From positions 1 through 64,000 of the IMG/VR virus record IMGVR_UViG_3300042691_013609: a stretch of 64,000 nucleotides of DNA. The stretch is one strand, 5' to 3'. How positions within the stretch are numbered: the first letter of the stretch is position 1; every line of letters starts with the position of its first letter. The position numbers were made by a program, and so were the translations under genes. Below, one piece after another: positions 1 to 64,000 of this stretch. The DNA comes from a virus. The notes below the pieces were generated by a model. That model was given only the letters and a program-made list of their open reading frames with translations, did no database searches and was not told the DNA's origin.

Positions 1-2
1 CA

Positions 3-65
3 TTCGACGGATATACAATTGCACAACTCGTCAAGGCTCTCCGTAATATGGGGGCGTTGGAATAA
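3..65 (+). CDS. 3' end of a gene truncated by the window edge, probably a tail fibre/structural protein
   Basis: Frame 3 reads FDGYTIAQLVKALRNMGALE-stop, resembling C-termini I recall from Bacteroidota phage fibre proteins. Confidence 0.45.
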   Translation, partial: FDGYTIAQLVKALRNMGALE

Positions 66-76
66 TACATAAAAAA

Positions 77-247
77 ATGACAATACCAGTAGAATTCGAC
101 CAATTAGACGCAATGATTATTGAGCCAAAAAATATACAAGATATGGATAGGCTTTTCAAAATCATAGCAAAGTCAGGCATAAAAGCCAACTATACATTTA
201 CTACAATCAAAAATTTAAAAAGCAAAAATATAAATTTAGCAACGTGA
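77..247 (+). CDS. hypothetical protein (56 aa)
   Basis: ATG after an A-rich leader, MTIPVEFDQLDAMII...NLAT; its stop overlaps the next GTG start (GTGA); below the ORF-track cut-off. Confidence 0.6.
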   Translation: MTIPVEFDQLDAMIIEPKNIQDMDRLFKIIAKSGIKANYTFTTIKNLKSKNINLAT

Positions 248-552
248 TACACACAACACAACTAACACACAACAGAGCGACGTACAGCGACGTGTACTTG
301 TTCCTGAAGCTATACTTGAACGGACCAGGAACAGCGGAGGCTGAAGCAATGATATACGGCGATCAGGCGATGACTGACCAGATTGGAGCGATGCGGCTAC
401 CTAACTATACCTTCGATCAACTAGGTAATGACCCTATGTTGTTCCTGCACGCGCTAACGATAGAACAATTGCAGGCGGAGAACCCGACGGCTACGATCAC
501 GACTTGTAATCCTGTGATAAATGAAAATGCAGAATCAGACAGTATGGTATAA
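244..552 (+). CDS. hypothetical protein, possibly fibre-associated
   Basis: 102-aa ORF coupled to its neighbours. Confidence 0.6.
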   Translation: MIHTTQLTHNRATYSDVYLFLKLYLNGPGTAEAEAMIYGDQAMTDQIGAMRLPNYTFDQLGNDPMLFLHALTIEQLQAENPTATITTCNPVINENAESDSMV

Positions 553-895
553 AAGTTGGTGGTTTGGAATAGTAATAATGTTATGTATTATATTGTTTAC
601 AACATATGCTATTACTAAAACTACTCAATTTCTAAACTACAGAGAATATTTAAAAACTGAAATAGACTCATTACAAAATCAGGTTAAAGTACTTAATAAG
701 TCAATAGAGAACCTGGAATATAAAAGAGATTCAATAAGAATCATAAGACAAAAAATATCTATACAATCAGAGTTAGAAGCATTAAAAAAGTTAGCTAAAG
801 AATATGAGGCTTTGAAATCTGAGAAACTAGTTGTCAATGACTCAATAAGTTTAGAAGACTTACATATTTTTTACCTAAAACAGATTAATAAATGA
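521..895 (+). CDS. membrane-anchored coiled-coil protein, i-spanin-like
   Basis: N-terminal TM (WWFGIVIMLCIILFTTYAI) followed by a heptad-rich region; ATGA overlap with the next gene. Confidence 0.5.
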   Translation: MKMQNQTVWYKSWWFGIVIMLCIILFTTYAITKTTQFLNYREYLKTEIDSLQNQVKVLNKSIENLEYKRDSIRIIRQKISIQSELEALKKLAKEYEALKSEKLVVNDSISLEDLHIFYLKQINK

Positions 896-1350
896 GATAT
901 TTATGTACAATAGCTTTTATTTTTTCATGTATCTTTTTAAGCGGCCAAAGTCTGCCGACATACAGTCAAAAAGATAGTACATTTACATTCTCCTTCCAAC
1001 AGTCTTTAAAGGTAGCTAAGAGATTAGAGTTTTCAGATAAACTACAAAGAGAAGTAGATATATTAAAAGAATCTTTAGGGCACCAAAGTTTAGCAATGCA
1101 AAAGTTAGAATTAAGGGATACTTTGATGCAGATGGAGTTAAAGAAGTCCTATGAAATAGAAAAGGTTCTAAATGATAGGCTTAGGGTATCGGATGAAATA
1201 ATTGGTAACTACAAGGCTTTAGTATTCTCAGCAGAAGAACAATTAAAGTCGGAACAAAAAAAGACAAAAGACCAAGAAATTTGGAAAAATGTCTACAAGT
1301 ATGGTTACCCAGCTTTAATAGGAGTAGTCACATTTTTTATTTTAAAATAG
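892..1350 (+). CDS. secreted coiled-coil protein with C-terminal TM, spanin-like partner
   Basis: Signal peptide ending FLSG|Q, coiled coil, C-terminal hydrophobic GYPALIGVVTFFIL. Confidence 0.45.
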   Translation: MRYLCTIAFIFSCIFLSGQSLPTYSQKDSTFTFSFQQSLKVAKRLEFSDKLQREVDILKESLGHQSLAMQKLELRDTLMQMELKKSYEIEKVLNDRLRVSDEIIGNYKALVFSAEEQLKSEQKKTKDQEIWKNVYKYGYPALIGVVTFFILK

Positions 1351-1351
1351 G

Positions 1352-2227
1352 ATGGAAGACCAAATAACATGTTGTAACGAAAAGAAAGTTGAATCTATTC
1401 ATACTTATAGGAGTATAGATGAGCTTACTTACAAAATTAAAAGTAGGTTATCCTACTTAGCTAATTTAAAAATTAGAAATTTATTTTATGGGTATCATCC
1501 AGAACACTATGTAGATGATGAAATAAATAAACTTTCTGTTTTAAAGGGTTCTTTAGACCGGGTTAAGAAAAGCTTCCTGCATATACAGAAGAGTTGCTTA
1601 GACGATGAGACAATTCAAAAGATTGTAGAGAAAGCCAACAAAATTGTCGGTAAGGAATCATGCCCTAAGAAAAGAGCAGATATAAAAATAGGCGAAGAGG
1701 ACTTAAATAGTTACCTATCAAAAGGTCCAAGATGTGTAAGTTATGACACATGGAATGAGTTCTCAAGATTTATCTGCGGAAGAATAGGGTTTACATTAAC
1801 TGCGGAAAGAGAGATATGCGATATAGCTTTTGAGATTTCCAGAAACATAATAAGTTGTAACCTACTTTACTCACTCTCTGTTTATAAAGAAATGTGCGAT
1901 TTAAAGTACAAAGTAAACAGAACTAAAGAAGAGTGTAAGATAGACTACAAACTTTTAATGGAAAAGAATCCAACATGTGATTTAGAGTTTAAGTCTTACT
2001 TGTCATATGTGCATAAGCACAATCTTTCATTCCCTATTATAGATGAAGTATATTCAAGCGGATTATCTTTATTAGAGCAGGACGGAGAAGTTTTCTTGTG
2101 CACCGCGCTAAATAATTACAACCTAATGAAGATTGCGCCTAATGATTTAGAAGAGCTCCTGAATTTAGGATTTGTCGTTGAATTAAACAAATTTGATATA
2201 ACGGCAGATTACAAAAAGTATATATAA
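1352..2227 (+). CDS. Cys-containing hypothetical structural-module protein
   Basis: 291-aa ORF, 1 nt after the previous stop. Confidence 0.7.
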   Translation: MEDQITCCNEKKVESIHTYRSIDELTYKIKSRLSYLANLKIRNLFYGYHPEHYVDDEINKLSVLKGSLDRVKKSFLHIQKSCLDDETIQKIVEKANKIVGKESCPKKRADIKIGEEDLNSYLSKGPRCVSYDTWNEFSRFICGRIGFTLTAEREICDIAFEISRNIISCNLLYSLSVYKEMCDLKYKVNRTKEECKIDYKLLMEKNPTCDLEFKSYLSYVHKHNLSFPIIDEVYSSGLSLLEQDGEVFLCTALNNYNLMKIAPNDLEELLNLGFVVELNKFDITADYKKYI

Positions 2228-2258
2228 ATTAACCACATTAAACTAGAAAAAAATTATA

Positions 2259-5200
2259 ATGGCGAACGTAACGTTAAACTTTTCAAATGTTACCAATAAT
2301 GGTAAGCCATGTAAGGATCCAGTAATTCTTATTTTGGGTTCAGACAACGTTGCCTTTCCTTGTGGGGATAAGGTAGACGCAAATGGCAACATAAAGCTTA
2401 CGGTACCAGACTCTATCTTTGAAGGAAGGCAGTGTATTTCTGGTGTCATTAAGTGTTCTGAATGTGATTCCTGTAAAGAACAGGATTTCACTATTTGTCT
2501 ATGTGACGAAAACAATCCATGCGAGGCTTGCCAAGAGTGCGTAGGTGGAGTTTGTATTGACAAGTGCCCCGACCAGAAATGTGTCAATGGTGCATGTTGT
2601 GATTGCGAAACTTCATCTGATTGCGGTAATGGTTACCTTTGTAATGGATGTAATTGTATTTGTCCAACAGGAATAAAGGATAGTCAAGGAAATTGTGTGC
2701 AGTGTTTAACAAACCAGCAGTGCGGACCTTGCGAAGAGTGTGTAAATGGTGAGTGTGTTTCTACTTGTGCAGATGGTCTTGTTTGCGGACCTAACGGTTG
2801 TACTTGTCCTGCGGGCACAGAATGGGATCCTATCACATTAAAGTGTAAAGCAATTGAGTGCTCTTCAGACAAAGATTGTCCTGAGTGCCAAGTTTGTGTT
2901 AATGGAGAATGTGTTCCTATCAAGTGCCCAGAAGGGATGAAGTGCGTAAATGGGGAATGCGTTCCTTGGCCATGTGATAAGCCATGTAATAATGGTGCAG
3001 ACTGTGGAGAAGGTTGCGGATGTTTAGACGGTCAATGTATTCCTTGTGAATTACTTGATTGTAAAAACGTAGATTCGCCTTTATATGGTAGGTGTGCAGA
3101 AGTGCCTGGTTGCGAATGTAGAGGAGAAGCCTGTGTAGGCGTTGCTAATTGTGGTGAATACTGCGATGAGTTTAATCCTTGTACAACTCCTGGATGTACT
3201 TGTTATAATAACACTTGTGTAAGCTGTTCTAATTTCGAGTGTACAGACACAGAGGGCGGATGTACGAGCTATGATGGTTGTGCTTGCGATGATGCTGGAA
3301 ATTGCGTTGGAGATGCGGCGGGCCCTTGTAGAGATACTTTAAAAATTACAAAGAAAGAAGATTGCTCTGTTGGCACTGGTTGTGCTTTAGTTGCAGATCT
3401 TACTTTAGAAAAGCCTTGTGGTTGTGACGCTATCCGTTTTGAAACTAAGAACATAAGTACTTGTTCTGCTACTTCTGCTGCAAATGTTGTAGCTGATATG
3501 AAGTTGCAAGTTGAATTATTTAAAGGAAATGCTCCTTACGCAAACTATAAAAATGAAATTACTATTGGTGATAATGAGATCATTTCTGGATCTATTAAAA
3601 CTGTAGTTACTCATTATGATGTAAATAACAATATCTTAAATTCAGTTAATGTTTCGCCAGTAGCCGCAGCAACTATTAATAATAATGTTGTAGCTCCTAT
3701 AGATATTAAGCAAGGAACTCACTTTAAGAAAGAATATACAACCCCTTCTGGAAATCTAGGAACAAGAGTTGTAATTGAATTAAAAGCTGAAGCAATAAGT
3801 ATTGTAAATAGTGGCTGTGTTAAATACGATAATGTTACAATTGCATCTTATGAATTGAACTTTAGAAATGATGCAGGAGCTGTAGAAACATGTGCTAAAC
3901 TTGGAGGAGAATTTGCGTCTATTAAAGAATCTTTTACGAACGATAAAGTATCTAGTAAGAGACCTTTATTCATTTGGAGCAAAGGTATTTCTAACTTTGG
4001 TACTGGTAAGTTTGATGATACGACTACTACGTATAATAAAGGAGGTTGGTTTAGAAAAGCTTATGGAACTCAGACATCAAGTGGCTGGAAAGACGAAATA
4101 AATAGACCACAAGATGGATTATGGAATAACTATAATTATCAAGTAAGAGTAAACTGCGGTTGTTCTACAACAGCTACTCTTAACAATTTAGTTTATTGTT
4201 GTCCAACTGATTTCGTAACAGAGTTAACTGATTGCGGTACTAAGCTAAATATAAATGCATTTAATACTTGTCTTGTAAATCAAAATTTGACATCTTTAGG
4301 ATTGACTAAGTTTCCGGAAGAAGTACAAACTTACTATAAGGCGATTATAAACGGAGGAGAACACGAACTTATTTTAAAACAAGATGGGGGTAACTTGCAG
4401 TCTAATACAAGTTACATACATACTAAGCCAATTTCTAACGTAACATTTAAACAGTTTTACAAAGGAAATGCTATAGTTGCGGAAGCATGTGAAAAATCAT
4501 ATGATTTTACACCTGAGAATAAGCCTGAGTATGATGTCGTTGTCTCTTGCGGATCTGTATCAGTTACTCCTAAAGCAGGTAATCCAAATATAGTATCGGC
4601 TAGCGTGAAGATACTTCCAAACGGTCAAAGTTTAAATCTTTCAAAAGTTGGTAATACGCAGAAGTTTGAAATTTCCTCTGCATCTTTAGCAACAAATGTT
4701 AAAATAGGTTTATACCTTTCTTTCCAAGGAAGCAACTGCCAAGTTTATGATGAGTATGATATTACATGTAATTATACTGCTGAAATAAATCCTTTCGGTA
4801 CTGTTGTTGGTAATTGTACAGTAGATAAAACTGGAATTGCTTGTGGAGATGAAACTGAGTTTATTGCAAAAGCTTTAACTGGATTTACTGCTAATTGTGA
4901 ATTTTCAGAATTTGGTTCTAATATCTGGTTAAAACCAGATACAACTACGGCTGGAAATATAACAAAGAAGTACAAAACAAAACCTTATTCAAAGCTACAA
5001 GTACAAGTTAGAGAGTTAGTTAATGGCAAATATATTTATGCTTTAACTACTTCAGTTGAACTTATAAGCCCTATACAGACAAAAGTAGTATCTGTCCCAA
5101 GATGTGGTGATACAAAAGGTAAGATAACTATATCTGGTACTATTTGCGACTTTGGAAAACCTAAGGATATTGATCTTCCAGTTAATGTTACTTATAAAAT

Positions 5201-7442
5201 AAGTAGTACTAGTACTACTTGGAATACAGAAGTAGTGACAAATGGGTCAAATCCTACAATAACTGTAGAAGTTCCTTTACCAGATCCAGGTCATCCAACT
5301 ATTAAAATAGAAGAATCTTACACAGTTGAAATTATAAAGGACGAAACTTATACTAATCCTTCTTATAATATTAAGAATGGAAAAGGTTTAATGTGTCCGT
5401 TTAAAGAAACTATAAAAGTAACAGAAGGAACTGTCACATTGCAGCCAACAATTGCATTTTCTGGAACTGGCTATTGCCAAGGAGATATAATCCCTTTTGC
5501 TATAAGAAACGGACAAGGATACACATATTCTGTTTCAGTTACTGGTGGTTCTTTGGTCAATCAAGATGGGTCATCAGTTAGTAGTAACCTAGTCGTATCT
5601 TCTGATACGTCATTTAATAACTTTGTTAAACCTACTCTTTCTGGTAATTTAACAATTACTATTACAAATGTAAGTAATGCAGGATCAGGTTGCGTGAAAT
5701 TTAGCCAAGCAAGTGGCAACACAACTATAACTCCGGCTCATTATTTGATAACATCTAATGCTGTATGTAGAAATACAACTAAAGTTAATTTCTTTTTAGT
5801 TTTAGGAGGTAACGGTACAGCAGCCCCAATAAGCCCTTCTGAAGGTCCGTTTACTTTTAACTCAACGACTAATAAATGGGAGCTTCTTAATGTAGATGCG
5901 TTACCAGTTGTAGATCCTAATAGTCCACCTAAGTTACAAGTACTTTTAAACCCAATATCAGCAGCTTGCCTAGAAATTGTAGAAATACCTTACCCTGATT
6001 GTGATGCTGCAAGAAATTGCCCAACAGGAAATCAAGTTGTGAATATAGTAGCTAGCCCACAAATACCAACATGTGGTGTAGGTCAAACAGTTACTATGAG
6101 TTTTGTAAGTTCTAGTCTTGGTGTGTTAGATGGAGAACAATATGCTTGGTATGAAGATTTAGGTACATCAGAAGTACTTGTGCCAATAATTGGATATCCA
6201 AACCCAGGCGCTATCGGAACTGGAAATAATATACCAAACTTGGTAGTCGCATCTACAGTTGAGCAAAGAGCTTATAAACTTAGATTATCATTATATGGAG
6301 GTGAATGTGAATATGATTCTGATCCATTATTAGTATACTCTGGTGGAGAAGTAGATTCAAACTTCTTTGGACCTGGTATATCTCCTGACACAACAAATAT
6401 AGTTCCAGGATCTAGTTATAGTTACACAGCTGTGTCATATCCAGATGCAAACTATGTTTGGGATTTAACCTTGCCAGATGGGTCTGTTGTAAATATAGGT
6501 ACCGGGATAAACGTAGCAATTGTTAGTACAAATCTTTTCCAATCAGGTGTAAACCAGATAACACTTACTGTGACTAGAAATGGTTGTACTTCTACAACTA
6601 CGCTTCCAATAAATGTTCCATTAAATTGTAGTGGTTTATCAGCAGTTATAGGCACGTCAAGTTCTGCTACTAATCAAATACAATGTAGTAGTATTGAATT
6701 AAAGAGTTTAGCTAACCCATCAGGGTCTCCAATTATAAATTATGATTGGCAAATTGATTCTGGTTCAGGATTTGTTACTGTCCAATCAGGTGCTGGATTA
6801 GTATCCTCTTTAGATACAGTAATTGTTAATGCGGGTGATACTGTAGACATAAGACTTTATATACAATTAGCTAATAATTGCGATTTTACAACTCTTCCAA
6901 TAACATTTACTAGATGTGCTTGTTTATGCGATCAATCTAATATTTGTAAAACTTCAGATATTACAATATCAGGAAATAACGGAGGAGGACTAGTATATAC
7001 TTCATCAGTTTTCACCACAAATAAGAACATAGAATTTGTTACTAGTACAAATAGTTGGTTAGCTTCCGCAACTGAAAATTATAAAATTGTAGCTGTAAAT
7101 GGTCTTGTAGAGACAGTTTTATTGGAAACTGGATATCCATTTGAAACAAGTAATGCTGGTGATTGTGTTAGGATTAACAATTGTCCAACATTACCCCCTG
7201 CTCCTGGATCTAACTGTGTTGATTTAGGACCTTCCACAATTACACCAGGTGTTACTAATATAGGTTCGCTTGTTCCAGTTAACGCTGGTTCTGTACCAGT
7301 TATAGTTAATTTATATAATAATATACAGATACAATTAGAGTTCACAGTTACTATACCATCAGGATCATTTTTAAGAGTGTATCATAACGATAGTTCTTGT
7401 ACAAGCCAACTTAGTTGGTTATTTAAAATGACTTGTGTATAA
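2259..7442 (+). CDS. large Cys-rich putative tail fibre/virion surface protein
   Basis: 1727 aa; N-terminal CVNGEC-type repeats, then Thr/Ser/Asn-rich beta-type (Ig/PKD-like) segments such as YVWDLTLPDG and NYDWQID. Confidence 0.65.
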   Translation: MANVTLNFSNVTNNGKPCKDPVILILGSDNVAFPCGDKVDANGNIKLTVPDSIFEGRQCISGVIKCSECDSCKEQDFTICLCDENNPCEACQECVGGVCIDKCPDQKCVNGACCDCETSSDCGNGYLCNGCNCICPTGIKDSQGNCVQCLTNQQCGPCEECVNGECVSTCADGLVCGPNGCTCPAGTEWDPITLKCKAIECSSDKDCPECQVCVNGECVPIKCPEGMKCVNGECVPWPCDKPCNNGADCGEGCGCLDGQCIPCELLDCKNVDSPLYGRCAEVPGCECRGEACVGVANCGEYCDEFNPCTTPGCTCYNNTCVSCSNFECTDTEGGCTSYDGCACDDAGNCVGDAAGPCRDTLKITKKEDCSVGTGCALVADLTLEKPCGCDAIRFETKNISTCSATSAANVVADMKLQVELFKGNAPYANYKNEITIGDNEIISGSIKTVVTHYDVNNNILNSVNVSPVAAATINNNVVAPIDIKQGTHFKKEYTTPSGNLGTRVVIELKAEAISIVNSGCVKYDNVTIASYELNFRNDAGAVETCAKLGGEFASIKESFTNDKVSSKRPLFIWSKGISNFGTGKFDDTTTTYNKGGWFRKAYGTQTSSGWKDEINRPQDGLWNNYNYQVRVNCGCSTTATLNNLVYCCPTDFVTELTDCGTKLNINAFNTCLVNQNLTSLGLTKFPEEVQTYYKAIINGGEHELILKQDGGNLQSNTSYIHTKPISNVTFKQFYKGNAIVAEACEKSYDFTPENKPEYDVVVSCGSVSVTPKAGNPNIVSASVKILPNGQSLNLSKVGNTQKFEISSASLATNVKIGLYLSFQGSNCQVYDEYDITCNYTAEINPFGTVVGNCTVDKTGIACGDETEFIAKALTGFTANCEFSEFGSNIWLKPDTTTAGNITKKYKTKPYSKLQVQVRELVNGKYIYALTTSVELISPIQTKVVSVPRCGDTKGKITISGTICDFGKPKDIDLPVNVTYKISSTSTTWNTEVVTNGSNPTITVEVPLPDPGHPTIKIEESYTVEIIKDETYTNPSYNIKNGKGLMCPFKETIKVTEGTVTLQPTIAFSGTGYCQGDIIPFAIRNGQGYTYSVSVTGGSLVNQDGSSVSSNLVVSSDTSFNNFVKPTLSGNLTITITNVSNAGSGCVKFSQASGNTTITPAHYLITSNAVCRNTTKVNFFLVLGGNGTAAPISPSEGPFTFNSTTNKWELLNVDALPVVDPNSPPKLQVLLNPISAACLEIVEIPYPDCDAARNCPTGNQVVNIVASPQIPTCGVGQTVTMSFVSSSLGVLDGEQYAWYEDLGTSEVLVPIIGYPNPGAIGTGNNIPNLVVASTVEQRAYKLRLSLYGGECEYDSDPLLVYSGGEVDSNFFGPGISPDTTNIVPGSSYSYTAVSYPDANYVWDLTLPDGSVVNIGTGINVAIVSTNLFQSGVNQITLTVTRNGCTSTTTLPINVPLNCSGLSAVIGTSSSATNQIQCSSIELKSLANPSGSPIINYDWQIDSGSGFVTVQSGAGLVSSLDTVIVNAGDTVDIRLYIQLANNCDFTTLPITFTRCACLCDQSNICKTSDITISGNNGGGLVYTSSVFTTNKNIEFVTSTNSWLASATENYKIVAVNGLVETVLLETGYPFETSNAGDCVRINNCPTLPPAPGSNCVDLGPSTITPGVTNIGSLVPVNAGSVPVIVNLYNNIQIQLEFTVTIPSGSFLRVYHNDSSCTSQLSWLFKMTCV

Positions 7443-7451
7443 TAAATTATT

Positions 7452-7480
7452 AGCCCCGTCTGAAATATGGCGGGGCTTTA
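7452..7480 (+). terminator. hairpin, probable intrinsic terminator
   Basis: AGCCCCGTC-tgaaatat-GGCGGGGCT followed by TT, just after the 7442 stop. Confidence 0.6.
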
Positions 7481-7501
7481 AATAAAAATAAAATAAATAA
7501 A

Positions 7502-8533
7502 ATGGCATCATTTTTTACAAATCCTTCAGATATAAACTACCATTCAGGTTCTTCGGTAGGACCTATAAAAAATGGTGATACGCAAACTTCAGTTAATGAG
7601 AAGTTGGCGGCGGAAATAGAATCTTTAAAGAATCAATTATCACAACTATCTAATTCAAAACCAGTATCTACAACAGATGCTATAGAGAATAAGTCTGGGT
7701 TTGGTATCAGCGATACATTTATATCGACAGATAGCAAAGTTAAAGTTACTACAAAGCCGGGCGCAGCAAGTGTAGATGTATTTTATGATTTAACAGAAGC
7801 GCTTGGCAAAGATACGAAAATTTTTAATAAAGTCACGATTGAAGGTGTTAAAAATGGGTTAAATTCTATAATTGTAGATTCTGATAAAATTTCATCAGGA
7901 TTTTCTTTATCACCAGATAGTTTCCCAGCATCTTTATCAGTTGATCTAAGAAAGAAAACAGAATCTGGAGATGTATTTTTGTCAGCAAAAGTATCTTTAA
8001 ATCCATTTGGCGAAAGCAGTTCAAATGTTTTATACGCTAGAAAATTTGGCGGAACAGACTTGAATACACAAACAAAGGTAAACGACTTTTTGTTTAATAG
8101 ATTAAAGGATGTAGAAAGTTCTTCAACAAAAGAAGTGCAACTTGGAAGCGAAACAAAGTCTTTACAGGATGCTTTTAATTCTATAATGAGTGAATTAGAT
8201 AAGTTAAGAAACCAAGACTTATCTTCAGCTATTGTAAAGTCAGGAACAACAGAAGTAAAACTAGTTGATATTATTACATCGGCTATGCCTAGTTTATCAC
8301 AAACAAGTAATACTTCTGCTCAAAACTCCGGATCATCCACATCAACTAGTTCCTCTTCTTCAAGTACAGGAACTACAAATAACACAAGCAGTACAAATAC
8401 AGGAGGCGGAACAGCATCTGAAAATGATGCCTCTTCTACTATTAAAGATACCACTAGTTCTACTAATACTACTCTTTCTAAAGATACAGGTTCAGTATTA
8501 GATATTATCAGTGGTATATCTGTTACTAGATAA
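7502..8533 (+). CDS. hypothetical structural protein with Ser/Thr-rich C-terminal tail
   Basis: 343-aa ORF with A-rich leader; low-complexity SGSSTSTSSSSSSTGTT. Confidence 0.7.
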   Translation: MASFFTNPSDINYHSGSSVGPIKNGDTQTSVNEKLAAEIESLKNQLSQLSNSKPVSTTDAIENKSGFGISDTFISTDSKVKVTTKPGAASVDVFYDLTEALGKDTKIFNKVTIEGVKNGLNSIIVDSDKISSGFSLSPDSFPASLSVDLRKKTESGDVFLSAKVSLNPFGESSSNVLYARKFGGTDLNTQTKVNDFLFNRLKDVESSSTKEVQLGSETKSLQDAFNSIMSELDKLRNQDLSSAIVKSGTTEVKLVDIITSAMPSLSQTSNTSAQNSGSSTSTSSSSSSTGTTNNTSSTNTGGGTASENDASSTIKDTTSSTNTTLSKDTGSVLDIISGISVTR

Positions 8534-8582
8534 CATCCTGAGTTTATTTATACTGCTCAATTTTAGAATTCATTGAAAATCA
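8532..8582 (+). repeat. copy 1 of a 38-bp element; inverted copy at 62541-62591
   Basis: 8537-8569 is the exact reverse complement of 62554-62586 (33 bp); 37/38 over 8532-8569; TGA(A/T)AATCA box at equal spacing in both copies. Confidence 0.9.
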
Positions 8583-8653
8583 GCAAGATAATATAATAAG
8601 TTAATTAATTGTTAATATAGACTAAAATAAAGCATTTATAACAAAAACATTCG

Positions 8654-8661
8654 TATATTTG
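8654..8661 (+). promoter_or_regulatory. Bacteroidota housekeeping-sigma -7 box
   Basis: TATATTTG(CA) matches TAnnTTTG, ~40 nt upstream of ATG 8701. Confidence 0.7.
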
Positions 8662-8700
8662 CATTTGAATAGTATTTTATAATTTAACACTTAATTTCTT

Positions 8701-8880
8701 ATGAACAGAAGAAATCTTTATTTGGCAATGTTTTGTTGTTTAGTTTTTTGCTCAGTATCTTACTTTAGCTGTAAGCCAAGTTGCGAAACTTCACAGGAAG
8801 ACTGTGAAACTACAGAAACTCAAGTAGATAGCACATCAATTCAAGCTGACACAACAAATCAGAGCTTGTTAATTCAGTAA
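8701..8880 (+). CDS. small lipoprotein (59 aa)
   Basis: MNRRNLYLAMFCCLVFCSVSYFS-CKPSCETSQED...: basic n-region, hydrophobic h-region, xSC-K lipobox; missing from the ORF track. Confidence 0.7.
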   Translation: MNRRNLYLAMFCCLVFCSVSYFSCKPSCETSQEDCETTETQVDSTSIQADTTNQSLLIQ

Positions 8881-8895
8881 TTAAAATTTTTTAGA

Positions 8896-10170
8896 TTGGA
8901 TAAGGTAACGTTTTTAAAAAGACTTGTCAACGATATTTATAATGGCGAGAGAAAATCTTGGAAAGAATATTCAAATGAGTATCTCCCTGGTGACCCCGAA
9001 GGACTAAGACAAGTTTGGAGATCATTCAAGGACAGGACTTTTAAAAATGGGGATTGGGTATATAACGTCAAAATAGAGCCTGAGCTTTATCAAAAAGCTG
9101 AGTATGCCATATTAAACACATCTCCATTAAATGTCTCTCTAGGTGAAGAACAGCCGATTTTATCGGCACTAAAACCTGACGGGACTATAATGAATATAGA
9201 AGAATATTGCGATTATTATTCTATACCAGTTGATCATGTAAAATCTTTCAAATTAGTAACTCACTCTGGAAAGGGTGCGTACTATAACATAACTTCCGCA
9301 TCTATTAATTTAGAGACAGACAAGTTTAAAGATTTTGCAGCAGCTATTCTAAATGATTTATCAAAAATAAATACCTTACCAATCACAAAGAGTAGGGATG
9401 AGGTGAAAGACCCTCATCTCCTTCTTTTAAGTTTAGCTGATTTACATATTGGAAAGTTAGCTGAATCATTTGAAACAGGAGAAGATTATAATAATCAGAT
9501 CGCTGTAAAAAGAGCAAAAGAGGGTGTGGCTGGTATTCTAAATAAGTCATCAGGGTTTCCTATAGAAAAAATTATTTTCGTAGGAGGTAATGATATTCTA
9601 CACATAGATAATCCAAAAAGAACCACTACATCTGGAACACCACAAGATACTGATGGCATGTGGTACTCAAACTTTTTGGTAGCTAAACAATTATACATAG
9701 AAATAATTGACAGCCTACTTTCAGTATCAGATGTTCATTTTGTTTTTAATCCTAGTAACCATGATTATATGACTGGTTTCTTTTTGGCGGATTTAATAAA
9801 GACATACTATAAAGACTGCAAAAACATAACATTCGATTGCAGTTTATCACATAGGAAATATATTACTTACGGAGACAATTTAATAGGAACAACTCATGGA
9901 GATGGGGCAAAGGTAGAAAATTTGCCCCTTTTAATGGCACATGAATCACCTGATTGGAGCTCTTGTAAACATAGGTATATTTATTTCCATCATATACACC
10001 ACAAGACATCAAAAGATTATTTAGGCGTTTGTGTTGAATCACTTAGAAGTCCATCAAGCGCTGATAGCTGGCACCATAGAAATGGTTACCAGCATGCCCC
10101 AAAGGCTGTAGAAGGATTTATACATCACCCAAAATTTGGACAAATAGCCAAGTTAACTCATTTATTCTAA
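8896..10170 (+). CDS. calcineurin-like metallophosphoesterase
   Basis: Motifs ADLHIG, GGNDILH, PSNHD, THGD and HHIHH in canonical order. Confidence 0.85.
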   Translation: MDKVTFLKRLVNDIYNGERKSWKEYSNEYLPGDPEGLRQVWRSFKDRTFKNGDWVYNVKIEPELYQKAEYAILNTSPLNVSLGEEQPILSALKPDGTIMNIEEYCDYYSIPVDHVKSFKLVTHSGKGAYYNITSASINLETDKFKDFAAAILNDLSKINTLPITKSRDEVKDPHLLLLSLADLHIGKLAESFETGEDYNNQIAVKRAKEGVAGILNKSSGFPIEKIIFVGGNDILHIDNPKRTTTSGTPQDTDGMWYSNFLVAKQLYIEIIDSLLSVSDVHFVFNPSNHDYMTGFFLADLIKTYYKDCKNITFDCSLSHRKYITYGDNLIGTTHGDGAKVENLPLLMAHESPDWSSCKHRYIYFHHIHHKTSKDYLGVCVESLRSPSSADSWHHRNGYQHAPKAVEGFIHHPKFGQIAKLTHLF

Positions 10171-10340
10171 TGAAGATAATTTATTGGGTTGTATCTAGAA
10201 ATAATTCTAATATAAATCATTTTTCAGTAACAGGGGAGGGTAGTATTGAAGAGGAATGCTATGTTGATGCTATAAACAAAGTAAATGAAATGGTTCCTTT
10301 TCAAAAAAACGTTCAATTACAGAAGATAACTACTATATGA
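10170..10340 (+). CDS. hypothetical protein (56 aa)
   Basis: TAATG coupling to the upstream stop and ATGA coupling to the downstream start; MKIIYWVVSRNN... Confidence 0.6.
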   Translation: MKIIYWVVSRNNSNINHFSVTGEGSIEEECYVDAINKVNEMVPFQKNVQLQKITTI

Positions 10341-11014
10341 AGATAAGGGATATTATATCTAGATTTAGACATTTTGGAGAAGATATGTCTGGGTATGTAA
10401 GTGATGACACTTCATACTCAGATCTTGCTATTTATGACCAATTAGTTACAGCTAGATCTGTTATAGCACACGATAGGGCTAAAACAGCAAAAGAATATTT
10501 TTCAGATGCTATGTTTCAAACACTACCATGTGTTATGTTTGAAGAGGTTGATTCAAATGAATGCGGTTTAATACCTCCATCTGGTTGTAAAATATTAAAA
10601 TCAACTTGTCCTATACCAAATACATTGAAGCTTATTTCAGTAACTAGCCAGTTAGGAAATAAGACATTTGATTTAGTTAGATGGGATCAGGCTGAAGGAA
10701 AACTTAATAGCAGAATAAAATCTATTAAGGATTCTACTTTTGCTACAATGAGGAAAATCGGTGAGAACCATTATCTTTATTTATTAAATAATGAAAATTT
10801 AAAAAACGCAGTTATAGTTGCGATTTTTGAAGATCCTGTAAAAGCGGCTCAATTTTGTGGGGATAAAGAGGCTTTGTGTAATCCGCTGGATTTAGATTTC
10901 CATACTGATTATAAGTTAATTGACCCTATATTAAAATACACTTGGGATACAGCAGTAAGTGTCAGAAGAGCAGCTAAACCGGATTTAGCTAATGACGACA
11001 CAAACTCTCAATAA
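10337..11014 (+). CDS. crAss-like tail ring/adaptor protein
   Basis: FQTLPCV..EEVD..EC....GCKILKS..PIP and AIFEDP motifs; position upstream of IHF-like/Ttub/Tstab genes. Confidence 0.6.
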   Translation: MKIRDIISRFRHFGEDMSGYVSDDTSYSDLAIYDQLVTARSVIAHDRAKTAKEYFSDAMFQTLPCVMFEEVDSNECGLIPPSGCKILKSTCPIPNTLKLISVTSQLGNKTFDLVRWDQAEGKLNSRIKSIKDSTFATMRKIGENHYLYLLNNENLKNAVIVAIFEDPVKAAQFCGDKEALCNPLDLDFHTDYKLIDPILKYTWDTAVSVRRAAKPDLANDDTNSQ

Positions 11015-11562
11015 TGAATAAAAAGGAAGTAAGATCAAACTTCGAGCAAACTGGAATAGACTGCAAACTTACAAACCACAATTGGGATAAAAGTAAAAAA
11101 GGTAAAGTAAGATTTGCATATATGCTTACTCATCTCCACGATTATTACGTAAGCAAATTAAAGAATGAAGGCAGGCAACCAACTTTAGATAAAAAAGATT
11201 GGATGCTATTCATAAAAAGTTATTTAAAAGCGGTAGCGGAAAGAACGGTTTCTGAAGGTTTCATATTCATAATGCCATATCATTTAGGCAGAAGGTATAT
11301 GAAAAAATCAAATAGAAGAGGATTTGTACCAAACCCGAAAGAAAATAAGTTTTCACAAACTTTAAATCTTCATTCTTTTAGAAAATTTTATAGTATCAAA
11401 TGGGATAAAGAATTAGCTCATTTCAAGAATAGAACCTTATGGAGGCTGGACACTTGTTCTGAAGTTGATTCTATGGTGGTAGATGAAGTTAAAAATAATA
11501 ACAAACCACTATTAGACAGACCTCTTATTGGGTTCGCCCATAAGGAGTCTAAATGGACTTAA
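11014..11562 (+). CDS. basic IHF/HU-like protein of the crAss-like tail block
   Basis: Lys/Arg-rich, F.MPY.LG motif, synteny between ring and tail-tube genes. Confidence 0.5.
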   Translation: MNKKEVRSNFEQTGIDCKLTNHNWDKSKKGKVRFAYMLTHLHDYYVSKLKNEGRQPTLDKKDWMLFIKSYLKAVAERTVSEGFIFIMPYHLGRRYMKKSNRRGFVPNPKENKFSQTLNLHSFRKFYSIKWDKELAHFKNRTLWRLDTCSEVDSMVVDEVKNNNKPLLDRPLIGFAHKESKWT

Positions 11563-11571
11563 TAAAAAACT

Positions 11572-12543
11572 ATGGCAAACTTTAACTACATACCATTAGA
11601 CCCTATTATAGAGGATTGGATAGAAGATAATAAATTAACCCAAGATCAAGTATCAAAAACAAGATTGAAGAGGTGGGCGGTTGATATCGCTAAAGACTTT
11701 CTTACAGTAGATGCATCTAAACATAAGATAGCTGTCCTACAAGTAAACAATACAAAAGCTGAATTACCGGCGGACTTTCATACAATAATATCTGTTGCTT
11801 ACAGAATTTATGATGATAAAAAAGATTGTACTACGGTACAAAGAGTTAGCCAATATACGCAAAGACAATACGGGCAAGATTGTGATTTAGAGATAAGAGT
11901 TAAATGCAATAAATGCCAAAGTACAGATTGTTCTTGCAATAGAGGAGTGGTAGAAGTCGATGTAAATAAAATATGGGAAATGGAAAATCCTTGGTACTAT
12001 AATGCATCAAGATTTGGAAGACCCTTAGATTCAACAGACTTATACGACCCAAAAAGAGAAAACGGATTTAGGTTGATGGCCTATTCAACAAATCCATATC
12101 ACAATGCACAATACCATGTTCCCAGCTGTGTAAACCTGCATTGCCACAATTGTGAGTTTCATTACACAATTGATCTGCCTTTCATCGAGACAGACATAAT
12201 GACCAAAAATGAGAACGCTGAACTGTTAATCTCTTATTTAGGAAAGAGGACAGATCACAAAGGAGACCCGCTTATTCCAGACATTACTTCTGCCATTGAA
12301 GCTATTGAATACCAGCTTTCATATAAATGGTATAGAGGTGAGTTTGTATCCACTGGGTCTCCTATCGCTCAGAGGATGTATCAAGAAAGCGAACAAAAAA
12401 GAGATAGATCCGCAGGAAGAGCTAAGACTGAATTGGCAATCCCAGATAAGGATGAATTCATTGCATTTACTTCCGAAATTCTTGGAAATAGGCCAAGAGT
12501 AAACGGCCCTACTTTTACTAGAAATATAACTACGAAATACTAA
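11572..12543 (+). CDS. tail tubular/ring protein (P22 gp4-like, crAss Ttub)
   Basis: KAELPADF and ISYLG..D..GDPLIPD...IEAIEY motifs; directly upstream of the stabilisation protein. Confidence 0.65.
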   Translation: MANFNYIPLDPIIEDWIEDNKLTQDQVSKTRLKRWAVDIAKDFLTVDASKHKIAVLQVNNTKAELPADFHTIISVAYRIYDDKKDCTTVQRVSQYTQRQYGQDCDLEIRVKCNKCQSTDCSCNRGVVEVDVNKIWEMENPWYYNASRFGRPLDSTDLYDPKRENGFRLMAYSTNPYHNAQYHVPSCVNLHCHNCEFHYTIDLPFIETDIMTKNENAELLISYLGKRTDHKGDPLIPDITSAIEAIEYQLSYKWYRGEFVSTGSPIAQRMYQESEQKRDRSAGRAKTELAIPDKDEFIAFTSEILGNRPRVNGPTFTRNITTKY

Positions 12544-12548
12544 AAACT

Positions 12549-15500
12549 ATGGCAGTTGCCGATTTAACAAATACGTTTGAGAAAGGGATGCTACAGGACT
12601 CCCTGAAGTATCTCCAGGTGGGCGGTACGTACCGATACGCTAGGAATATGACGAAGGGGGATAGGAATGCTATCGGCTATGGTTTGGCGGTTGAAGAAAG
12701 CAATAAAAAAGTACATACCTTTGATCATAAAGTAGTAGGTGCATATTACGTAGAGTCATTAGATGCTTCTGTTTATTTCACAGCAGACGGATCTATACAC
12801 TTATTTGACCATACAAAATTAGAGTCTACTTTTGTCTGTAAAGACGAAGAGTTTGGTTGTGATTGGAATTTTAGAGAATGTGAATGGATTTCAGCCACAT
12901 TTAAAACAGACCAACCATGCGATGAGACAAAGGTGTATTGGTCTTCTGGTTGTGACTATTATGTAGTTAACATCACAGAGATGTTAAATCCAAAAAGAAA
13001 GAAGGCCATTGTAGATGGAATAGCTAATGAATATTCCAGTGCATGTACTTATACTTGTGATTATTTTAAGTTAATGAAATGTATTTGTTCTCCTAATTTA
13101 ACACCTATTATTTCAGATAAAGGAGGGCACAAATTAACAGGAGGTACTTACCAATTTTTGGTACAATTGGAAGACAATGGCGGAAACACTACGAATTGGT
13201 TTTCTGCAACTGATCCAGTATCAGTACCATCTGAAAATAATCAGCCGGGAGAAATGTCGCTTTCTTCTATAAAAGTACATATAACAAATTTAGATTGTAG
13301 ATACGATAAAGTAAATATCGCTGTTATAAAAACAGTCGATGGAGTATCTACTGCTAGAATAGTAGAGACAAGACATTATACTACAGATGGTATTACTTAT
13401 ACCTATTATGGTCAGGACAGAGGAAGAGATATATCTCTTTTAGAGATCCAGGCGAAAAGAAAAATGTTTATAAAGGGGCAGGATTTAATACAGAAAGATT
13501 CTCAATTATACCTATATAACATAAGACAAGAGAAAAACTTAAATATGCAGAGGAGGGTACTGGATGAAGCAGTACTTTCTTTCATTGAGATTGAGACTAC
13601 CGCAAAGATGGTTGAAAAACACGGAATGCGGACTTTAGAGAGGGGAGAAAATTATTTATTTGGTGTTGTGTACAACTATTGTGACGGAACACACTCCCCT
13701 GTTTTTTTAATGAAACCAAATGGAGGGGAAACTTTACCTGGGGCAAAACCTGTTAATCTTAATGACTCAACAGGTACAGATCAAAAAGTTACAAGGCCGA
13801 GAGGGTCTGCTTCAGGAGAAGGAGGTCTTTTAGGATGTCCAGGAGGTAGATGTGGAGGATGTGCTTCTGGCGGTTGTGGATCTGGAGGATCTTCCGGATC
13901 TTTCCAAGGTTTGTCAATACCAACACCAGGCGATAATAATGATAATGATGTATCAGGAAATGGTGTTTTAGGCAACATACAAAATTGGGACACAAATATA
14001 CAAGACACAGTTGATGCCGCTAAATGTGATGATTGTACGGAGCCTTGGTGCTGCGATCAAGAAACTTCTGAATGTATAGACTGCGGAAGCAATAATTGTG
14101 AAGGATGTCAAAAAGATGAGGAAGCTATCGCAAATGATATGCCAAACATCCAAGACATCATCGGTAAGCACACTGACGAGCTCACAAAAGCTATATTAGA
14201 TAAAGATCCTGATTATCCTTCGCAAACATTTAAAACTGCCGCAGAAGAGCTTATAAAGGCTACAAATGAAGCAGAGTTTATTGTTGTAAAAAAGAGTGAT
14301 TTTAAAATATCAGTAAGCACAGGATCTTCAAGTACAGGTGGCGGGGGTCCAATTTTAGGTATAGCTTCAGATGAAGGTGGAGGTGGTGGTAACCAAACAC
14401 CTCCTGCCAGATCAGATTGGGCTGACGAATACACAGATGGAAATGGAGAATTCTTATTAGAAGAAGAGCCAAAAGTTGTAGGTAGATTTGCTCCAGGAGT
14501 AAAAGAAACGGAGGAAAGATATCCAGATTCAGTAGATTGTGATGGTGAATTTTTATACGGCTCAATGGCCAATAAAAAATTACAGTTATTTAGAACACCA
14601 GTATCTGATGTATCTCCTATAGTAGAACCAACAGCGGTTAATGTGCCTTCAAAATATTCAACCACTGATCCAATATATGCTGTAAAAATAAGACTTTTAG
14701 GTCTTGAAGTTAATAACGTCCCACAACCTACAGACGAAGATTTACCAAAACCTTTATGTCCAAATAACCCTTATTCTATTGTAATGGTTCAAAGGGACGA
14801 AATTAATAGTACTGTACAGGCTAAAGGTATATTTTTTGGCACTTTTGAGGCAAATGCTGGCGATGCAGTTTACACATACCCAAGACACGCAGCTAATTCT
14901 AACACAAGAGTTGATAGATGGATTGGGACAGCTGATAACTCTAGAAGAGACTACAGTAAACCAGGCCCTGGTCCAGGGTTATGTTTTTTTGGTTTAGATA
15001 CAGCTATAGGAAAAGTAGGTCTTTCTGGAAAAACCCTTAGAGTTGAAGGCACATACAGAGGGACTGGTTTTAGATATGGGTTATACGAAAAAGGTAAAGA
15101 GCCATCAGAAGCTTTAACTGGAAGAAGAATTGACCAAAGAGGAACTAGACAATATTTAAACTTAAATGCCCCTTTTGTAAATATAAAAGGGCAACTATTC
15201 TTTGATAGGTCTAAGGAATATTCTATAAATACTGTAGGGTATATAGAAGCAGATTCTGTTTCGGAAATAACCGGGGCTAAAAATAGGGTATCATCAAAAA
15301 ATAGAGAAAGTTTTGTTTATATAGAGTCAGATTTTAAAGAGTCGGATACTGATGATTCTTTCAAAACAGACACTTTAAATCATCAAAAAGGAATAAGTGG
15401 CTTTGGTAGATATGCTGCCATAGTGAGAGACATACCAGATCAATACGGTTCAGTTAATGGAATGTCTTTTATAAAGACTGGTTTAGAACCAAGAGGTTTT

Positions 15501-17618
15501 GGAAATACTTATAAAGGTATTGTTGGAGATACTTTTATTGGTCCTTATTCTTTTGTTAGAAAAGCATATGTATCAGATAAAGTAGGTAACTCATTTCCTA
15601 CCCCAGAAAGAGACAGAACTGTATGTGATAGCCCGAATGATTTATTATTACAACAATTTGGTTTAGATTTTTACTCCACAAAATTACCTATAAGCGGCGA
15701 TAGATCTGATGCTAAAAACTGGGCAGGTGGATATTTAGATGGTATTGGTGAGGGTGATCCCCAGTTCGACTATTATTATCCAAAAGTAGTTAAAACATTA
15801 ATAACAACTTGGGTAGAAAGTAGAATTAATCCATGGTATAGAGCAACTGGTTTTGCCAGCGGTAAAGAAAGTGGTGAAGTGTTTTATCCTAAGTTAAAAG
15901 ATCTATATTTAGATAGTAATTCAAATTCTCAAAAACACCCTTGGGAAGAATCATTCTTAAATAGATTTTATTATAGACTTGAGCAGCCGTCAGTAGCACA
16001 GCTTTTAAGAAAATATATAATAAAGACAATTATATTAATGGCCTTGCCTATGTTAGGTTTAGATAACCTAAACGATATGGAAGGCCCATTAGATACCACA
16101 GCCACTTTGTTAACTGCTCCAATTATGACAGCCTATTGGTATGTTATGAAGAACTTGTTAACAAGGAATGACTACTTAGATAGGATGCTTGGATTACCTT
16201 CCTGCCAAACAGACGCTGCCGGCGGAGAACCAGATAATTTTATAGAGAACTTTGAAGATAATTACCATGCGTACAATTATGACCACAGTAGGCTTAATAT
16301 TGTCAATGTATATCAGACTATGCCGTCTAACTATAATACATGCGATTGCGACGATTGCCTTAATAACCAAACTACTAATGAAGTCTTTTACTCAGGGAAA
16401 CAAGTCCAAGGTTCGCAAATAGATTTCTATAAACAATTCAAAGCATTAAGTTACTTAGTCATACCGGCAGATATAGGCAAGTTAAGAAAAATGTTTAATG
16501 TAAATGGAGATTTTTATGCACATACTTCTGATTTTATTATTCCTTTAAAATTCAAGAATGTAAATATTCAAACATCTATTGGAACGACAATGCTTGGTGG
16601 AGACCAGATATTAGACGAACCAACTCCATTCTTTGAAGGTGTACAAGAAGGTTTTGCTGGAAATATAGATCCGAATGCAGCCGTTAATACACAACTAGGA
16701 TATGTCTTTATTGACAGGGCAGCTAAAAAGATTTTCTTATTTAATGGCAAATCCCCTACTGATATTTCAGCTATAGGCATGAGCAGATTCTTCAATGAAC
16801 ATTTAGATATCTGCGAAGTTGATGACTGCCATGACGAAAAGAATGAAGATGGAACTTATTACTCAATAGGATACGACCCAGAATTCAAGAGACTTTTATT
16901 AACTAAAAAAGAATTGGACGAAGAGAAATCTTTTACAATGTCTTTAGATATGTCTAGCGAAAATCCAACTTGGGTATCATTCCATGACTATATACCGCAA
17001 CATTACATTTGGGATAGATCTAAACTTTATAGTATAAAAGATAAGTCTATTTACATGCACAATGCAAATGACGGTACTTACCGAACATTCTATGAAGAAG
17101 AGCATCCATCAGAAATAGAATTTGTAGCAGTTGGCGATTCAGAATCTTTTACTTACGACCACACATTTATAAATACTGAGGCGGAAAAAAATCAAGTAAA
17201 GAATTTAGATGAGACTTTCAATAAGATAGCTGCATATAATACAACAGAAGGTACTGGAACTAGGAACACAACTGTATTTGGTGATAATGCAGATACAAGA
17301 TTAAATCCAAATGCGGAGTACACAGAAACTGGCGATATAAAATTACATAAAGTAAAAAGAGGTTTTAGATTTAATACCTTAAAAGACAATGTAAAAAAGA
17401 ATTGCGGCGAGTATCCTTTAACTATAAAAGAAGAATGTAAACCAATAGAGAAAATAAACGAAAGCATCTTTAGTAATTCCCCGGAACAAAGAAGATCCTA
17501 CAGAGGAAAAGTACTACAAGATGACCATATAGTATACAGGTTTACATACGACAAAGACAAAGAAACTTTATTAAGACTACTAAGCGTAAAAACATATGCA
17601 AGCAAGGAAATTAGGTAA
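12549..17618 (+). CDS. tail stabilisation/muzzle protein (P22 gp10-like, crAss Tstab)
   Basis: N-terminal NTFEKGM..D....GTYRYARN; C-terminal IGYDPEFKR and WVSFHDYIP; 1689 aa. Confidence 0.75.
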   Translation: MAVADLTNTFEKGMLQDSLKYLQVGGTYRYARNMTKGDRNAIGYGLAVEESNKKVHTFDHKVVGAYYVESLDASVYFTADGSIHLFDHTKLESTFVCKDEEFGCDWNFRECEWISATFKTDQPCDETKVYWSSGCDYYVVNITEMLNPKRKKAIVDGIANEYSSACTYTCDYFKLMKCICSPNLTPIISDKGGHKLTGGTYQFLVQLEDNGGNTTNWFSATDPVSVPSENNQPGEMSLSSIKVHITNLDCRYDKVNIAVIKTVDGVSTARIVETRHYTTDGITYTYYGQDRGRDISLLEIQAKRKMFIKGQDLIQKDSQLYLYNIRQEKNLNMQRRVLDEAVLSFIEIETTAKMVEKHGMRTLERGENYLFGVVYNYCDGTHSPVFLMKPNGGETLPGAKPVNLNDSTGTDQKVTRPRGSASGEGGLLGCPGGRCGGCASGGCGSGGSSGSFQGLSIPTPGDNNDNDVSGNGVLGNIQNWDTNIQDTVDAAKCDDCTEPWCCDQETSECIDCGSNNCEGCQKDEEAIANDMPNIQDIIGKHTDELTKAILDKDPDYPSQTFKTAAEELIKATNEAEFIVVKKSDFKISVSTGSSSTGGGGPILGIASDEGGGGGNQTPPARSDWADEYTDGNGEFLLEEEPKVVGRFAPGVKETEERYPDSVDCDGEFLYGSMANKKLQLFRTPVSDVSPIVEPTAVNVPSKYSTTDPIYAVKIRLLGLEVNNVPQPTDEDLPKPLCPNNPYSIVMVQRDEINSTVQAKGIFFGTFEANAGDAVYTYPRHAANSNTRVDRWIGTADNSRRDYSKPGPGPGLCFFGLDTAIGKVGLSGKTLRVEGTYRGTGFRYGLYEKGKEPSEALTGRRIDQRGTRQYLNLNAPFVNIKGQLFFDRSKEYSINTVGYIEADSVSEITGAKNRVSSKNRESFVYIESDFKESDTDDSFKTDTLNHQKGISGFGRYAAIVRDIPDQYGSVNGMSFIKTGLEPRGFGNTYKGIVGDTFIGPYSFVRKAYVSDKVGNSFPTPERDRTVCDSPNDLLLQQFGLDFYSTKLPISGDRSDAKNWAGGYLDGIGEGDPQFDYYYPKVVKTLITTWVESRINPWYRATGFASGKESGEVFYPKLKDLYLDSNSNSQKHPWEESFLNRFYYRLEQPSVAQLLRKYIIKTIILMALPMLGLDNLNDMEGPLDTTATLLTAPIMTAYWYVMKNLLTRNDYLDRMLGLPSCQTDAAGGEPDNFIENFEDNYHAYNYDHSRLNIVNVYQTMPSNYNTCDCDDCLNNQTTNEVFYSGKQVQGSQIDFYKQFKALSYLVIPADIGKLRKMFNVNGDFYAHTSDFIIPLKFKNVNIQTSIGTTMLGGDQILDEPTPFFEGVQEGFAGNIDPNAAVNTQLGYVFIDRAAKKIFLFNGKSPTDISAIGMSRFFNEHLDICEVDDCHDEKNEDGTYYSIGYDPEFKRLLLTKKELDEEKSFTMSLDMSSENPTWVSFHDYIPQHYIWDRSKLYSIKDKSIYMHNANDGTYRTFYEEEHPSEIEFVAVGDSESFTYDHTFINTEAEKNQVKNLDETFNKIAAYNTTEGTGTRNTTVFGDNADTRLNPNAEYTETGDIKLHKVKRGFRFNTLKDNVKKNCGEYPLTIKEECKPIEKINESIFSNSPEQRRSYRGKVLQDDHIVYRFTYDKDKETLLRLLSVKTYASKEIR

Positions 17619-19554
17619 AATAAAAAGCCAAGGGATCTACCAATCAGGTGGGCCCCTTGGCAACTTTTTTGGTCAAACAGGCATAACAGATCCAAGTTCT
17701 TATTTTAAATCATACGGGCAAGCTGGCGATGCTTATAAAGGAATTTTTGGAGATGTCCAAAGTTCTGGGATGTTTGCCACAAGAGCACCACTTCCAGAGT
17801 GGGGAGACCAAACTGCCGAACAATATAGGCAGAAAGTAATATCAAACATGAAGTTAAAGAAAGTTGGTGACAAATATGAAACACCAGACGGACAATCTTT
17901 AACTTATGATGAAATTACAGACTTAGCCGGAAAGCTTTACGATCAAACAAAAGAAACTAATAAATCTTTCAACGAGGGAGCTCCAATGGCAGCCCAAATG
18001 GCGGGTTTGTTAGATTTAGGAAGAAGAGAGCAGGATGAGTTAAAAAACAAAAAAGAGACTATACAAAATTACCCAGTAGTTAAATCTTCATTTGCCCCAT
18101 CAGGTTTTGCAGAACAAGGTGGCTACAACAATTTAGTTAGTTTATTTGTTAATGGAGGGCAGCAGGCTATGGGATATAAGGATAATAGCCCTTATAGAAA
18201 CATGCCTTCTCAAGAATTTTACACAGATACGTTAACCATGGATGGTGTTAGCCGACCAATAATGGCTGTACCAAATGTAGGAAAACCTGTTGTGATGGCC
18301 CCTAATGGTGGTAATTATTATTTCCCAGGTGCTTCCCAAATAACAGAAGTTCCAATGGCGAGAGAGGGCGGAAATATGTATAAAGAAGATATAGACCATG
18401 CAAAGTTTGGTGACTTCTTTAAAAAAGTAGGTAATGTAGTTAGTGATTATGGAAGAGGTATGGCTGATTCTTTTGGTAATATGACTGGGTTATACGATAT
18501 TGGAAACGAAGGTTACAAAACAAAGTTTGGAAGAAAAATAGCTGGAAGTGTAGACAAGTATTCAAGAGGTATTGGTAAAGTAGTAGATCTAGCTGCTACA
18601 ACTTTAGGAGGACCCCTTGGTGGTGCTATTGTAGGCACTAAGAACGCAGCAGGCAAAATGATTAATCCCCAAGGTTTAGGTGCCGCACAAGAGCAAAGAA
18701 ATGCCGAAAGAGCCGATATGTTAAGTTCTTTAGATCCAACAGGAAGAAATAAAGGTATGGCAGGATTATCTTCTTTATTAGGAGGTTCTGGAGGAGCTGG
18801 TGGACTTGGAGCATTAGGAGGACTCCTTGGAGGAGCAGGTGGTGGTTTAGGTGGTCTTCTTGGAGGAGCAGGTGGGGCTGGTGGAATGCTTGGGGGTTTA
18901 CTTGGTGGAGGTTTACCTTTTGGAGAACAAGGAGGTAGAGCTTCCTATAGTAACTTAGTTAATTTATTCCAAGAGGGTGGTGAGCCACAAATGCAAATGA
19001 CTGAGGAAGAAATGGCAGCTATGGGCGGAATCCAAGAAGGGAATAAATTCATGGAATTGCCAAAAGAACAACAAATAGAAGTATATAAATCTTTAATAGA
19101 TTTCATATTAGAAAATGGGATAGACGCTTTAGAGGAACAATATCCAGAAGAGTACGAGTTCTTTGATATATTTAATGATTTCATAGAGGAGGCCGGAAGA
19201 GAGGATAACGAAGAAAATGACGATCAGGAGGAGGATGATAATGAAGAAGAAGGAAGTACTGTACAAGGAATGGCTAATGGCGGAATACCACAAAGATATA
19301 AAAATCTAGGATTTACTAAAGTAGGACAAAAAAGGCAATCCACAAGACCTGGTAAAAAGTGGATGGTGTTGGCTAAAAAAGGAGACCAATATAAAGTAGT
19401 CCACGGAGGCGCAAAAGGAATGTCTGATTTTACAAAACATAAAAACTTAAAAAGAAGAAAAAGATTCTGGGATAGAATGGGCGGAACGAACTCGTCAAAA
19501 GCAACAGATCCGTTCTCACCTCTATACTGGCATAAAAGATTTGGAACCTGGTAA
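17596..19554 (+). CDS. putative internal virion protein with xxxGG repeats and a basic C-terminal DUF5754-like domain
   Basis: YQSGG/AEQGG/FVNGG/AREGG/FQEGG/MANGG; Gly-Leu tract; acidic tract; STRPGKKWMV...VHGG..GMSDFTKHK...SPLYW. Confidence 0.65.
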   Translation: MQARKLGKIKSQGIYQSGGPLGNFFGQTGITDPSSYFKSYGQAGDAYKGIFGDVQSSGMFATRAPLPEWGDQTAEQYRQKVISNMKLKKVGDKYETPDGQSLTYDEITDLAGKLYDQTKETNKSFNEGAPMAAQMAGLLDLGRREQDELKNKKETIQNYPVVKSSFAPSGFAEQGGYNNLVSLFVNGGQQAMGYKDNSPYRNMPSQEFYTDTLTMDGVSRPIMAVPNVGKPVVMAPNGGNYYFPGASQITEVPMAREGGNMYKEDIDHAKFGDFFKKVGNVVSDYGRGMADSFGNMTGLYDIGNEGYKTKFGRKIAGSVDKYSRGIGKVVDLAATTLGGPLGGAIVGTKNAAGKMINPQGLGAAQEQRNAERADMLSSLDPTGRNKGMAGLSSLLGGSGGAGGLGALGGLLGGAGGGLGGLLGGAGGAGGMLGGLLGGGLPFGEQGGRASYSNLVNLFQEGGEPQMQMTEEEMAAMGGIQEGNKFMELPKEQQIEVYKSLIDFILENGIDALEEQYPEEYEFFDIFNDFIEEAGREDNEENDDQEEDDNEEEGSTVQGMANGGIPQRYKNLGFTKVGQKRQSTRPGKKWMVLAKKGDQYKVVHGGAKGMSDFTKHKNLKRRKRFWDRMGGTNSSKATDPFSPLYWHKRFGTW

Positions 19555-19583
19555 TAAAAATAAAATAATAAAAACTATAACAA

Positions 19584-21446
19584 ATGAAGAATAAAAAATC
19601 AATAAGTTCTATCTTTCAACAAGGAGGAACACCTAAGAAAAAAGTATTATCTAGTGACGCTTTTATGCCTGCTAGTGAGTTCTATTATCAAATGGGCGGT
19701 TTAGCTTATTTATCTTTAGGTGACAGAGTTTTAAGAGCACAAAATGGTGTTTTGGCCTCTGCCGTAAATGCTCCGGCACCACCTATGACATATCAAGATT
19801 TACAAAATCAATTTCTCAGTCAGCCTGTTCTTAATGGCGGGATGTCCCCAGAAGCTGTAGCTGCTGCAAATTCTGCACCTCCTTTACAACCTATACCTCC
19901 AGATGTAGCTCCTTTTACGCCAGGGGTAACACCACAAGGATTTATTCAATTAGATCAAAAAGAAGGAGAGACTAGGTGGCAGTACAGATTTGATCCAGCT
20001 AACAATGTCTTCCAGGCTTTCGATACAAGAAGACCTGAAAAAGGGTGGATGGTTCCAGACGTTACTAAGGATAGTGGTAAAAAAGCAGATGAGGCAATTA
20101 GGGCTAGATATGGAGCAGATGCCGCAGCTGGAGCAGCAGCATTATCAGCAGAGATTCAGAACAGAGCAGCTGCATTACAACCAGTAGCAAAGATAGGAGG
20201 AGCAGGTATTGAAGCACCAACTTCATTAACTCCTAGAACTATAAACGTAGCAGGAAAGACAGTTACATTACCTTCAGGACCTTTATCTTCTGGTACAGCT
20301 CCAGCAGCCGCAGGGACAGCCCCAGCAGCAGGAGCAGCAGCCGCAGGTGCAGGAGCAGCCACTACACCATCAGTTGCAGCAGGTCAAACAGGAGCTAGTT
20401 ATGAAGATTTAACTAGTCAATTTATGGGCAGATATGCAGAACCAGCTAGACCTAGAAATTGGCAAGGGACTCCTTATGAAGTACCAACTATTGGTACAGC
20501 TACTCCTACAGCACCAGTGCCAGGCGGATTTGTAACTGAGGATAATATGACTATTATGCCTATGAATCCAGAAGAAGCCGCAGCAGCAAGACAAGCAAGA
20601 GGTCCTGTAGAAGCACAGCCATTAGAGACAAGGCCGGTACAAAGATTCCCAGGAATGTATGATAGGACTAACAATCCAGCCGCTGATTTACAGCCAAGAT
20701 ACATACCTACTAAGAAACAAGTTAATGGTTTTGAAATAAACGCAGATAACAAAGGAGATCTTACCATCACAGATAAAAAAGGAGAAACGTTTAGAATTCC
20801 AGAAGAGTTAGGAGTATCCTCAGAAGATTTGGCGGTAATGACTCAAGAAGAATTACAAAATTTGATTGAGGAGTTTAAGTATATAATGTCTGATAAAGAA
20901 CAGAAAAATTACTTTAACGTAAAGAACGATCAAAACACAGAAAGACCTGGAACAGTACCAGCAAATAGAAGGAATGTATTAAGAAGATACTCAGGAGCTG
21001 CACAAGCTGCGCCACAAAGAATGCAGGGTGGGTATACAAATCCTTATGATATTAATTATTTCCTTAATGGTGGAGTTCCAAGTATGCAATTAGGCGGTTT
21101 AGTATCTTCTATGGGTTCTATGTTATCTAATCCATCTATGGCTAATAGCTCATTTAATACAATGAACACTAACAGCCCAGTAGGCGGGACTATGTCTGGT
21201 TTTAATCCATCTACTTCTACTATACCCACATCTTATCAACAGGGTGGTATGCCAATGATGTCTGTAGATATGATGTCTGTAGAGAGAATTAACCCAGTTC
21301 AGGATTTCATCAAAAGCCCTTATAGAATAATGGACCCACTTTTTGAGAATTTCAGTAAAGGGGATTCTTATCCAGGAGTTAAATTAACTAAAGCATCTAT
21401 GGATAGTTATTATAGTATGCCGGGTGTTAAAAAATATGGAAAATAA
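19584..21446 (+). CDS. putative internal virion protein, Ala/Pro-rich, xxxGG repeats
   Basis: 620 aa; FQQGG, YQMGG, FLNGG, MQLGG, YQQGG. Confidence 0.65.
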   Translation: MKNKKSISSIFQQGGTPKKKVLSSDAFMPASEFYYQMGGLAYLSLGDRVLRAQNGVLASAVNAPAPPMTYQDLQNQFLSQPVLNGGMSPEAVAAANSAPPLQPIPPDVAPFTPGVTPQGFIQLDQKEGETRWQYRFDPANNVFQAFDTRRPEKGWMVPDVTKDSGKKADEAIRARYGADAAAGAAALSAEIQNRAAALQPVAKIGGAGIEAPTSLTPRTINVAGKTVTLPSGPLSSGTAPAAAGTAPAAGAAAAGAGAATTPSVAAGQTGASYEDLTSQFMGRYAEPARPRNWQGTPYEVPTIGTATPTAPVPGGFVTEDNMTIMPMNPEEAAAARQARGPVEAQPLETRPVQRFPGMYDRTNNPAADLQPRYIPTKKQVNGFEINADNKGDLTITDKKGETFRIPEELGVSSEDLAVMTQEELQNLIEEFKYIMSDKEQKNYFNVKNDQNTERPGTVPANRRNVLRRYSGAAQAAPQRMQGGYTNPYDINYFLNGGVPSMQLGGLVSSMGSMLSNPSMANSSFNTMNTNSPVGGTMSGFNPSTSTIPTSYQQGGMPMMSVDMMSVERINPVQDFIKSPYRIMDPLFENFSKGDSYPGVKLTKASMDSYYSMPGVKKYGK

Positions 21447-21454
21447 TCTAACAA

Positions 21455-22960
21455 ATGAATAATAAAAGAAATACAGGCACAGTAAGTCCTCTTGTTCAGA
21501 ACATAATGCCAGTAGGCAATAAGAAAAAAATTACAGGATATATTCCTATTGAAAATCTTATTCCTATTCAAACTGAAAAAGATGAGCTTATTGTATTACC
21601 TACAAACGATGTAGTTAAGGTAAATGCCAAAAAAAGACATGGTAAAATGCCAGAAGACCAAGTGACAGACATAGTTCCCGATGGGAGCTATGTCCTTAGT
21701 CAATATGGTCAAGTTGACATTTACAAGGAAGAGGCGGACAATATGATTATAGAGACTGAAAACAAACCCTATAACTTATTTAGCCAAAATCCAGAACCAA
21801 AAGTAAAGACTTTAGGTGACATGATGGGTAAAAAGAAAATGAAACCAGCAGATTTAGCCAGAAAAATATTAGCTAAATATAAGACGGTAGATTTAGACGA
21901 TCCTTTTACAGAGCAAACAAATAGGGCTAACAAATACACAGCCTCTAAATATTTACAAGCTATTGTTGCTTTATCTGAATTAGACAAAGAAAGGAAGGGA
22001 TTAAATGCACAAGAGCAAGTAGATATGTTCCAAGGACAACCTGAAGCAATAGCTAGACAGGGCGGCCTTCTTGCTATTTTAAGAGCACAGAGCGGAGGTG
22101 AAATAGCTGCTATGGTCCCTGGGGCTATATCAGCTATTGGCAGTATTTGGTCTGATGTGGCGAATAGAAATTTATTAAAGAAAAATACTAGATCCTCTTT
22201 AGCTGATATACAATCTACTTATAACCAACAACAAGGTCTTGAGAATTTAGGTTTAGGTGCTAACTTAGCTGGATTTGCAATGCAAAACCCACAGGTAGAA
22301 GTAGCTAGAAGATCAGCAGGTATGGAGGCAGCAGCATTAAGAAATGCCAATTTAGGAAGACAAGAGGAGGATTATGCTGCGAGCAGAATGGCTGCCAATA
22401 GGCCAGATTATTCTTCTTTACCTCCACAAATAGCCGCACAATTAGCCGCACAAGATACAGCTAGAATGTACGAAACAATAAGCGGCTCTAATATCCAATC
22501 TGCAAGAGATAGGGCTAATAGAAACATACAAGCATCTAAATTACAACAAGATATTGCCAATGCAAATGAAGCAGCTAGAGTAGCAGAAGTTATGGGCACA
22601 AGACAGAATGTAGGATCTCTATGGGCAGGTATGTCCGGAGCTGTTAGCGGAAGTGTTGGTAATCAGCAAAATTTACTTTCAAATAAAGTACAATCTCAAT
22701 TAGCGGCTAGAAACCAACAAGCCCAAGGTTTAATGCAATTAAACCAACAGGCGGCACAGAACGCTATGAATACAGCAGCATTATTCCAGCAAGGATATAA
22801 TAGTTTGCAGAACCAAAGAGCGCAAGAAGAATTGCAACAAAGATTGGCTTACCAATTACCGACTACTCCTATGCCACAAACATTAAGCCCAATGGCTGGT
22901 GATTGTATTAAAATGCCTAATGGCGCATTGATAAATAAGTATACAGGTAAACCTTGTTAA
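21455..22960 (+). CDS. putative ejection/pilot protein
   Basis: 501 aa; Gln/Ala-rich helical C-terminal half after AQSGG; amphipathic AAMVPGAISAIGSIW. Confidence 0.6.
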   Translation: MNNKRNTGTVSPLVQNIMPVGNKKKITGYIPIENLIPIQTEKDELIVLPTNDVVKVNAKKRHGKMPEDQVTDIVPDGSYVLSQYGQVDIYKEEADNMIIETENKPYNLFSQNPEPKVKTLGDMMGKKKMKPADLARKILAKYKTVDLDDPFTEQTNRANKYTASKYLQAIVALSELDKERKGLNAQEQVDMFQGQPEAIARQGGLLAILRAQSGGEIAAMVPGAISAIGSIWSDVANRNLLKKNTRSSLADIQSTYNQQQGLENLGLGANLAGFAMQNPQVEVARRSAGMEAAALRNANLGRQEEDYAASRMAANRPDYSSLPPQIAAQLAAQDTARMYETISGSNIQSARDRANRNIQASKLQQDIANANEAARVAEVMGTRQNVGSLWAGMSGAVSGSVGNQQNLLSNKVQSQLAARNQQAQGLMQLNQQAAQNAMNTAALFQQGYNSLQNQRAQEELQQRLAYQLPTTPMPQTLSPMAGDCIKMPNGALINKYTGKPC

Positions 22961-22979
22961 AATAAAATAAATTAAAAAT

Positions 22980-24536
22980 ATGTTTGGGAATTCATTCTTA
23001 ACTAGTAAGTATTTAAAGAAATTGCAGCAAGGGGGTGGGATATCCATCCCCGACCCTGCTAGATTTAGAACTCCAATACAGGGGATTAATCCTTCTGTGT
23101 TCAATTATGATATTAACACAAAGCCACTTGATGTAAACCCTATGTTGCAGGTTATGCAAACTAAGGATAGTATGGATATGGCTAGGGAAAAGGCAGCCTT
23201 AGAAAGGGAAAAACTAAAAGCTCAAGCTGATTTAGAAAAAAGTAAATTACAGCACCAGCAGAATAAGATGATGATGGATTTCATGGGTGATATGTTTAAA
23301 GTTACTGGAGATGCCTCTATGAGTTCTGCGGGAACTCCACTTTACGCAGGAAATGACCTAACTACGTCAAAAAGATATGCACCTATTTACCAGCAATGGC
23401 AAACAAAGGAGTCAGAGATAGTAACCGATATAGCTAAGAGTATGTCTGCCCCAGTTGGTAGTACTCAAGCTAGCACTGTTATTATGAATAAAATGTTGGA
23501 ACTCCAAAGACACAGGCAGAATGCGCCTACAACAATGCAAATGGGTGCAGACCATAAAAGTATGGAAAATTTTTGGACTACTATGTCCGGAAATTCAAAA
23601 GATAAAAATAAAAAAATGAATGGCACTCTAGCTATGAGGGCCTTGAAACAAAGGGAAGAGTTTTTAAATGGTGTAGATAATGGTTACGAACTAGGCATGT
23701 CTGTCAATAATATACCTGGTTTAGTTTATGACAATGAATACGAGAGAAAGAAGTTAGACGATATTTACGCTCAAGTAAACAAACCTATCGAGCAAGAATT
23801 TATGGATTCAGGCGGTGGAGTTATAACTACTAAAAAAACTAAAAAAACATTAGACCCTAAGTTAGCATCTCAAGCTATTTTAGATAGAGTTTGGGGAGAT
23901 GCGAGCCAAAGATCTTATTTATCTGATTTATATGGAATGGATTTATGGGATGTAGATCAAAACAATGAAGCCAGAGTTAAAGAATTGTTAAGAGATAAAA
24001 TAGAGAAAACTATTCAGTACGATGATCAGTTATATGGTGGAGCTACTGGTGTAACTACAGATATATCAGCTCAAATACTTCCTACTAAAGATAAGACTGT
24101 CACTATGAATTATAATGTAGCTGGGGGTACTACAAAAAATATAAATAAAACTGTAACACCGTTAGATTCAGTTGAGCTGCCTAAGAATGTATCAACAAAT
24201 ACAGATGGATCTTATGACGTATCTGGAAATCCGGATACTCTTAAAAAGATAAAAGCTTATAGAGCTGCCAATAAGATTTCAAGTAACAATTATAAAAACG
24301 TTTCAGGAAAAGAATTAGCAGAAGCTCTATCTCCAGGAAGTACTGGCGGAACAACTGCTGCGCCTGCTGCACCAGGAACTTCTGGTTCAGCTACAGCTAA
24401 AACACCACAAGAACTAGCTAGAGAACAATTCCCTGGTATGTATAAACAGATGGAAGAAGTAGACAAGGGTGTAAAAACTGTCGAGACTAAGAAAAAGAAA
24501 GAAATACAAAATCTAAAAAATAAATACGGCTTATAA
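22980..24536 (+). CDS. putative internal virion protein
   Basis: 518 aa; N-terminal KKLQQGG; TAATG-coupled to the giant ORF. Confidence 0.6.
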   Translation: MFGNSFLTSKYLKKLQQGGGISIPDPARFRTPIQGINPSVFNYDINTKPLDVNPMLQVMQTKDSMDMAREKAALEREKLKAQADLEKSKLQHQQNKMMMDFMGDMFKVTGDASMSSAGTPLYAGNDLTTSKRYAPIYQQWQTKESEIVTDIAKSMSAPVGSTQASTVIMNKMLELQRHRQNAPTTMQMGADHKSMENFWTTMSGNSKDKNKKMNGTLAMRALKQREEFLNGVDNGYELGMSVNNIPGLVYDNEYERKKLDDIYAQVNKPIEQEFMDSGGGVITTKKTKKTLDPKLASQAILDRVWGDASQRSYLSDLYGMDLWDVDQNNEARVKELLRDKIEKTIQYDDQLYGGATGVTTDISAQILPTKDKTVTMNYNVAGGTTKNINKTVTPLDSVELPKNVSTNTDGSYDVSGNPDTLKKIKAYRAANKISSNNYKNVSGKELAEALSPGSTGGTTAAPAAPGTSGSATAKTPQELAREQFPGMYKQMEEVDKGVKTVETKKKKEIQNLKNKYGL

Positions 24537-27500
24537 TGAATGAAGATTTCTTAAAAGAGCTATATAATAGTTATGGTATATCTAAGAAAAACATCAGTTT
24601 TGATGAGTTTTCAAAAGATATGGCTAAACCTGATTTTCAAAAACTTTTTTACGATAGCAAAAAGTTTTCTGATAAAGGGATTTCTTTTGATGATTTTAAA
24701 TTAGATATTTCTAATAAAGAAAAACCAATATCTTTTAGTGTTGAGGGTACTAGAGAGGCAATGGCCAATGTTGATGAAGCTATTAAAAATGTAAAAGTAC
24801 CTACTAAACCTGTTTCAGAAACAGTAAAAGAGCAGAAGGGCACAGATGTGACCGGTATAAGGACTGATATAAATTGGGAACAAGGTACTACTAAAAATGT
24901 TATTGATCCTGAAAAAGCAAGAATAGAAGCAGCTAAAGTAGCAGCAGAAAAATCTAAGTCTACTGGAGAAATTATACCCGGATGGAAGAGGACTGTCGAT
25001 TTCACAACAGGTGAAGTTACTGATGTAGTAGACGAAGAGAGAAGAAGTGCCTATTTAAAGACCCAAGAAGAAATAAAGAAGGCACAAGAAGCTACGCAAC
25101 AACAATTTCAACCAGGATCTTATACTTATTTCCCAACAATCTCAGAACCAGATTTACCTGTTTACAATTTACAAAAAGCTTTAAAACCATATGAAGATGC
25201 TGTAGCTGAAGCTAATGGAGGTATTTTTCAGGACGCAAAATCTGCTTTTTATAAAGTTTTAGATATAACTAAACTGTCCAGCCCTTATGGGGGTAATATT
25301 TATAATCAGTACCAAATAGAACTTGCTGCGGATAGAAAAGAAAAATTACAAAAAGCTGAAGAACTAAGAGGTAAAATAATGTCTGAATTACCAGAGGAAG
25401 TAACAAATCCTTTGGATTTTGATTCTATATACCAATATGAAGCTAGTACGTCCACTACTAAAGAAGAAGCAGTCAATAAAACAAACGTCAAACTAAAAGA
25501 CCATTCAAATAGGTTACGTTTAGTCGAAGATTATAATTATAAAAAACTCACCCCTCAACAACAGCAAGTAGCCGACTTACTAAAAAAAGGAGAAGATGTG
25601 GACGTGTCTTCTTTAGAGGGTTCCCCAGAGTTTGATAAATGGATGAGATCCGCCGATAACGTAAGTAAACAAAAAGAATTAGTAAAAAATAATATAGACA
25701 AATATACAGGAGTACAGCAGTATATTGGTAATATTCTTGGCGAACTTAAAAATAAAAACTATGACGATGATGTTATAGAGTCTAGCTTGGTGAATTCATT
25801 AGAAACCCTAAGACAACAAAAACCAGAGTGGTCTGATGAAATTAATGATGCCCAAAACTTTATTAGAGAAAAAACTGTAACAGAAGGTGATGCTTTAAGT
25901 GCAGCTGCTTCATGGGGGTTTAATACAGCTAATAAAATAGGAGATACATTTGGGGCGATGCTTAAAGGTGTTAAATCCACTTTTTATACAGAAAGTACAA
26001 GGAATCTAACAAGAGGGGATGTAGATCAAGTCGTTAGGGATGAATTTGGGAAAGACCTTAGAGATATGTTAGTTGGGGCTTCCTCTAAATATAATGCGCC
26101 TATTAGTAGTAATGTTGTAGAAAAAGGAAATTTAAAACTTATAATCGAAGATGGTAAAGTAGTTGATATAAGAAGGAAAGATGATTCAAAAATATTCTTT
26201 CCAACTAAATATGAGTTACAAGTAGCAGAGTCTTATAATCCAAAAGTAGATGGAGAGGGTGAAGTAGATTATAACTGGAAGTCTATTGGTAATACTACAG
26301 GCCAAGTTATCACTGATATGATACCTATGATAGCAGCATCAATGGCTAGTGGTGGGGCTACTTTGCCAACTATGCTAGGGGCTATGTCAACTACATATGG
26401 TTCGTATTACAATGAAGCATTACAAAGAACAGGAGATATGAAACAAGCCACGTTATACGCGGCTATTACTTCTCCATTAATAGGGTATGTAGAGTCTAAA
26501 GTTGGTAATTTAGAGGGTAAATTAGGAAGAGCTTTAACTGGAGCAGAAAAAGGGGCTATTGAACGATTAGCTTTAGAAGTAGGTGAAGAAGTTTCTTCTA
26601 AAGGTATTAAAAATTACGTAGAAGGAAGAGGCGTTTTAACCTACTTAAAAGAAAAAGTAGCCAGATCGCCCGAATTAATTGGGGATATAAAAGGTGAATT
26701 ACTTGAAGAGTTCTCAAATTTCGGCACTGAAGCTGTTACAGCTGCCGCTACTGGTGTAGAAGGAGAACCTCTAACTATGGCTGAAGTAGAAGAAACAGCT
26801 ATTATTACTACTTTAGTTTCTGGTCTTATGGGCGGAGCCCGTATTATGGCGGACAACGCTAAAGAGATCAATGAAATGCTTGGTTATGCAGCTCTCAATC
26901 AAGATAAGTTTGAAGAGGCTGGAGTTAAATGGGTTGAAGCAGGGAGAACTGAAGAAGAGAAAGCAAAAAGAAGAAAAGACTTTGAAGCAAAAAGAGTATC
27001 AGTTACAGAAGTAAAAGATACTTTAAATTACGTAAACGAAAATAACTTTTCAGAAAAAGATAAAGATGAATTATTTAATTTATCTTTAGAGAAAGCTAAA
27101 CTTCTTTATAAGATGGCTTCTTCTGAAAGTGAGAAGACAAAAACTAATTTAGCTAAATCTATAGCCGAGATTGACAAGAGGATGGCGGGGTATACTCCAG
27201 GTGAAGGAGCTCCTGAAGCACCGCCTACACCTGAAGCCGCTATAGAAGAATCTAAAAAAGGATTTGTTACAGAAGAAGAGTTTAATACTTTAAAACAAAA
27301 CGGAAGAATACCTTCTGATGTTACTTTTGACCAGTTTAAAGAACTTCCTTTAAATAAACAACAAGAGTACAGACAACCAAAACCTACAGTAACCGAAGCC
27401 CAGCAAACAGAATTAGATAAAATAAATAAAAGAGCTACCTCTATCCAACAAAGATTGGATGAGGATAAGGCATTAGAGGATGAAGGTGAAGAACCTATAC

Positions 27501-30500
27501 TATCTAAAGAAGAAAGACAAAGACTAGAAACACAATTACAAACATTAAACCAACAAAGAGATGCCATTCAAAAGCAAAGCACAGCAGAGATATCTGTTCA
27601 GCCAGAACCCCAAACTGGCGAAGGAGTGGGCGGACAAGTACAACCAGAACCTCAAGTCACTCCCGGAGAAGGCCAAGTCGAAACCGAAGGCCAAGTCGAA
27701 GAGCAAGCTCAAGGGAAAATAGTAGATAAAAATTTTGATGAATCTCCTGACACTAAATCTTTTGTAGGTTCATATGTAGATTACCAAGGAGTGAGAGGTG
27801 TCTTGTTAGAAGATGGCCAAGGTAATATTATAGTGGACACTGGAGAGGGAGATGTCTTAGTTGAGGGGGCTTTGTCAGACATGACAAACAATGAATTAGG
27901 TCTCAGCAGAGCTGAAAGACCTGAAATAAATGAACAAGACATACAAAAAATAGAGCAAGATGTAACTGCTAATATAGATCCAACTGTTATACAAACAGAT
28001 TTCGGCACCGGTAGGGTATTTTACGGGGGTAAAGAATTTAAGTATGAGTCTACTAATCTAGATAAAGACGGAAATGCTGTATCTATAAGTATGACAGATG
28101 CTGATGGCAATAAGAAGACCATACGTAATAAACAAGCGGTTGAAGAAATAGAACTTCAAAAAATGATTTTTGAAGACTTACTAAACAATAATAAAATAAC
28201 ATTAGACAATGAGTTCGCAAAACAATTCCAAGCCCAAGCAACAGACCTTGGGATCAAACCCACGATTACAGCTCCCCAAAGAGGTCAGAGACGTGTTGAA
28301 CCAGTACAGCAAGGAAGACCAACTGAAAGTGTTAAAGGCGATGAAACAAAACCAGAATTTGTAAAAAGAACTCCTGGGGTCATAAAAGGTTTTGAGGTAA
28401 AGAAAAAAGACGGAACAACTTTACCTCCATCTAATTATACAAAAGATTCAAAGACTGGCAAATGGAGGAGGATAAATGAGACAGGCAAGCCTACAGCAGT
28501 AAATACTCAGCAAATGATTCAGCAATTGGAAGCTGAGGAAAAAAGATTAACAAAAGAAGAACAAAAAGCTATAGCTGAGGCCAAAAAAAGAATACCTGTT
28601 GAGATAAAAGGATTTGAAGTAAAGAAAGCCAATGGTACAACTGTGCCAGCCTCTGATTACGTAAAAGACCCTAACACCGGAAAGTGGAAAAGGATAAATG
28701 AACAAGGTAAACCTATAGCTGTATCCAGCCAACCAATGATAAAACAATTGGAGGCGGAAGAAAAAAGATTAGCACAAGAAGAACAAATGGCTGCCGAACA
28801 AAAGGCAAAGCCAAAGGCGGAGCCTACGCCAGCCACACAGCCGGCAAAAGCAGCTCCAGTTATAACAGTAAAAGCACCTGCAATAGAAGTTACGCCACAA
28901 CCAGAAGCTAAAGGGGAGGGGGTAGAAAAAACTGCACAAAAGGCAGAAACGAAACCAGAAACCGCTACTACGAAACCTACACCAGAAGCCAAAACTCCAG
29001 AACCCGCTGCTGCAACAGAAACACCTACACCAGAAGCTCCTCCTAAACCGCAAGGCAAGGTTGGGGCTAACGGCGTTCCACAAATATTTTTCTCTATGCC
29101 TGGCGTTAAAGCGGTAGGGTTTGATATTTTTGGGAAGTTTTATAATGTTGTATCAAACTCATTTAGACCAAAGATAATGGTGGATATAAACGGAACAATT
29201 ATTCCATTTTATATGACTACTGGATTTGGCGGAAAGAGTACACCTCCTGGATGGTATCCAATTTGGGGTTTTGGGGAAGACGGTTGGTTTAATAAAACCG
29301 TGGATTCAGAGATTATGGATTTCTATTCTAAGTATATTGGAAGGGAAAATGCGGACTTGTTAAAATCTATCGCAGATGAGTTAAATAATTTCTATGGAGT
29401 AGATCCTTTTTTTATTTCTATCGATTATGATAGAGATTCTAATTTACCTAAAGTAGAAGCTGAGGAGAAATTTGAAAAAGAAGTTAATAAGCTTGTAAAT
29501 TCTAAGTTACCTATCAAACCAATACTCCAAAAATCTGGAGACATAAAGACATTAAGTAAAAATATAAAAACACTTGGAGATAATTTATCTAAGAGTGTAG
29601 AAGGTATTAAGAAACAACAGCAAGAAGAGAAAGCTAGGCAAGAGGCACAAAGAAAAGCCGAAGAGCAGAAAAGAGTTGAAGAGCAGAGAAAGGCGGAGGA
29701 ACAGAAAAAAGCTGAAGCTGAAAGACAAAAAGCTGCCGAAGAAAAAGCTAAAAAAGAAGCAGAAAAACCTGCTCCAAAGAAAGAAGAGCCTGCTAAAAAA
29801 GCAGTAGAAGAAGAAGTAGATTTAGAAGAGCCAGCTACAGAAGAAGAGATTGCTGCTTTTGAAGAAGAGATGAAGATGCTTGAATCTGAATTAGCTGAAG
29901 CTTTGGCAAAAGGTTTCCAGGATGGTTTTAGTGTTAGTAATAAATCACAAATAGCTGCGGCTGAATCAGTAACTACTACAAAGGAAAATAAAGATACTGT
30001 ATTAGCTTCAAAAAGATTAATACGGGTATTGAAGTCTGTATTCCCTAATATGGATATTTTCTTACATACAGACGAAGAGTCCTACAATAGGAAAATGGAA
30101 GAACTTGGGGGAAGACCTGATTCTGGTGGTAATTTCTTTTACGCTAAAAGCCCAGATGGCAAAGTAACTAGGGGGCGGATAGATATAAATCTTAATTCGG
30201 CCAGCCCAGTTACTGTAGCGCACGAAGTATCCCACGCTATCTTATTAAAGACTTTTGGGGATAACCCTGTTTTATTTAAAAAATTCCGGGACAATATTGG
30301 AAAAATCTTATTAAATGAAGCTAATCAAAAATTAATAGTTAGAGATAGATACGGAAGATCAGTAAGCTGGGCTAGTGCGTTAGATAGTTTTGAAGCTATG
30401 TATAAAGGCCAAGAAGTGGCCCCTGAAGAATACTTAGTACAATTAACTGCATTCTTATCTGAGAGTGGTAACGCGTTAACGATAGCTAGAAAAGCACCTT

Positions 30501-33500
30501 CTATCTTAGAAAAGATAGTTAGGACTATAAACAGTTTAATATCTACAGCTACTAATGGTAAGTTTTCTCCATTTAAAAATTTTAAGGCTTCAGAACAAGA
30601 ACAATTAGAAAATTTAGTTGATTTCTTTAATTCAATTGGTAAGACTTTATCCACAGGAGGAGAAATAACAGCCGACCAGATTGCGGAAGCAGCAACTCTT
30701 AATGATCTTTTATATCCAAAGGGGGACTATATAGGAAATAAATCTTCTGTTTTTGTACCGAATTCCGGCGGGCCTGGCATAGTAGAGAATGTAGATGCGG
30801 ATGCTTTGGCAATTATGAATTCTTATGAGTTTTTAAATAAAGCTTTAGATTTAGATAAAAAGAATACAGTAGATATTGATATCGATGTTGATGAATTAAA
30901 TAGCAGACTTGATACTCCGCTTAAAAAAGTAAAGTGGAGTGACTTCAAAGGTATGCCATTTATATTTACTATATCAGACCAATTAACTACAGGAGACGTT
31001 ACTAACCCAATTACAAATAAAGTTATAGATAACTTAAAGGGGGGATTAGGTTTTAATGGCACAAATGGAAATACTAATAGTGCCTGGGCCAATATGGGTG
31101 ATGTAGAGGCCACCAATACGATTGACAAAGCCACCACCATTTACGAGAATAATAAAGAATTATTCCAAAAACTATGGAAGGACGGATCACTCCCTAATGG
31201 CCATATCCCTATGGCAGTTGTAAAAATGGGGGAAGCATCTATTACTTCAAATGAAGCTGTTTTCAGGGTAGGTCTTGAAAATATAAAAACATTGCCGTTA
31301 GAAAATAGGCAAAAAGCTGTTAAGGTTCTAAAAGAAAGCCTTAATGAAAAAATAAATACTTTAAAAGAAGATATAGCTCGTGGTGTTTCTAAAGATAAAA
31401 AACCTAAAGTCTATTCAGACAATACTATAGATGGTAAGAAGAAGAAGATAAGTGCATATAATGAAATATTAAAAAAGATAAACCAAAATAAATACACTGA
31501 TATTGCGGATATCATAAAAAATATTTCTAAATTCTCTTTACCTCAAAGAGTTCTAATAGGAGGTGAAGTCTTTTTTGGATCGAGTCCTACTAAGCCAGGG
31601 GCGAAACCGGTTAAACCTAATAAACCAGATACGCCAGTAACTTTGGCTTTACTTGGTGACAATAACCCAGCCCTTCTTCATATTGGACCTATTACTGATT
31701 TGATCACAGAAAAAGCTATAAAAGATGTACCATCAAATCATGTGATAGCTGTAGTAGGTGTTGATGTCCTAAACCCAGAGATAACCACAACAACGCATCC
31801 AAACTATGAGAAAGGAGTTAAGGGTGTGTCTATTGGTGTTTTAGATAAACCAATACACATGCTAGATGCTTTTGGGGAAGCTTATGGGAATGCTATGGCA
31901 TTAGCTGCTAAAAAGGAGGCAGAAAAATCTGAAACAGATACTAAAGCCCTTATATCTCAAGCAGTCCCTGTCCAGGCTGGTCTGCCTAATGCAGTTTTAA
32001 AAGGGGCAGTAGCTACGAATAAGGTAGATGCAATAGATAAGTTAAACGGATTTTTAAGACAGGCTTTCCCAACCACTAGCTTCTTTACTACACAAGAGGC
32101 TTGGGATGCTGTTATGGAGAATGGATCGATAGACAAGAAGTCTGTTGATGGTAATGTCCTTTATGGGTTTACTGCTAATGGGAATGTTTATATCAACCCA
32201 GATATAAAAACAGCTAAAGCTCCTTTACACGAAGTAGGACACTTATGGGTTAATTTTGTTAAGGATACAAACCCGGCTCTTTATGAGAAAGGATTGGCAT
32301 TAACAGAAGGTACTGCCGAGTTAGCCACAGAGATGGAAAAATATGGGGACACAAATCTAGCTAGAGAAGAAGCTTTAGTTAAATTGATGTCTACCAAAGG
32401 TGAGACCATTGTAAATACAGCCCAGAAGGCTGAGTTTAAAGAATGGTTGTTATCTATGTGGAAGTATGTGAAGGATAATTTTAAATCTTTATTAGATATT
32501 CCAGCCGACCAAGTTGAAGACATTACTTTAGACCAGTTCTTAAAGGGGATGTTGGCAGATGTACTTGGTGGAAAAGAGTTAGTTCCGCCTAAAAAAGCTA
32601 AAAAAACTAAAGGTACTAAAGAGATTACAGTAAATAAATCTTCGAGGGAAGATGTTAAGAAGGCTATAGAAGATATTGCTTTAGTTGATAAAGACATAGT
32701 GGCTAATGCGGCTTCAAAAGTGTTTAAAGATCCTGGTTACCATAGGGGCATTTTAGGTAAAAAATCAGATTTCACCGATAGATCTTATCATGGTGAGATG
32801 CCTTATACTGGATATTATTTTGTATCCGACCCTAAAGAAGTTGTTCTAGGTCAATCTAGATGGGGAGACCCAAGGGCTTTTAGAATTGTAGATTTTTCTA
32901 AATATAACTTAGTTAAATTCACTGGGGCGGAAGAATATTTTTCTTTAAAAATAGCTTTGAAGAGTTTAGCGGTAGATCTGTTAAGAGGTGAGATTAAAAT
33001 TGAGGAGGCGTTAAAAAATTTCCTTGAAAAACCATATACCTCTTTACCTAATTCTGTAGTAAGAGCTATACGAGATTACGATGGTAACAAACTTCAAAAA
33101 CAAGATCTTTCAAGAGAGAAGTTTCAATTAGAAGAAAGATTAAACACAGTTCGTAGTAATAAAGAGTTTGATGAGATAAGCAATAGAATAAACGAGATAA
33201 ATTCGGAAATATCTAAGATAGGTAAAAAACCATTTAGCGAGGCTTTGGGTGGTGTATTAGATGAATACGAAAAGCAAAGAAGTGCCCCACAAAAATCAGA
33301 AGAAGATCCTCCAGGAAGGGCTGAAAGGCTAGAAACTTTAATACTAAAAGAGTTAGGTTTTGAGGGTATAGATGCCAGACGTGTAAAAGCTGAGAATGGG
33401 CTAAAATCTCCAGATGATTTTTCACATGGGTCTACTATATTTGATTTAAAGCCTGGTACTGCCACATCATTACATGATGCTTATGTAGATGCTAAAGAGA

Positions 33501-36500
33501 ATAACACTAACCCAGAGCTAGTACAAGCTATGGATGATATGTTAGACCAAGAACGTGAAATAATTGTAAATAAATCCTCTAAAATACCCGGACCCGCTAG
33601 AATTGATAGGGAACTTCCAACTCCAAATAAAGAAAGAATTACAAATGCAACTGAGAATTTGCAGAAAAAATTCAGAAGGGATGGGGTTCGTTTAACCGAA
33701 AAAGAGGGAATGGAGATAGTTAAAGAATTATCTTCTTGGAAAGATTGGTATGAAGGTATAGCAGCTAAAGTGCAAGAAGCTTTTGGTGAATACTCTGCTG
33801 ATTACATGATGTTTATGTTTGGATCCGCTGTAGCTGCGAATAGCGCATCTACTATTGGCACATCTTTAAATAATCTGCAAAGATTATATGAAGGACAAGA
33901 TATAAAAGGTTTGCCTATAATGAAAAGAAATATTTATGAAATTCTTTCTAACTTGCCTGTCACAAGTGATAAGATAAGAAACTTCATAGCCGCCGGATTA
34001 GGCGATAAAAACGCCATACCTGTAGATATGCATGTTTGGAGTTTTATAAATTCATTTCCTACTTTAAAAACACCAAGTAAAAAAAATTTTGAAAAAGCTA
34101 AAGAGTTTGTTAGAAGTATTGCAGATGGTCTTAAATGGGACCCAAGAGAAGTGCAAGCAGCTATGTGGGCAGCTAACATGCTTAGATTAGGATTAGAACC
34201 AGACACTTATGAAGAATACATCCAAAGAAAAGTTGAGCGAGGACTCAAAGATCAGATCCAAAAATGGCGCGAAAAAGGTTATAAGCCAATTTTTGAAGTT
34301 CGTGAAGTCGGAGGGAAGTTAGAAACTTCCTTTATAGACGAAGTTAAGATTGACGCTTTGCAAAAATTAGAAGAGACTAATAGAAAAATAAGTAATAAAA
34401 AAGAAGAAATTACAGTAAGTAAATCTTCAAAAACCCAAAAGACAAAATTTGATCCTAGGGATAGAGGCCAAATGCTGGAAGACGAGTTCCTTAAAACAAA
34501 GGAAACTCTTATAAAAATGATCAGCGCCAGCTATAGAAATTCCATTAGTAAGGGTAAGAAATTTACCGAAGAAGACTTCAAGAAAATCCTAGATAAGTTT
34601 AATATTTCTATAGATGATAGTGGCATAGAGTTGTTGTTTAAGAGGGCTGTTAGATATAACTCTTATCCTAGAACAATCCAAAGAATTATTCTTACCCCTT
34701 CCATCCCCGACAATGTTAAAGATGCTTTATTAGATAACGCTAAACCAAAAGAAGTTATTACTGATGAGCACGTTGAAATCTTAGCAGATGCAATAGTAGC
34801 ACCAGGAAGGGAGGCAGAAACTAATGAAGAAGCAGTAGAAATCTTTGATAACTTACAAAAAGATTTGATTGATTCTTTAGCCAGGGAGTTAACAAACATA
34901 AGAGATGGGGCCCAGAGCCAGATTACTTACGAGATTAGGGCGTTGAAGAAAATTGCCCAAAGTCTTATTGAGATGGGAGATGTGAAGAGATCCGCAGATG
35001 TACTGGCGAAGATTACTTCTTTAGGTTCTTTATTTGGTAAGGAGCTTAGGGAGATTGGTTTGAACTCAATGGATGCAGTTTATATTGTCCACTTATCTAG
35101 GGAATCCGATGAGAATAGAGAAGAAGTTTTAAATGCCCCGGCTAAAGGGTATGAAAAAACAACTAATAGAGAAAGGATCGATAGCCAAAACAAAGCAGCA
35201 GAAGAAGCTTTAAAAGAAGGTGTTAGCGAAAGAAAAAAAGAAACGGCTAAAAAAGTACAAGAGAAATACGATAAGAGGACTAGTACAGAGAAAGTAAAAG
35301 AGGCTACCGAAGAAAGAGAGACTGCGCATGCTGCCGAAAAGAAAAAAGGACTTTTTGATAAGATAGTTGGGTCAGTTAAAGATTTCTTTGGTGTTAGCAA
35401 ATCTTCTTTAAATAAAAAGAATCCTCTTGCAGATACAGCCGGGAAAACTATTCCAGCAGCCCAGTTGGCACAGGTTGCCAAGGACTATTTTATGTATGCC
35501 TTTTATAACAATAATGGTAACACACAAAAAGCCCGCGAAGAATTTTTAAGTAAAAAAGAATTAAAAGGGGCGCACGGAGACATAGACCAGATCATAGGCA
35601 GTTTAGTTAGTGATGGTACATTGGATACGGCTACAAGAGAATTAGCCCAAGCCAAGATATTAGAAGCTCTACAGGAAGTACAAACTCCAAGCAATGTAAG
35701 AAAGCTTAGTCCTGCGCAATTAATTGCCATGAGGGTAAAAGCAATTGATAAGAGAAATGAAAAGGCTAAACCTAAAAGGAAAACTTTAGAACAAAAGATC
35801 GCAGAGAATGATGTAGATATAGAAACATTAACTGAACTTAGGAATGCTATTAATGCTGAATTAATGCAGTTGCCGGCCAATAAGAAAGAAGAAGTATTGG
35901 CAAGGGTAGATGATATTTTAGTTAACCTAAGAGCCGAAAAATTAAAGAATAGGGCTACACCATGGATAACTAAAGCTAAGATTAGGGAAGACTTCAAAAG
36001 AGGTTTATCTTCTTTAGGAGAAACTGTTGAAGACCTAATGGATGATCTATCTAAAATAGATGTCTATACTAATTCTATTGCCCAGGAGTTTATACAAAGA
36101 ACAGGTATGACTGCCGAAGAGGCAGCGCCATTCGTAAAGATTATAGAAGATGAAATTAAAAACATAGTAGATACTAAGGTCAAAGCTGCTTTAGAAAAAG
36201 AATACTTAGATTCTTTACAAGGAAACAGAGACGACTTAGTTAATGCTGCCGAAGAGTACGCCCAAAAAGCTTCAGATTTTGAAGCAGAAGCAGATAAACT
36301 ACGTAATAAAACTAAGACACCTGAAGAAGTTGAAAGGTTAAAGACAGCACAAAGAGAAGCAGCAAGATACAAAAAACTTGCAGCTAGAGCTAAGTCAAGG
36401 TTAAAAACATTTGACGAAAAAGCTGCCAAGCGTTTAAAAAGTGGAGATTTCTACCAGATTTTAAAGACTATTACGCAAGGTGGATTAACACAAGAAACCG

Positions 36501-39340
36501 TAGTAAATGCTTTAGCTAATTCTTTAAGAGTAGAGGTAATCTCTAAAGAGCAACTAAACCATATTGAGATTCTATCTGAAAAGATAAGGAATGCAACTAT
36601 GGCTAAGAATTCTGTGGACGAGGAAAAAGCTATAACTGAATTAAAGAAATACCTATACGGAATAAGTAATGTATCTTTCTTAGATATTTTTAAACGTATG
36701 TGGGAATCTTTTATGTACGGTAATATGCTTTCTAGCCCACGAACAGCAGAGGTTGCTTTCTTTTCTGGTACGATAGGTTTAATTAGAGATGTTATTGCAA
36801 ATTTCTTCCAAGCTTTAGCTGTAGATATATTAAATTTTTCACCTATTACCATAGGCAAGGATGGGATTAAAACAAGACGAGTAAAACCTGATTTTAGAAA
36901 TTTAAGAACATTAGGTAATGCATTATTAGATATAGTTGGTAGTAATAATATTTTTTCTTTTTCTACATTCTTTGAGGTATTAAAAGGTGCCGAAGGTATT
37001 TCTATACAGCAGATGGATGTCTCTGGTAAGACTAAAGATAGATTATCTAATTCTTTAGCTGAAATAGATAAGGCGGATGTTGCTATAGATAGGATAAAAC
37101 AAGATCCTAATTGGAAAATAAAGCCTAATAAAATAGCTGCTGTAGGAGCTTTAGAGGCTTTCAAATTACAACAAAGGATAGCTAGATTACTTGTTGCTAT
37201 GGACTATGCCGCTAGAAGTGCAGCCATACCTTACGCAATAAGAATGACCACTGCCCAAATAGCTACGGAGTCTTTGCCGATTAGTGCTACCTATAAAGAT
37301 ATTTATAATAAGACAAATGAAATTATAAATAGAGGTGAAGCAAAAGCAATAGCAGAAGCGAAAGCAGCCGAGATGGCAGCATTAGGTAAGAACTTTGATG
37401 AGAAAAGGTATGAGAAGAAAGTAGCTACAAGTGAGGCTGTATTACCAGCCGAGGTGCAAAGAAGAGTTAAAGAGTATGCAGATAGATTAGCCTGGACGGG
37501 TAGAATATTTGGTTACTCGGGTTGGATGGCCAACAAGTTAAATGGGGCGTTTGAAAAATTTAATGGAGAACCTATTTTACCAAATGACTCACTCCCAACT
37601 ACTTTAAGAAAATTAGCTATACAAATACCTCTTACCGCAGTTAAAATGGTGGCAATACCATTCCCAGGAGTATTATTTAGAGGTATGCAGTCTGTAAAAA
37701 ATGCTACTATTTTAGGTCTTTTCCAGAGGAAAGTCGTAAAAGGACTTGACGGGAAATACACCCAAGGAAAAGGATGGCCGTTGCAATTCTTTAAAGAACA
37801 TAGATTATATAATAGTGCAGGAAATGTAGATGAAGTAATCAAAGCTTCTAACTGGGAAGTAGCATCGAGAATAGCTTGGTCAACTGTCCCATCTGTAATG
37901 GCTTGGGCTTTATTTCAAGCTATGTTTACTTTTGATTTTGAAGACGATGAAGAAGAAAAAGAGTACAATGAGATGGGTTATTTTAATCCTCTTAAATTTG
38001 GTGCATTTTTTGAAAATGGAGCTACTATTAAGCTAAAATCTGATAGCGATTGGTTAATTACTGGAGAGTATGATTCTGATATGGAGGCAGTATTCAGAGG
38101 TAAAGGTTTACAGTATTTCCCTAATGCCATTTACTATAAAGGTAAGAAACTTCCTATTGTTGGTGGGTATAAAGATATGCCTTGGGGTATATTCTTTTCC
38201 GGGCTGGCGGCAGTGCAAGAAAGAGAACTTTATGCAGAAAAAGTAAAAGGGTCAAGTGATGCTACCAGAGATCCTTTAACTACTAGTGATGTCTTTAAAA
38301 TTATGGCGCTAAGTGGTGTAGGATTCCTTAGTGAATTTGGTTTGACTGGAGCTTTAGAACAACTATCCTTTATTACTGGAATATTTTCAGGAGAAGTTGA
38401 TGACAAAGTTTTCCAAAAAGCACAAAAAAATTTAGTAAGAACAAACATACCTGCTGTTGGTTTCGCCACTTGGTCAGCTAATCTCAAAGGAATGTACAAA
38501 GATGATGACAAAAGAAAAGGCATAGGTGTATTATCCGGAGCTATGGCGAATGCCTATGTGTTTGACGACTTCATTGATACATACGACTTCGACGCTTTAG
38601 GTAAAAGAATACCTTACCAAGAAAGTCCTTATCCTATTTTAGGCTCTGTTGAAAGGGCTGTGGCTTCTATAAATAATTCTAATTATTCTTTATTAACTAA
38701 TTCAACTTTTAAAGACCGCCAAACTAAAGCAGATATAATTAGATCTAAATACTCAGACTTCGCTACCTTAATTAGAAAGCAAAGCCCGAAAGATGTCTTA
38801 AAGAGTGAGAGAACTATTGTGGAGACTTTTGACGATCAGTCTAATTATGATATGGCCTTAGCTGCCGCTACCTCAAAAGGAGAAATGTTGGATACGTACT
38901 ATGAATACTTAGATGGATTAGAGAGAGGAGACTTCTCTAAAAGGCTTAGAGAAATAAACAATATAGGAAACGATCACGCCTTCTGTTCTAAAGTCTTAAC
39001 TGTATTAGAAAATAATGCCGATAAGATAATGAATGAAACAGGACTTTCCATCCAAGATATTGTCTCTAAAATAGGAATTAGACCAAAGAGTAAAATTGGA
39101 TTAACTAATGTGCAGGATAAAAACAGCAAAGGAGAATTCAAATATGATGCCAATGGAAATCCTGTAATGGTACCTGGATACTTTAAAAGATCAAAGCTAG
39201 TAGAATTGCTTTATGAATATGACATAAAAGTTACTAGCGATGGCCAATTAAAATTCAACCAAAAATACCAAGATACTTACGACAGGGAAGAGTTTGAGGA
39301 TTATATGAATTCACAAGCTGGAGATGTAGAGTCAGAGTAA
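24536..39340 (+). CDS. giant polyvalent (ejected) virion protein with two zincin metallopeptidase domains, an ART-like domain and an HhH-glycosylase-like domain
   Basis: 4934 aa; HEVSH (30221) and HEVGH (32228); GYHRG...GYYF...GFEGI (32730-33450); WY...PVDMHVW...WDPREVQAAMW (33740-34200); last gene of the virion block. Confidence 0.75.
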   Translation: MNEDFLKELYNSYGISKKNISFDEFSKDMAKPDFQKLFYDSKKFSDKGISFDDFKLDISNKEKPISFSVEGTREAMANVDEAIKNVKVPTKPVSETVKEQKGTDVTGIRTDINWEQGTTKNVIDPEKARIEAAKVAAEKSKSTGEIIPGWKRTVDFTTGEVTDVVDEERRSAYLKTQEEIKKAQEATQQQFQPGSYTYFPTISEPDLPVYNLQKALKPYEDAVAEANGGIFQDAKSAFYKVLDITKLSSPYGGNIYNQYQIELAADRKEKLQKAEELRGKIMSELPEEVTNPLDFDSIYQYEASTSTTKEEAVNKTNVKLKDHSNRLRLVEDYNYKKLTPQQQQVADLLKKGEDVDVSSLEGSPEFDKWMRSADNVSKQKELVKNNIDKYTGVQQYIGNILGELKNKNYDDDVIESSLVNSLETLRQQKPEWSDEINDAQNFIREKTVTEGDALSAAASWGFNTANKIGDTFGAMLKGVKSTFYTESTRNLTRGDVDQVVRDEFGKDLRDMLVGASSKYNAPISSNVVEKGNLKLIIEDGKVVDIRRKDDSKIFFPTKYELQVAESYNPKVDGEGEVDYNWKSIGNTTGQVITDMIPMIAASMASGGATLPTMLGAMSTTYGSYYNEALQRTGDMKQATLYAAITSPLIGYVESKVGNLEGKLGRALTGAEKGAIERLALEVGEEVSSKGIKNYVEGRGVLTYLKEKVARSPELIGDIKGELLEEFSNFGTEAVTAAATGVEGEPLTMAEVEETAIITTLVSGLMGGARIMADNAKEINEMLGYAALNQDKFEEAGVKWVEAGRTEEEKAKRRKDFEAKRVSVTEVKDTLNYVNENNFSEKDKDELFNLSLEKAKLLYKMASSESEKTKTNLAKSIAEIDKRMAGYTPGEGAPEAPPTPEAAIEESKKGFVTEEEFNTLKQNGRIPSDVTFDQFKELPLNKQQEYRQPKPTVTEAQQTELDKINKRATSIQQRLDEDKALEDEGEEPILSKEERQRLETQLQTLNQQRDAIQKQSTAEISVQPEPQTGEGVGGQVQPEPQVTPGEGQVETEGQVEEQAQGKIVDKNFDESPDTKSFVGSYVDYQGVRGVLLEDGQGNIIVDTGEGDVLVEGALSDMTNNELGLSRAERPEINEQDIQKIEQDVTANIDPTVIQTDFGTGRVFYGGKEFKYESTNLDKDGNAVSISMTDADGNKKTIRNKQAVEEIELQKMIFEDLLNNNKITLDNEFAKQFQAQATDLGIKPTITAPQRGQRRVEPVQQGRPTESVKGDETKPEFVKRTPGVIKGFEVKKKDGTTLPPSNYTKDSKTGKWRRINETGKPTAVNTQQMIQQLEAEEKRLTKEEQKAIAEAKKRIPVEIKGFEVKKANGTTVPASDYVKDPNTGKWKRINEQGKPIAVSSQPMIKQLEAEEKRLAQEEQMAAEQKAKPKAEPTPATQPAKAAPVITVKAPAIEVTPQPEAKGEGVEKTAQKAETKPETATTKPTPEAKTPEPAAATETPTPEAPPKPQGKVGANGVPQIFFSMPGVKAVGFDIFGKFYNVVSNSFRPKIMVDINGTIIPFYMTTGFGGKSTPPGWYPIWGFGEDGWFNKTVDSEIMDFYSKYIGRENADLLKSIADELNNFYGVDPFFISIDYDRDSNLPKVEAEEKFEKEVNKLVNSKLPIKPILQKSGDIKTLSKNIKTLGDNLSKSVEGIKKQQQEEKARQEAQRKAEEQKRVEEQRKAEEQKKAEAERQKAAEEKAKKEAEKPAPKKEEPAKKAVEEEVDLEEPATEEEIAAFEEEMKMLESELAEALAKGFQDGFSVSNKSQIAAAESVTTTKENKDTVLASKRLIRVLKSVFPNMDIFLHTDEESYNRKMEELGGRPDSGGNFFYAKSPDGKVTRGRIDINLNSASPVTVAHEVSHAILLKTFGDNPVLFKKFRDNIGKILLNEANQKLIVRDRYGRSVSWASALDSFEAMYKGQEVAPEEYLVQLTAFLSESGNALTIARKAPSILEKIVRTINSLISTATNGKFSPFKNFKASEQEQLENLVDFFNSIGKTLSTGGEITADQIAEAATLNDLLYPKGDYIGNKSSVFVPNSGGPGIVENVDADALAIMNSYEFLNKALDLDKKNTVDIDIDVDELNSRLDTPLKKVKWSDFKGMPFIFTISDQLTTGDVTNPITNKVIDNLKGGLGFNGTNGNTNSAWANMGDVEATNTIDKATTIYENNKELFQKLWKDGSLPNGHIPMAVVKMGEASITSNEAVFRVGLENIKTLPLENRQKAVKVLKESLNEKINTLKEDIARGVSKDKKPKVYSDNTIDGKKKKISAYNEILKKINQNKYTDIADIIKNISKFSLPQRVLIGGEVFFGSSPTKPGAKPVKPNKPDTPVTLALLGDNNPALLHIGPITDLITEKAIKDVPSNHVIAVVGVDVLNPEITTTTHPNYEKGVKGVSIGVLDKPIHMLDAFGEAYGNAMALAAKKEAEKSETDTKALISQAVPVQAGLPNAVLKGAVATNKVDAIDKLNGFLRQAFPTTSFFTTQEAWDAVMENGSIDKKSVDGNVLYGFTANGNVYINPDIKTAKAPLHEVGHLWVNFVKDTNPALYEKGLALTEGTAELATEMEKYGDTNLAREEALVKLMSTKGETIVNTAQKAEFKEWLLSMWKYVKDNFKSLLDIPADQVEDITLDQFLKGMLADVLGGKELVPPKKAKKTKGTKEITVNKSSREDVKKAIEDIALVDKDIVANAASKVFKDPGYHRGILGKKSDFTDRSYHGEMPYTGYYFVSDPKEVVLGQSRWGDPRAFRIVDFSKYNLVKFTGAEEYFSLKIALKSLAVDLLRGEIKIEEALKNFLEKPYTSLPNSVVRAIRDYDGNKLQKQDLSREKFQLEERLNTVRSNKEFDEISNRINEINSEISKIGKKPFSEALGGVLDEYEKQRSAPQKSEEDPPGRAERLETLILKELGFEGIDARRVKAENGLKSPDDFSHGSTIFDLKPGTATSLHDAYVDAKENNTNPELVQAMDDMLDQEREIIVNKSSKIPGPARIDRELPTPNKERITNATENLQKKFRRDGVRLTEKEGMEIVKELSSWKDWYEGIAAKVQEAFGEYSADYMMFMFGSAVAANSASTIGTSLNNLQRLYEGQDIKGLPIMKRNIYEILSNLPVTSDKIRNFIAAGLGDKNAIPVDMHVWSFINSFPTLKTPSKKNFEKAKEFVRSIADGLKWDPREVQAAMWAANMLRLGLEPDTYEEYIQRKVERGLKDQIQKWREKGYKPIFEVREVGGKLETSFIDEVKIDALQKLEETNRKISNKKEEITVSKSSKTQKTKFDPRDRGQMLEDEFLKTKETLIKMISASYRNSISKGKKFTEEDFKKILDKFNISIDDSGIELLFKRAVRYNSYPRTIQRIILTPSIPDNVKDALLDNAKPKEVITDEHVEILADAIVAPGREAETNEEAVEIFDNLQKDLIDSLARELTNIRDGAQSQITYEIRALKKIAQSLIEMGDVKRSADVLAKITSLGSLFGKELREIGLNSMDAVYIVHLSRESDENREEVLNAPAKGYEKTTNRERIDSQNKAAEEALKEGVSERKKETAKKVQEKYDKRTSTEKVKEATEERETAHAAEKKKGLFDKIVGSVKDFFGVSKSSLNKKNPLADTAGKTIPAAQLAQVAKDYFMYAFYNNNGNTQKAREEFLSKKELKGAHGDIDQIIGSLVSDGTLDTATRELAQAKILEALQEVQTPSNVRKLSPAQLIAMRVKAIDKRNEKAKPKRKTLEQKIAENDVDIETLTELRNAINAELMQLPANKKEEVLARVDDILVNLRAEKLKNRATPWITKAKIREDFKRGLSSLGETVEDLMDDLSKIDVYTNSIAQEFIQRTGMTAEEAAPFVKIIEDEIKNIVDTKVKAALEKEYLDSLQGNRDDLVNAAEEYAQKASDFEAEADKLRNKTKTPEEVERLKTAQREAARYKKLAARAKSRLKTFDEKAAKRLKSGDFYQILKTITQGGLTQETVVNALANSLRVEVISKEQLNHIEILSEKIRNATMAKNSVDEEKAITELKKYLYGISNVSFLDIFKRMWESFMYGNMLSSPRTAEVAFFSGTIGLIRDVIANFFQALAVDILNFSPITIGKDGIKTRRVKPDFRNLRTLGNALLDIVGSNNIFSFSTFFEVLKGAEGISIQQMDVSGKTKDRLSNSLAEIDKADVAIDRIKQDPNWKIKPNKIAAVGALEAFKLQQRIARLLVAMDYAARSAAIPYAIRMTTAQIATESLPISATYKDIYNKTNEIINRGEAKAIAEAKAAEMAALGKNFDEKRYEKKVATSEAVLPAEVQRRVKEYADRLAWTGRIFGYSGWMANKLNGAFEKFNGEPILPNDSLPTTLRKLAIQIPLTAVKMVAIPFPGVLFRGMQSVKNATILGLFQRKVVKGLDGKYTQGKGWPLQFFKEHRLYNSAGNVDEVIKASNWEVASRIAWSTVPSVMAWALFQAMFTFDFEDDEEEKEYNEMGYFNPLKFGAFFENGATIKLKSDSDWLITGEYDSDMEAVFRGKGLQYFPNAIYYKGKKLPIVGGYKDMPWGIFFSGLAAVQERELYAEKVKGSSDATRDPLTTSDVFKIMALSGVGFLSEFGLTGALEQLSFITGIFSGEVDDKVFQKAQKNLVRTNIPAVGFATWSANLKGMYKDDDKRKGIGVLSGAMANAYVFDDFIDTYDFDALGKRIPYQESPYPILGSVERAVASINNSNYSLLTNSTFKDRQTKADIIRSKYSDFATLIRKQSPKDVLKSERTIVETFDDQSNYDMALAAATSKGEMLDTYYEYLDGLERGDFSKRLREINNIGNDHAFCSKVLTVLENNADKIMNETGLSIQDIVSKIGIRPKSKIGLTNVQDKNSKGEFKYDANGNPVMVPGYFKRSKLVELLYEYDIKVTSDGQLKFNQKYQDTYDREEFEDYMNSQAGDVESE
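27561..27722 (+). CDS. nested +1-frame small basic protein (53 aa, MPFKSKAQQRYLFSQNPKLAKEWADKY...)
   Basis: ATG after A-rich ACATTAAACCAACAAAGAG, open to TAG 27720-22; resembles the small MPFKS phage proteins I recall; host frame here is a low-complexity linker. Confidence 0.65.
   Translation: MPFKSKAQQRYLFSQNPKLAKEWADKYNQNLKSLPEKAKSKPKAKSKSKLKGK
28209..28364 (+). CDS. nested +1-frame small protein (51 aa, MSSQNNSKPK...LKAMKQNQNL)
   Basis: ATG after A-rich AATAATAAAATAACATTAGACA; amphipathic helical core LPKEVRDVLNQYSKEDQLKVLKAM. Confidence 0.45.
   Translation: MSSQNNSKPKQQTLGSNPRLQLPKEVRDVLNQYSKEDQLKVLKAMKQNQNL
28370..28800 (+). repeat. tandem 74-aa domain duplication inside the giant protein
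   Basis: IKGFEVKK.GTT.P.S.Y.KD..TGKW.RINE.GKP.AV..Q.MI.QLEAEEKRL occurs twice, 222 nt apart. Confidence 0.9.
34209..34322 (+). CDS. possible nested +1-frame peptide (37 aa, MKNTSKEKLSED...)
   Basis: Open ATG-TAG frame starting right after the glycosylase-like domain; short, could be chance. Confidence 0.3.
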   Translation: MKNTSKEKLSEDSKIRSKNGAKKVISQFLKFVKSEGS

Positions 39341-39356
39341 ACAATATGGCTAAAAC

Positions 39357-39397
39357 AAAAAAGCCCCACCCCTAATTAAAGGAGTGGGGCTTTTTTT
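39357..39397. terminator. bidirectional intrinsic terminator between the convergent blocks
   Basis: AAAAAA-GCCCCAC...GTGGGGC-TTTTTTT, A-run before and T-run after. Confidence 0.9.
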
Positions 39398-39399
39398 AT

Positions 39400-39942
39400 T
39401 TACAGTCCTATGAATAACAATTCTATTTGTTTTACCCAACCCTCATCTGTCATATATGGGCCGGGGAAACCGCGAGATTCTAATTCCTCTTCAAACATTC
39501 TTAAATAATTCCTATTGTATTTCCTTTTCCCAGCATTGGCTTCATACAGCATAGTTTGCAAATGATCCGTATCTAGGTCACAAATAAATCTAAAGATCGG
39601 TTCGTCCAATTTAGTTAAGTCTTTATTCAGAAAAGATAACCACCCATGTGATTCTCTTTCAGTCCTGCCAAGCTTCATTAAAATATCTGACTCCTCTAAG
39701 ATATACAAAGGCTCGAAGTAATCACCACCAATACCCATGTTATAAAGCAATTGTCCGAATCTCAAATCAGGAGATTCTAACCAAGTGCCCTCGATTATTG
39801 GCAACATTTCAGTAATCTTCTTTTCCATTTTAACTAAATCAATTATCTCCTTATTGTACTGTTCATTTGGCAATCCCACTAGCTTACTAATATCCAATAC
39901 TTCTAGGAAAGGTTTTATTCTATAATGTGGTCTCATACCCAA
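39400..39942 (-). CDS. hypothetical phage protein
   Basis: 180 aa; W...PDLRFGQLL and DLDTDHL motifs. Confidence 0.7.
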   Translation of the reverse strand: MGMRPHYRIKPFLEVLDISKLVGLPNEQYNKEIIDLVKMEKKITEMLPIIEGTWLESPDLRFGQLLYNMGIGGDYFEPLYILEESDILMKLGRTERESHGWLSFLNKDLTKLDEPIFRFICDLDTDHLQTMLYEANAGKRKYNRNYLRMFEEELESRGFPGPYMTDEGWVKQIELLFIGL

Positions 39943-40423
39943 AAAATTTATGATTATCTGTTGTGTGAATTAATTTAGTATTTCTTTTTAACCTACTAAT
40001 GAAGGTTCTGTCGGTGGCGGTTTTAAAATTATAGAAAAAAAGAACATCACAATCCCTTCCTATATTATCAAACAACCTAACCGCAATACTATCGGAGAAC
40101 TCAGTCCTCATAAACCTACCATTAATACCATCATACTGCCCACGCTGGAAAACTACATCATGTACGCAATCTGGAAACCTATTATGCTCTATCCTATTAA
40201 GAACAGTGCTGCCTACTAAATAAGCGTCTATAGTGTCATTAGGTGCACTTTCAGCGTTAATGATACATGAGAGTAACTTCTCTTCATTTGTAAGCCCCAT
40301 ATCGATTGTAATAGGCTTATACTCAACCTTATTGATAGGATATATCAACAGCAAAAAAATAGCGACCAAATGGGCCGCTAATGCAATGATAAGTAAGAAT
40401 AAATAATTATTTATATTTTTCAT
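39920..40423 (-). CDS. SleB-like cell wall hydrolase (Hydrolase_2) with N-terminal TM
   Basis: IINAES (catalytic Glu), VG.TVLNR, FPD.V.DVVFQ.GQY, HKFF. Confidence 0.85.
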   Translation of the reverse strand: MKNINNYLFLLIIALAAHLVAIFLLLIYPINKVEYKPITIDMGLTNEEKLLSCIINAESAPNDTIDAYLVGSTVLNRIEHNRFPDCVHDVVFQRGQYDGINGRFMRTEFSDSIAVRLFDNIGRDCDVLFFYNFKTATDRTFISRLKRNTKLIHTTDNHKFFGYETTL

Positions 40424-40510
40424 ATCTTTTTTTTATTTCAGCTATTTCTTTTTTTACTTCTTGAATAGCCAGGATCAAATACTTCTCTGTATCTTTTCTT
40501 TCTTCTGATG

Positions 40511-40672
40511 TCATGGCTTTAATTTTTCATCTAAAAATTCTCTTAATTTTTCTTTCCCATTCATGCTTGTTAAAAATAAAACAAGGTCTCCCAATAAGGA
40601 CATATCCCATACTGATTCAGGTACAAAAATATACCTCTTATACATTTTTGTGTCTTTATACTTAATCCACAT
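40511..40672 (-). CDS. hypothetical protein (53 aa)
   Basis: MWIKYKDTKMY...; fills the gap; ATGA-coupled to a further 35-aa ORF (40407-40514). Confidence 0.5.
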   Translation of the reverse strand: MWIKYKDTKMYKRYIFVPESVWDMSLLGDLVLFLTSMNGKEKLREFLDEKLKP

Positions 40673-40674
40673 AA

Positions 40675-40935
40675 TTAAACATTTTCTAATTGTAATTCTA
40701 ATTCTTTAATCAACTCTTCAAACGGACCTTCATCCAAGGGCCTAAACCTATACGCAGCAAAACCTCTATAAGGAGTTCCCAGTTCGGTAAGGTTTATTTC
40801 CTCTAACACGAAAAGGGGAACTCCATTCATATCGCTAAGTACGCTAATAACTGTATAGGCATTACCTTTTTTAACCCAATGTGTCGTTGGTATCTCATTG
40901 GGCCTAGCATTGTCGTTTACGCACTCAACCAACAT
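40675..40935 (-). CDS. hypothetical protein
   Basis: 86-aa ORF in a tightly packed operon. Confidence 0.7.
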   Translation of the reverse strand: MLVECVNDNARPNEIPTTHWVKKGNAYTVISVLSDMNGVPLFVLEEINLTELGTPYRGFAAYRFRPLDEGPFEELIKELELQLENV

Positions 40936-40936
40936 T

Positions 40937-41269
40937 TTAACCTAGTGAATTAGCTAATTCATTAAGAGCTTCTTGGTCGGGAAAGAAATTAGAATCAAGA
41001 GTATTCAAATCTAATTCATGCACACCAACACCAGAATAACTAAGAAGAAGACCTGCATTATTCTTAGTCCAAATAGCTTCCAGGTTTTTACTTTCATTTT
41101 CCTGTATATCTTTAAGGCACTCTTCCGCAACTTGGCTGTGCATCTTAGCAATAACTTTAGCTACCTTTTCTGCTTTCTCGTAAGAATCAAAAACTCCTAC
41201 AAGGCCCAGATCAATACCATTATCATCTTCTTCTCCAGGTCTTAAACTTACAATAAAAACTTTACTCAT
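40937..41269 (-). CDS. hypothetical protein
   Basis: 110 aa; VGVFDSYEKAEK motif. Confidence 0.7.
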   Translation of the reverse strand: MSKVFIVSLRPGEEDDNGIDLGLVGVFDSYEKAEKVAKVIAKMHSQVAEECLKDIQENESKNLEAIWTKNNAGLLLSYSGVGVHELDLNTLDSNFFPDQEALNELANSLG

Positions 41270-41283
41270 AATTTTAATTTGTC

Positions 41284-43146
41284 TTAGTGCACTGCGGAAT
41301 AACTATCTCCAACTTTTGGGTCAACTGCCATAGTGACATTTAACTTCAACTTTTCGTTAGCCAAAGCCACAGCTTTTTTAAAAATTTTAAATGTTTCCTG
41401 CTCCTTATCTGCCGGAGCGTAGCATAAAATCTCATCATGCATTTGAAGTCTTATTTTAAGTCCAAGTAACCTACAGTACATAATAAAGACATCCATAAAG
41501 TAAGTGGATAAATTTTGGTTCAAAGCACTAAACCTATCCTTGTCATTTCTTAACTCTAACCAAAAGCCAGATACTGGACTTTTAATCCATGAGCATTCAA
41601 AGGCATCCTTAACCTCTGAATTATTTTCTACTTCCAATACCGCCCAGTTCCTTTCCCAATAGGCTTTAATAAAGCCCTTACATGTGTATTCAGGGAATCC
41701 TGTATTTCTTGATAGCGTAGTGGCCCCGCACTTATAAAGAACTGAGAAGTTAATTACTTTGGCAACCTTTCGTTGCTTGCCATGATCCTCCTCTCCTTTT
41801 TTGTGTGCAGCAGCTTGCTCTTGAGTGAGTAGGCTAGTCCTTACTGCCATATCTAAGTGGGCATCAAAGTCTGGCGAACTCATCTCTTCTACGTACTTAG
41901 GGTCATAAGGTTTTATGAAATGATCCCTTGTCTTTGCCTCTGAGGAAACTACGTCAACCCCAAAAACTACATGGTCATCAGGTGCTATAAATAACCCCCT
42001 AATTTCTTTACCCCATGGTTTGTCCACGCCTGGAAGATTTACAACCTTACCATGCTTCATTCTATGTGTGCTAGTTAGCCCAACTAATTCTTGGGACAGC
42101 CATCCATTTTTTGAATCTCTAAGGAAACCTTCTACTTGTGCTATCCTATGATTTAAAACACCTAATCCTTCAAGTTCTGAAATCTCTGGGTGTTTTTCGG
42201 ATAGAACTAAAACAGAATTGCATAACTCTTTATTGTCTTTAATAATTTGAGGTATCTGTTTTATAGTGCCAGTTTCTTTATTCCTTACAAATTTGTGGGT
42301 GGCCGGCTGCCATCCTAAATTAGTTAACCAATCTTTTATCTGTGTGGTGGATGATGGATTAGGTTCTTTATAAGATTTAATGTAAACTACAGGTCCGTTT
42401 GTTTCTTCAGGTAGTTTAGCCCTTCTTAAAAAATCATACCAATCTTTTCCGGAAGCCGATAAAGAACCATCTTTTTTGTAAAGAATTTTTGGTTTAATTT
42501 TATTAGCCAAGATCTTTACTTTTGGCATGACTTGTTTTAGTTTCTCTAATTTCTCATCCCTCTTCACACACATATCTACAAGTATATCCTGGGCTTTGTT
42601 TATATCAATCCTACAAGGATTCATTATCTGCTCAAAAGCACAGGATGCTTTGAATGACATATATTTTAGAAGATCGCCCAATGATTTCTCATCCCCATCG
42701 TATAAAACTTCAAGACGTGATTTGATGCGCATGTAAAGATTTGAATTTATCTTTACGTCTGTCTCACATCTGTTAGTGTATTCTTCTCTACTTAAATTAC
42801 TCCAATCACTTATCTTAACTTTCTCAACCCCAAAGTCTACACCGAAAGATTCCAAAGAATATTCATTTCTTTTCGGGAAAATATAATGAGATAAAAAAAG
42901 AGTGTCATAAAAAGGAAAGTCGATTTCAACACCGACTATCCTTTCAAGAACAGCTAAGTCATAATTACTGATAAAGTGGCCGATAAATATAGCATCAGTC
43001 TGTTTAAAGAAGTTTACTATATCAGAATACTCATACAACGATCTTACCTTCCATTCACCGACTATAGTGTAACTTAAACAGTGAACTTTTGTTACATCAT
43101 TTAAAAGAGCATCAGCCTCTATGTCGAATATTATTTCTTTAGCCAT
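41284..43146 (-). CDS. family A DNA polymerase with 3'-5' exonuclease (T7-like)
   Basis: ExoI FDIEAD, ExoII GHF..YD, ExoIII RCETD; motif A GVD...E, motif B RKVAKVINF..LY, motif C MHDE. Confidence 0.95.
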   Translation of the reverse strand: MAKEIIFDIEADALLNDVTKVHCLSYTIVGEWKVRSLYEYSDIVNFFKQTDAIFIGHFISNYDLAVLERIVGVEIDFPFYDTLFLSHYIFPKRNEYSLESFGVDFGVEKVKISDWSNLSREEYTNRCETDVKINSNLYMRIKSRLEVLYDGDEKSLGDLLKYMSFKASCAFEQIMNPCRIDINKAQDILVDMCVKRDEKLEKLKQVMPKVKILANKIKPKILYKKDGSLSASGKDWYDFLRRAKLPEETNGPVVYIKSYKEPNPSSTTQIKDWLTNLGWQPATHKFVRNKETGTIKQIPQIIKDNKELCNSVLVLSEKHPEISELEGLGVLNHRIAQVEGFLRDSKNGWLSQELVGLTSTHRMKHGKVVNLPGVDKPWGKEIRGLFIAPDDHVVFGVDVVSSEAKTRDHFIKPYDPKYVEEMSSPDFDAHLDMAVRTSLLTQEQAAAHKKGEEDHGKQRKVAKVINFSVLYKCGATTLSRNTGFPEYTCKGFIKAYWERNWAVLEVENNSEVKDAFECSWIKSPVSGFWLELRNDKDRFSALNQNLSTYFMDVFIMYCRLLGLKIRLQMHDEILCYAPADKEQETFKIFKKAVALANEKLKLNVTMAVDPKVGDSYSAVH

Positions 43147-43153
43147 AATTTAG

Positions 43154-43783
43154 TTAATCTACGATAGCATAATCGATAAGCATCTCAGCTATTGTAAGAA
43201 CATCATTGACTGCACCTTCAGAATCGACTGACCCATCCGGCTTTACCCAACGGCCCTTTGGGGAGGCTATAGAGAGTATTTCTATAGCAGCCTTAATCGA
43301 ACTCTGTCTAACAATAGAAAGTTGCCTACGTTCGTCCGGAGAGTACTGTACGACCTTATTTAGCCCTACAAAGAAAGTACCTTTACCTTCAACTTCTTTT
43401 GTGTCCGAATACTGGATTAGAGTGCCGGGCTTTAAAGAAGATAAATTCTTTCTAGAATCAGAGAAGTGAAAGCCTACTACTTCGTCTTCAGTCTCTACCT
43501 CCATGTAGAAAGTATTATTATTTCCTACCGATATAGATCCAACTCTTTTAATTTTTGTGGTAACCATGTCTTTAATTTTTGTTAATCCGTTAATTTTTTC
43601 TCGACCAGCAAATACTTTGGTATCAATGTATCTTACTTTACTTCCTTTTGTAAAGGAGGAGAGGGCCTCCCTGTCATTTGGGTAATACCCTCTCGTTCCA
43701 TCTTCTAACTCTAAATCAACGTAAGCATAACCGTGATCATCGGTTTTTATTTTACTTACTTTTTTGATTTTGGTTTCCTTCAT
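43154..43783 (-). CDS. putative ssDNA-binding protein with two tandem OB-like repeats
   Basis: TKIK.V...E.ED...G......LSS...G..Y.DTK occurs twice, then RQLSIVRQSSIKAA; replication context. Confidence 0.45.
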   Translation of the reverse strand: MKETKIKKVSKIKTDDHGYAYVDLELEDGTRGYYPNDREALSSFTKGSKVRYIDTKVFAGREKINGLTKIKDMVTTKIKRVGSISVGNNNTFYMEVETEDEVVGFHFSDSRKNLSSLKPGTLIQYSDTKEVEGKGTFFVGLNKVVQYSPDERRQLSIVRQSSIKAAIEILSIASPKGRWVKPDGSVDSEGAVNDVLTIAEMLIDYAIVD

Positions 43784-43784
43784 C

Positions 43785-44453
43785 TTAGAAAGGTAAATCT
43801 CCGTCTAAGAATTCATCAGAAGGAATAAAGTCTTCAACTGTCTTTTCTGGTCTTGGAGCAGTTGCCTTTTTGAGTTTTCTCTCGTTGAAGATATTGTTAA
43901 CAACACCTTCAAAGAATTTAAGTTGGTCTGTGTCATCGTAGACTTTCTCTCCTTTGACTACCAACTCTTTTAACTCAGGTCTGCCTTGTGGGTTATCTTT
44001 AGAGTATTTAAACCTAACCCACTCCCAAGAACCATTGTCATCTTTGTGATGCATCCAAATGGCAGTATTCTTTACAGTCTTACCATTCTTCTCCTCTTCC
44101 TTATAAGAACAAGAGATACGGATAGGTCTATCCAAGTTTACATTCTCTACTTGATTCAAGAAGCTTTTAGAATAGCCGGATGAATACTTAAAAGTAATGA
44201 TGTAAACTTCGTCTCCATCTGTTACTTTAACTACCCATCTTTTTCCGTAATCACTGTCTTCAGAATAGACATCACTCAAAAACCCTTCAACGTGATCGAA
44301 CTCTTTAACGTACTTGGTTACCTTCTTTCCGTCTGAAGTCTCCACGTTTCTTTCAATAAATCCTTCGCGCTTTTCTTTAACGCCCCACTCAAATTTCCCG
44401 TTCACGGGCTTTAACCAATAGGTCTTACTTTCTGATCTGTTACCTAGTGCCAT
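43785..44453 (-). CDS. single-stranded DNA-binding protein
   Basis: Acidic tail ending DGDLPF; between helicase and polymerase. Confidence 0.65.
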   Translation of the reverse strand: MALGNRSESKTYWLKPVNGKFEWGVKEKREGFIERNVETSDGKKVTKYVKEFDHVEGFLSDVYSEDSDYGKRWVVKVTDGDEVYIITFKYSSGYSKSFLNQVENVNLDRPIRISCSYKEEEKNGKTVKNTAIWMHHKDDNGSWEWVRFKYSKDNPQGRPELKELVVKGEKVYDDTDQLKFFEGVVNNIFNERKLKKATAPRPEKTVEDFIPSDEFLDGDLPF

Positions 44454-44479
44454 AATAATTGAAATTTTAATTAATGATA

Positions 44480-44487
44480 CAAATATA
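44480..44487 (-). promoter_or_regulatory. Bacteroidota -7 box
   Basis: TATATTTG on the minus strand, 26 nt upstream of the SSB ATG. Confidence 0.65.
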
Positions 44488-44524
44488 AGGATAATAAATA
44501 AACAAAAACTATATTAACAAAAAT

Positions 44525-45556
44525 TTAACTATCGAAATCAATAACGACAATCTTCTCTTCATTGAACACAGGCTTTTGTTTAGTTGTATTTTGTGACAAA
44601 GATTCTTTAGGTCTTTGGTCCTCTTCTATTACTTTAATAAATAAATCTTTTGTGCCGAAGCCATCAGCGAATCTGTTCTTTAGTATTTCAATAAAGACCC
44701 GGCCATAAGTTAAAAAAGAAACCTTAGTACCAGACTTATTAAAATCTCCATAATGTTCAGCAAGATGATCGTAGTAATAAGGAGATACAAGTCTGTATTG
44801 TTCTACACCTAATTTATAAGGTGTTGATAGACAAGCAACTACGTCACTAACCTGGAACAAAGCATCTGATTGATACAAATCATTTCTTCTTGATTTCATA
44901 TCTTCACTCTTGTCGGAAACTCGTGACAAAGATTCACGGTTAAACTGGGATACATTTAAAAAGAATGTATTTGGATATGCTTTCTTTAGAAAATTTTGAT
45001 GCTCAAAGATACCATCCATAACTTTCTTTTTATCCGATCCTTTTGCTAGAGCAACGTGATCGAAATCAATACCTATTAGATCTTTATCTTTAAACTTAAT
45101 ACAGAATGCTTCTATTGATTCTAGAAAATCATCCGCAGTCATAGGTTCTTCATTAAGGTAGAACCTATCATCTGTTTTATATTTTAAATAATCCCTTACA
45201 CTTTGCTTTTCTTCAGCTGTGAAGTGGTTCAACATTATATCTTTTTTAGACTTGCATAAATGAGATGATAAGTTCCTAAGAGTAGTCATAAGATTAGTCA
45301 TCTCCAATGAATTACTTAACCAAACAAAATTGTCCGCCTTCGAGTTATATTCAATGGACATGATATTAGATTTTATATCTTCCATCAGAATAGTCTTACC
45401 GGTAAAAGAAGCCCCAGCTAAAGTAACAATACTTCCTGGGGTTAATCCATCTAAAAATTCATGGCCACTATTTATAATAAGTTTGCGCCTATCTTGGTAA
45501 GACTTTATCTCTTGCAAGGACTCTACGGCTGCATGCCTGTATGGTCTTATATTCAT
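44525..45556 (-). CDS. DnaB-like (SF4) replicative helicase
   Basis: Walker A GASFTGKT, SLEM, Walker B IDFDH, SQFNRE, ILKNR. Confidence 0.9.
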   Translation of the reverse strand: MNIRPYRHAAVESLQEIKSYQDRRKLIINSGHEFLDGLTPGSIVTLAGASFTGKTILMEDIKSNIMSIEYNSKADNFVWLSNSLEMTNLMTTLRNLSSHLCKSKKDIMLNHFTAEEKQSVRDYLKYKTDDRFYLNEEPMTADDFLESIEAFCIKFKDKDLIGIDFDHVALAKGSDKKKVMDGIFEHQNFLKKAYPNTFFLNVSQFNRESLSRVSDKSEDMKSRRNDLYQSDALFQVSDVVACLSTPYKLGVEQYRLVSPYYYDHLAEHYGDFNKSGTKVSFLTYGRVFIEILKNRFADGFGTKDLFIKVIEEDQRPKESLSQNTTKQKPVFNEEKIVVIDFDS

Positions 45557-45557
45557 T

Positions 45558-45932
45558 TTATTTATTTTTAAAATACTTTATAAAAATGTGTGCGGATTTG
45601 TAATTGGTTGCTAAAGGGACTTCATGCACATCGCATAACCTCATAAGCATACTAACGTCTACTTCGTGAGGATGTTTATCAAGTGGGTCTCTAAAAAATA
45701 TTACTGCATCAATTTCTTTCCTGGAAACCATTGCGCCAATCTCTGCATCCCCACCCCTTGGACCACTATTTACACACTCAACCTTCTCCACCCCAGCCCT
45801 CTCTACCATCAACCCTGTCGTACCCGTAGCCACAATCTCTACATCTTCGCGGGTAAAAAAATCTAACCTCTTTAATACAAAAGAAACTAATTCGTGCTTC
45901 TTCCCATCATGTGCTATAAGTGCAATTCGCAT
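45558..45932 (-). CDS. mgsA: methylglyoxal synthase
   Basis: IALIAHD.KK, ATGTTG, SGP.GGD.EIG, FFRDPL..HPHE.D, R.CDVH.VPLATN all intact. Confidence 0.95.
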   Translation of the reverse strand: MRIALIAHDGKKHELVSFVLKRLDFFTREDVEIVATGTTGLMVERAGVEKVECVNSGPRGGDAEIGAMVSRKEIDAVIFFRDPLDKHPHEVDVSMLMRLCDVHEVPLATNYKSAHIFIKYFKNK

Positions 45933-45944
45933 ATTTTGTTTATT

Positions 45945-46226
45945 TTAAGATCCGGTGTATATAAATAAAGGTGTCTGCTCCCCAACGTAACAACAGAATG
46001 TATTAAAATATAAAAACTCACTAGCTTCTTCATCTGTCATTTCACCATCTACAGAACATATACTTATCATTTTTTCTATAGAATAAACTAACTGACCGTC
46101 TTGCGAAAGACCAACTATTGCGTTATCGTATCCGTTTACATCACCGTTAAACCCATGTGGTTTTAAAGCAGCTACTTCTTCTGCCATTTTAAGTATAAGC
46201 TCTAAGTCTATCTCTATGTTGCTCAT
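45945..46226 (-). CDS. conserved acidic phage protein
   Basis: GYDNAIVG...VYS...EEA.EF..FNT...YVGE.TP. Confidence 0.75.
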   Translation of the reverse strand: MSNIEIDLELILKMAEEVAALKPHGFNGDVNGYDNAIVGLSQDGQLVYSIEKMISICSVDGEMTDEEASEFLYFNTFCCYVGEQTPLFIYTGS

Positions 46227-46231
46227 TCTTT

Positions 46232-46576
46232 TTAATTTTTTAAATCTTCAACACAATCAGTGCAACGCAAGCCCCACATAAGTAAGAACATTGCAACCTG
46301 AGTTTGAAGTGCTTTTCCACGAAGATACTTATACCTCTTCTTCATCTCTACCTCTAGCCACCCTCTAAACTCTTGTTCTTTTTCTTTGGTAGTAGTAAAA
46401 CGTCTAAACCATTCTTCTCCAAACGGCATTGCATCTTCTGCTTCTTTGTTAGCTATAAGAATATCGTAATTAATATCTGTATACCCGTTAATCTCAAATT
46501 GCTTATTGATTATTCTTGCTAAAAATTCTTCGTCTGATTCTTTCTTATTTCTCATCTTTACTATTTGAAGTTTCAA
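46232..46576 (-). CDS. hypothetical protein
   Basis: ORF in operon; true start may be the downstream MRNKK. Confidence 0.65.
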   Translation of the reverse strand: MKLQIVKMRNKKESDEEFLARIINKQFEINGYTDINYDILIANKEAEDAMPFGEEWFRRFTTTKEKEQEFRGWLEVEMKKRYKYLRGKALQTQVAMFLLMWGLRCTDCVEDLKN

Positions 46577-46886
46577 AACAAATTTCTTTTCGGATGCTTT
46601 CTAAGAATGCCCAAAGACTCTCATGGCTATCACAAATTATATTCCCACACCCATCGAAAGCTTCGTATCCTTTTTGTCCAAAGTCATTATGATAACAAAA
46701 CCAATCAAACATTTCTAATCCATGTTTTCCGTATATTTCCTCTATTAATGTAGATATAATTTTATGATATAGATCAACGAACTCAATAAGATCAACATTA
46801 AGTTTGTACAATTCAGAAATTACTCTTCCTTCTTTTTGTAAGGATAAGGTAACTTTTAAAAAATTTTCATAGGTCATAAGTTCCAA
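46545..46886 (-). CDS. hypothetical protein
   Basis: 113 aa; DWFCY.NDFG motif. Confidence 0.7.
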   Translation of the reverse strand: MELMTYENFLKVTLSLQKEGRVISELYKLNVDLIEFVDLYHKIISTLIEEIYGKHGLEMFDWFCYHNDFGQKGYEAFDGCGNIICDSHESLWAFLESIRKEICFETSNSKDEK

Positions 46887-47506
46887 GCATTTAAAGTGTG
46901 TTGAAAAGGATTTCCTTCTATATTTTTAACTAAATTAAGCATCTGTCTTGCTATCTCTTGTATTTCAACTTGCGCATGATCGTCCATCCGCTGGGTTAAA
47001 AAGTTATGAAACGATCTCATATTAAACATAACATCAGACTCTATCTGTGAGTTGTATGTCTTAAAGAATCTTGCTGACTCCTTTGCACGTTTTCTACCTA
47101 AGATAGGAGTGAGTTCTTCAAGACATTGATGATACCATTGGTTAGACATTTGAGTAAACCCTATCAAATGACGTTGTGCTTCTTGTGGCCAATCATCTGG
47201 GATGTAATACTTATCTTCTTTTAATTCTTTATAACGAGCCGACTCAGCATTAATTGATGAGATACGATGTTTCAACAAATGTATATGGCTAGCAATATCG
47301 CAGTTAACTAAAAAATGTACCATACCTTTCTCAAAAGGTGTTCCATGCGGTACAGGTTCTGCATTCCATAATTGTTCTATCAATGCAGGAATTCTTTCCC
47401 TTTTCTCAGGTGATAAATCTCTTGAGGTACTCGTCCACGCGCTGCAAGAAATTGCTTCGTCACCTCCGTACCATCCAATTAGTTTTACGCTATTATTCAT
47501 TGTCAT
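46874..47506 (-). CDS. thyX: flavin-dependent thymidylate synthase
   Basis: HGTPFE, KHR-X7-S (KHRISSINAESARY), ESAR, N.RS..NF..QR...HAQ.EI. Confidence 0.92.
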   Translation of the reverse strand: MTMNNSVKLIGWYGGDEAISCSAWTSTSRDLSPEKRERIPALIEQLWNAEPVPHGTPFEKGMVHFLVNCDIASHIHLLKHRISSINAESARYKELKEDKYYIPDDWPQEAQRHLIGFTQMSNQWYHQCLEELTPILGRKRAKESARFFKTYNSQIESDVMFNMRSFHNFLTQRMDDHAQVEIQEIARQMLNLVKNIEGNPFQHTLNAWNL

Positions 47507-48255
47507 TATTTAATTGGTTCAATCGATGGAAAATTCTTTGGATTGGTTGTTGTACTCGATCCTTGCGTTATTTTATAATCCCCATATTTTGCGGGATTTG
47601 GAACCATTTTATTTGCCATTATGCAATTACATATTGTACAACCACACACTATGTGGAATGGTACTAAATCGTCTAATTTATTTATGTCCTTCATTTTTAA
47701 AATTTTAAATCTACTTTGTTGTCCACGCCTTATTTTACCCTCCCAAACATAAGGCCCATTCGCTCCTTCTTCTTCGTACATGTAAAGACTTGCTGTTCTT
47801 ATTGAAGGAAAAATCTTACCTGTTTGAGTGTCAAACACTTGTTGGCTACGAACCTCATTTGCTTTCTTAATCATATCATACCTGCGTTCAGGGTTGTTTT
47901 TATTCCACGCTCTTAGGTTATCTTCTCGTGTCAAATACTCTAAATTAGAGACGTGGTTATTTGTTTTACATTCGTCTATGTGGTTAACAGTCAACGAGTT
48001 ATCTCCTTTAATGAATGCTGAAGCAACAAGGCGGTGAACTTTAAAGCGCTTCATCTTTCCGTCTTTGTACAAGTTTACAAGGTGGTATCCGTATGCGTCT
48101 AAAATAGGCTTTAGGATTTTTTCTTTTACAACTTGATTACCTTTTAAACCGTGTGCTACAGAACGCTCGCAAGACTTAACTTGCCCACAATCTGACACCT
48201 GATAAAGGCCTTCGTATCCTAGTATATCCTTCCAAATTTCCATGTTGTTACTCAT
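47506..48255 (-). CDS. NUMOD4-HNH homing endonuclease with C-terminal DNA-binding domain and extra tail
   Basis: EIWKDI.GYEGLYQVS..G.V.S; VHRLVA.AF; VNHIDE.KTNN..SNLE. Confidence 0.9.
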   Translation of the reverse strand: MSNNMEIWKDILGYEGLYQVSDCGQVKSCERSVAHGLKGNQVVKEKILKPILDAYGYHLVNLYKDGKMKRFKVHRLVASAFIKGDNSLTVNHIDECKTNNHVSNLEYLTREDNLRAWNKNNPERRYDMIKKANEVRSQQVFDTQTGKIFPSIRTASLYMYEEEGANGPYVWEGKIRRGQQSRFKILKMKDINKLDDLVPFHIVCGCTICNCIMANKMVPNPAKYGDYKITQGSSTTTNPKNFPSIEPIK

Positions 48256-48296
48256 TACTAGTTGTTACTAACCTAAAATAATGCACATTAAATACA

Positions 48297-48662
48297 TTAC
48301 TCTCCATAATAATCTTTTAAAGACATCTCTACGAGCTTATCAAAGTATTCTTGGGTATACTTTTCTCTTACTTCTTTTAAATCCCTCTCAAGCCTTAGAT
48401 GGAATGAGTTTTCGCCATCGTCGCCAGATTCAAGATAATCAACTCTGTGCGCGTACACTTGTGCTACCTTAAGAGCTAACACAGCCTCTTGGAATTTCTG
48501 AATTTCCTTAGGGCTATAATTAGAATAAAGAATACCCTCTTCCTCCCAAGAGTGTCTATCCTCTTTTCTTTTAGGTTTTCCATTCTTAATAATAATACCT
48601 TCTATGGTATCTGCTATGTGACCAATCTTATATTGGTCGTAGCCGAAAAATCCTCCTGACAT
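48297..48662 (-). CDS. conserved phage protein
   Basis: MSGG.F.Y.QY...A.VYA.R.DYL.SGDDGE.SF. Confidence 0.75.
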   Translation of the reverse strand: MSGGFFGYDQYKIGHIADTIEGIIIKNGKPKRKEDRHSWEEEGILYSNYSPKEIQKFQEAVLALKVAQVYAHRVDYLESGDDGENSFHLRLERDLKEVREKYTQEYFDKLVEMSLKDYYGE

Positions 48663-48778
48663 AATTTTAAAGTTTTAATTGTTAATTAAGAATTCAACTA
48701 TAATAATTACAAGTATTGCATTGAAAATAAACCCAATAATAAAGCCTTCCACAAAACTTTTATCGTTATCATCCATTT

Positions 48779-49354
48779 TTATTCTTCTTCTTCTTCTATT
48801 CTATGATATAAATTAACAATCTCACAATATGTAGGATAGGATGGCAATTCATTTCTCAAATCTGAGTTATTTATTTTTTCAAGCATAAACTTCTTCAACC
48901 CTTTTGTGTATACAAAATCCTCTATCATATCAGCTATTTCTTGCATTTGTTTATCGCCTGAAATAGTTATGCGGAGGTCATAATCATACCATTTAGTCTT
49001 CCAATCCCACATAAAAATACCCTTAGTAAGTTTTGTATGCAAATTATGAAGATACAAATTACGCATTCTTACAAGAGAATTGTCGCTACCAAATAGGTGC
49101 AACAATCTTAGGAACCATCTTGGACACCACCAAGGTTTAGCCTTGTAGTCCATAAATATAATAAGAGGTTCCATCATCTTAAACATATCTCCCTCTGATT
49201 TCCAAGGTATTGATCCTAAATATTGATACTTCTCGTAGAAATCTTTAGGAAAGAATACAGCCCTTAGGTGGTCTATAGTTATATCCTGGAATGTAACTAA
49301 ACCACCTTTGTGTTTGTAACCAGGGAATATTACCCAATACTTAAACTTTTTCAT
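48779..49354 (-). CDS. hypothetical protein
   Basis: 191-aa Trp-rich ORF, ATGA-coupled. Confidence 0.7.
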   Translation of the reverse strand: MKKFKYWVIFPGYKHKGGLVTFQDITIDHLRAVFFPKDFYEKYQYLGSIPWKSEGDMFKMMEPLIIFMDYKAKPWWCPRWFLRLLHLFGSDNSLVRMRNLYLHNLHTKLTKGIFMWDWKTKWYDYDLRITISGDKQMQEIADMIEDFVYTKGLKKFMLEKINNSDLRNELPSYPTYCEIVNLYHRIEEEEE

Positions 49355-50061
49355 ATTGAATCTTTTAGAAATAAAGGAGAATTGTTGTTTCTCAAATCCT
49401 GTATATGCATCAAGGCTTTAGAGAATGAAATATATCTAGCTTCATCGTATGTATCTATGGAGTCTCCCCTATTAGTAGCTAACTCTATATAGGGGTCTTC
49501 TGAAGTATAAAGCATTTTGTTTTCATCGAAAAACATTACAACATAATAATATGTTGACGGCATAATACTATCTAATTTCACAAGTAGATATATGTTGTAA
49601 TTTCTCTTTAACCAATTCTCTAAAAACAAATACTCCATATTTATTTCCCTGCTATCTAAAGAACACTTATCCAATTCTTTAGCTGATATAGGATAATTCA
49701 TTTTATAACCTAACTCACAGGCTCTCTCAAATAAGCCACGACATTTTTTACTTGAAGCAGGATTGTTTCCAGTCACAATAGAAGTCTTTCGACCTACGTG
49801 TAAATCTTTATCTACTTCTTTTTTTACCGGAACTTGGTCTTGAAGTTTGCTTTCCCCATCTTTTCTTATTCTACTCATTGCCGCTTCACAATATAAAGCA
49901 AAATCCATAGCTTCGGCCTGTGCCTCTTTTAACCAATCTATTAGATTGTAATCATCCCTTTCAAGAGTAGTACCATATTTTTCTAACCCAACTATGGATC
50001 TATCTGTAATTTTCCTAATTACGCTGCGGACATGGCGGTCATAAACAAATTCTTCGTGCAT
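49351..50061 (-). CDS. two-domain protein with an N-terminal all-alpha NTP-pyrophosphatase (MazG/dUTPase-like) domain
   Basis: RS.VG..KYGTTL.R.D....WL..AQ.E.MD...Y; ATG 50061 preferred because a -7 box overlaps the TTG at 50082. Confidence 0.55.
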   Translation of the reverse strand: MHEEFVYDRHVRSVIRKITDRSIVGLEKYGTTLERDDYNLIDWLKEAQAEAMDFALYCEAAMSRIRKDGESKLQDQVPVKKEVDKDLHVGRKTSIVTGNNPASSKKCRGLFERACELGYKMNYPISAKELDKCSLDSREINMEYLFLENWLKRNYNIYLLVKLDSIMPSTYYYVVMFFDENKMLYTSEDPYIELATNRGDSIDTYDEARYISFSKALMHIQDLRNNNSPLFLKDSI

Positions 50062-50079
50062 AATATTTATTATTTTTTG

Positions 50080-50087
50080 CAAAGATA
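50080..50087 (-). promoter_or_regulatory. Bacteroidota -7 box
   Basis: TATCTTTG(CA) in an AT-rich gap. Confidence 0.65.
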
Positions 50088-50112
50088 ATTATTATTTATT
50101 AATTTTCAATAG

Positions 50113-50514
50113 TTACTCGTAAAAATTTGCATCATCTTCCATCATCTGAGTAAGGATTTCCTTTTGTTCTACCTTATCTGGAAATACTTTCTCTTCTCTA
50201 ACAAATTCAAATTCAGAGTAAGACTCTTTCTGATCTTTAAAGTAATAGTCCAAAAGAATATACAACTCCCACACAGCAGCGTAATCTAATTTAATTTTGC
50301 CGAAGTTAAAGTCATCATTAAAATGTTTTACATTAACCCCATTTCCAGTATCAACTAACCTCATCAACTTTTGGCCTTTAAGACTATCTACCCATTCAGA
50401 ATCTTTTCCATAAAACATTGTCCAAATGTCTTTATCCATGCCCTTAACACTTCTCTCTATTTCGTAATTTCCATAATTATTTTCTAAGATTTTTACTTTT
50501 ACTTTATTACTCAT
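50113..50514 (-). CDS. hypothetical protein
   Basis: 133-aa ORF, ATGA-coupled. Confidence 0.7.
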   Translation of the reverse strand: MSNKVKVKILENNYGNYEIERSVKGMDKDIWTMFYGKDSEWVDSLKGQKLMRLVDTGNGVNVKHFNDDFNFGKIKLDYAAVWELYILLDYYFKDQKESYSEFEFVREEKVFPDKVEQKEILTQMMEDDANFYE

Positions 50515-50822
50515 ATTTTTTCAATTTTGTACAATGAATTTTTTGTTTTAAAAATAATATACTCATCGGTTTGTTCTACAATCTGAGTGACCCCAGTAGT
50601 TTGCCACGTGAACAAGGCTCCAAATTGTGGATCTAACACCAAGCTCCTGCCAAAATCAGGCTCATCAAAGGCTTCCTTAAATGTTCCATTTTCATTGAAC
50701 TCAATCCATTTAATCTTCTCAGCTGTTTTTAGAAAGGAAGGATCATTTGGCTTCGTAAGATTATAATTAACCTCTCCTTGTATTATGTCCATTAGTAGGA
50801 CGGGTCTTTTAATCTTGCTCAT
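50511..50822 (-). CDS. conserved phage protein
   Basis: GRSL.LDP....FTWQTT.VT.I......F.T.NS.Y. Confidence 0.7.
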   Translation of the reverse strand: MSKIKRPVLLMDIIQGEVNYNLTKPNDPSFLKTAEKIKWIEFNENGTFKEAFDEPDFGRSLVLDPQFGALFTWQTTGVTQIVEQTDEYIIFKTKNSLYKIEKI

Positions 50823-50861
50823 TATTTTCCAAATCTTTTACCGATTATTTTTTGAAAAAAT

Positions 50862-51099
50862 GCTCCTTATTCTCTTACCCTTTTATTTCGGAGCTGACCT
50901 GCTTATCCACATTCTTATAACTTCTCGTGTCCAAATGATTATGGACCGTTGTGTCTTTGAATTGATACGAGTTTCTCAAGGGTACAGGCCAAAATATTGC
51001 AAATTGCAATATACAATAATATTGTCAATACAGATACTCCACCTACGTTTAAGGCTGGCTTGTGGGGCGAGGACTACCTACGGCTCTTTTATCTGTATT
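50862..51099 (-). ncRNA. candidate structured RNA island A with pseudoknot
   Basis: No credible minus-strand ORF; several nested stems and a 7-bp loop pairing (see findings). Confidence 0.5.
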
Positions 51100-51104
51100 T
51101 ATTT

Positions 51105-51284
51105 TTAATAAGTTCCTCCGACAGTTCTTGGAAGACTTTTTACAACTTTTTGAACCTCTTCTGAATTCAATTTAATTGTAACCCCGTCTTTTGTTATAAA
51201 CATTTCTAAACCTTCAGCCCAGTGCGAATAAGATTTAGTTGAATTGTTACATGATGTTATTGTAAATACAGAAAATTCACTCAT
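51105..51284 (-). CDS. hypothetical protein (59 aa)
   Basis: MSEFSVFTITSC...VGGTY; ATGA overlap with the HNH stop. Confidence 0.65.
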   Translation of the reverse strand: MSEFSVFTITSCNNSTKSYSHWAEGLEMFITKDGVTIKLNSEEVQKVVKSLPRTVGGTY

Positions 51285-51769
51285 GATTTATTTAAAATTT
51301 TAAACCTAATTTGTGTGCCTCTTATTATTTTACTTTTCCAAGCAAAAGGGCCACTCGCGCCTTCTTCTTCATACATATATAAACTTGCTTCTTTAATAGA
51401 AGAAAATACCTTATTAGTTTGTGTATCTAAAACTTTTCTGCTACAGACCTCTTTTGATTTTTTAGTCATCTCAGCCAAATATTCTGAATCGTTTTTTATC
51501 CTGCCTTTATCTACGGCATCTTGCCAATTATCTTTGGCTGAACCTAAGAATAGATGATCCGGGTTAACACATTTTCTATTGTCACATGAGTGACATACAT
51601 ACATACCTTTAGGAATCTCTCCTTTATGTAGAGTATAAGAAAGCCTGTGGGCATCTAATACTTTTCCATCTACTTTGATAGCGCCATAACCTGTCTTACC
51701 TCTTAGACCGGCCGTCCATTCCCAACATCCGTCTTCTATCTTATTTATTTTACTATAAAACCTTTCCAT
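51281..51769 (-). CDS. HNH homing endonuclease
   Basis: CWEW.......GYG, AHRLSY, VCHSCDNRKCVNPDHL..G..KDN. Confidence 0.92.
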   Translation of the reverse strand: MERFYSKINKIEDGCWEWTAGLRGKTGYGAIKVDGKVLDAHRLSYTLHKGEIPKGMYVCHSCDNRKCVNPDHLFLGSAKDNWQDAVDKGRIKNDSEYLAEMTKKSKEVCSRKVLDTQTNKVFSSIKEASLYMYEEEGASGPFAWKSKIIRGTQIRFKILNKS

Positions 51770-51787
51770 TTATTTTACTTTTTTTAA

Positions 51788-51912
51788 AAAGATATGTGGT
51801 GTCGCTCCACTGCCTCTACAACCTAAGAATTTCGCTCAAAAGGGACTTCTAGAACTTATGTCCGTTTCGTACTAATCCGAATTGCTAACACCATTTTTGA
51901 ATGGATATCTTT
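51788..51912 (-). ncRNA. candidate structured RNA island B
   Basis: Ends pair (AAAGAUAU/AUAUCUUU; UGGUGUUAGC/GCGACACCA), enclosing an irregular hairpin. Confidence 0.4.
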
Positions 51913-51929
51913 GTATTAATTGTGGTCAC

Positions 51930-52121
51930 TCATAACCATTTTCCAAATCTAAAATTAGTAAACCCTATTCCAGATATATCTGGATCATTTTTATATATCT
52001 CTTCTAATTCTTTATAATACGGAGATTCTTTAGGTTCGCTAGTAGCCTCTGTTTTATACAGTATTTTTTCACATGGTTTATCTCTACGAAGATAATAAAA
52101 AATATATTCTCGTTTTGCCAT
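51930..52121 (-). CDS. hypothetical protein
   Basis: 63 aa with A-rich leader. Confidence 0.65.
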   Translation of the reverse strand: MAKREYIFYYLRRDKPCEKILYKTEATSEPKESPYYKELEEIYKNDPDISGIGFTNFRFGKWL

Positions 52122-52144
52122 TCTATTTTTTATTTTATTATTTT

Positions 52145-52482
52145 AAAAACCCGCAAGATACATGATGCGTCCATCAGTAGAGCTTGCAGGATACGTTACA
52201 ATTTATACCTTGGGCTATTCATTGTAACAAGAAGACCAGAGGGCAGTTCTTTGGGATGCTTCCTGGTACGTTATTAAAAAGCCAGGAAAGCGAGCGTGGA
52301 CACCACGCTCCTAAACTCTCCTAGCACGAAATTCTCCACTAAGTCTCGGTATACACAACATAGGAGAATTAGAAATAGGGAGCTACCCATCTTTCCTATA
52401 ACCGATCGCATCCTATAGAGGCTGGTAGTATTATTCCACCCAGAAGTTTAAAACTTCCTTTCATTGCACCTATAGCGAAACT
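52145..52482 (-). ncRNA. candidate ~335-nt multi-stem RNA (island C) directly 3' of the tRNA, ending in a terminator-like hairpin
   Basis: About eight local stems plus long-range pairings; G-U pairs favour the minus strand. Confidence 0.6.
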
Positions 52483-52485
52483 GGG

Positions 52486-52559
52486 TGGGCTAAATAGGGC
52501 TTGAACCTATGACCTACTGATTATGAGTCAGTTGCTCTAACCTACTGAGCTATTAGCCC
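52486..52559 (-). tRNA. tRNA with CAT anticodon (Ile2-like; Met not excluded)
   Basis: Acceptor GGGCTAA/TTAGCCC, D arm GCTC/GAGC, anticodon loop CTCATAA, T loop GGTTCAAG; 74 nt; no exact CCA after the discriminator. Confidence 0.95.
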
Positions 52560-52572
52560 TTAAAGATGATTA

Positions 52573-52580
52573 CAAATTTA
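52573..52580 (-). promoter_or_regulatory. Bacteroidota -7 box for the tRNA/ncRNA transcript
   Basis: TAAATTTG 13 nt upstream of the tRNA 5' end. Confidence 0.7.
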
Positions 52581-52620
52581 GTACATATTTTTATATTATA
52601 TTGTTAAATGATTGTTAAAT

Positions 52621-52650
52621 ATAGGGGGAGTTTTATTTTCCTCCCCCTAT
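52621..52650 (-). terminator. hairpin downstream of the primase operon
   Basis: Perfect 10-bp stem ATAGGGGGAG/CTCCCCCTAT; weak U tract. Confidence 0.6.
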
Positions 52651-52680
52651 CCGTGGCAGACACGTTATCAGAGGCGTATA

Positions 52681-53208
52681 TTATTGGAAGTTAAACTTCT
52701 CTTTGTTTGAATCATACCAAGTAAATAACCTACTATGCTGTAAATTTGGTTGGCTATACGCATTTTCGGGTTTAAAAAATAGGTAATCTAATCTTTTATT
52801 ATACACAGATTCCTCCGTTTCAAAGTAAGAAACAATTAGACTATATATCTCTTTATGGGTAAAAGATGTCTCCGCCCTAAACCAAGCGATAAGTTTTAAT
52901 AGTTTATTTTTTGGACATATTACTAATTCTTCTTCTTTGTATTTATCTAATAGGTAATCGGCAAGTTTCTCATCGTTCTCATGGTAATTAGGTATTTGTA
53001 TCTTGTCTAAGATTTCTTTTCCTTTTTTATTTAATCTTACTTCCCCGTTTTTCAGAGTCTGAGTGTAATCTGATAGATGCAGTATAGTAAAGTTATCAAC
53101 TATGTACTGGTTCAAATCCTCTGTACGATTTTGATGTATCGCTTGCAAAGCCACTATATCTGCTACAGATAGTTCTACTTTTTTCAAGTAGTTAAAATTT
53201 ATATACAT
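52681..53208 (-). CDS. hypothetical replication-region protein
   Basis: 175-aa ORF. Confidence 0.7.
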   Translation of the reverse strand: MYINFNYLKKVELSVADIVALQAIHQNRTEDLNQYIVDNFTILHLSDYTQTLKNGEVRLNKKGKEILDKIQIPNYHENDEKLADYLLDKYKEEELVICPKNKLLKLIAWFRAETSFTHKEIYSLIVSYFETEESVYNKRLDYLFFKPENAYSQPNLQHSRLFTWYDSNKEKFNFQ

Positions 53209-53561
53209 TGATCTGAATTTTCTATGTTATCTTCCTCCTCTTCTTTAAAGGATACTATGTTGTTGTATTTTATATAAGCTGTTTCCCACCTTGCTAAGTA
53301 AGCAGTTATTACTTTTGATTCGTTTTCTGATGTTTTAAAATTTTTAACCAGCCATTTTTGCATTACATAAACATTGCAATTTTGCTCTTTGTCATCAGTC
53401 TCTTCACAGCCTGGTATAAAAGATAGTAACTCACTATTTTTTAGTGGTTCTATTAATTCATAACCATCCCCGACATCATCTAAATAAAAGTTATTCCTTC
53501 TTTCATAAACAACCTGCCCAGGTTTTAACTTACTTTTTGTTAACTTCTTCAATTTTTTCAT
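53199..53561 (-). CDS. hypothetical protein
   Basis: 120 aa, ATGA-coupled to primase. Confidence 0.65.
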   Translation of the reverse strand: MKKLKKLTKSKLKPGQVVYERRNNFYLDDVGDGYELIEPLKNSELLSFIPGCEETDDKEQNCNVYVMQKWLVKNFKTSENESKVITAYLARWETAYIKYNNIVSFKEEEEDNIENSDQCI

Positions 53562-54526
53562 ATCAATATCTTTTCTATAAGGCGTTTTAAGGCGGAATAG
53601 CCAAGGTTTACGGCAACTTCGTCTACATCCTTGATACCTTTCGTATATAGGTAATTGGATACGTCTAAAGGCAAATAAACGCCCTTTATACGGCCATTAC
53701 TTTCATTCTCAATACTTTGTGTGCTGTTTTCACCAGCCCGGTCAAAATCTAATAAACAATAAATATTATCATATTGTTTAAAATCATTTTCAATTTCCTT
53801 TAAAAGACCCCTGTAGTTACCTTCAGCTAATACGGAAGTAGTATCAAATGGTAGTTTTAAATTATCAAAAACCATTTTGTCTTTCTTAGAAGATAGTATT
53901 ACTAAATCTTTATTTATATTTTTGAGCGGGGATTCGTAGTTAACTAAAGAGATGTTGTGCGACATCCACTTTAAATCACCTTGATCCATAGGACTATACA
54001 ACTTCCAAGAAGACTTGTCACCCCTCATGTAATATATAAACTTAGGTAAATCAGGAGTTGATGTACATTTAAACTTACCATCTATTAGAAGCATCTTTAA
54101 AGGAAAGACTAAGTTGTCAGTGAGTTGTGCTTCTGTTACTCCCCTTTTATCCCAATACTCCAACTCAAACTTTCTATAAGATGTGAATGGTATTACATCT
54201 CTTTTTACTTGTTTAACATGTTTTTTGCGTACATTTTCTATTGAATGACTATTACCTTTCAGTATTTCCTTTGCTGTTCTCAATGCATCAGCGAACCCAA
54301 CTGATTCGATAGCCATGATAAACTCAAAAATATTACCACCTTCACCAGTACCAAAGTCTTTCCATCTTATGTTTCCATTTGTTTCGTATGTGGAAAAACT
54401 TGGATTACCCTCGTCTCTTAAAGGAGAGTGTACCCTATAAAATAACTTAACACCGTAGTGTTCATAAATTTGCTCCTGCTCCACAAGAGTAAATAATTTT
54501 TTATCTTGACTAGCAACTAACGCCAT
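53558..54526 (-). CDS. DNA primase (DnaG/TOPRIM type)
   Basis: SPLR.E.NPSF...WKDFGTGEGGNIF; TOPRIM SSKKD, AEG, LDFDRAG, KDVDE. Confidence 0.85.
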   Translation of the reverse strand: MALVASQDKKLFTLVEQEQIYEHYGVKLFYRVHSPLRDEGNPSFSTYETNGNIRWKDFGTGEGGNIFEFIMAIESVGFADALRTAKEILKGNSHSIENVRKKHVKQVKRDVIPFTSYRKFELEYWDKRGVTEAQLTDNLVFPLKMLLIDGKFKCTSTPDLPKFIYYMRGDKSSWKLYSPMDQGDLKWMSHNISLVNYESPLKNINKDLVILSSKKDKMVFDNLKLPFDTTSVLAEGNYRGLLKEIENDFKQYDNIYCLLDFDRAGENSTQSIENESNGRIKGVYLPLDVSNYLYTKGIKDVDEVAVNLGYSALKRLIEKILI

Positions 54527-54715
54527 TGTTATTTATTTTTTATTTCTTAATCATTCTTCGTATTTGTAATAATATTTATCAATTAAATAAGATATAAGTG
54601 ATAGTATAAATAGAATAATTACCATTTAGTATTTATATTGTGGGGGGATGTTTTAACCACCACATTTGAAAAAATCAATTCACAAATCAATAATTGGGCA
54701 GCCTCCGCGAATATG

Positions 54716-55021
54716 CTAATCTGTGGAACCTGCTGCTGCGGTAACGTCTTCACCTTTTAAAACTTTATCTAAAAAGTCTTTGAACTTGATTGGTGGTTGC
54801 TTCTTAACATCGTAGAACAAATCGAAATCATCTACATTAACTTGAGACAATATGGAATCCTCCTTCTCATAGAGTGGGTCTGATAAGTTAAACCATTCTT
54901 TTGTTTTGATTATCGCGGAATCTAATTGGACTAGCCCGTCTTTAGTTTCGCCTGATATAGTCCCAATAAAGTCAACACCTAAATGAGAACCATAAACCAT
55001 AGTACCTTTGCTATACTTCAT
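54716..55021 (-). CDS. hypothetical protein
   Basis: 101 aa; preceded by a TATTTTTG -7 box at 55039-55046. Confidence 0.7.
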   Translation of the reverse strand: MKYSKGTMVYGSHLGVDFIGTISGETKDGLVQLDSAIIKTKEWFNLSDPLYEKEDSILSQVNVDDFDLFYDVKKQPPIKFKDFLDKVLKGEDVTAAAGSTD

Positions 55022-55065
55022 ATAATTTATTTAAAATACAAAAATAATGTTTTATTATTAATAAG

Positions 55066-55371
55066 TCAAGAGTTTTTGAGAATATTTTTTATCTCATCAT
55101 TTGTAGTCCATATCATACTATACGATGGCGCTCCTTTTAATGTAGGTATTTCTCTTACCTCCCCGGAATACTTAGATCTTGGTAACAAATCGAGCGATGC
55201 TTCCATATATTTCATAATGCAATTACTATTAAGTATTGATTTTTTATTTAAAGAGATTGATTCTTTTAATCTCGCCCTGTAGGCGGGGCGGGAGACAATT
55301 GTCTTCACCACCCCTACCTCAAGGGAATCAATAACCAAATCAACTAACCTATGCAAATCACTTTCTATCAT
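55066..55371 (-). CDS. hypothetical protein
   Basis: 101-aa ORF. Confidence 0.6.
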   Translation of the reverse strand: MIESDLHRLVDLVIDSLEVGVVKTIVSRPAYRARLKESISLNKKSILNSNCIMKYMEASLDLLPRSKYSGEVREIPTLKGAPSYSMIWTTNDEIKNILKNS

Positions 55372-55373
55372 TA

Positions 55374-56012
55374 TTATTTATTTACATCAACTACTTGAGA
55401 TACTTTTCTTTTTCTTCCTCTCTTCTTTAAGACTTTTGCCGGCAACTCTGATTTCTCCTGCTGAGGCTTGTAATCACTATGCTTCTTCGCTAATTCAAGT
55501 GCCGTGTAATACACAGATAAAGGGAAGATAGTTGTGATAAGTGCATAGAAAAAGAATCTAAAAGATAAGTCGTGTTGTATATAAGACATACCTATATTGA
55601 TGAATATAGCAAACCATAGATACATAACTGCCAACTTATGGTTGCCTCTGATGGAGAATATAACAATGTACAACTCAACACAGATTGCAAGTAACGCACT
55701 ATGTAACCATGCCCAAAACCCATCGCCAATGAATGTTAGGTTGGCTATTACCATTGCGGTATGCACTGCCTGTAATAAAGAAGTCGCAGTAAGTATCGTG
55801 ATGATCATATTGCGTGACTTAAAAAACTTTTCTAAGTCTGTTTGATTGTTGCTTATTAGGCTCATCTTTTTTTGATTTTGTTTTAAAGTTAAAATAATAT
55901 TCTTTATATCATCCTTGTGAAACCAGTCGTTGTACTTGTCTTTCATTAAGGTCTTACTCCTATCTGATTCTCTATCGAGCCACAAAGATAATGCATCTAA
56001 ATCATTAGCCAT
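55374..56012 (-). CDS. multi-pass membrane protein with basic tail
   Basis: Four hydrophobic segments, then KKRGRKRK. Confidence 0.7.
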   Translation of the reverse strand: MANDLDALSLWLDRESDRSKTLMKDKYNDWFHKDDIKNIILTLKQNQKKMSLISNNQTDLEKFFKSRNMIITILTATSLLQAVHTAMVIANLTFIGDGFWAWLHSALLAICVELYIVIFSIRGNHKLAVMYLWFAIFINIGMSYIQHDLSFRFFFYALITTIFPLSVYYTALELAKKHSDYKPQQEKSELPAKVLKKRGRKRKVSQVVDVNK

Positions 56013-56145
56013 ATTAAATTAAAAAACTTGTGAGTTTATTTTATTTAGTTGGTCTTTTGTAAATAGGTATTCGTTGCCTGGTTCTAAGTTTATATATGCT
56101 GAGGTCTTCACCTTGTCTACATATATCCTCCCGATAAGCAACCCT

Positions 56146-56463
56146 TCAAGTTGTTCTAATACTATCTCTTGCATAAAATAATTGTAATTGTTTGTTTAAA
56201 AAATTTCTAAGTCTCTGTTCTTCTTCCATGTCAGACTTTGTATAAAAGTATTCCCTCTTCCTTGATGCTGAATCTTTTAATACTATCTCTAACATATCTT
56301 TTAAGTTTGTTAACTTCCTTCCTTGGCTTGATGTAAGATACCATTTACCATCATCCTCGTAACATCTTATTGGCGGCTTCTTCATATTTGAATTATCGAA
56401 CAAGAAGTTTAATTTAGTAACTGCTTCTTTCTTTGACTCATATGGTTTCTTATCTTCTCTCAT
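56146..56463 (-). CDS. hypothetical protein
   Basis: Y.SK.EA...PIRCY...GKWYLTS. Confidence 0.7.
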   Translation of the reverse strand: MREDKKPYESKKEAVTKLNFLFDNSNMKKPPIRCYEDDGKWYLTSSQGRKLTNLKDMLEIVLKDSASRKREYFYTKSDMEEEQRLRNFLNKQLQLFYARDSIRTT

Positions 56464-56480
56464 TTTAATTTAATTTTTAA

Positions 56481-56690
56481 TTAATCATAATTTCTAATTT
56501 TGTTTGGCTCAATTATTTTCCACGCATTCAATATCCTATCCACACGATTGACATTTAAAACTGCTCTGCCAGCGTGTTTTAAATACAAAGATACGACAGA
56601 TACATGGACACCCGAATACAAAGAAAGCAAACTAATCTCCTTGTGTTGTATAACTTTCCTTATTCTTTTTAGTTGTTCTACTTTATTCAT
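56481..56690 (-). CDS. small basic, possibly HTH, protein
   Basis: ISLLSLYSGVHVSVVSLYLK has HTH-like spacing. Confidence 0.5.
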   Translation of the reverse strand: MNKVEQLKRIRKVIQHKEISLLSLYSGVHVSVVSLYLKHAGRAVLNVNRVDRILNAWKIIEPNKIRNYD

Positions 56691-57138
56691 TATAATCTTT
56701 TACAGATATAACAAAATTCTTTATAGTATCGTATGTTCCGACAGGCACTTGTGTTGAATGCTCGTCTATGATATACCCAAACTCATCTGATATAGTTACG
56801 TGTGACATATCACCAAGCCAAGAGTCTGATACTTTAGAATAGTTTACTTGGTAATTGCTATCATTATAACAAACAATCATATTGTATGAAGTTGTCTTTG
56901 TGCAAGACTCGATGAATGGTGCAGACACACCTGCCGAATTACCATCCCATTCCAAATACTCTATAACCCCTTTATCAAAGGCTTCGTCAATATCTTGATA
57001 GCCATTAACTAAACACCAAAACGTTGCATCTTCAGAGTACTTAAAGAAGTATTCTTCATCATTTAGTTTGGCATAGTAGCCAGAGTTCATACCTTCTCCG
57101 GTAGCGGAGCAAACCTTAGCATAATTGATTCTCATCAT
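56683..57138 (-). CDS. early-region hypothetical protein
   Basis: C..TGEGMN.GY motif; acidic. Confidence 0.7.
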   Translation of the reverse strand: MMRINYAKVCSATGEGMNSGYYAKLNDEEYFFKYSEDATFWCLVNGYQDIDEAFDKGVIEYLEWDGNSAGVSAPFIESCTKTTSYNMIVCYNDSNYQVNYSKVSDSWLGDMSHVTISDEFGYIIDEHSTQVPVGTYDTIKNFVISVKDYNE

Positions 57139-57386
57139 TGTTGTATTATTTGGTCAGAAAAATAAATGTCAATACTAATACCATCATAGTTTGTATAGTT
57201 GCCTGCATCCACATACTCAGACAAATCTTCTTCTGAGATGTCCCCTTCTTCTTCACGTATTAAATCCATGAACATCTGTTCTGCATCTACAATTACATCA
57301 GATGATTTTTCCTCGTCAGTAATTATGTAGGAGTATGATTCACTAATCATACCCCTATCAGTTTTTAAAACGTTGATTATTCTCAT
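57135..57386 (-). CDS. small highly acidic early protein
   Basis: 21 D/E versus 5 K/R in 83 aa (hand count). Confidence 0.7.
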   Translation of the reverse strand: MRIINVLKTDRGMISESYSYIITDEEKSSDVIVDAEQMFMDLIREEEGDISEEDLSEYVDAGNYTNYDGISIDIYFSDQIIQQ

Positions 57387-57388
57387 AT

Positions 57389-57661
57389 CTATTTTAATTT
57401 ATCATCTAAGAAATCTTCCAATAAATCAAAGAACTCTCCGTCTTCTAAAGGAAGATCTCTTGTAGCGAGAAAATGTTCAAACTCAAATGTCAAGTCTTCG
57501 GCTAATTCGTAGAGACCACCTATACCTTGCATGGTATCAATCGTAATTATTTTATCAGAGGTCTCAGCGTTGCTCATAATATAAGACGCTATTTCAAAAT
57601 GTGTTTCTAATAAATTAGACAGACCTCTTGGTGTTTGAATGTGTTGTGTTATTTGCTGCAT
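57389..57661 (-). CDS. small acidic early protein
   Basis: LETHFEI...G.GGLYELAEDLT.EFE. Confidence 0.7.
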   Translation of the reverse strand: MQQITQHIQTPRGLSNLLETHFEIASYIMSNAETSDKIITIDTMQGIGGLYELAEDLTFEFEHFLATRDLPLEDGEFFDLLEDFLDDKLK

Positions 57662-57675
57662 TGTATTTATTTTAA

Positions 57676-57885
57676 TTAATAAGATACTATTATTTCATCT
57701 GAGTCTAAGTACATTTCATATGGAGCATTGGCGTATGCCTTATCAATCATATCTTGTATGTCTTTGTCAGCGTCTATGTAAGGTACAATATCATTGTCGT
57801 TAAGGTTATTAGGTACTTCTACGATAAGTTCTATCTCCTTAAAGAACTTTACTATACCTGTCAATTTGATTTGTCTTGTTTCCAT
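57676..57885 (-). CDS. small acidic early protein
   Basis: 69 aa with A-rich leader. Confidence 0.65.
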   Translation of the reverse strand: METRQIKLTGIVKFFKEIELIVEVPNNLNDNDIVPYIDADKDIQDMIDKAYANAPYEMYLDSDEIIVSY

Positions 57886-57891
57886 TTTAAT

Positions 57892-58167
57892 TTAATTTTC
57901 TTTTGTGTATAAAACATAAGATACAAATACCCCAGACAATGATAAGTCATTGTTTAAGTCATCCATAAAGTCAGATATCCTTTCGACTGATATATAATCC
58001 TCATTGATATCGCTAAACTCTCTTTGAATCATATCCTTAACATACCATTGACCAGACCCTTCGTAGTCGGGCGGTGATGTGAAGACACTATTCTCCAACT
58101 TTTCGCATACCTTACGTGCGTTATGGTAGAATACCCTTATTAATACTATAAATATTTCGTGTTTCAT
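57892..58167 (-). CDS. early-region hypothetical protein
   Basis: Start moved to MKHEIF (A-rich leader, removes overlap). Confidence 0.65.
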   Translation of the reverse strand: MKHEIFIVLIRVFYHNARKVCEKLENSVFTSPPDYEGSGQWYVKDMIQREFSDINEDYISVERISDFMDDLNNDLSLSGVFVSYVLYTKEN

Positions 58168-58178
58168 TTTAATTTGTT

Positions 58179-58652
58179 TTACCAAGATGCTAAATAAGTA
58201 TAGCCAACCCATACATCATCGTCTTCGTCAATGTCATCAATCTCATTCTGCAATATATCTATTGTGAACTCTACATCTTTAATATAAAATTCATCAACCT
58301 CTTGACCGCCAAAAAAGAAACCAGCGACAGGTGGCATCAACTCCTCAGCACACGCATAGTTTGCGTCACGTATCGCGATAAGCATATCAAGTATGTTTGT
58401 CAAGTCTTCCTTTGTAAGTCGTACCTCTTGGCAATTGTCTACTTGATTTGCAAAGTTCTCAATTATATATCCGTGTAGTGCGTTGAACTTTCTCCAATAG
58501 GCTACCTCTTCTTTGATGTAGGCTACTCTTTCTGGTTTAATCTTTGTGGCATGACCACCTCTTTTTACATCAACATCAAATCTCTCTTCTTTAGAAGAGA
58601 ACGACCAATTCTTTACGTAAGTTTGTTTGTATAAATACATATCAAGTCCCAT
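58179..58652 (-). CDS. conserved phage protein (MGLD...YWRK.N..H family)
   Basis: MGLDMYL, AYWRKFNALHG, DNCQE, GFFFG, Y.ASW. Confidence 0.8.
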   Translation of the reverse strand: MGLDMYLYKQTYVKNWSFSSKEERFDVDVKRGGHATKIKPERVAYIKEEVAYWRKFNALHGYIIENFANQVDNCQEVRLTKEDLTNILDMLIAIRDANYACAEELMPPVAGFFFGGQEVDEFYIKDVEFTIDILQNEIDDIDEDDDVWVGYTYLASW

Positions 58653-58654
58653 AA

Positions 58655-58855
58655 TTATTTATTTAATAAGTTAATATAATTGTTTGCCTCCTCTTGAGAC
58701 CTAAACTGACCTATGCTTTCAACTATCTTCTCGTTGTAAACCTCGACCAACTCGTACCAAAAGTGATTGTACCTTGAATGAATAATTCTGTACTCTCCTT
58801 GTTTGTTTGTCTTTACTGCTTCCATATCATACAAATAATTGTTCACAATATTCAT
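58655..58855 (-). CDS. small early protein
   Basis: Probable true start 58825 (MEAVKTNKQGEYR). Confidence 0.6.
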   Translation of the reverse strand: MNIVNNYLYDMEAVKTNKQGEYRIIHSRYNHFWYELVEVYNEKIVESIGQFRSQEEANNYINLLNK

Positions 58856-59024
58856 CGAACTCTTGTTCGGTACAGCAGGACAGGTACTCTTTCTCTTCGG
58901 TTGCTTCAGAACTTGTATTCCAATTTGTTATCTCCAAATCAGTAAGCCTTATAACGGCTGTGTAGTTATTCCAAATCTCTTGGAAGAATTGAAACTTGTT
59001 TGTCTCTCTAATTAAGTGTGTCAT
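58827..59024 (-). CDS. small acidic early protein
   Basis: 65 aa, downstream of the promoter at 59070-59100. Confidence 0.6.
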   Translation of the reverse strand: MTHLIRETNKFQFFQEIWNNYTAVIRLTDLEITNWNTSSEATEEKEYLSCCTEQEFDEYCEQLFV

Positions 59025-59069
59025 AATAAATATTTAATCGTTAAAGAATTCGCTCTCATTTATGAGCCA

Positions 59070-59100
59070 CAAAGATAATATAACTAAAGCAATTAACAAA
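59070..59100 (-). promoter_or_regulatory. Bacteroidota promoter (-33 TTTG, 19-nt spacer, -7 TATCTTTG)
   Basis: TTTG at 59100-59097 and TATCTTTG at 59077-59070. Confidence 0.75.
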
Positions 59101-59124
59101 ATAATCATTGGAATATTTTTAGTT

Positions 59125-59367
59125 TCAAGGAATAAGTAACTCATCAATGTGACCAACCACGTTACATTCTAAATCAAATACTGCATTCATAACAGATGAA
59201 TCTGTGTACCATCGCTTAACGAACCTAACTAAGTCACTATGGGATACCCTCTCTTGGGTAGTGAATGAAGCAAAGTCATCTGCTAACTTTTCATTGTCTC
59301 TATCTAAAAAGTGTTTCAATACATCGGATGAGAAGTAATAAGTCTCTGAAAATATTTTATGTGCCAT
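59125..59367 (-). CDS. hypothetical protein
   Basis: 80-aa ORF. Confidence 0.65.
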   Translation of the reverse strand: MAHKIFSETYYFSSDVLKHFLDRDNEKLADDFASFTTQERVSHSDLVRFVKRWYTDSSVMNAVFDLECNVVGHIDELLIP

Positions 59368-59368
59368 G

Positions 59369-59458
59369 TTAAATTATTTTATTAGTTAAAAAATATTGTG
59401 CGTTATTGTTTGAGTGTATAACTCTGTACTCGCCTTGCTTGTTTTTTTTCATATCCAT
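59369..59458 (-). pseudogene. truncated copy of the 58655-58855 gene
   Basis: MDMKKNKQGEYRVIHS versus DMEAVKTNKQGEYRIIHS; stops after 29 aa. Confidence 0.55.
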
Positions 59459-59463
59459 TGTAT

Positions 59464-59904
59464 TTAACTAAACATATACTCACCGAAAAGAATGTACTGC
59501 AACAGAACGTCGCAGTCCTCAGCATCAGACTCTTCATGATACACCCTATCGAATGCTAATTGGAATGCATCGCTTGGTTCTTCTTCTAAGAATTTCCACA
59601 AGGCTTTCTCTACTACATCTAAGGTAAGGGGGGTTATTTGCACATCGAAACCTTCTTTGAGTACAAACTTTATATCGCCACCTGCAATAATCATCTCAGC
59701 ATATATACACTCAAGCGTTTGGTCTAATTTTTGTTTCGCCAATCGAGACCTTGCTTCTCTATACTTCTCCTTGTCCCAATCAATATAGAATCCATACGCA
59801 CTAAAGTAATAGATGCCATCTGAAAGAATGGTGGAAATAAAATCTCTATAAGAGATCGTAACTTCCTTACAGATACGGAACGTTCCGTTGTGTGTGTTTG
59901 TCAT
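59464..59904 (-). CDS. acidic early protein, paralog 1
   Basis: G.YYFS.YG...DAEDCDVLLQYILFGE. Confidence 0.75.
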   Translation of the reverse strand: MTNTHNGTFRICKEVTISYRDFISTILSDGIYYFSAYGFYIDWDKEKYREARSRLAKQKLDQTLECIYAEMIIAGGDIKFVLKEGFDVQITPLTLDVVEKALWKFLEEEPSDAFQLAFDRVYHEESDAEDCDVLLQYILFGEYMFS

Positions 59905-59924
59905 TGTGTTTGTTTTTAATTAGG

Positions 59925-60335
59925 TTAACCAAATATAATATCTCCATAAAGAATACATTGCAGTATTACATCACACGTCTCAGCATCGTCCTCCTCTGCT
60001 AAGAGAGTGTCTACTGCATTGGTAAAAGTGGGGTTGACCCCATACAAGTTCTTTAAACCATCTTCAACAGATTGTAGCGTTAGGTCTGCGTTCATCTCAC
60101 CATCACCCTCTATGTCATCAAAATGTAACGTATAACCATCAATAATCATTTGAGTTAATACATCCTCCCATGCTGGGTCTGAAAGTGTAGAACTTTCTTT
60201 TGTAAGTTCATAACCCTTTCGGCTATAGTTTAACTGAATGCCGTATCCGGAAAAGTAATACATACCATTACATAGTAAGTTGCAGATAAATTCTCTGATG
60301 TGAGGGGTCTTATCTATTTGAAGTGTGTTTGTCAT
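59925..60335 (-). CDS. acidic early protein, paralog 2
   Basis: G.YYFS.YG...DAETCDVILQCILYGD. Confidence 0.75.
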   Translation of the reverse strand: MTNTLQIDKTPHIREFICNLLCNGMYYFSGYGIQLNYSRKGYELTKESSTLSDPAWEDVLTQMIIDGYTLHFDDIEGDGEMNADLTLQSVEDGLKNLYGVNPTFTNAVDTLLAEEDDAETCDVILQCILYGDIIFG

Positions 60336-60361
60336 TGTGTTTTATTTATTTGATTAATTAA

Positions 60362-60922
60362 TTACTTAATGAATTCTCTATAAAATTTCGTAAACCTCTG
60401 CACGAATCTATCGTTAGCAAACAAATCAGATAACGTTGGTGCAACGATATTGCAATAATTTCTTTCCTCCTGCACTACTCTGTAAGTTCCGTCTAATACG
60501 ACGTATGTCTCCCCATTATCAGCAGTGTACCTTTTGCCGTGAGCATAGTACTTTATTACTAAAAATGAAGTGTCAGACTTGCCCTTTATTATTATTTTTC
60601 CAAGAATGTTGTCTCTTTCGTAATCCGGAAGACCTTTCCATTCGTCATCTAACCATATGCTTAATTCGATTTGCATTGTTGGCGGCATATCTTGCTTGAG
60701 CAAATTGAAATCTGTTTCAAGTAACTCTACCAATGGTTTAACCATTGACTTATTTATTATCCTTGCCTCCTCTATCTGCGCTTTAGAACGCTGATTGTCG
60801 GCATCTAAAACTGAGATATCGAAAAAGTTGAAAGACTTGTTTGCAAAGTTTCTTTGCTCGTTGAAAGACAAGAACTCTTGTGTAATTGAGTTAATAATTT
60901 CTTGTTGATTCTGTGTTAACAT
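60362..60922 (-). CDS. hypothetical protein
   Basis: 186-aa ORF. Confidence 0.7.
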   Translation of the reverse strand: MLTQNQQEIINSITQEFLSFNEQRNFANKSFNFFDISVLDADNQRSKAQIEEARIINKSMVKPLVELLETDFNLLKQDMPPTMQIELSIWLDDEWKGLPDYERDNILGKIIIKGKSDTSFLVIKYYAHGKRYTADNGETYVVLDGTYRVVQEERNYCNIVAPTLSDLFANDRFVQRFTKFYREFIK

Positions 60923-61045
60923 TTTAATTATATTTAATTGTTTAATAAAATTAATTTTAAGGTACTTGCGGTGCGTTCTGTTGGACTTTCTCCTATCAAG
61001 TGGTACTTGGTATCATATAATAAAAGAAAGTCCATTAGAATCGAT

Positions 61046-61261
61046 TTAAAAAGCCATCTCTCTTTTTGCTTTTTTATCTGCAAGATAAAGTTCTTTATGT
61101 GCTTTAGACCAATAGGCGTGACCCTCAATGGTATCACCCCATATGAAAGCCTCTTCCAATGTCTTCTGATAAATAGATAACTCAGTTAATCCTGGGCGTT
61201 GTTCCAAAGCGTTGGCTATTGCTCTGTGTCTGAGTACGAGTGGGAGTTTTGCAATTGTCAT
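61046..61261 (-). CDS. small early protein
   Basis: AF.W..T.EGH.YW motif. Confidence 0.7.
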   Translation of the reverse strand: MTIAKLPLVLRHRAIANALEQRPGLTELSIYQKTLEEAFIWGDTIEGHAYWSKAHKELYLADKKAKREMAF

Positions 61262-61277
61262 TTTGAAAAAGATTGTA

Positions 61278-61313
61278 GCAGTTACCTCCGAGGTAACTGC
61301 CGTGTTATAAAAT
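61278..61313 (-). repeat. palindromic hairpin element, copy 1
   Basis: GCAGTTACCTC-C-GAGGTAACTGC followed by TGTTATAAAAT; repeated at 62959-62995. Confidence 0.9.
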
Positions 61314-62197
61314 TAGTTTAGTTGTGCAAGTGCTGCGCTGAATGTGTTCTGTACCAATGTATTCACTGAAGAGTAAAGAAGTTTCTCCTCATTCTTATTC
61401 GACTTGTCATGTGTAGCGTACCTTGTGAACCCATTCACAACAGAGAACAAGTTGTCGCCGGTATTACTCATCTCGATAGCCACACTTCTGTTGATTGCAT
61501 CAAGCATTGTCCGTGACTGCGCACTCATGGTCTTGTAATCCTTTGCTGAAAGACCTGTTACTTTCTTAATGAAAGAATCAAGTTCATTACTATCGATCCT
61601 CAATGATGCCATGCGCCCGAAGTCTATAAGGAACTCATTGTTCTTTTCTATGGTGTTGGCAATGTACCCACACAGATTATAAATCTTCATGTGGTTATTA
61701 GTGGTGTTCTTGAATGACATAACTTGTGAGTGGGGCGAAGATGCACCATTACTGCACCAAAGTCTGTACATATACTCTGTAATGGATGTCTTGGTAAGTC
61801 CGTCAAATCCAGTTCTGAATTCAAGTCTACGCTTTATCACATCTCCAACCATAGGTGAACCTTTTATCTCGGTAGTTGGTAGTGCCAATGTGAATGCCAC
61901 CTTCTTGCCACCATGGTATTCTTTAAAGTCCAAAGTTGAAAGATCGATATTCACATCACAACTCATAACAGACTGCACAATACTCTCAAGCATTATCTCA
62001 AGATTCATTGGTGAATATCTGCTGCCGACTACGCCAAGAGCAGCACCGCCTGAGTTCTTATACACACCGAATGCATCAGGGCTATCGAACATCTCGTTGC
62101 CAGTGTGTAGTTGGATAAGTTTAGGTTCAAACAACTTCTCTCTTACTGCTTCGATGTTGTCGAACTCTCTTTCGATTTGATTTAAAATGTTACTCAT
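61313..62197 (-). CDS. DUF932/DUF945-family protein
   Basis: LGVVG.RY, RLWCSNG, NLF.V.NG.T.Y..H. Confidence 0.8.
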   Translation of the reverse strand: MSNILNQIEREFDNIEAVREKLFEPKLIQLHTGNEMFDSPDAFGVYKNSGGAALGVVGSRYSPMNLEIMLESIVQSVMSCDVNIDLSTLDFKEYHGGKKVAFTLALPTTEIKGSPMVGDVIKRRLEFRTGFDGLTKTSITEYMYRLWCSNGASSPHSQVMSFKNTTNNHMKIYNLCGYIANTIEKNNEFLIDFGRMASLRIDSNELDSFIKKVTGLSAKDYKTMSAQSRTMLDAINRSVAIEMSNTGDNLFSVVNGFTRYATHDKSNKNEEKLLYSSVNTLVQNTFSAALAQLN

Positions 62198-62258
62198 TTG
62201 TTTGATGTTTTAGATTTAAGAATAATTGCTACAATAATTAAGATTAAAAGATAGATGT

Positions 62259-62519
62259 TCATGGCGTGTCTTGTATTACGATTGCGTTTGATTTAATCAT
62301 GCCCCACACTTTAGATACTGCTGAGTTCCAATTGGTTCTCAGTTTAGATGCAAGTTCTCTTACCTTGCCGAGATAGTTACGAAACCAAATGATTACCTTC
62401 CACGCCCAAAGCAGATGGAAGATAGACACCATGTCGTTTCCAAACTTATCCTTCTTTCCGTACAATGATATGGTTTCCTTTGCGTAATGCACATCCACCA
62501 TGCTATAAAAGTTTTTCAT
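62259..62519 (-). CDS. hypothetical protein
   Basis: 86-aa ORF. Confidence 0.6.
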   Translation of the reverse strand: MKNFYSMVDVHYAKETISLYGKKDKFGNDMVSIFHLLWAWKVIIWFRNYLGKVRELASKLRTNWNSAVSKVWGMIKSNAIVIQDTP

Positions 62520-62540
62520 GCTAATTGATTTTTAAATTAT

Positions 62541-62591
62541 TGATTATCAGTTCATTCTAAAATTGAGCAGTATAAATAAACTCAGGGTGTT
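62541..62591 (-). repeat. copy 2 of the 38-bp element (inverted relative to 8532-8582)
   Basis: See copy 1. Confidence 0.9.
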
Positions 62592-62686
62592 TATATATAG
62601 TATAATATGTATGCTATACAACATAGTGTATATAATAAAGCAATAGTAATAAAAGCACCCATCTGAATTAAAGATTTGTTTTCCAT
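62591..62686 (-). CDS. small membrane peptide (31 aa)
   Basis: MENKSLIQMGAFITIALLYTLCCIAYILYYI; A-rich leader. Confidence 0.45.
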   Translation of the reverse strand: MENKSLIQMGAFITIALLYTLCCIAYILYYI

Positions 62687-62712
62687 GTTGATTATATTTA
62701 ATGATTAATAAA

Positions 62713-62940
62713 TTAAAATTGCGCTAAGAACTGCTGCTTTGCAGGGATACGTACTCTTTTCTTTTGCGTTTTCCTACCCTTACACGCATTGAAAACCATT
62801 GTGCTGCTATCCCATACTCCATTCAACTCACGTTGTTTCTGTTTAACCAATAGGTTGAATGGTTTCCAATCACTCTCCCATGGTTGTGGGTAGTACCCTA
62901 ATTCGTAGACTGCCATCTCTTCTGCTAATGAAAGTTTCAT
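62713..62940 (-). CDS. small basic early protein
   Basis: 75 aa after a promoter and hairpin. Confidence 0.65.
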   Translation of the reverse strand: MKLSLAEEMAVYELGYYPQPWESDWKPFNLLVKQKQRELNGVWDSSTMVFNACKGRKTQKKRVRIPAKQQFLAQF

Positions 62941-62958
62941 ATCTTGTTTTAGTTTGCG

Positions 62959-62995
62959 GCAGTTACCTCCGAGGTAACTACCCTTGTTATAAAAT
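62959..62995 (-). repeat. palindromic hairpin element, copy 2
   Basis: 21-bp identity with 61278-61298, plus shared TGTTATAAAAT. Confidence 0.9.
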
Positions 62996-63001
62996 GATAT
63001 A

Positions 63002-63009
63002 CAAATATA
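63002..63009 (-). promoter_or_regulatory. Bacteroidota -7 box
   Basis: TATATTTG in an AT-rich gap. Confidence 0.65.
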
Positions 63010-63075
63010 AGTGAATTAATTTAATTAAAAAAGTTCCTATTGATTTATTTTGTAGCCTGCCGGAATAATTTCAGA

Positions 63076-63345
63076 CTACCTATTCCAATTGATTTCACCA
63101 CACTTAATACAGACTATGTTATCTTCCTTTACCATTCTGTACCCAGACTTGCACCACAATGTAATGAGACCTTTTGATTCGGGGTTAAACTTCAACCCAC
63201 CGCCCTTCACATCTTTCCTTACCCCAGTTCTGAACACTCGTGTGACCTGCTCTCCTTTCGCACCACTCTTTGAGTCAGTGCTTCTTTCAAATGTCACCGA
63301 TACAAACCTTCCGTTTGTCTGTTTGATTACTTCTCTTGCTTTCAT
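63076..63345 (-). CDS. small SH3/WYL_2-like phage protein
   Basis: FVSVTF...R...RTGV.K..KGG....P...LI..W....YR; start moved to MKAREV. Confidence 0.6.
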   Translation of the reverse strand: MKAREVIKQTNGRFVSVTFERSTDSKSGAKGEQVTRVFRTGVRKDVKGGGLKFNPESKGLITLWCKSGYRMVKEDNIVCIKCGEINWNR

Positions 63346-63455
63346 ATGTTTAAAATTTGGTGGTTTATCTGCCATCTGCTGCACTTTATTGGCGCAGATG
63401 GACAGACACCCCACAGGTTAAATAATAATTCGTTACAACGTATCTAATGAGGTCA

Positions 63456-64000
63456 TTACAAATCGACCACAAATCCAGACTTGTCTTGCTTCGCCTTACC
63501 CTTGGCAACCAAGCCTATAATGACACCCGATTCGTCCAAGAATCTTGTATCTGATTCGTCACCATCGATTACTTTGTAACCCCAAAAGGTTTCCGGCAAT
63601 CTGTTTCTGAACACTACCGCCACGTTGACCCCATTGGATAACATCTCTTTACAGATGTCATCGTTGTCTTCGCTCCGACTGAACGTGACATGGTAGTTAG
63701 GTACGTTCTTCGATGACCTTGCGAAGTTAGGATTCTTTGTGTAGTCATACCACACTATAGATGGGAACTTCCCATTCATCTTCTTTATGTACGGCATCCA
63801 GTTCAGATCGGACGTACCATTCAATCTGATGGCAAGTTTCTGATGCTTTCTTGAATGCTTTTCTATCTCAGATGTGAGGTTCACCATGAACCCTACCCTA
63901 TCCTTCACATAGTGTAGTGTTCGGTTGACCCTTGTCTGCTGAACGTTTGTAAACTTACCACGACCTGCCGTGTTAAGACACGCAGCCTTGCATCCTGCCG
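63456..64000 (-). CDS. GP88-like protein, 5' end outside the window
   Basis: Frame open to the edge: AGCKAACLNTAGRG...RLNGTSD...YDYTK...TFSRSE...NVAVVF...GD..D.RF.D. Confidence 0.8.
   Translation of the reverse strand, partial: AGCKAACLNTAGRGKFTNVQQTRVNRTLHYVKDRVGFMVNLTSEIEKHSRKHQKLAIRLNGTSDLNWMPYIKKMNGKFPSIVWYDYTKNPNFARSSKNVPNYHVTFSRSEDNDDICKEMLSNGVNVAVVFRNRLPETFWGYKVIDGDESDTRFLDESGVIIGLVAKGKAKQDKSGFVVDL

Follow-up and report, generated by a model that had tools for sequence, protein, structure and literature searches.

Does a short open reading frame that lies wholly inside the gene of a giant phage virion protein encode a protein of its own, and are both frames in use? The question arises in a stretch of 64,000 nucleotides (the window; positions 1 to 64,000 of viral record IMGVR_UViG_3300042691_013609), where a first-pass annotation had pointed to a complete, basic 53-aa ORF in the +1 frame of such a gene. 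The translation of 27561–27722 matches the string given there exactly, the host frame does read DAIQKQSTAEISVQPEPQTGEG..., and the phase, (27561−24536) mod 3 = 1, places the ORF in the +1 frame of the host gene (Table 1). The product has a computed mass of 6.15 kDa and a pI of 10.4, with 16 Lys and Arg residues against 3 Asp and Glu, and its structure model predicts helices at residues 6–15 and 17–27 and a disordered Lys tail. An A-rich leader is present upstream of the nested ATG, and the GC content is raised locally, as had been described (0.52 at 27550–27699 versus 0.32–0.41 in nearby sequence); the GC content of the ORF itself is 0.512 versus 0.361 for the giant gene, and the nested region is poor in T (0.111 versus 0.259). 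The 162-nt ORF is very probably a genuine gene contained in full within the giant virion-protein gene at an offset of one base, with both frames used; its translation in this phage is what we infer from the sequence.

Table 1 Coordinates of the nested gene and its surroundings in the window.
Feature	Position	Strand	Remarks
Host gene, giant virion/polyvalent-type protein, 4,934 aa	24536..39340	+	Nested start in host codon 1,009
Leader of nested start	27536..27560	+	A-rich, G-poor, without Shine-Dalgarno motif, within host CDS
Host-frame overlap stretch	27560..27724	+	Acidic Gln/Pro/Gly/Glu-rich linker, pI 4.05, without stop codon
Nested gene, MPFKSK family	27561..27722	+	ATG 27561-27563, TAG 27720-27722; 53 aa
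Tandem stop	27723..27725	+	Second in-frame TAG right behind nested stop; direct sequence reading

The length of the nested ORF is, taken alone, within chance. Codon-shuffled versions of the giant gene contained a mean of 0.87 ATG-initiated ORFs of at least 53 aa in the +1 and +2 frames, with at least one in 61% of 1,000 shuffles, and shuffling only the 180 codons around the nested ORF gave P = 0.016. Of the five alternative-frame ORFs of at least 40 aa in the giant gene, the nested ORF alone matches a PHROG at E ≤ 0.1. It is because of its homology, not its length, that the nested ORF is taken as real. In a search of 5.8 × 10^9 sequences, 26 of the 33 candidates were homologous at E ≤ 0.01 (best 1.3 × 10−10), with identities of 77–80%, and the top matches cover 81–98% of the query. 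Ten columns (M1, P2, F3, K4, S5, K6, Q8, A20, L34 and P35) are invariant in all 27 family members aligned and are all kept in the nested ORF, which also conforms to the family core of aromatic residues at positions 11/13, Ala20, Trp/Phe23, a K-x-LPEK motif and a Lys/Arg-rich tail in a protein of ~39–68 aa. A search with the family profile, whose 27 rows include the window's ORF, returned 3,772 cluster representatives at E ≤ 1e-3, of which 680 reach E ≤ 1e-10. The phrog_1375 HMM matched 21 of the 27 members (best E 2.2e-7) and, weakly, residues 3–50 of the nested ORF (E 0.0014, 20 bits). By its sequence, the nested ORF is a full-length member of the MPFKSK family, which corresponds roughly to phrog_1375.

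Proteins of DUF3008, too, are short and basic and begin similarly. In a protein atlas the nearest named cluster is viral, with DUF3008 in 37% of its members (score 0.83), which we treat as a lead only. Membership of the nested ORF in DUF3008 (PF11450) was rejected, as the HMM gave no match at E ≤ 1; the same held for all 27 family members (0/27), and a Pfam search of the nested ORF and the 27 members matched no family. A literature search on DUF3008 found nothing, and one that included overlapping, nested and embedded phage genes found no description of the MPFKSK family among the papers listed.

The family exists in four forms: as a free-standing gene, as the N-terminal module of a fusion, and nested either in giant virion genes or in genes of acidic proteins of ~420 aa that occupy the scaffold position. 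Stand-alone MPFKS small genes, which the first-pass annotation had mentioned for other phages, were indeed found in GenBank phages and metagenomes, including actinophage, cyanophage and marine phages, and the free-standing copies adjoin portal, MuF, capsid or terminase (TerL) genes. Whether fused or free, the module almost always occupies the extreme N-terminus, most of the 150 matches listed starting at residue 1; Pfam gave no informative domain for ten long fused forms.

Nesting recurs in other phages. The first viral scan together with the window gave 79 ORFs: giant frames hold 20 of them, ~420-aa frames another 20, and 39 are un-nested. Every nesting is in the +1 phase; the nested pattern was seen in 148 unique contexts in addition to metagenome loci. 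The recurrence of DAIQKQS in giant phage proteins, as stated in the first-pass annotation, holds in the form [D/N/Y]A[V/I]Q.[Q/E][S/G] for 20 of the 20 giant hosts examined and for Flavobacterium Elemovirus, and the motif recurs because it is the −1-frame reading of MPFKSK. In cultured Flavobacterium Elemovirus phages the family ORF is nested in a 3,694-aa 'structural protein'; these strains are too similar to each other for substitution statistics, and a literature search for the primary Elemovirus paper found none. The suspicion that standard annotation misses the gene was borne out, the nested ORF being absent from the annotation of every nested carrier inspected, 68 GenBank records of cultured Flavobacterium phages included, because gene callers forbid genes within genes. 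In a tree, the window's peptide groups with four others, each of them nested in a giant gene, in a clade with a support of 98. DNA of the window is present in sequencing runs of several studies, freshwater runs among them, with no RNA run among those listed.

We then compared variation in the two frames of nested relatives. Among the 32 disjoint pairs of the ~420-aa group, the overlap showed less variation at the host wobble position than the flanks did in 32/32, and p3 ≥ p2 held in 32/32; for the 4 disjoint pairs of the giant group the corresponding counts were 3/4 and 4/4. Disjoint pairs may share ancestry, and the distances are raw, with multiple hits uncorrected. The coding signal in the overlap shifts to the small frame, the host wobble being the least variable position, and variation is concentrated at the third codon positions of the peptide, whose amino acids are preserved via synonymous changes. 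The peptide dNN/dSN was 0.22 (CI 0.17–0.29) and 0.23 (0.20–0.27), compared with 0.60 and 0.61 for a mock +1 frame in the flanks; the estimator is biased, the mock frame, which serves as the baseline, giving 0.6 rather than 1. The host dNN/dNS was 0.28/0.31 in the flanks and rose to 0.64/1.81 within the overlap. Host-synonymous variation is suppressed and selection acts on the small frame. These patterns indicate strong protein-level selection on the nested frame in the relatives, where both frames are maintained by selection. Stand-alone homologues exist and the +1 ATG and stop are retained in homologous nestings, so that the earlier proposal of a linker overprinting a real, conserved gene is supported by homology, by the kept start and stop, and by selection on the small frame.

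For the window itself, the tests of dual maintenance consist of the intact family residues and an improbably open host frame only. Given the peptide, the probability of a host frame without a stop is <1/20,000 with the codon usage of the giant gene and 0.0019 with uniform synonymous codons; the host frame is held open against chance (P ≤ 0.002). In nested relatives, the chance of an open host frame averages ≤0.001. The similarity of the host-frame overlap stretch is limited to what the peptide sequence imposes. A search for close relatives of the window's giant gene gave 20 pattern matches in the viral scan, none of them confirmed; blastn in distant mode of 26500–29000 against phage records gave no match, and tblastn of 80 metagenome loci fetched by peptide to the window flanks gave none. 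With no close relative found in these searches, the selection tests rest on other lineages of the family. In contigs from 4 sequencing runs a single close variant ends at 27499, short of the overlap, with 12 differences at 27364–27469, 8 of them on host third positions; the other pieces belong to other phages.

The giant protein shows two HExxH motifs in its translation and, against Pfam, a weak, sub-threshold match to DUF7178 only; PHROGs and Pfam searches of this protein and of three ~420-aa hosts gave nothing significant. ORFs matching virion structural PHROGs lie upstream of the giant gene in the window. The similarity of the giant protein to the other giant hosts compared is confined to the C-terminal part (giant host L028: 36% identity along 373 aa, E 2e-49); the N-terminal part has no counterpart among them. 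An origin of the giant hosts by fusion of neighbours was rejected, the N- and C-terminal parts having no BLAST match (E ≤ 1e-5) among ORFs of at least 150 aa at loci with free or ~420-aa-nested family copies. Complex prediction of giant residues 600–1008 and 1063–1500 with the peptide as partner returned no verdict, with a score of 0.00. A Bacteroidota-type −7 promoter motif matches 12 times in the giant gene, once 239 nt upstream of the nested ATG, a placement that is uninformative.

The start of the nested gene lies in an A-rich, nearly structure-free context, as expected for Bacteroidota starts that are independent of a Shine-Dalgarno (SD) motif; SD-like motifs precede 6 of the 117 genes in this genome. 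The start-context score of 2.81 falls at the 26th percentile of 117 gene starts and is reached by 14 of 299 internal ATGs, with a G at position −3, and the 60-nt minimum free energy at the start is −0.9 kcal/mol versus a mean of −8.15 kcal/mol. At 24/24 giant and 66/67 ~420-aa loci, most host windows are more structured than the start window, a difference due in part to the conserved, purine-rich first codons. When contexts were collected with a search pattern free of the ATG, an ATG stood directly before PFKSKAQ in 105 of 108, the remaining 3 reading ATG-AGC, and ATG and stop are retained in all nested copies seen.

We propose that ribosomes starting at 24536 would read the overlap as an acidic linker of the giant protein, while others would start at the internal ATG 27561, of the type used by Shine-Dalgarno-blind Bacteroidota ribosomes, and would produce a 6-kDa protein whose N-terminal module has two helices and whose tail is polylysine. 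The small gene would be the older and more constrained partner, its relatives being free-standing in head/packaging modules of very different phages; in the window's lineage a neighbouring ORF would have grown across it, and its codons would have been re-chosen (GC-rich synonyms, Phe3 as TTC, AAG in preference to AAA) so as to keep stops out of the host frame. A gene overprinted de novo was ruled out by the free-standing homologues in diverse phages and the thousands of relatives. The product is probably a head-associated polycation that would act in head assembly or DNA packaging, a view taken because the gene context is head/packaging and the Lys tail fits a polycation. The roles suggested in the first-pass annotation, a DNA-binding core peptide or a chaperone or inhibitor of the giant protein, would be candidates as well. 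Possibly, and we offer this tentatively, the module docks on a head component while the polycationic tail binds DNA or acidic scaffold. A wider scenario, which we regard as unlikely, is that an ancient head-module gene was engulfed in two or more gene contexts without relation to each other, namely giant injected/virion proteins and proteins in the scaffold position, and has long persisted as an obligate gene within a gene, that a polycation made from the shared mRNA would act on the host product, perhaps to neutralise the polyanionic linker or to bring the giant protein or DNA into the head, and that the stretch would double as a recombination hinge swapping N- and C-terminal halves of giant genes.

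Could the nested ORF instead be the undecayed relic of a formerly free gene that the giant ORF engulfed and whose translation has ceased? The lack of close relatives of the window's lineage in the viral scan and the 80 metagenome loci would allow this, and ribosomes on the giant ORF could hinder internal initiation. We consider it improbable: the nested frame of relatives evolves at dNN/dSN 0.22–0.23 against the mock 0.60, ATG and stop persist in every nested copy seen, 10/10 invariant family residues are intact in the window, and this ORF is the sole MPFKSK-family copy in the 121-kb record (86 bits, with a profile that includes the ORF itself). Slippage out of the giant frame, which would yield a 1,008-aa N-terminal protein with a basic peptide tail and no separate small protein, is permitted by the shared strand and +1 phase, and fused module forms do exist elsewhere; it is highly improbable, as the module sits almost always at the extreme N-terminus among the matches listed for fused and free forms and the ATG, needless for frameshifting, is universal in nested copies.

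Conservation of the stretch for its nucleotides, with a role as recombination hinge or RNA element where modules meet, would suit the mosaic nature of the giant hosts: the window's peptide groups with one host group, the C-terminal part with another and the N-terminal part with none, and many unrelated metagenome contigs match only 27525–27641. Variation at the peptide's third positions together with conserved amino acids is, however, the signature of a protein and not of a nucleotide element, and free-standing copies keep the same protein, so that we see scarcely any likelihood in this account; a hinge role could be a side effect of the nested gene. Next to no credence attaches to a chance ORF in a T-poor linker or to an assembly artefact wrongly joining two genes across the small gene. 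A 53-aa alternative-frame ORF is expected by length in a 14.8-kb gene, and the region is T-poor (0.111 against 0.259), but these readings are contradicted by a full-length family match at E 1.3 × 10−10 in 5.8 × 10^9 sequences, by the recurrence of this nesting in numerous independent contigs as well as complete genomes of cultured phages, and by the same DNA in sequencing runs of several studies.

The arrangement preferred here, a small gene nested in use within the giant gene, has partial counterparts. In classical overprinting a new gene arises inside an old one, and phiX174 A/B and D/E are overprinted genes of small phages. The present case shares with phiX174 the same-strand, out-of-phase dual coding with both frames selected, and differs in that the distribution indicates that the small gene was there first and a large ORF grew over it. 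Rz/Rz1 pairs have embedded, overlapped or separated layouts in different phages. The two-component spanin genes of lambda have the embedded architecture; spanin genes are the subject of Kongari et al. 2018 (PMC6139136). As with Rz/Rz1, a complete small gene with its own start lies in the +1 frame of a larger same-strand gene of a tailed phage, and the gene occurs in other layouts in other phages. Unlike that pair, the MPFKSK peptide bears no sign of a lipoprotein or lysis role, the embedded gene is widespread and older while the host-frame stretch is lineage-specific, and the hosts are giant virion and scaffold-position proteins. Polyvalent proteins (Iyer et al. 2017, PMC5512222) resemble the giant host in being giant and multi-module, in lying in the virion gene block and in their HExxH motifs; the main text of that paper does not contain 'overlapping' or 'frameshift' and describes no nested small gene. 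The phrog_1375 entry (PHROGs v4) consists of annotated free-standing proteins with no function given, and nesting is not seen in it.

This is an unusually clean case of dual coding, with the small gene older and more constrained, the reverse of classical overprinting, and with the free, fused and nested states of one gene open to comparison. A cultured host–phage pair exists (Flavobacterium sp. BAL314 with phage vB_FspP_elemo), knock-outs silent in the host frame are possible, and the nested gene offers a test of internal start choice in the Shine-Dalgarno-independent translation of Bacteroidota. As the family is large and sits in the head/packaging block, yet goes unannotated where it is nested, phage proteomes and structural models probably lack a conserved component of virion assembly.

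The nested ORF lies one base out of phase within the giant gene, and its translation matches exactly the 53-residue peptide that the first-pass annotation had proposed as a hidden gene nested in the +1 frame. The locally raised GC content it described was also borne out (0.512 in the ORF vs 0.361 in the giant gene); the T fraction is 0.111 vs 0.259. The predicted product has a calculated mass of 6.15 kDa and a pI of 10.4, and the overlapping host-frame stretch, reading DAIQKQSTAEISVQPEPQ..., has a pI of 4.05. No second family copy was found in the 121-kb virus record. In 1,000 codon shuffles of the giant gene, ATG-ORFs of at least 53 aa arose at 0.87 per shuffled gene over the two alternative frames together, and 61% of the shuffles gave at least one, so the length of the nested ORF is by itself no proof. 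Four more +1-frame ATG-ORFs of 43–58 aa in the giant gene look like chance ORFs: their count agrees with the shuffle expectation and no PHROG matches any of them at E ≤ 0.1. The giant protein contains two HExxH motifs (HEVSH and HEVGH) and elsewhere carries long Pro/Glu/Ala/Lys-rich linkers, for example around 28700–28950, a stretch in which GC and AT skew are also raised; no family-supported nested ORF was found in these other linkers.

Features of the window and positions of free-standing family members
Feature	Location	Strand	Remark
Nested ORF	27561–27722	+	ATG 27561, TAG 27720–27722, read from sequence
Tandem in-frame TAG	Directly 3' of nested stop	+	Read from sequence
Host ORF	24536–39340	+	4,934 codons; nested ORF on same strand, +1 phase
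Other +1-frame ORF	24573–24704		
Other +1-frame ORF	26871–27014		
Other +1-frame ORF	28209–28364		
Other +1-frame ORF	38070–38246		
Pro/Glu/Ala/Lys-rich linker (example)	~28700–28950		
Stretch of raised contig depth	27525–27641		
424-aa ORF	8896–10170		phrog_704 'DNA repair exonuclease'
Free copy, Mycobacterium phage Papyrus	Between portal and MuF		
Free copy, 023Pt_psg01	Between portal and head genes		
Free copy, S-CBS2	After capsid gene		
Free copies, loci L015 and L074	Adjoining TerL		
Free copies	Before weak SU10-type portal matches		
Free copy, locus L077	Before major head protein		

Judged by sequence similarity, the nested ORF belongs to a genuine protein family. Searched against 5.8 billion proteins, the peptide gave 33 candidates, 26 of them small proteins of 43–80 aa at E ≤ 0.01, the best match having an E of 1.3e-10 and 77–80% identity. 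The ORF has all of the invariant alignment columns (M1, P2, F3, K4, S5, K6, Q8, A20, L34 and P35), together with the K-x-LPEK motif and the Lys/Arg-rich tail. A family profile of 27 sequences, including the window's ORF, was run against 1.84 billion cluster representatives and matched 3,772 of them at E ≤ 1e-3, with 680 still matching at E ≤ 1e-10. phrog_1375, whose function is not assigned in PHROGs, matches 21 of the 27 members and, weakly, the window's ORF itself (E 0.0014); Pfam searches with the ORF and family members gave no matching family, and DUF3008 is a protein-atlas lead alone (score 0.83). The stand-alone homologues mentioned in the first-pass annotation exist in GenBank phages: phage 023Pt_psg01 (39 aa) and Mycobacterium phage Papyrus (gp8) have them annotated, and in C75C1 and Synechococcus phage S-CBS2 they lack annotation. 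Many longer proteins (100–1,301 aa) also begin with the module at their very N-terminus, several with Gly/Ala-rich hydrophobic stretches and none with an informative Pfam domain. In P0040, P0044, P0047, P0055 and P0121, which came from the profile search and have no Pfam domain, the MPFKSK module at residue 1 is followed by such stretches, which look like membrane-active or internal-virion segments.

The nesting recurs among viruses. A scan of IMG/VR gave at least 599 pattern matches; 383 passed confirmation, and 80 loci were retained. Two of these loci hold in-frame long forms, and the other 78 with the window provide 79 short ORFs. Among the matches listed, 20 of the 79 lie wholly inside long open frames (700 to >3,100 codons), 594–1,079 codons from the frame start, and 20 are nested 26–69 codons into ~420-codon frames; in 23, from GC-rich genomes, the other frame is open by chance and the next gene begins after the ORF, and in 16 it is closed. 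The phase of nesting was +1 in every case. A second scan, biased towards nested copies because it required TTC for Phe3, yielded 148 unique contexts after de-duplication (67 ~420-aa nested, 24 giant nested and 57 free). The 76 ORF rows of a metagenome scan, classed by our own cut-offs, comprised 22 nested in ~420-aa frames, 15 probably nested in giant frames (many ending at a contig edge), 33 free ORFs and 6 in-frame long forms. Acidic proteins make up the ~420-aa hosts; their genes occupy the scaffold position, with a portal gene (phrog_6547, E 6e-152) on one side and a gene for a virion structural protein on the other, and their own ATG lies 23–68 codons upstream of the nested ATG in 67/67. 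By their N-terminal parts the giant hosts form at least four BLAST-unrelated groups, none of which matches the N-terminal part of the window's giant protein; its C-terminal part matches one. A 42-aa member sits unannotated within the gene for a 3,694-aa 'structural protein', again in +1 phase, in 68 GenBank records of the cultured Flavobacterium phage vB_FspP_elemo (Elemovirus). In strains of this phage (loci L275–L279) the 129-nt nested ORF occupies locus position 1501–1629; strain pairs with 1–4 differences over 3.1 kb have all of them within the overlap, mostly at the peptide third codon position, and these counts, too small to judge, may reflect a hot spot at this site or the border of a recombined patch. 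No close relatives of the window's own giant-gene lineage were found in the viral scan or metagenome loci.

In lineages other than the window's own, selection in the overlap acts on the small frame. Peptide position 2 coincides with the host wobble and peptide position 3 with the host first position. Across 32 disjoint ~420-aa pairs, differences per site were 0.168, 0.095 and 0.295 at host positions 1, 2 and 3 of the flanks and 0.102, 0.104 and 0.227 at peptide positions 1, 2 and 3 of the overlap; in four disjoint giant pairs they were 0.208, 0.128 and 0.343, and 0.233, 0.095 and 0.376, respectively. The suppressed host-synonymous variation that the first-pass annotation had named as a check was found, with the host wobble varying less within the overlap than across the flanks in 32/32 ~420-aa and 3/4 giant pairs, and peptide position 3 varied at least as much as position 2 in 32/32 and 4/4. 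The upstream flanks alone showed ordinary host-frame periodicity in 30/32 and 4/4 pairs. Its other check, dN/dS per frame, was made by asking of every difference what it does in each of the two frames: peptide dNN/dSN was 0.22 (bootstrap 95% CI 0.17–0.29) in the ~420-aa group and 0.23 (0.20–0.27) in the giant group, vs 0.60 and 0.61 for a mock +1 frame in the flanks, the estimator being biased such that a mock frame gives 0.6 rather than 1, with distances uncorrected and pairs perhaps not fully independent. Host dNN/dNS was 0.64 and 1.81 within the overlap and 0.28 and 0.31 in the flanks. These codon-position and dual-frame figures indicate that constraint shifts from the host frame to the small frame within the overlap.

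The host frame is nevertheless held open by selection. When the nested peptides were recoded with synonymous codons, the mean chance of an open host frame was 0.001 (giant) and 0.000 (~420-aa) at host codon usage, and 0.016 and 0.012 with uniform synonyms; for the window it was <1/20,000 and 0.0019, respectively. The Phe3 codon is TTC in 40/40 nested copies, as TTT would create a host-frame TAA, and TTT in 5/16 closed-frame copies. GC content is raised in nested ORFs relative to their own loci (0.505 vs 0.415 and 0.461 vs 0.339) but not in free ORFs (0.428 vs 0.462). In the window's ORF AAG:AAA is 10:5, vs 129:377 in the giant gene, and this GC-rich synonym choice accounts for the local GC rise.

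Of the 108 unique places found with a search pattern lacking the ATG, 105 have it directly 5' of PFKSKAQ and three have ATG-AGC-, a one-codon insertion; the +1-frame start, whose conservation the first-pass annotation had singled out, is thus kept. In three ~420-aa-nested loci (L159, L172 and L181) with a one-codon insertion after the start (Met-Ser-Pro-Phe...), the host frame is still open. SD-like motifs precede just 6 of the genome's 117 genes, and leaders are A-rich and G-poor; Bacteroidota ribosomes are described in PMC6847099 as ignoring the SD, with mRNA structure and the nucleotides 5' of the start tuning initiation. A start-context matrix from the window's genome gives the nested ATG a score of 2.81, the 26th percentile of true starts; of the 299 internal ATGs in the giant gene, just 14 reach that value. 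The 60-nt segment at this ATG folds at -0.9 kcal/mol vs a mean of -8.15, 97% of host segments being more structured; the ATG behind the A-rich, Bacteroidota-style leader noted at first pass lies in a nearly structure-free stretch. Start segments were less structured than most host segments at 24/24 giant and 66/67 ~420-aa loci, in part because the conserved first codons are purine-rich, and the A content at -20 to -1 was 0.54 vs 0.34 (giant) and 0.59 vs 0.41 (~420-aa).

Free-standing copies are located in head and packaging blocks, and our best guess is that the nested product is a head-associated protein. AlphaFold2 with the family alignment predicted two short helices (6–15 and 17–27) and a disordered Lys tail (mean pLDDT 73); the N-terminal module might dock on a head component while the polycationic tail would bind DNA or an acidic scaffold. 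In seven loci of GC-rich phages (L039, L041, L042, L045, L048, L067 and L079), the free gene is followed in -1 phase, with a stop/start overlap, by a conserved ~125–170-aa protein with a helix-turn-helix-like middle, which could be a small terminase or regulator. The window's 424-aa ORF shares 70.5–71.4% identity over its C-terminal 57% with left-end proteins of Flavobacterium siphophage genomes and 55% with Synechococcus phage S-CBS2; it may encode a terminase-type nuclease, and the similarity suggests a Flavobacterium-like host.

In a weakly resolved tree built from 44 columns of 148 peptides, nested states group together, needing 12 changes vs 62 with shuffled labels, and the window's peptide shares a clade (support 98) with four others, all giant-nested. 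The flanks of the window's nested gene are unrelated to those of its clade-mates, suggesting that giant genes are mosaics and that a junction lies close to the nested gene. Summed contig depth rises about 5–15-fold over the nested-gene core in three freshwater or 'fungus'-labelled metagenome runs, where contigs of other phages match that stretch alone and diverge on both sides of it. Lambda Rz/Rz1, as presented in PMC6139136, is alike in architecture but differs in function and direction of overprinting. No paper on the MPFKSK family or its nesting was found in main texts and abstracts. Distant phages widely carry the small gene in free-standing form, and whatever similarity the host-frame stretch shows is dictated by the peptide, which indicates that the large ORFs extended over a pre-existing small gene. 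This direction is the reverse of classical overprinting.

Follow-up and report, generated by a model that had tools for sequence, protein, structure and literature searches.

Does the short peptide that recurs along the giant protein of this phage mark the places where the protein is cut into its parts, and could the cutting be done by a peptidase that is built into the same chain? The protein is encoded in the window (the whole 64,000-nucleotide stretch of DNA that was analysed, from a genome of 121,238 bp) by an uninterrupted reading frame at 24536..39340 on the + strand, 4934 aa long (P0001), which is the last gene of the + strand block of virion genes and closes it. A gene at 11572-12543, on the same strand and in the same block, matches the Pfam family PF24228 CrAss_Ring_1 (E 1.2e-22, exceeding the curated cut-off), and judged by this crAss-type tail ring protein in its virion block the phage is crAss-like. 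It is the crAss-like context that would suggest that the 4934-aa protein is ejected into the host. A hydropathy scan found no membrane-like segment in it. We considered the virion RNA polymerase of Crassvirales (the gp66 type of phage phi14:2) as its identity and rejected it, since the DFDxD polymerase motif is absent from the frame (the nearest strings are DYDRD at aa 1630 and DIDID at aa 2113) and a phmmer search of the whole protein against the PDB sequences, the solved gp66 type included, gave no match at E<=0.1. The two neighbouring proteins of 1727 aa and 1689 aa had no match among the PDB sequences either, and the virion RNA polymerase of this genome is thus not located.

The initial annotation had listed six related strings in the giant protein, and every one of them is found exactly where it had been placed. 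Together with the modules between them they are, in order:

24536..29932, + strand: N-terminal block of about 1800 aa, with zero copies of the motif
29933..29950, + strand: site 1, VSNKSQ, aa 1800-1805, at the N-flank of module C
29951..30730, + strand: module C, "peptidase 1", with HEVSH at 30221-30235 and EE at 30425-30430
30731..30748, + strand: site 2, IGNKSS, aa 2066-2071, at the C/D junction
30749..32620, + strand: module D, in which some 430 aa of unknown fold are followed by "peptidase 2", with HEVGH at 32228-32242 and EE at 32366-32371
32621..32644, + strand: site 3, EITVNKSS, aa 2696-2703, at the D/E junction
32645..33556, + strand: module E, which is a stand-alone 300-aa protein in P0031
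33557..33580, + strand: site 4, EIIVNKSS, aa 3008-3015, at the E/F junction
33581..34405, + strand: module F, Pfam DUF7178, all-helical
34406..34429, + strand: site 5, EITVSKSS, aa 3291-3298, at the F/G junction
34430..35386, + strand: module G, with one relative found (P0053)
35387..35407, + strand: site 6, FGVSKSS, aa 3618-3624, at the G/H junction
35408..39337, + strand: module H, the C-terminal 1310 aa or so, with zero motif copies inside

All six junctions follow the consensus phi-x-[NS]-K-S-[SQ]. The view that the motif brackets domains is borne out, in that the segments obtained by cutting at the motifs match proteins of relatives nearly end to end (C 9-254/266, D 17-628/632, E 6-306/312, F 8-280/283, G 5-301/326 and H 23-1297/1314). 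In about 200 relatives the modules are shuffled, lost or found alone as whole units, and their order differs in P0007/P0008, where F precedes D. Relatives have G-V-S-[IV]-T-N-K-S-x at the position of site 1, and at site 6 the alignment with P0053 has module G stopping at 301/326 and module H beginning at 23/1314. By these alignments the segments that the motif delimits are whole homology units and behave as entire units of evolution. Among the proteins retrieved from relatives there was no homologue of the N-terminal 1800 aa or so.

The initial annotation had also raised the concern that the motifs might fall inside folded domains. They stand at the module junctions, outside the folded domains. 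Four of the six sites are covered by AlphaFold models, and all four lie in low-confidence linkers adjoining confident cores. Site 2 is within a stretch with pLDDT<50 (11-44) of the module-D model, the AF2 core of which (aa 2084-2685) has a mean pLDDT of 84.3, and site 3 is 17 residues past the conserved end of the same module. Site 4 is at the start of a pLDDT<50 stretch (21-45) of the module-F model, and in that model site 5 stands where a helix of low confidence (pLDDT 54-60) ends.

Searches for the identity of the modules gave little. Pfam and PHROGs returned nothing significant for any of the eight segments beyond weak DUF7178 / phrog_3842 on module F, and profiles of modules D, E and F found nothing meaningful among the PDB sequences. 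A tblastn search of 50,697 phage records found only three matches, all distant, and an initial scan of aa 2068-3721 against viral contigs found zero relatives. De novo scans for 4-mer and 7-mer repeats are swamped by low-complexity linkers. Module E had been called ART-like, and this label found no backing, with no Pfam match, no PDB profile match below E 0.5 and no usable ESM Atlas match. The label "glycosylase-like" for module F kept part of its ground: the best 8-oxoguanine glycosylase matches in Foldseek (E 0.13-0.5, probability up to 0.99, TM 0.29-0.51) hint at a weak resemblance to the HhH-type 8-oxoguanine glycosylases, while by sequence its family is DUF7178, matched by 7 of 8 members.

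How far the motif is conserved could not be read from the cluster members of the giant protein, since they are 99.8-100% identical to one another and thus uninformative. The first 17 relatives held no literal match, which suggested that the motif was private to this protein, but relatives with module C overturned that idea. The core [NS][KR]S[SQA] is matched 109 times in the 48 giants that have module C, against 34.5 in shuffled sequences (3.2-fold), whereas the 107 giants without module C have 48 against 58.1 shuffled, which is no enrichment; between these two groups core enrichment differs with a Mann-Whitney P of 1.3e-15. The core stands at the N-flank of module C in 31/48 and at its C-flank in 15/48, compared with 60/1440 random windows. 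Its median distance from a homology breakpoint is 4.5 aa, where random positions give 30 aa (P 5e-24), and none of 114 core matches falls within a recognised module core (binomial P 2.5e-4). Each clade uses its own dialect at all its sites, for instance SRSQ in one cluster of 18, K-only forms (39/39) in another of 9, five copies of SKSQ in P0025 and NKSS/SKSS in the present giant protein. The relatives with module C make up 14 clusters at 60% identity, 4 of which have at most one core match, so the association of the motif with module C rests on few independent lineages. By sequence, the junction motif is a local dialect of a signal, [NS]-[KR]-S-[SQA], that is shared across the family, and this signal appears to belong to the HExxH...EE (zincin-like) domain of the module-C type, which it flanks on both sides. 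If the module-C HExxH domain reads the motif, the two would be expected to go together across relatives, as they do.

Relatives with a peptidase of the module-D type have a different flanking motif, [VAPT]-[KRA]-F-S-[KLA], with [VA]-[KR]-F-S-K as the main form. It is found in 77 C-flanks and in 14/29 untrained N-flanks, against 3% of random windows. When the training sites are set aside, its excess in proteins that have D is only weakly distinct from that in proteins that lack it (P 0.066). A paralogous peptidase with a flanking motif of its own means that motif type tracks peptidase type. The present giant protein has both peptidase types, yet the C-type motif alone.

The two peptidase-like domains that had been proposed are there, as HExxH occurs exactly twice in the giant protein, once in module C and once in module D. 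H1896, E1897, H1900 and E1965 of module C are invariant in 46/46 distinct relatives, and H2565, E2566, H2569 and E2612 of module D in 31/31 sequences. HExxH with a downstream Glu is the arrangement of a zincin (gluzincin), in which the Glu would serve as the third zinc ligand. The comparison of module C with the C-terminus of module D (hhalign 96.3%, E 1.7e-9) identifies the peptidase part of module D as a paralogue of module C. An hmmscan of the eight segments against Pfam-A at E<=1 found no peptidase family, the best match in module D being DUF4932 (E 0.026), and none of 31 module-D relatives matched the Pfam peptidase (MPTase) families at E<=0.001. The 691-residue module-D model had no zincin match in Foldseek or VIA-align, in which single domains of long models get missed, and the VIA-align list consisted mostly of helical hairpins with Z<8. 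A complex prediction for the module-D core and a 36-residue peptide of the E/F junction returned no answer (score 0.00) and is neutral. Only one homologue of module C was found among proteins of 171-545 aa, and as that one is a contig fragment the domain seems to be confined to giant fusions.

With moderate confidence we regard the six motifs as candidate cleavage sites that are read by a built-in zincin-like peptidase. The cutting itself, the responsible one of the two peptidases, the bond and the timing we infer from the sequence. The 4934-aa protein would then be a phage polyprotein of the "polyvalent" kind, consisting of the N-terminal block of about 1800 aa and modules C, D, E, F, G and H, with the junction peptide in short exposed linkers. 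The module-C peptidase would most likely free itself first, through the two sites that flank it, and then cut the remaining sites in trans, which would leave about seven proteins of about 200, 30, 70, 35, 32, 37 and 148 kDa. This could take place while the protein is still in the particle or once it is inside the host. We further propose, as a tentative extension, that proteases and sites form matched pairs, [NS]-[KR]-S-[SQ] with the module-C type and [VA]-[KR]-F-S-K with the module-D type, and that the codes drift jointly at all sites of a lineage. Here the C-type code would have displaced its D-type counterpart, module D's own flanks included, and one protease would have taken over the release of all modules.

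It is conceivable, if rather improbable, that the junction signal is bound and left uncut, and that it orders or tethers the modules of an intact giant during packing or tail threading. The partner could be the peptidase-like domains, holding a short strand, or a packaging or ejection partner, or the neighbouring modules. The placement of the motif, the selection on it and its link with the HExxH domain fit binding no less than cutting, the phi-x-phi before N/S-K-S-S resembles a strand, and the virion RNA polymerase of phage N4, which has an MPTase domain, is reportedly packaged unprocessed (PMC5512222). However, the full HExxH...E set is invariant in all relatives of both modules compared above, which points to catalysis, and the motifs are modelled as disordered and unpacked against any domain. 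The stand-alone module E of P0031 has the motif at neither end, so modules do not require it.

If the sites are cut, the cutting could also be the work of some other protease of host or phage, and the HExxH domains would then act on the host, for instance on its cell wall or its proteins. Digestion of peptidoglycan by the zincin-like domain of phi14:2 gp65 has been considered possible (bioRxiv 10.1101/2020.03.07.982082), and MPTase domains are possibly effectors (Iyer et al., PMC5512222). We nevertheless find this unlikely: an outside protease does not predict that motif type tracks the type of the built-in peptidase, the other large proteins of the genome make no use of the motif, and no other protease family was found among the virion-block proteins scanned.

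The initial annotation had itself offered a DNA-level microhomology that drives the swapping of module cassettes between phages, with the peptide as a by-product. The relatives do show shuffled modules, and five residues ahead of site 6 the sequence of P0168 turns from that of an unrelated protein into one that is 100% identical to module H; that join, however, falls in a shared D-F-F outside the motif, and P0168 may be a chimera. The codons of V[NS]KSS (GTA AAT AAA TCT TCG, GTA AAT AAA TCC TCT, GTA AGT AAA TCT TCA and GTT AGC AAA TCT TCT) differ at synonymous positions, the motif copies have at most 9 to 12 bases in common, and relatives whose proteins share 35-43% identity retain the peptide. 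Since the codons vary between copies, the repeat is maintained as a peptide, and we hold the microhomology very unlikely.

Motif statistics against the proteome had been suggested as a check. The giant protein has five KSS tripeptides, every one of them within the motif; [NS]KSS is thus seen 5 times against 0.21 expected from the composition (Poisson P for 5 or more = 2.9e-6), V[NS]KSS 4 times against 0.013 (P = 1.1e-9) and EI[IT]V[NS]KSS 3 times against 9e-6, all of these being post hoc tests of a motif picked after inspection. In all other stop-to-stop frames of at least 100 aa in the genome, [NS]KS[SQ] occurs three times, which is the chance level, and the V/E context is absent around all three. 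The protein has a high content of K (10.3%) and S (6.0%), but chance or a low-complexity composition can be practically discounted when even the eight-residue form recurs three times and enrichment of the core is seen in independent relatives as well.

The proposal that phage polyvalent proteins and crAss-like cargo proteins are split into separate effectors dates from 2017-2020 (PMC5512222; bioRxiv 10.1101/2020.03.07.982082), and we found no cleavage-site motif for them in the published literature. The present locus supplies six exact candidate sites and one putative catalytic residue for each peptidase domain (E1897 and E2566), and from the rule that each peptidase type goes with its own motif type one can predict the enzyme that reads a given site. 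If the protein is cut, the sequences of thousands of unannotated giant phage proteins could reveal where their modules begin and end, and the pairs of peptidase and site could be used as orthogonal processing tools. Even with the protein left whole, the motif would be the mark of a conserved signal in the linkers.

Some relatives of the giant protein match PF18760 and PF18838 in Pfam, which we take to be polyvalent-protein families. The zincin-like MPTase domains of polyvalent proteins have been proposed to process their own polypeptide (Iyer, Burroughs, Anand, de Souza, Aravind 2017, PMC5512222). Like these proteins, the present one is a giant polypeptide of many separable modules that include HExxH domains, and C, D, E, F, G and H provide the several separable domains per polypeptide by which polyvalent proteins are recognised. 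Unlike them, it lacks a match to a Pfam MPTase family, it offers exact candidate sites where the available portions of that paper contain no cleavage-site motif, and it has two paralogous peptidase types, each of which has its own flanking motif in the family.

The Crassvirales have a cargo and RNA-polymerase block, gp65-gp66-gp67 in phi14:2, for which a fused "huge polyprotein" has been described (Drobysheva et al., bioRxiv 10.1101/2020.03.07.982082), and gp45-gp50 form the corresponding block of crAss001 (Bayfield et al. 2023, PMC10172136). The available portions of these two papers name no cut sites, and in the text of Bayfield et al. the words protease, cleav- and proteoly- are absent. As in that block, the giant gene ends a crAss-like virion block and has a zincin-like domain; unlike it, the giant frame is without DFDxD and without sequence match to the solved structures.

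In the polyproteins of RNA viruses the protease is flanked by its own sites, a short and degenerate peptide stands at every junction and is avoided inside the domains, and the dialects of this peptide differ by lineage. The phage protein is similar in having its motif at 6/6 junctions, on the flanks of module C (31/48 and 15/48 in relatives) and in 0/114 cases in module cores; it differs in belonging to a DNA phage, in that its product is probably packed in the virion and in that the enzyme is metallopeptidase-like. As an analogy, the resemblance is one of shared logic and not of common descent, and if the matched pairs are true, DNA phages would have a rewritable cleavage code analogous to those of the RNA-virus polyproteins.

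The genome, a single contig of 121,238 bp with the window as its opening 64 kb, is crAss-like as judged by the family of its tail ring protein. An ORF of 4934 open codons on its + strand encodes a giant protein across which Pfam and PHROGs were nearly blank. The initial annotation had picked out six short motif strings as bracketing the domains of this protein; their starts proved exact and their placement at junctions holds.

24536..39340, + strand: ORF of the giant protein, an N-terminal block of about 1800 aa followed by modules C to H
29933, + strand: site 1, VSNKSQ, N-flank of module C
30731, + strand: site 2, IGNKSS, C/D junction
32621, + strand: site 3, EITVNKSS, D/E junction
33557, + strand: site 4, EIIVNKSS, E/F junction
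34406, + strand: site 5, EITVSKSS, F/G junction
35387, + strand: site 6, FGVSKSS, G/H junction

When the giant protein was cut at the motifs and the pieces were searched against 164 relatives, every motif-bounded piece matched relatives as a complete unit.

Motif-bounded pieces of the giant protein and the residues that relatives align with
Module C: 9-254 of 266
Module D: 17-628 of 632
Module E: 6-306 of 312
Module F: 8-280 of 283
Module G: 5-301 of 326
Module H: 23-1297 of 1314

Among the database proteins, P0007 and P0008 have module F ahead of D, and P0031 is a stand-alone module E of 300 aa that starts 12 residues ahead of the first motif position and ends 8 residues ahead of the second, with neither motif present. 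We also compared every module-C protein by BLAST with the whole set of fetched proteins: homology breaks off at most 6 residues from five of the six sites, and the remaining site had no informative relative. Structure models covered sites 2, 3, 4 and 5: in the AlphaFold model of aa 2040-2730 (mean pLDDT 84.3, confident core aa 2084-2685) site 2 lies within a stretch of pLDDT <50 and site 3 adjoins such a stretch, and in that of aa 2990-3330 (mean pLDDT 79.0, core at model residues 46-268) site 4 opens a <50 stretch, and a helix modelled with low confidence ends at site 5. A separate observation concerns P0168 (1411 aa), which matches aa 3616-4934 of the giant protein with 100% identity and opens with 92 residues of other origin, the N-terminal part of an unrelated phage protein of about 263 aa that is very common (at least 595 matches in viral contigs). 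The two parts meet at a shared D-F-F five residues upstream of site 6 (window 35372-35407, aa 3613-3624); P0168 may be an assembly chimera, or else recombination really took place at a module border.

All KSS tripeptides of the giant protein fall within the six strings. Against expectation from composition, [NS]KSS was seen 5 times vs 0.21 (P 2.9e-6), V[NS]KSS 4 times vs 0.013 and the eight-residue EI[IT]V[NS]KSS 3 times vs 9e-6; these tests are post hoc with a large margin, and the first noticing of the motif has no bearing on the family-wide tests that followed. The rest of the genome, in frames of at least 100 aa, has [NS]KS[SQ] only three times, never in V/E context. We are highly confident that the motif is a genuine junction signal under selection.

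HExxH strings occur exactly twice in the giant protein, as HEVSH in module C and as HEVGH in module D. H1896, E1897, H1900 and E1965 are invariant in 46/46 distinct module-C sequences, as are H2565, E2566, H2569 and E2612 in 31/31 module-D sequences, and module C is homologous to the last 190 residues of D (hhalign probability 96.3%, E 1.7e-9, 183 columns). Together, the strings, the invariant residues and the profile homology mark, on sequence grounds, two paralogous zincin-like domains, in C and at the end of D; fold searches with the module-D model gave no confirmation of a zincin fold for them. Other names given to the modules fared less well: module F falls in Pfam DUF7178 (7/8 members), and of the label 'glycosylase-like' there is left a weak resemblance to 8-oxoguanine glycosylases, while 'ART-like' is unsupported for module E, which had no match in Pfam, PDB-profile or ESM Atlas searches.

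In the first set of relatives the motif did not occur in its literal form. The relative P0025, in which module C is partly present, has five copies of phi-x-S-K-S-Q, and its module F lies between two of them; after this lead we fetched 43 further giants (large related proteins) with module C. At the N-flank of C these have G-V-S-[IV]-T-N-K-S-x, where the protein described here has G-F-S-V-S-N-K-S-Q, and at the C-flank F-T-S-R-S-S-L, I-K-S-K-S-S-I and similar. The core [NS][KR]S[SQA] gave 109 matches vs 34.5 shuffled in 48 giants with C, and 48 vs 58.1 in 107 giants without it (Mann-Whitney P 1.3e-15 for the difference in enrichment); it stands at the N-flank of C in 31/48 and at the C-flank in 15/48, vs 60/1440 random windows. 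The proposed link to the built-in HExxH domain thus holds, as the core is enriched both in C-carrying giants and at the flanks of C. None of 114 core matches lies inside a recognised module core, and their median distance to the nearest homology breakpoint is 4.5 residues vs 30 for random positions. There are 3-5 copies per protein, and each clade keeps one form at all sites: SRSQ in one, K-only in another, NKSS/SKSS here. One limit on this evidence is that clustering at 60% identity leaves 14 groups of relatives with C, 4 of them with at most one core match. By these comparisons the motif reads as one dialect of a junction signal that spans the family and is linked to the module-C peptidase domain. 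P0009 and P0010, with module F and no detected C or D, have a recurrent junction peptide of their own, G-Q-[PAL]-S-[LV]-x-I-D-R-S. There are four copies in P0010 and two in P0009, and one copy directly follows module F; this peptide is either another dialect or another system.

An EM search of the linkers after D in 77 relatives gave another motif, [VAPT]-[KRA]-F-S-[KLA]-E, 9-16 residues past the conserved module end, and site 3 of the giant protein is at the equivalent place, 17 residues past the conserved end of D. This D-type motif occurs at the untrained N-flank of D in 14/29 cases vs 3% of random windows, and at the flanks of E or F in 0-1 cases each; its excess outside the training sites was only weakly related to whether a protein has D (P 0.066). 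The giant protein has no D-type site (best score 6.8, inside module E; the six sites score -5.9 to 2.0). Between the motif types, K may match F, or K/R may match K/R with S matching F. What appears new at this locus is that two paralogous peptidase types are paired with two different motifs.

We dropped a virion RNA polymerase as the identity of the giant ORF, which has no DFDxD motif and, by sequence search, no match among solved structures. At 29423-29437 (aa 1630-1634) there is a DYDRD, reminiscent of polymerase DxDxD metal sites, in a domain of ~140 residues with low-complexity linkers on both sides; a crAss-type RNA polymerase would need a far larger domain. Also in the N-terminal block and between low-complexity linkers, a ~74-residue unit stands in two tandem copies (28382-28825, about aa 1283-1430), each starting IKGFEVKK..GTT.P.S.Y.KD..TGKW.RINE.GKP.AV and ending QLEAEEKRL. 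The gene block that includes the giant ORF has another two very large ORFs, 2259-7442 (+, 1727 aa) and 12549-17618 (+, 1689 aa), for which Pfam and solved structures gave no match and in which the junction motif does not occur. A crAss-like genome is expected to encode a virion RNA polymerase, and neither these two ORFs nor the giant one could be identified as it. The product of 17596-19554 (+), upstream of the giant gene, may by its C-terminal 70 residues be another ejected protein (Pfam DUF5754, E 6.4e-11; phrog_220 'minor head protein and DNA pilot', E 6.9e-7). A 424-aa ORF at 8896-10170 (+) matches phrog_704 (E 6.8e-72), whose annotation 'DNA repair exonuclease' seems out of place in a virion block and may be wrong for the family.

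One peptide at every seam, exposed linkers, the peptidase flanks, avoidance inside domains, change in step within each lineage and a difference by paralogous peptidase type are together what protease sites show in viral polyproteins, and for that we chose self-processing as the best reading, leaning modestly towards the motifs being cleavage sites. From the observed anatomy, statistics and conserved catalytic residues we infer the cutting, its enzyme, bond and timing: the module-C peptidase would cut the sites at its own flanks first and then the other four, giving about seven products; the bond cut may lie ahead of K, between K and S, or between the two S residues. By the covariation of motif and peptidase type, C-type enzymes would be expected to cut K-S-S/Q sites, and the D-type enzymes of relatives F-S-K sites. 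Less probably, the same motifs are a linker signal that is bound but uncut, or are cut by an outside protease. A DNA microhomology, for module swapping as had been suggested, is unlikely, since the copies have the same residues in different codons and the repeat is thus kept at the peptide level, not by recent DNA duplication.

Passages in Iyer et al. 2017 (PMC5512222) propose that zincin-like peptidases process polyvalent proteins, and state that the N4 virion polymerase remains uncut; a fused crAss-like polyprotein 'is likely cleaved' according to a passage in Drobysheva et al. (bioRxiv 10.1101/2020.03.07.982082). Bayfield et al. 2023 (PMC10172136) list the crAss001 cargo proteins, with proteolysis unmentioned in a term search of the full text, and we found no junction or cleavage motif named for such proteins in the literature, supplementary files aside. 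Set against viral polyproteins, the giant protein has its motifs patterned as their protease sites are; it is of a known kind, the polyvalent or polyprotein-type phage protein, and what is new is a junction code that can be read.

Follow-up and report, generated by a model that had tools for sequence, protein, structure and literature searches.

Stable RNAs encoded beside phage tRNA genes have been known for decades and, to our knowledge, none of those described (species I and II of phage T4, GOLLD, ROOL and the RNAs of phage phi14:2) has an assigned function. In T4, a 1.75-kb precursor gives rise both to species I and II RNAs and to eight tRNAs, transcription stops behind the last RNA gene of the cluster, and a homing endonuclease gene, segB, resides in the tRNA cluster, a region that is preferentially inherited (PMC2330249). 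The candidate RNA gene described here resembles these RNAs in that the T4 products are small and stable, lack an assigned function and are tied to phage tRNAs, and in having a homing endonuclease gene in the region, which is segB in T4 and of the HNH type here. There is no sequence likeness, as the blastn search of phage records matched the tRNA only, and the locus differs from that of T4 in comprising one tRNA and one modular RNA of ~340 nt in a crAss-like phage lineage.

GOLLD and ROOL are phage or prophage RNAs that often lie near tRNAs, and GOLLD displays a conserved 3' region and a variable 5' region, a pattern shared by the candidate (bioRxiv 10.1101/2024.12.08.627333). GOLLD env-38 sits downstream of a Met-tRNA, and many GOLLD RNAs exceed 800 nt, compared with ~340 nt here. 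The same type of location is found in the present locus, where the RNA adjoins tRNA(CAU) in a phage with a crAss-like primase. ROOL, too, is larger than the candidate, and both families are marked by many pseudoknotted helices. Neither GOLLD nor ROOL gave an Rfam row at E≤10 in searches with the 1051-nt and 351-nt queries, and the candidate gives no sign of a multimer or a cage. By analogy, its kin in kind would be the T4 species I and II RNAs and, at a smaller size, the tRNA-linked GOLLD and ROOL.

Two further systems invite comparison. The crAss-like Cellulophaga phage phi14:2 produces early non-coding intergenic RNAs that exceed most protein genes in level and persist; the accessible text does not describe them as tRNA-linked (bioRxiv 10.1101/2020.03.07.982082), and no likeness to the candidate was detectable among GenBank phages. 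Theta ribozymes, which are HDV-like, are located at the 3' end of phage tRNAs, often tRNA-Met, that lack an encoded CCA in Bacteroidota phages (PMC10879173). The candidate likewise is a structured RNA directly behind a CCA-less phage tRNA. A theta ribozyme is only about one fifth of its size. An identification as a theta or HDV-like ribozyme was rejected: theta ribozymes have a G1 cleavage site at most 5 nt from the tRNA 3' end and a nested P1/P2/P3/P1.1/P4 fold with a catalytic C, and our loose descriptor of this nested double pseudoknot, which gave at least one match in 9.5% of 200 shuffles, detected no such fold in the 25 nt next to the tRNA; there was also no HDV-type match in Rfam.

Source genome, locus layout and coding status

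The DNA analyzed here, hereafter the window, makes up the opening 64 kb of an IMG/VR record of 121,238 bases with a CheckV completeness of 80. The primase query matched 70 records, all of crAss-like phages and each with less than 60% identity (23-29% among the matches listed), and the window includes an ORF of 4,934 aa; these features argue for a distant crAss-like phage from the environment, whose hosts are likely freshwater Bacteroidota. The sequencing runs containing the RNA stretch are labeled lake water, wetland, freshwater and similar, and the habitat of the four runs examined in detail (X10, X14, X16 and X18) is freshwater.

The candidate RNA (52145-52483, minus strand) starts at the base adjoining the 3' end of tRNA(CAU), with zero gap, and spans 339-341 nt from the tRNA end to the U run (Table 1). 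This tRNA is the sole one detected within the 64-kb window by ARAGORN and Rfam; its gene ends in CCC, with CCA not encoded, and it could be either an elongator Met or an Ile2 tRNA. The earlier note had described the stretch as non-coding and free of ORFs within an otherwise tightly packed genome, and both observations stand: there are stops in 6 of 6 frames, the longest sense ORF is of 45 aa, and the stretch falls within the longest ORF-free gap in the 121-kb genome (51770-52680, 911 nt, with a runner-up of 472 nt, when ORFs of at least 70 aa are counted). No second copy of the RNA was found in the genome.

The sequence layout fits a tRNA-RNA unit, with both genes on the same strand, a box and a hairpin upstream, and a hairpin with U5 downstream. 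The upstream hairpin, which was not called in a simple terminator scan, is probably the terminator of the 175-aa gene; if so, the tRNA-RNA unit would be a separate transcript. The TAnnTTTG match upstream of the tRNA resembles the consensus of the Bacteroidota -7 promoter box, and its sole change in a related locus (L004, see below) falls on an 'n' position. Because the window shows no excess of this motif (98 occurrences, with 85.6 ± 8.9 expected), the single match is weak evidence, and the box is a possible promoter of the unit at best. A scan of the locus for Sigma-70-type promoters and terminators yielded nothing useful. Downstream of the RNA, the 63-aa ORF has no Pfam family, and the HNH gene could possibly act as a driver of gene conversion of the cassette.

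Comparison with known RNA families is consistent with a new family. Only the tRNA reached the gathering score in the Rfam 15 cmscan, and no match was found at E≤10 on the minus strand inside the stretch in the 1051-nt and 351-nt searches. As the earlier note had maintained, tmRNA, RNase P and SRP signatures are lacking (no match to the Rfam models or, for tmRNA, by ARAGORN); 6S RNA, group I and II introns, known self-cleaving ribozymes and riboswitches equally gave no Rfam match. When 50,697 phage records were searched by blastn in distant mode, 346 matched, all only with query positions 30-123, that is, with the tRNA. No description was found in the accessible literature on RNAs of crAss-like phages, Cellulophaga phages or freshwater metatranscriptomes, a comparison outside of which stands an IMG/VR-based catalogue with 10,006 candidates for structured RNAs of viruses (PMC10690425). 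DNA patterns derived from the RNA had no matches in 4 of 4 scans of viral_contigs and none in genome_contigs; records of the phage's own genome were possibly excluded from both collections. The proposal of a new structured phage RNA thus agrees with its being non-coding, folded and without an Rfam family.

Table 1. Features of the tRNA-RNA locus, in window coordinates
Feature	Position	Strand	Basis or remark
10-bp hairpin	52621..52650	minus	~30 nt 3' of the stop of the upstream 175-aa gene; read directly from sequence
TAnnTTTG match	52573..52580	minus	13 nt upstream of tRNA(CAU)
tRNA, anticodon CAU (DNA CAT)	52484-52559	minus	ARAGORN; Rfam tRNA 76.6 bits
5' part, ~200 nt, two predicted domains	52282..52483	minus	folds
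Domain I: three-way junction with two hairpins	~52408-52481	minus	predicted fold
Domain II: multi-branched, with 8-bp AAUUCUCC/GGAGAAUU and GAGCGUGG/CCACGCUC hairpins	~52270-52402	minus	predicted fold
Possible UCGGU/ACCGA pseudoknot	52401-52405 with 52346-52350	minus	within the 5' part
3' module, 137 nt: H1, H2, H3, U5	52145..52281	minus	86% / 82% identity to L002 / L014
Hairpin H1	52235-52267	minus	3' module
Hairpin H2	52195-52228	minus	3' module
Long terminator hairpin H3	52150-52190	minus	3' module
U5 run	52145-52149	minus	directly 3' of H3
63-aa ORF	51930..52121	minus	start 23 nt after the U run; context gene
Free-standing HNH homing-endonuclease-like gene	51281..51769	minus	Pfam HNH_3, E 2.3e-12; ~380 nt downstream of the RNA

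Folding and conservation of the two parts

The full-length RNA folds at -108.9 kcal/mol, compared with -90.4 ± 5.2 for 100 shuffles (z -3.54, with 0 of 100 as good), so that the folding better than shuffles that the earlier note set as a check was obtained. The 5' 214 nt and the 3' 125 nt, folded separately, are also below their shuffles (z -3.30, 0 of 200 as good, and z -3.09, 1 of 200 as good, respectively). The opposite, plus strand scores z -4.35, and therefore the z-score cannot tell the strand, which is argued instead from the tRNA, the U run and G-U pairs.

Every complementary pair listed in the earlier note is present in the sequence, and the GAAGUU/AACUUC hairpin, AAUUCUCC/GGAGAAUU, GAGCGUGG/CCACGCUC, GUUACAAU/AUUGUAAC and CCUGCAAG/CUUGCGGG followed by U5 all appear in the minimum free energy (MFE) fold or in a modular fold, in which the 5' part and the 3' module are folded apart. 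The AUAGG/CCUAU segments are present and pair in another register. The proposed UUCCUGG/CCAGGAA stem, with a probability of 0.02, is beaten by CUAGGAGAG/CUUUCCUGG at 0.98. The long-range GGAUGC/GCAUCC closure has a pair probability of 0.88 in the full-length ensemble; its 5' partner, like that of the UUCCUGG/CCAGGAA stem, is missing from two relatives without the 5' part, L002 and L014, and hence neither can be conserved there.

To collect relatives, we relied on the upstream 175-aa gene, which has 30 homologues with 31-100% identity in a large protein collection; 27 of these were aligned to fetch loci, namely, 13 from metagenomes, one from IMG/VR and one from a MAG. Parts of the RNA were found in only 3-4 of the 15 fetched loci, the carriers being L004, L002 and L014; many of the other loci are short contigs, so that finding no RNA there is not evidence of absence, and L016 was examined with the covariance model only. 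Exact-peptide scans of IMG/VR with the primase, the 175-aa neighbor and the 191-aa protein of L002 identified no close relative.

In L004, the tRNA and the full 339 nt of the RNA are 100% identical to the window, within a block that is 98.4% alike over window positions 52685-52139, up to the contig end. The genes of L004 upstream of this block are only 64-72% identical to those of the window, and additional ORFs of 458 aa and 65 aa separate the cassette from the 175-aa gene. The two blocks differ by 8 substitutions and 1 indel, every one of them in a 126-nt stretch preceding the tRNA, with 0 changes in the 421 nt of tRNA plus RNA; by our own arithmetic, the chance of all nine changes landing in the 126 nt is (126/547)^9, or ~2e-6. 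The block appears to have been inherited as one piece, tRNA with RNA. The complete identity could reflect recent recombination instead of selection, and, by analogy with T4, preferential inheritance by gene conversion could explain the identical cassette. Apart from L004, the 5' ~200 nt were found only in a DNA contig of run X14 with ~92% identity (record 9), and the comparison of the 5' part accordingly consists of a list of differences from this one contig, with no independent full sequence.

The 3' module has a distribution of its own. Copies are present in L002 (4840-4977, 86%) and L014 (7741-7878, 82%), where the likeness starts near the end of a 191-aa ORF, ~8 nt ahead of its stop codon, neither the tRNA nor the 5' part was found, and the genes downstream differ among these two loci and the window. 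A covariance model of the module matches only the window, L004, L002 and L014, and nothing in the other 11 loci, in L016 or in the records behind L015 and L016. The possibility that the 5' part arose by decay of the 191-aa gene seen in L002 and L014 was considered and rejected, as tblastn gave no match in the stretch and the best E values elsewhere in the window were 0.46-0.49.

RNAalifold on the three 3'-module sequences predicted H1, H2 and H3 with 37 pairs, 2 of which have compensatory changes, both in H3 (G-C to U-A and C-G to A-U). Three more pairs are changed on one side to or from wobble; such changes pair only in the minus-strand RNA and therefore support an RNA from that strand. Cells predicted to pair do so in 99.1% of cases, compared with 27-42% after a shift of the partners by 1-3 columns. 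In the column-shuffle control, with n=3 sequences, 47 of 500 shuffles reach the observed covariation, which is not statistically significant; the covariation evidence is thin because it comes from only three module sequences and one variant list. H3 itself, in which an outer and an inner stem of 8 bp each precede U5, has the attributes of an intrinsic (Rho-independent) terminator, and in L002 and L014 it carries 2 compensatory changes and 1 wobble change; the simple terminator scan missed it because the stem is long and bulged. These features bear out the suggestion that the RNA lies on the strand of the tRNA and ends in an intrinsic-terminator-like hairpin.

On these sequence comparisons, the RNA is a composite of a 3' module with its own distribution and a 5' part seen only with the tRNA. 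This does not accord with the earlier portrayal of one 'ornate' 335-nt unit, given that only the last 137 nt are common to L002 and L014, which have neither the tRNA nor the 5' part. The conserved hairpin H1 has a probability of only 0.05 in the window's own ensemble, and the modular fold is 1.6 kcal/mol dearer than the MFE fold (-107.3 against -108.9). Energy leaves the choice undecided, and the conservation pattern favors the modular fold; a single integrated 335-nt fold is, in our estimation, rather doubtful.

Occurrence in environmental RNA and DNA libraries

Part of the region 52100-52620 is contained in 20 of the 24 runs listed, 8 of the 20 being RNA. Four runs are tiny freshwater metatranscriptomes (18-37 million letters) that contain about half of the sampled words. 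Contigs from the RNA runs X10, X16 and X18, which belong to three studies, and from the DNA run X14 were compared with window positions 51200-53300; X11-X13 as well as X19 and X20, with small shares, were left out of this comparison.

Each of the three RNA runs yielded a contig with 0 differences from the window: 274 nt in X10 (52196-52469), from a library of only 36 million letters, 172 nt in X16 (52214-52385) and 210 nt in X18 (52255-52464). The protein-coding flanks (51200-51767 and 52620-53300) have a depth of 0 in all three, whereas the DNA run X14 has pieces on the flanks, with the deepest cover on the tRNA and H2 bins, a contrast that argues against DNA carry-over. The contigs of X10 and X16 cross the module boundary at 52281/52282 with at least 68 letters on each side, and thus the 5' part and at least H1-H2 are present in one molecule or in overlapping ones. 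RNA contigs cover positions 52282-52469 of the 5' part and end 15-20 nt before the tRNA, which is not included, and no read joins the tRNA and the RNA; the uncovered 52145-52195 and 52470-52483 say nothing about the RNA ends. The RNA runs otherwise contributed fragments that resemble tRNAs and come from other organisms, with 1-11 differences over 37-70 nt, and X18 has an extra piece of 61 nt at 51777-51837.

A stable, abundant transcript, far exceeding the neighboring mRNAs in amount or stability, is the likely source of these contigs, which carry no strand, ends or level. The earlier note had called for evidence of a stable transcript, and the contigs of 3 of 3 RNA runs lie inside the RNA at 100% identity, with the flanking genes at depth 0.

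The lake metagenome X14 contributes variation. Its ~92% contig (322 nt, record 9) shows 21 differences and 5 gaps relative to 52211-52529. Another contig, of 119 nt, spans 52231-52322, and one of 824 nt agrees with the window at 99% over 51870-52227 and is unlike it beyond. The H2 region is overlain by at least 8 contigs of X14; there the summed depth is 343, compared with ~32 on the flanks, and 4 contigs share one common variant; the excess of depth implies that many co-occurring genomes carry the 3' module. When the 17 substitutions listed were mapped onto the MFE fold, all 8 paired-site transitions kept the pair, 5 of the 17, all transversions, broke pairs, and 4 were at unpaired sites. Among the pair-breaking variants, two are at the top of one hairpin and two belong to a contig that stops resembling the window close by. 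In the modular fold, RNA positions 8 (pair kept in the MFE fold) and 43 (pair broken in the MFE fold) become unpaired. As support for the fold, these variants are suggestive only: the fold comes from the reference sequence, and about half of the transitions would keep pairs by chance. Single-base indels occur inside the 45-aa ORF, three in record 9 and one in record 10 of X14.

Interpretation and rival explanations

The explanation that we consider best, and probable, is a phage gene for a stable, two-part non-coding RNA of ~340 nt that is co-transcribed with the tRNA and represents a new family. Taken by itself, the claim of a real gene for a stable phage RNA that belongs to a new family is about as probable. 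As the layout suggests, tRNA(CAU) and the RNA would be transcribed together from a promoter just upstream of the tRNA, and, in line with the release by tRNA processing that the earlier note proposed, the cut at tRNA 3'-end maturation would free the 5' end of the RNA. Without an encoded CCA, tRNAs are matured by RNase Z or RNase E cleavage, so that a cut of either type is likely here. The H3 and U5 terminator (52145-52190) would make the 3' end and protect the RNA. The ~200-nt 5' part, found only with this tRNA, would be joined to the 137-nt 3' module, which in other freshwater phages stands alone, directly behind a protein gene. The RNA may then pile up far above the neighboring phage mRNAs and, most likely, act in trans during infection, by binding a protein or as a decoy.

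Under the most probable of the rival explanations, the RNA is a structured tRNA trailer combined with a shared terminator or 3'-UTR module, and what accumulates is a by-product on which exonucleases are slowed, with no role in trans. The position of the module in L002 and L014, right behind a protein stop codon like an ordinary 3' UTR with a terminator, would suit such a trailer, as would the confinement of the compensatory changes to the terminator stem, and contigs rank abundance poorly. However, a trailer does not readily account for 421 unchanged nt next to nine changes in the adjacent 126 nt, nor for the conservation of H1 and H2 (82-86%) amid unrelated flanking genes, which exceeds the requirements of a terminator; the depth of 343 against ~32 indicates that many genomes keep H2, and a 200-nt by-product would be costly in a tightly packed phage genome. 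We consider this explanation unlikely, with some weight left to it. A cis-acting leader or attenuator, in which mutually exclusive helices (CUAGGAGAG/CUUUCCUGG, UUCCUGG/CCAGGAA and ACCAGG/UCUGGU) set the read-through of H3 into the 63-aa and HNH genes, could draw on the three overlapping alternative pairings near RNA positions 160-250 and on a terminator only 23 nt ahead of the next start codon. Yet these helices leave H3 out, the module is kept while the downstream genes differ among the window, L002 and L014, none of the three RNA runs has contig cover of the RNA 3' beyond 52196, and no riboswitch family was matched, all of which makes attenuation very unlikely.

The stretch might instead be the mRNA of a small hydrophobic peptide of 45 aa (52277-52411, minus strand), perhaps a toxin that acts on membranes or a holin-like peptide: the frame is open over 58 codons, it ends in the conserved UUU-stop-UAA seen in the 191-aa ORF of L002 and L014, and the peptide looks hydrophobic by eye. 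This reading has hardly any probability in our assessment, considering that 5.8 billion proteins contain no homologue, not even identical called genes, that both X14 relatives have single-base indels in the frame, that substitutions track pairing instead of codon position, and that the frame is missing from L002 and L014. Just as implausible to us is an element that is conserved for a role as DNA, be it a target of recombination or homing or a set of protein-binding palindromes, and is transcribed only incidentally. Such an element would fit with the opposite strand folding equally far below its shuffles and with a cassette that is a mosaic block near an HNH endonuclease gene, but the H2 and H3 changes create G-U pairs in the minus-strand RNA alone and abolish the symmetry of the DNA palindromes, 8 of 8 paired-site transitions are of the G-U kind, and the contigs from RNA libraries are confined to the RNA stretch.

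A bolder extension of the stable-RNA explanation would regard the 3' module as a 'platform' that is widespread among many co-occurring genotypes of freshwater phages and bears exchangeable 5' effector domains, the cassette as spread between phages of 64-72% identity by HNH-driven gene conversion (compare SegB), and the RNA as a sponge or decoy with which the phage counters a host factor, perhaps one of a tRNA-directed or RNA-sensing defense; as a whole, we deem it improbable.

A stable phage RNA of this kind is small enough for structure probing and cryo-EM and is visibly present in environmental metatranscriptomes of several studies, and the natural versions with and without the 5' domain offer a ready dissection of its modules. 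The case also illustrates that reading such a locus as one ornate RNA can mask modules that evolve separately. If the link to the homing endonuclease were true, this would be the second case, after T4 SegB, of a selfish nuclease spreading a tRNA/RNA cassette.

Gene content around the cassette in related loci

Several loci were retrieved through homologs of the 175-aa gene located upstream of the tRNA. In one of these, L004, an additional ORF of 458 aa is inserted upstream of the cassette, which consists of the tRNA and the adjacent non-coding RNA, and by eye, its product looks like a DNA cytosine methyltransferase; the window lacks this ORF at the corresponding place. Two other loci, L002 and L014, which share the 3' module of the RNA with the window, encode proteins of 71/80, 69, 210, and 191 aa (L002:3225-4847 and L014:6099-7748) that are nearly identical between the two contigs, whereas their homologs of the 175-aa protein are only 64% (L002) and 37% (L014) identical to that of the window, which amounts to strong mosaicism of the surroundings of the RNA module. 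An HNH-like motif was recognized by eye in the 210-aa protein. In the window itself, a free-standing gene resembling HNH homing endonucleases lies close to the cassette, which a diverged phage carries with 100% identity.

Features in the vicinity of the cassette and in the loci compared with it
Feature	Coordinates	Strand	Position or signature
Second ORF-free stretch	51770-51929	minus	separates the HNH gene from the 63-aa ORF
Free-standing HNH homing-endonuclease-like gene	51281-51769	minus	Pfam HNH_3, E 2.3e-12; zinc-binding loop
Inserted 458-aa ORF	L004:4230-5606	+	within the interval from the 175-aa gene to the tRNA-RNA cassette
Stretch without sense ORF >48 aa	L012:1181-1443	+	263 nt; downstream of the homolog of the 175-aa gene, ~320 nt away

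The second ORF-free stretch on the minus strand of the window folds no better than shuffled sequences (z -0.69). Nevertheless, DNA contigs from the lake metagenome X14 are ~83-85% identical to it over 51787-51898, and a 61-nt piece with 3 differences (51777-51837) was found in the freshwater metatranscriptome X18. One X14 contig is 99% identical to the window down to 51870 and unlike it beyond, a break that marks a mosaic joint.

Other loci with a homolog of the 175-aa gene

The homolog in L016 (51% identity) resides on a 59.6-kb contig binned in an Anaerolineae-labelled MAG, probably a mis-binned phage contig; neither a tRNA nor the RNA module was found within the 16.5 kb examined. In L012, the ORF-poor stretch downstream of the homolog has a very stable predicted fold of -94.6 kcal/mol (z -4.49), with none of 200 shuffles as low, and contains a T-arm-like sequence, as read by eye. 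A 147-aa ORF on the opposite strand (L012:1152-1595) overlaps this stretch, in which nothing was called by ARAGORN or Rfam. It may represent another RNA in the slot occupied by the RNA of the window.

Abundance of the 3' module in a lake metagenome

In X14, the summed contig depth reaches 343 over the region of hairpin H2 (window positions 52194-52264), compared with ~32 on the flanks, and four contigs have the same variant at 52230 in common. The 3' module is therefore present in many co-occurring genomes.
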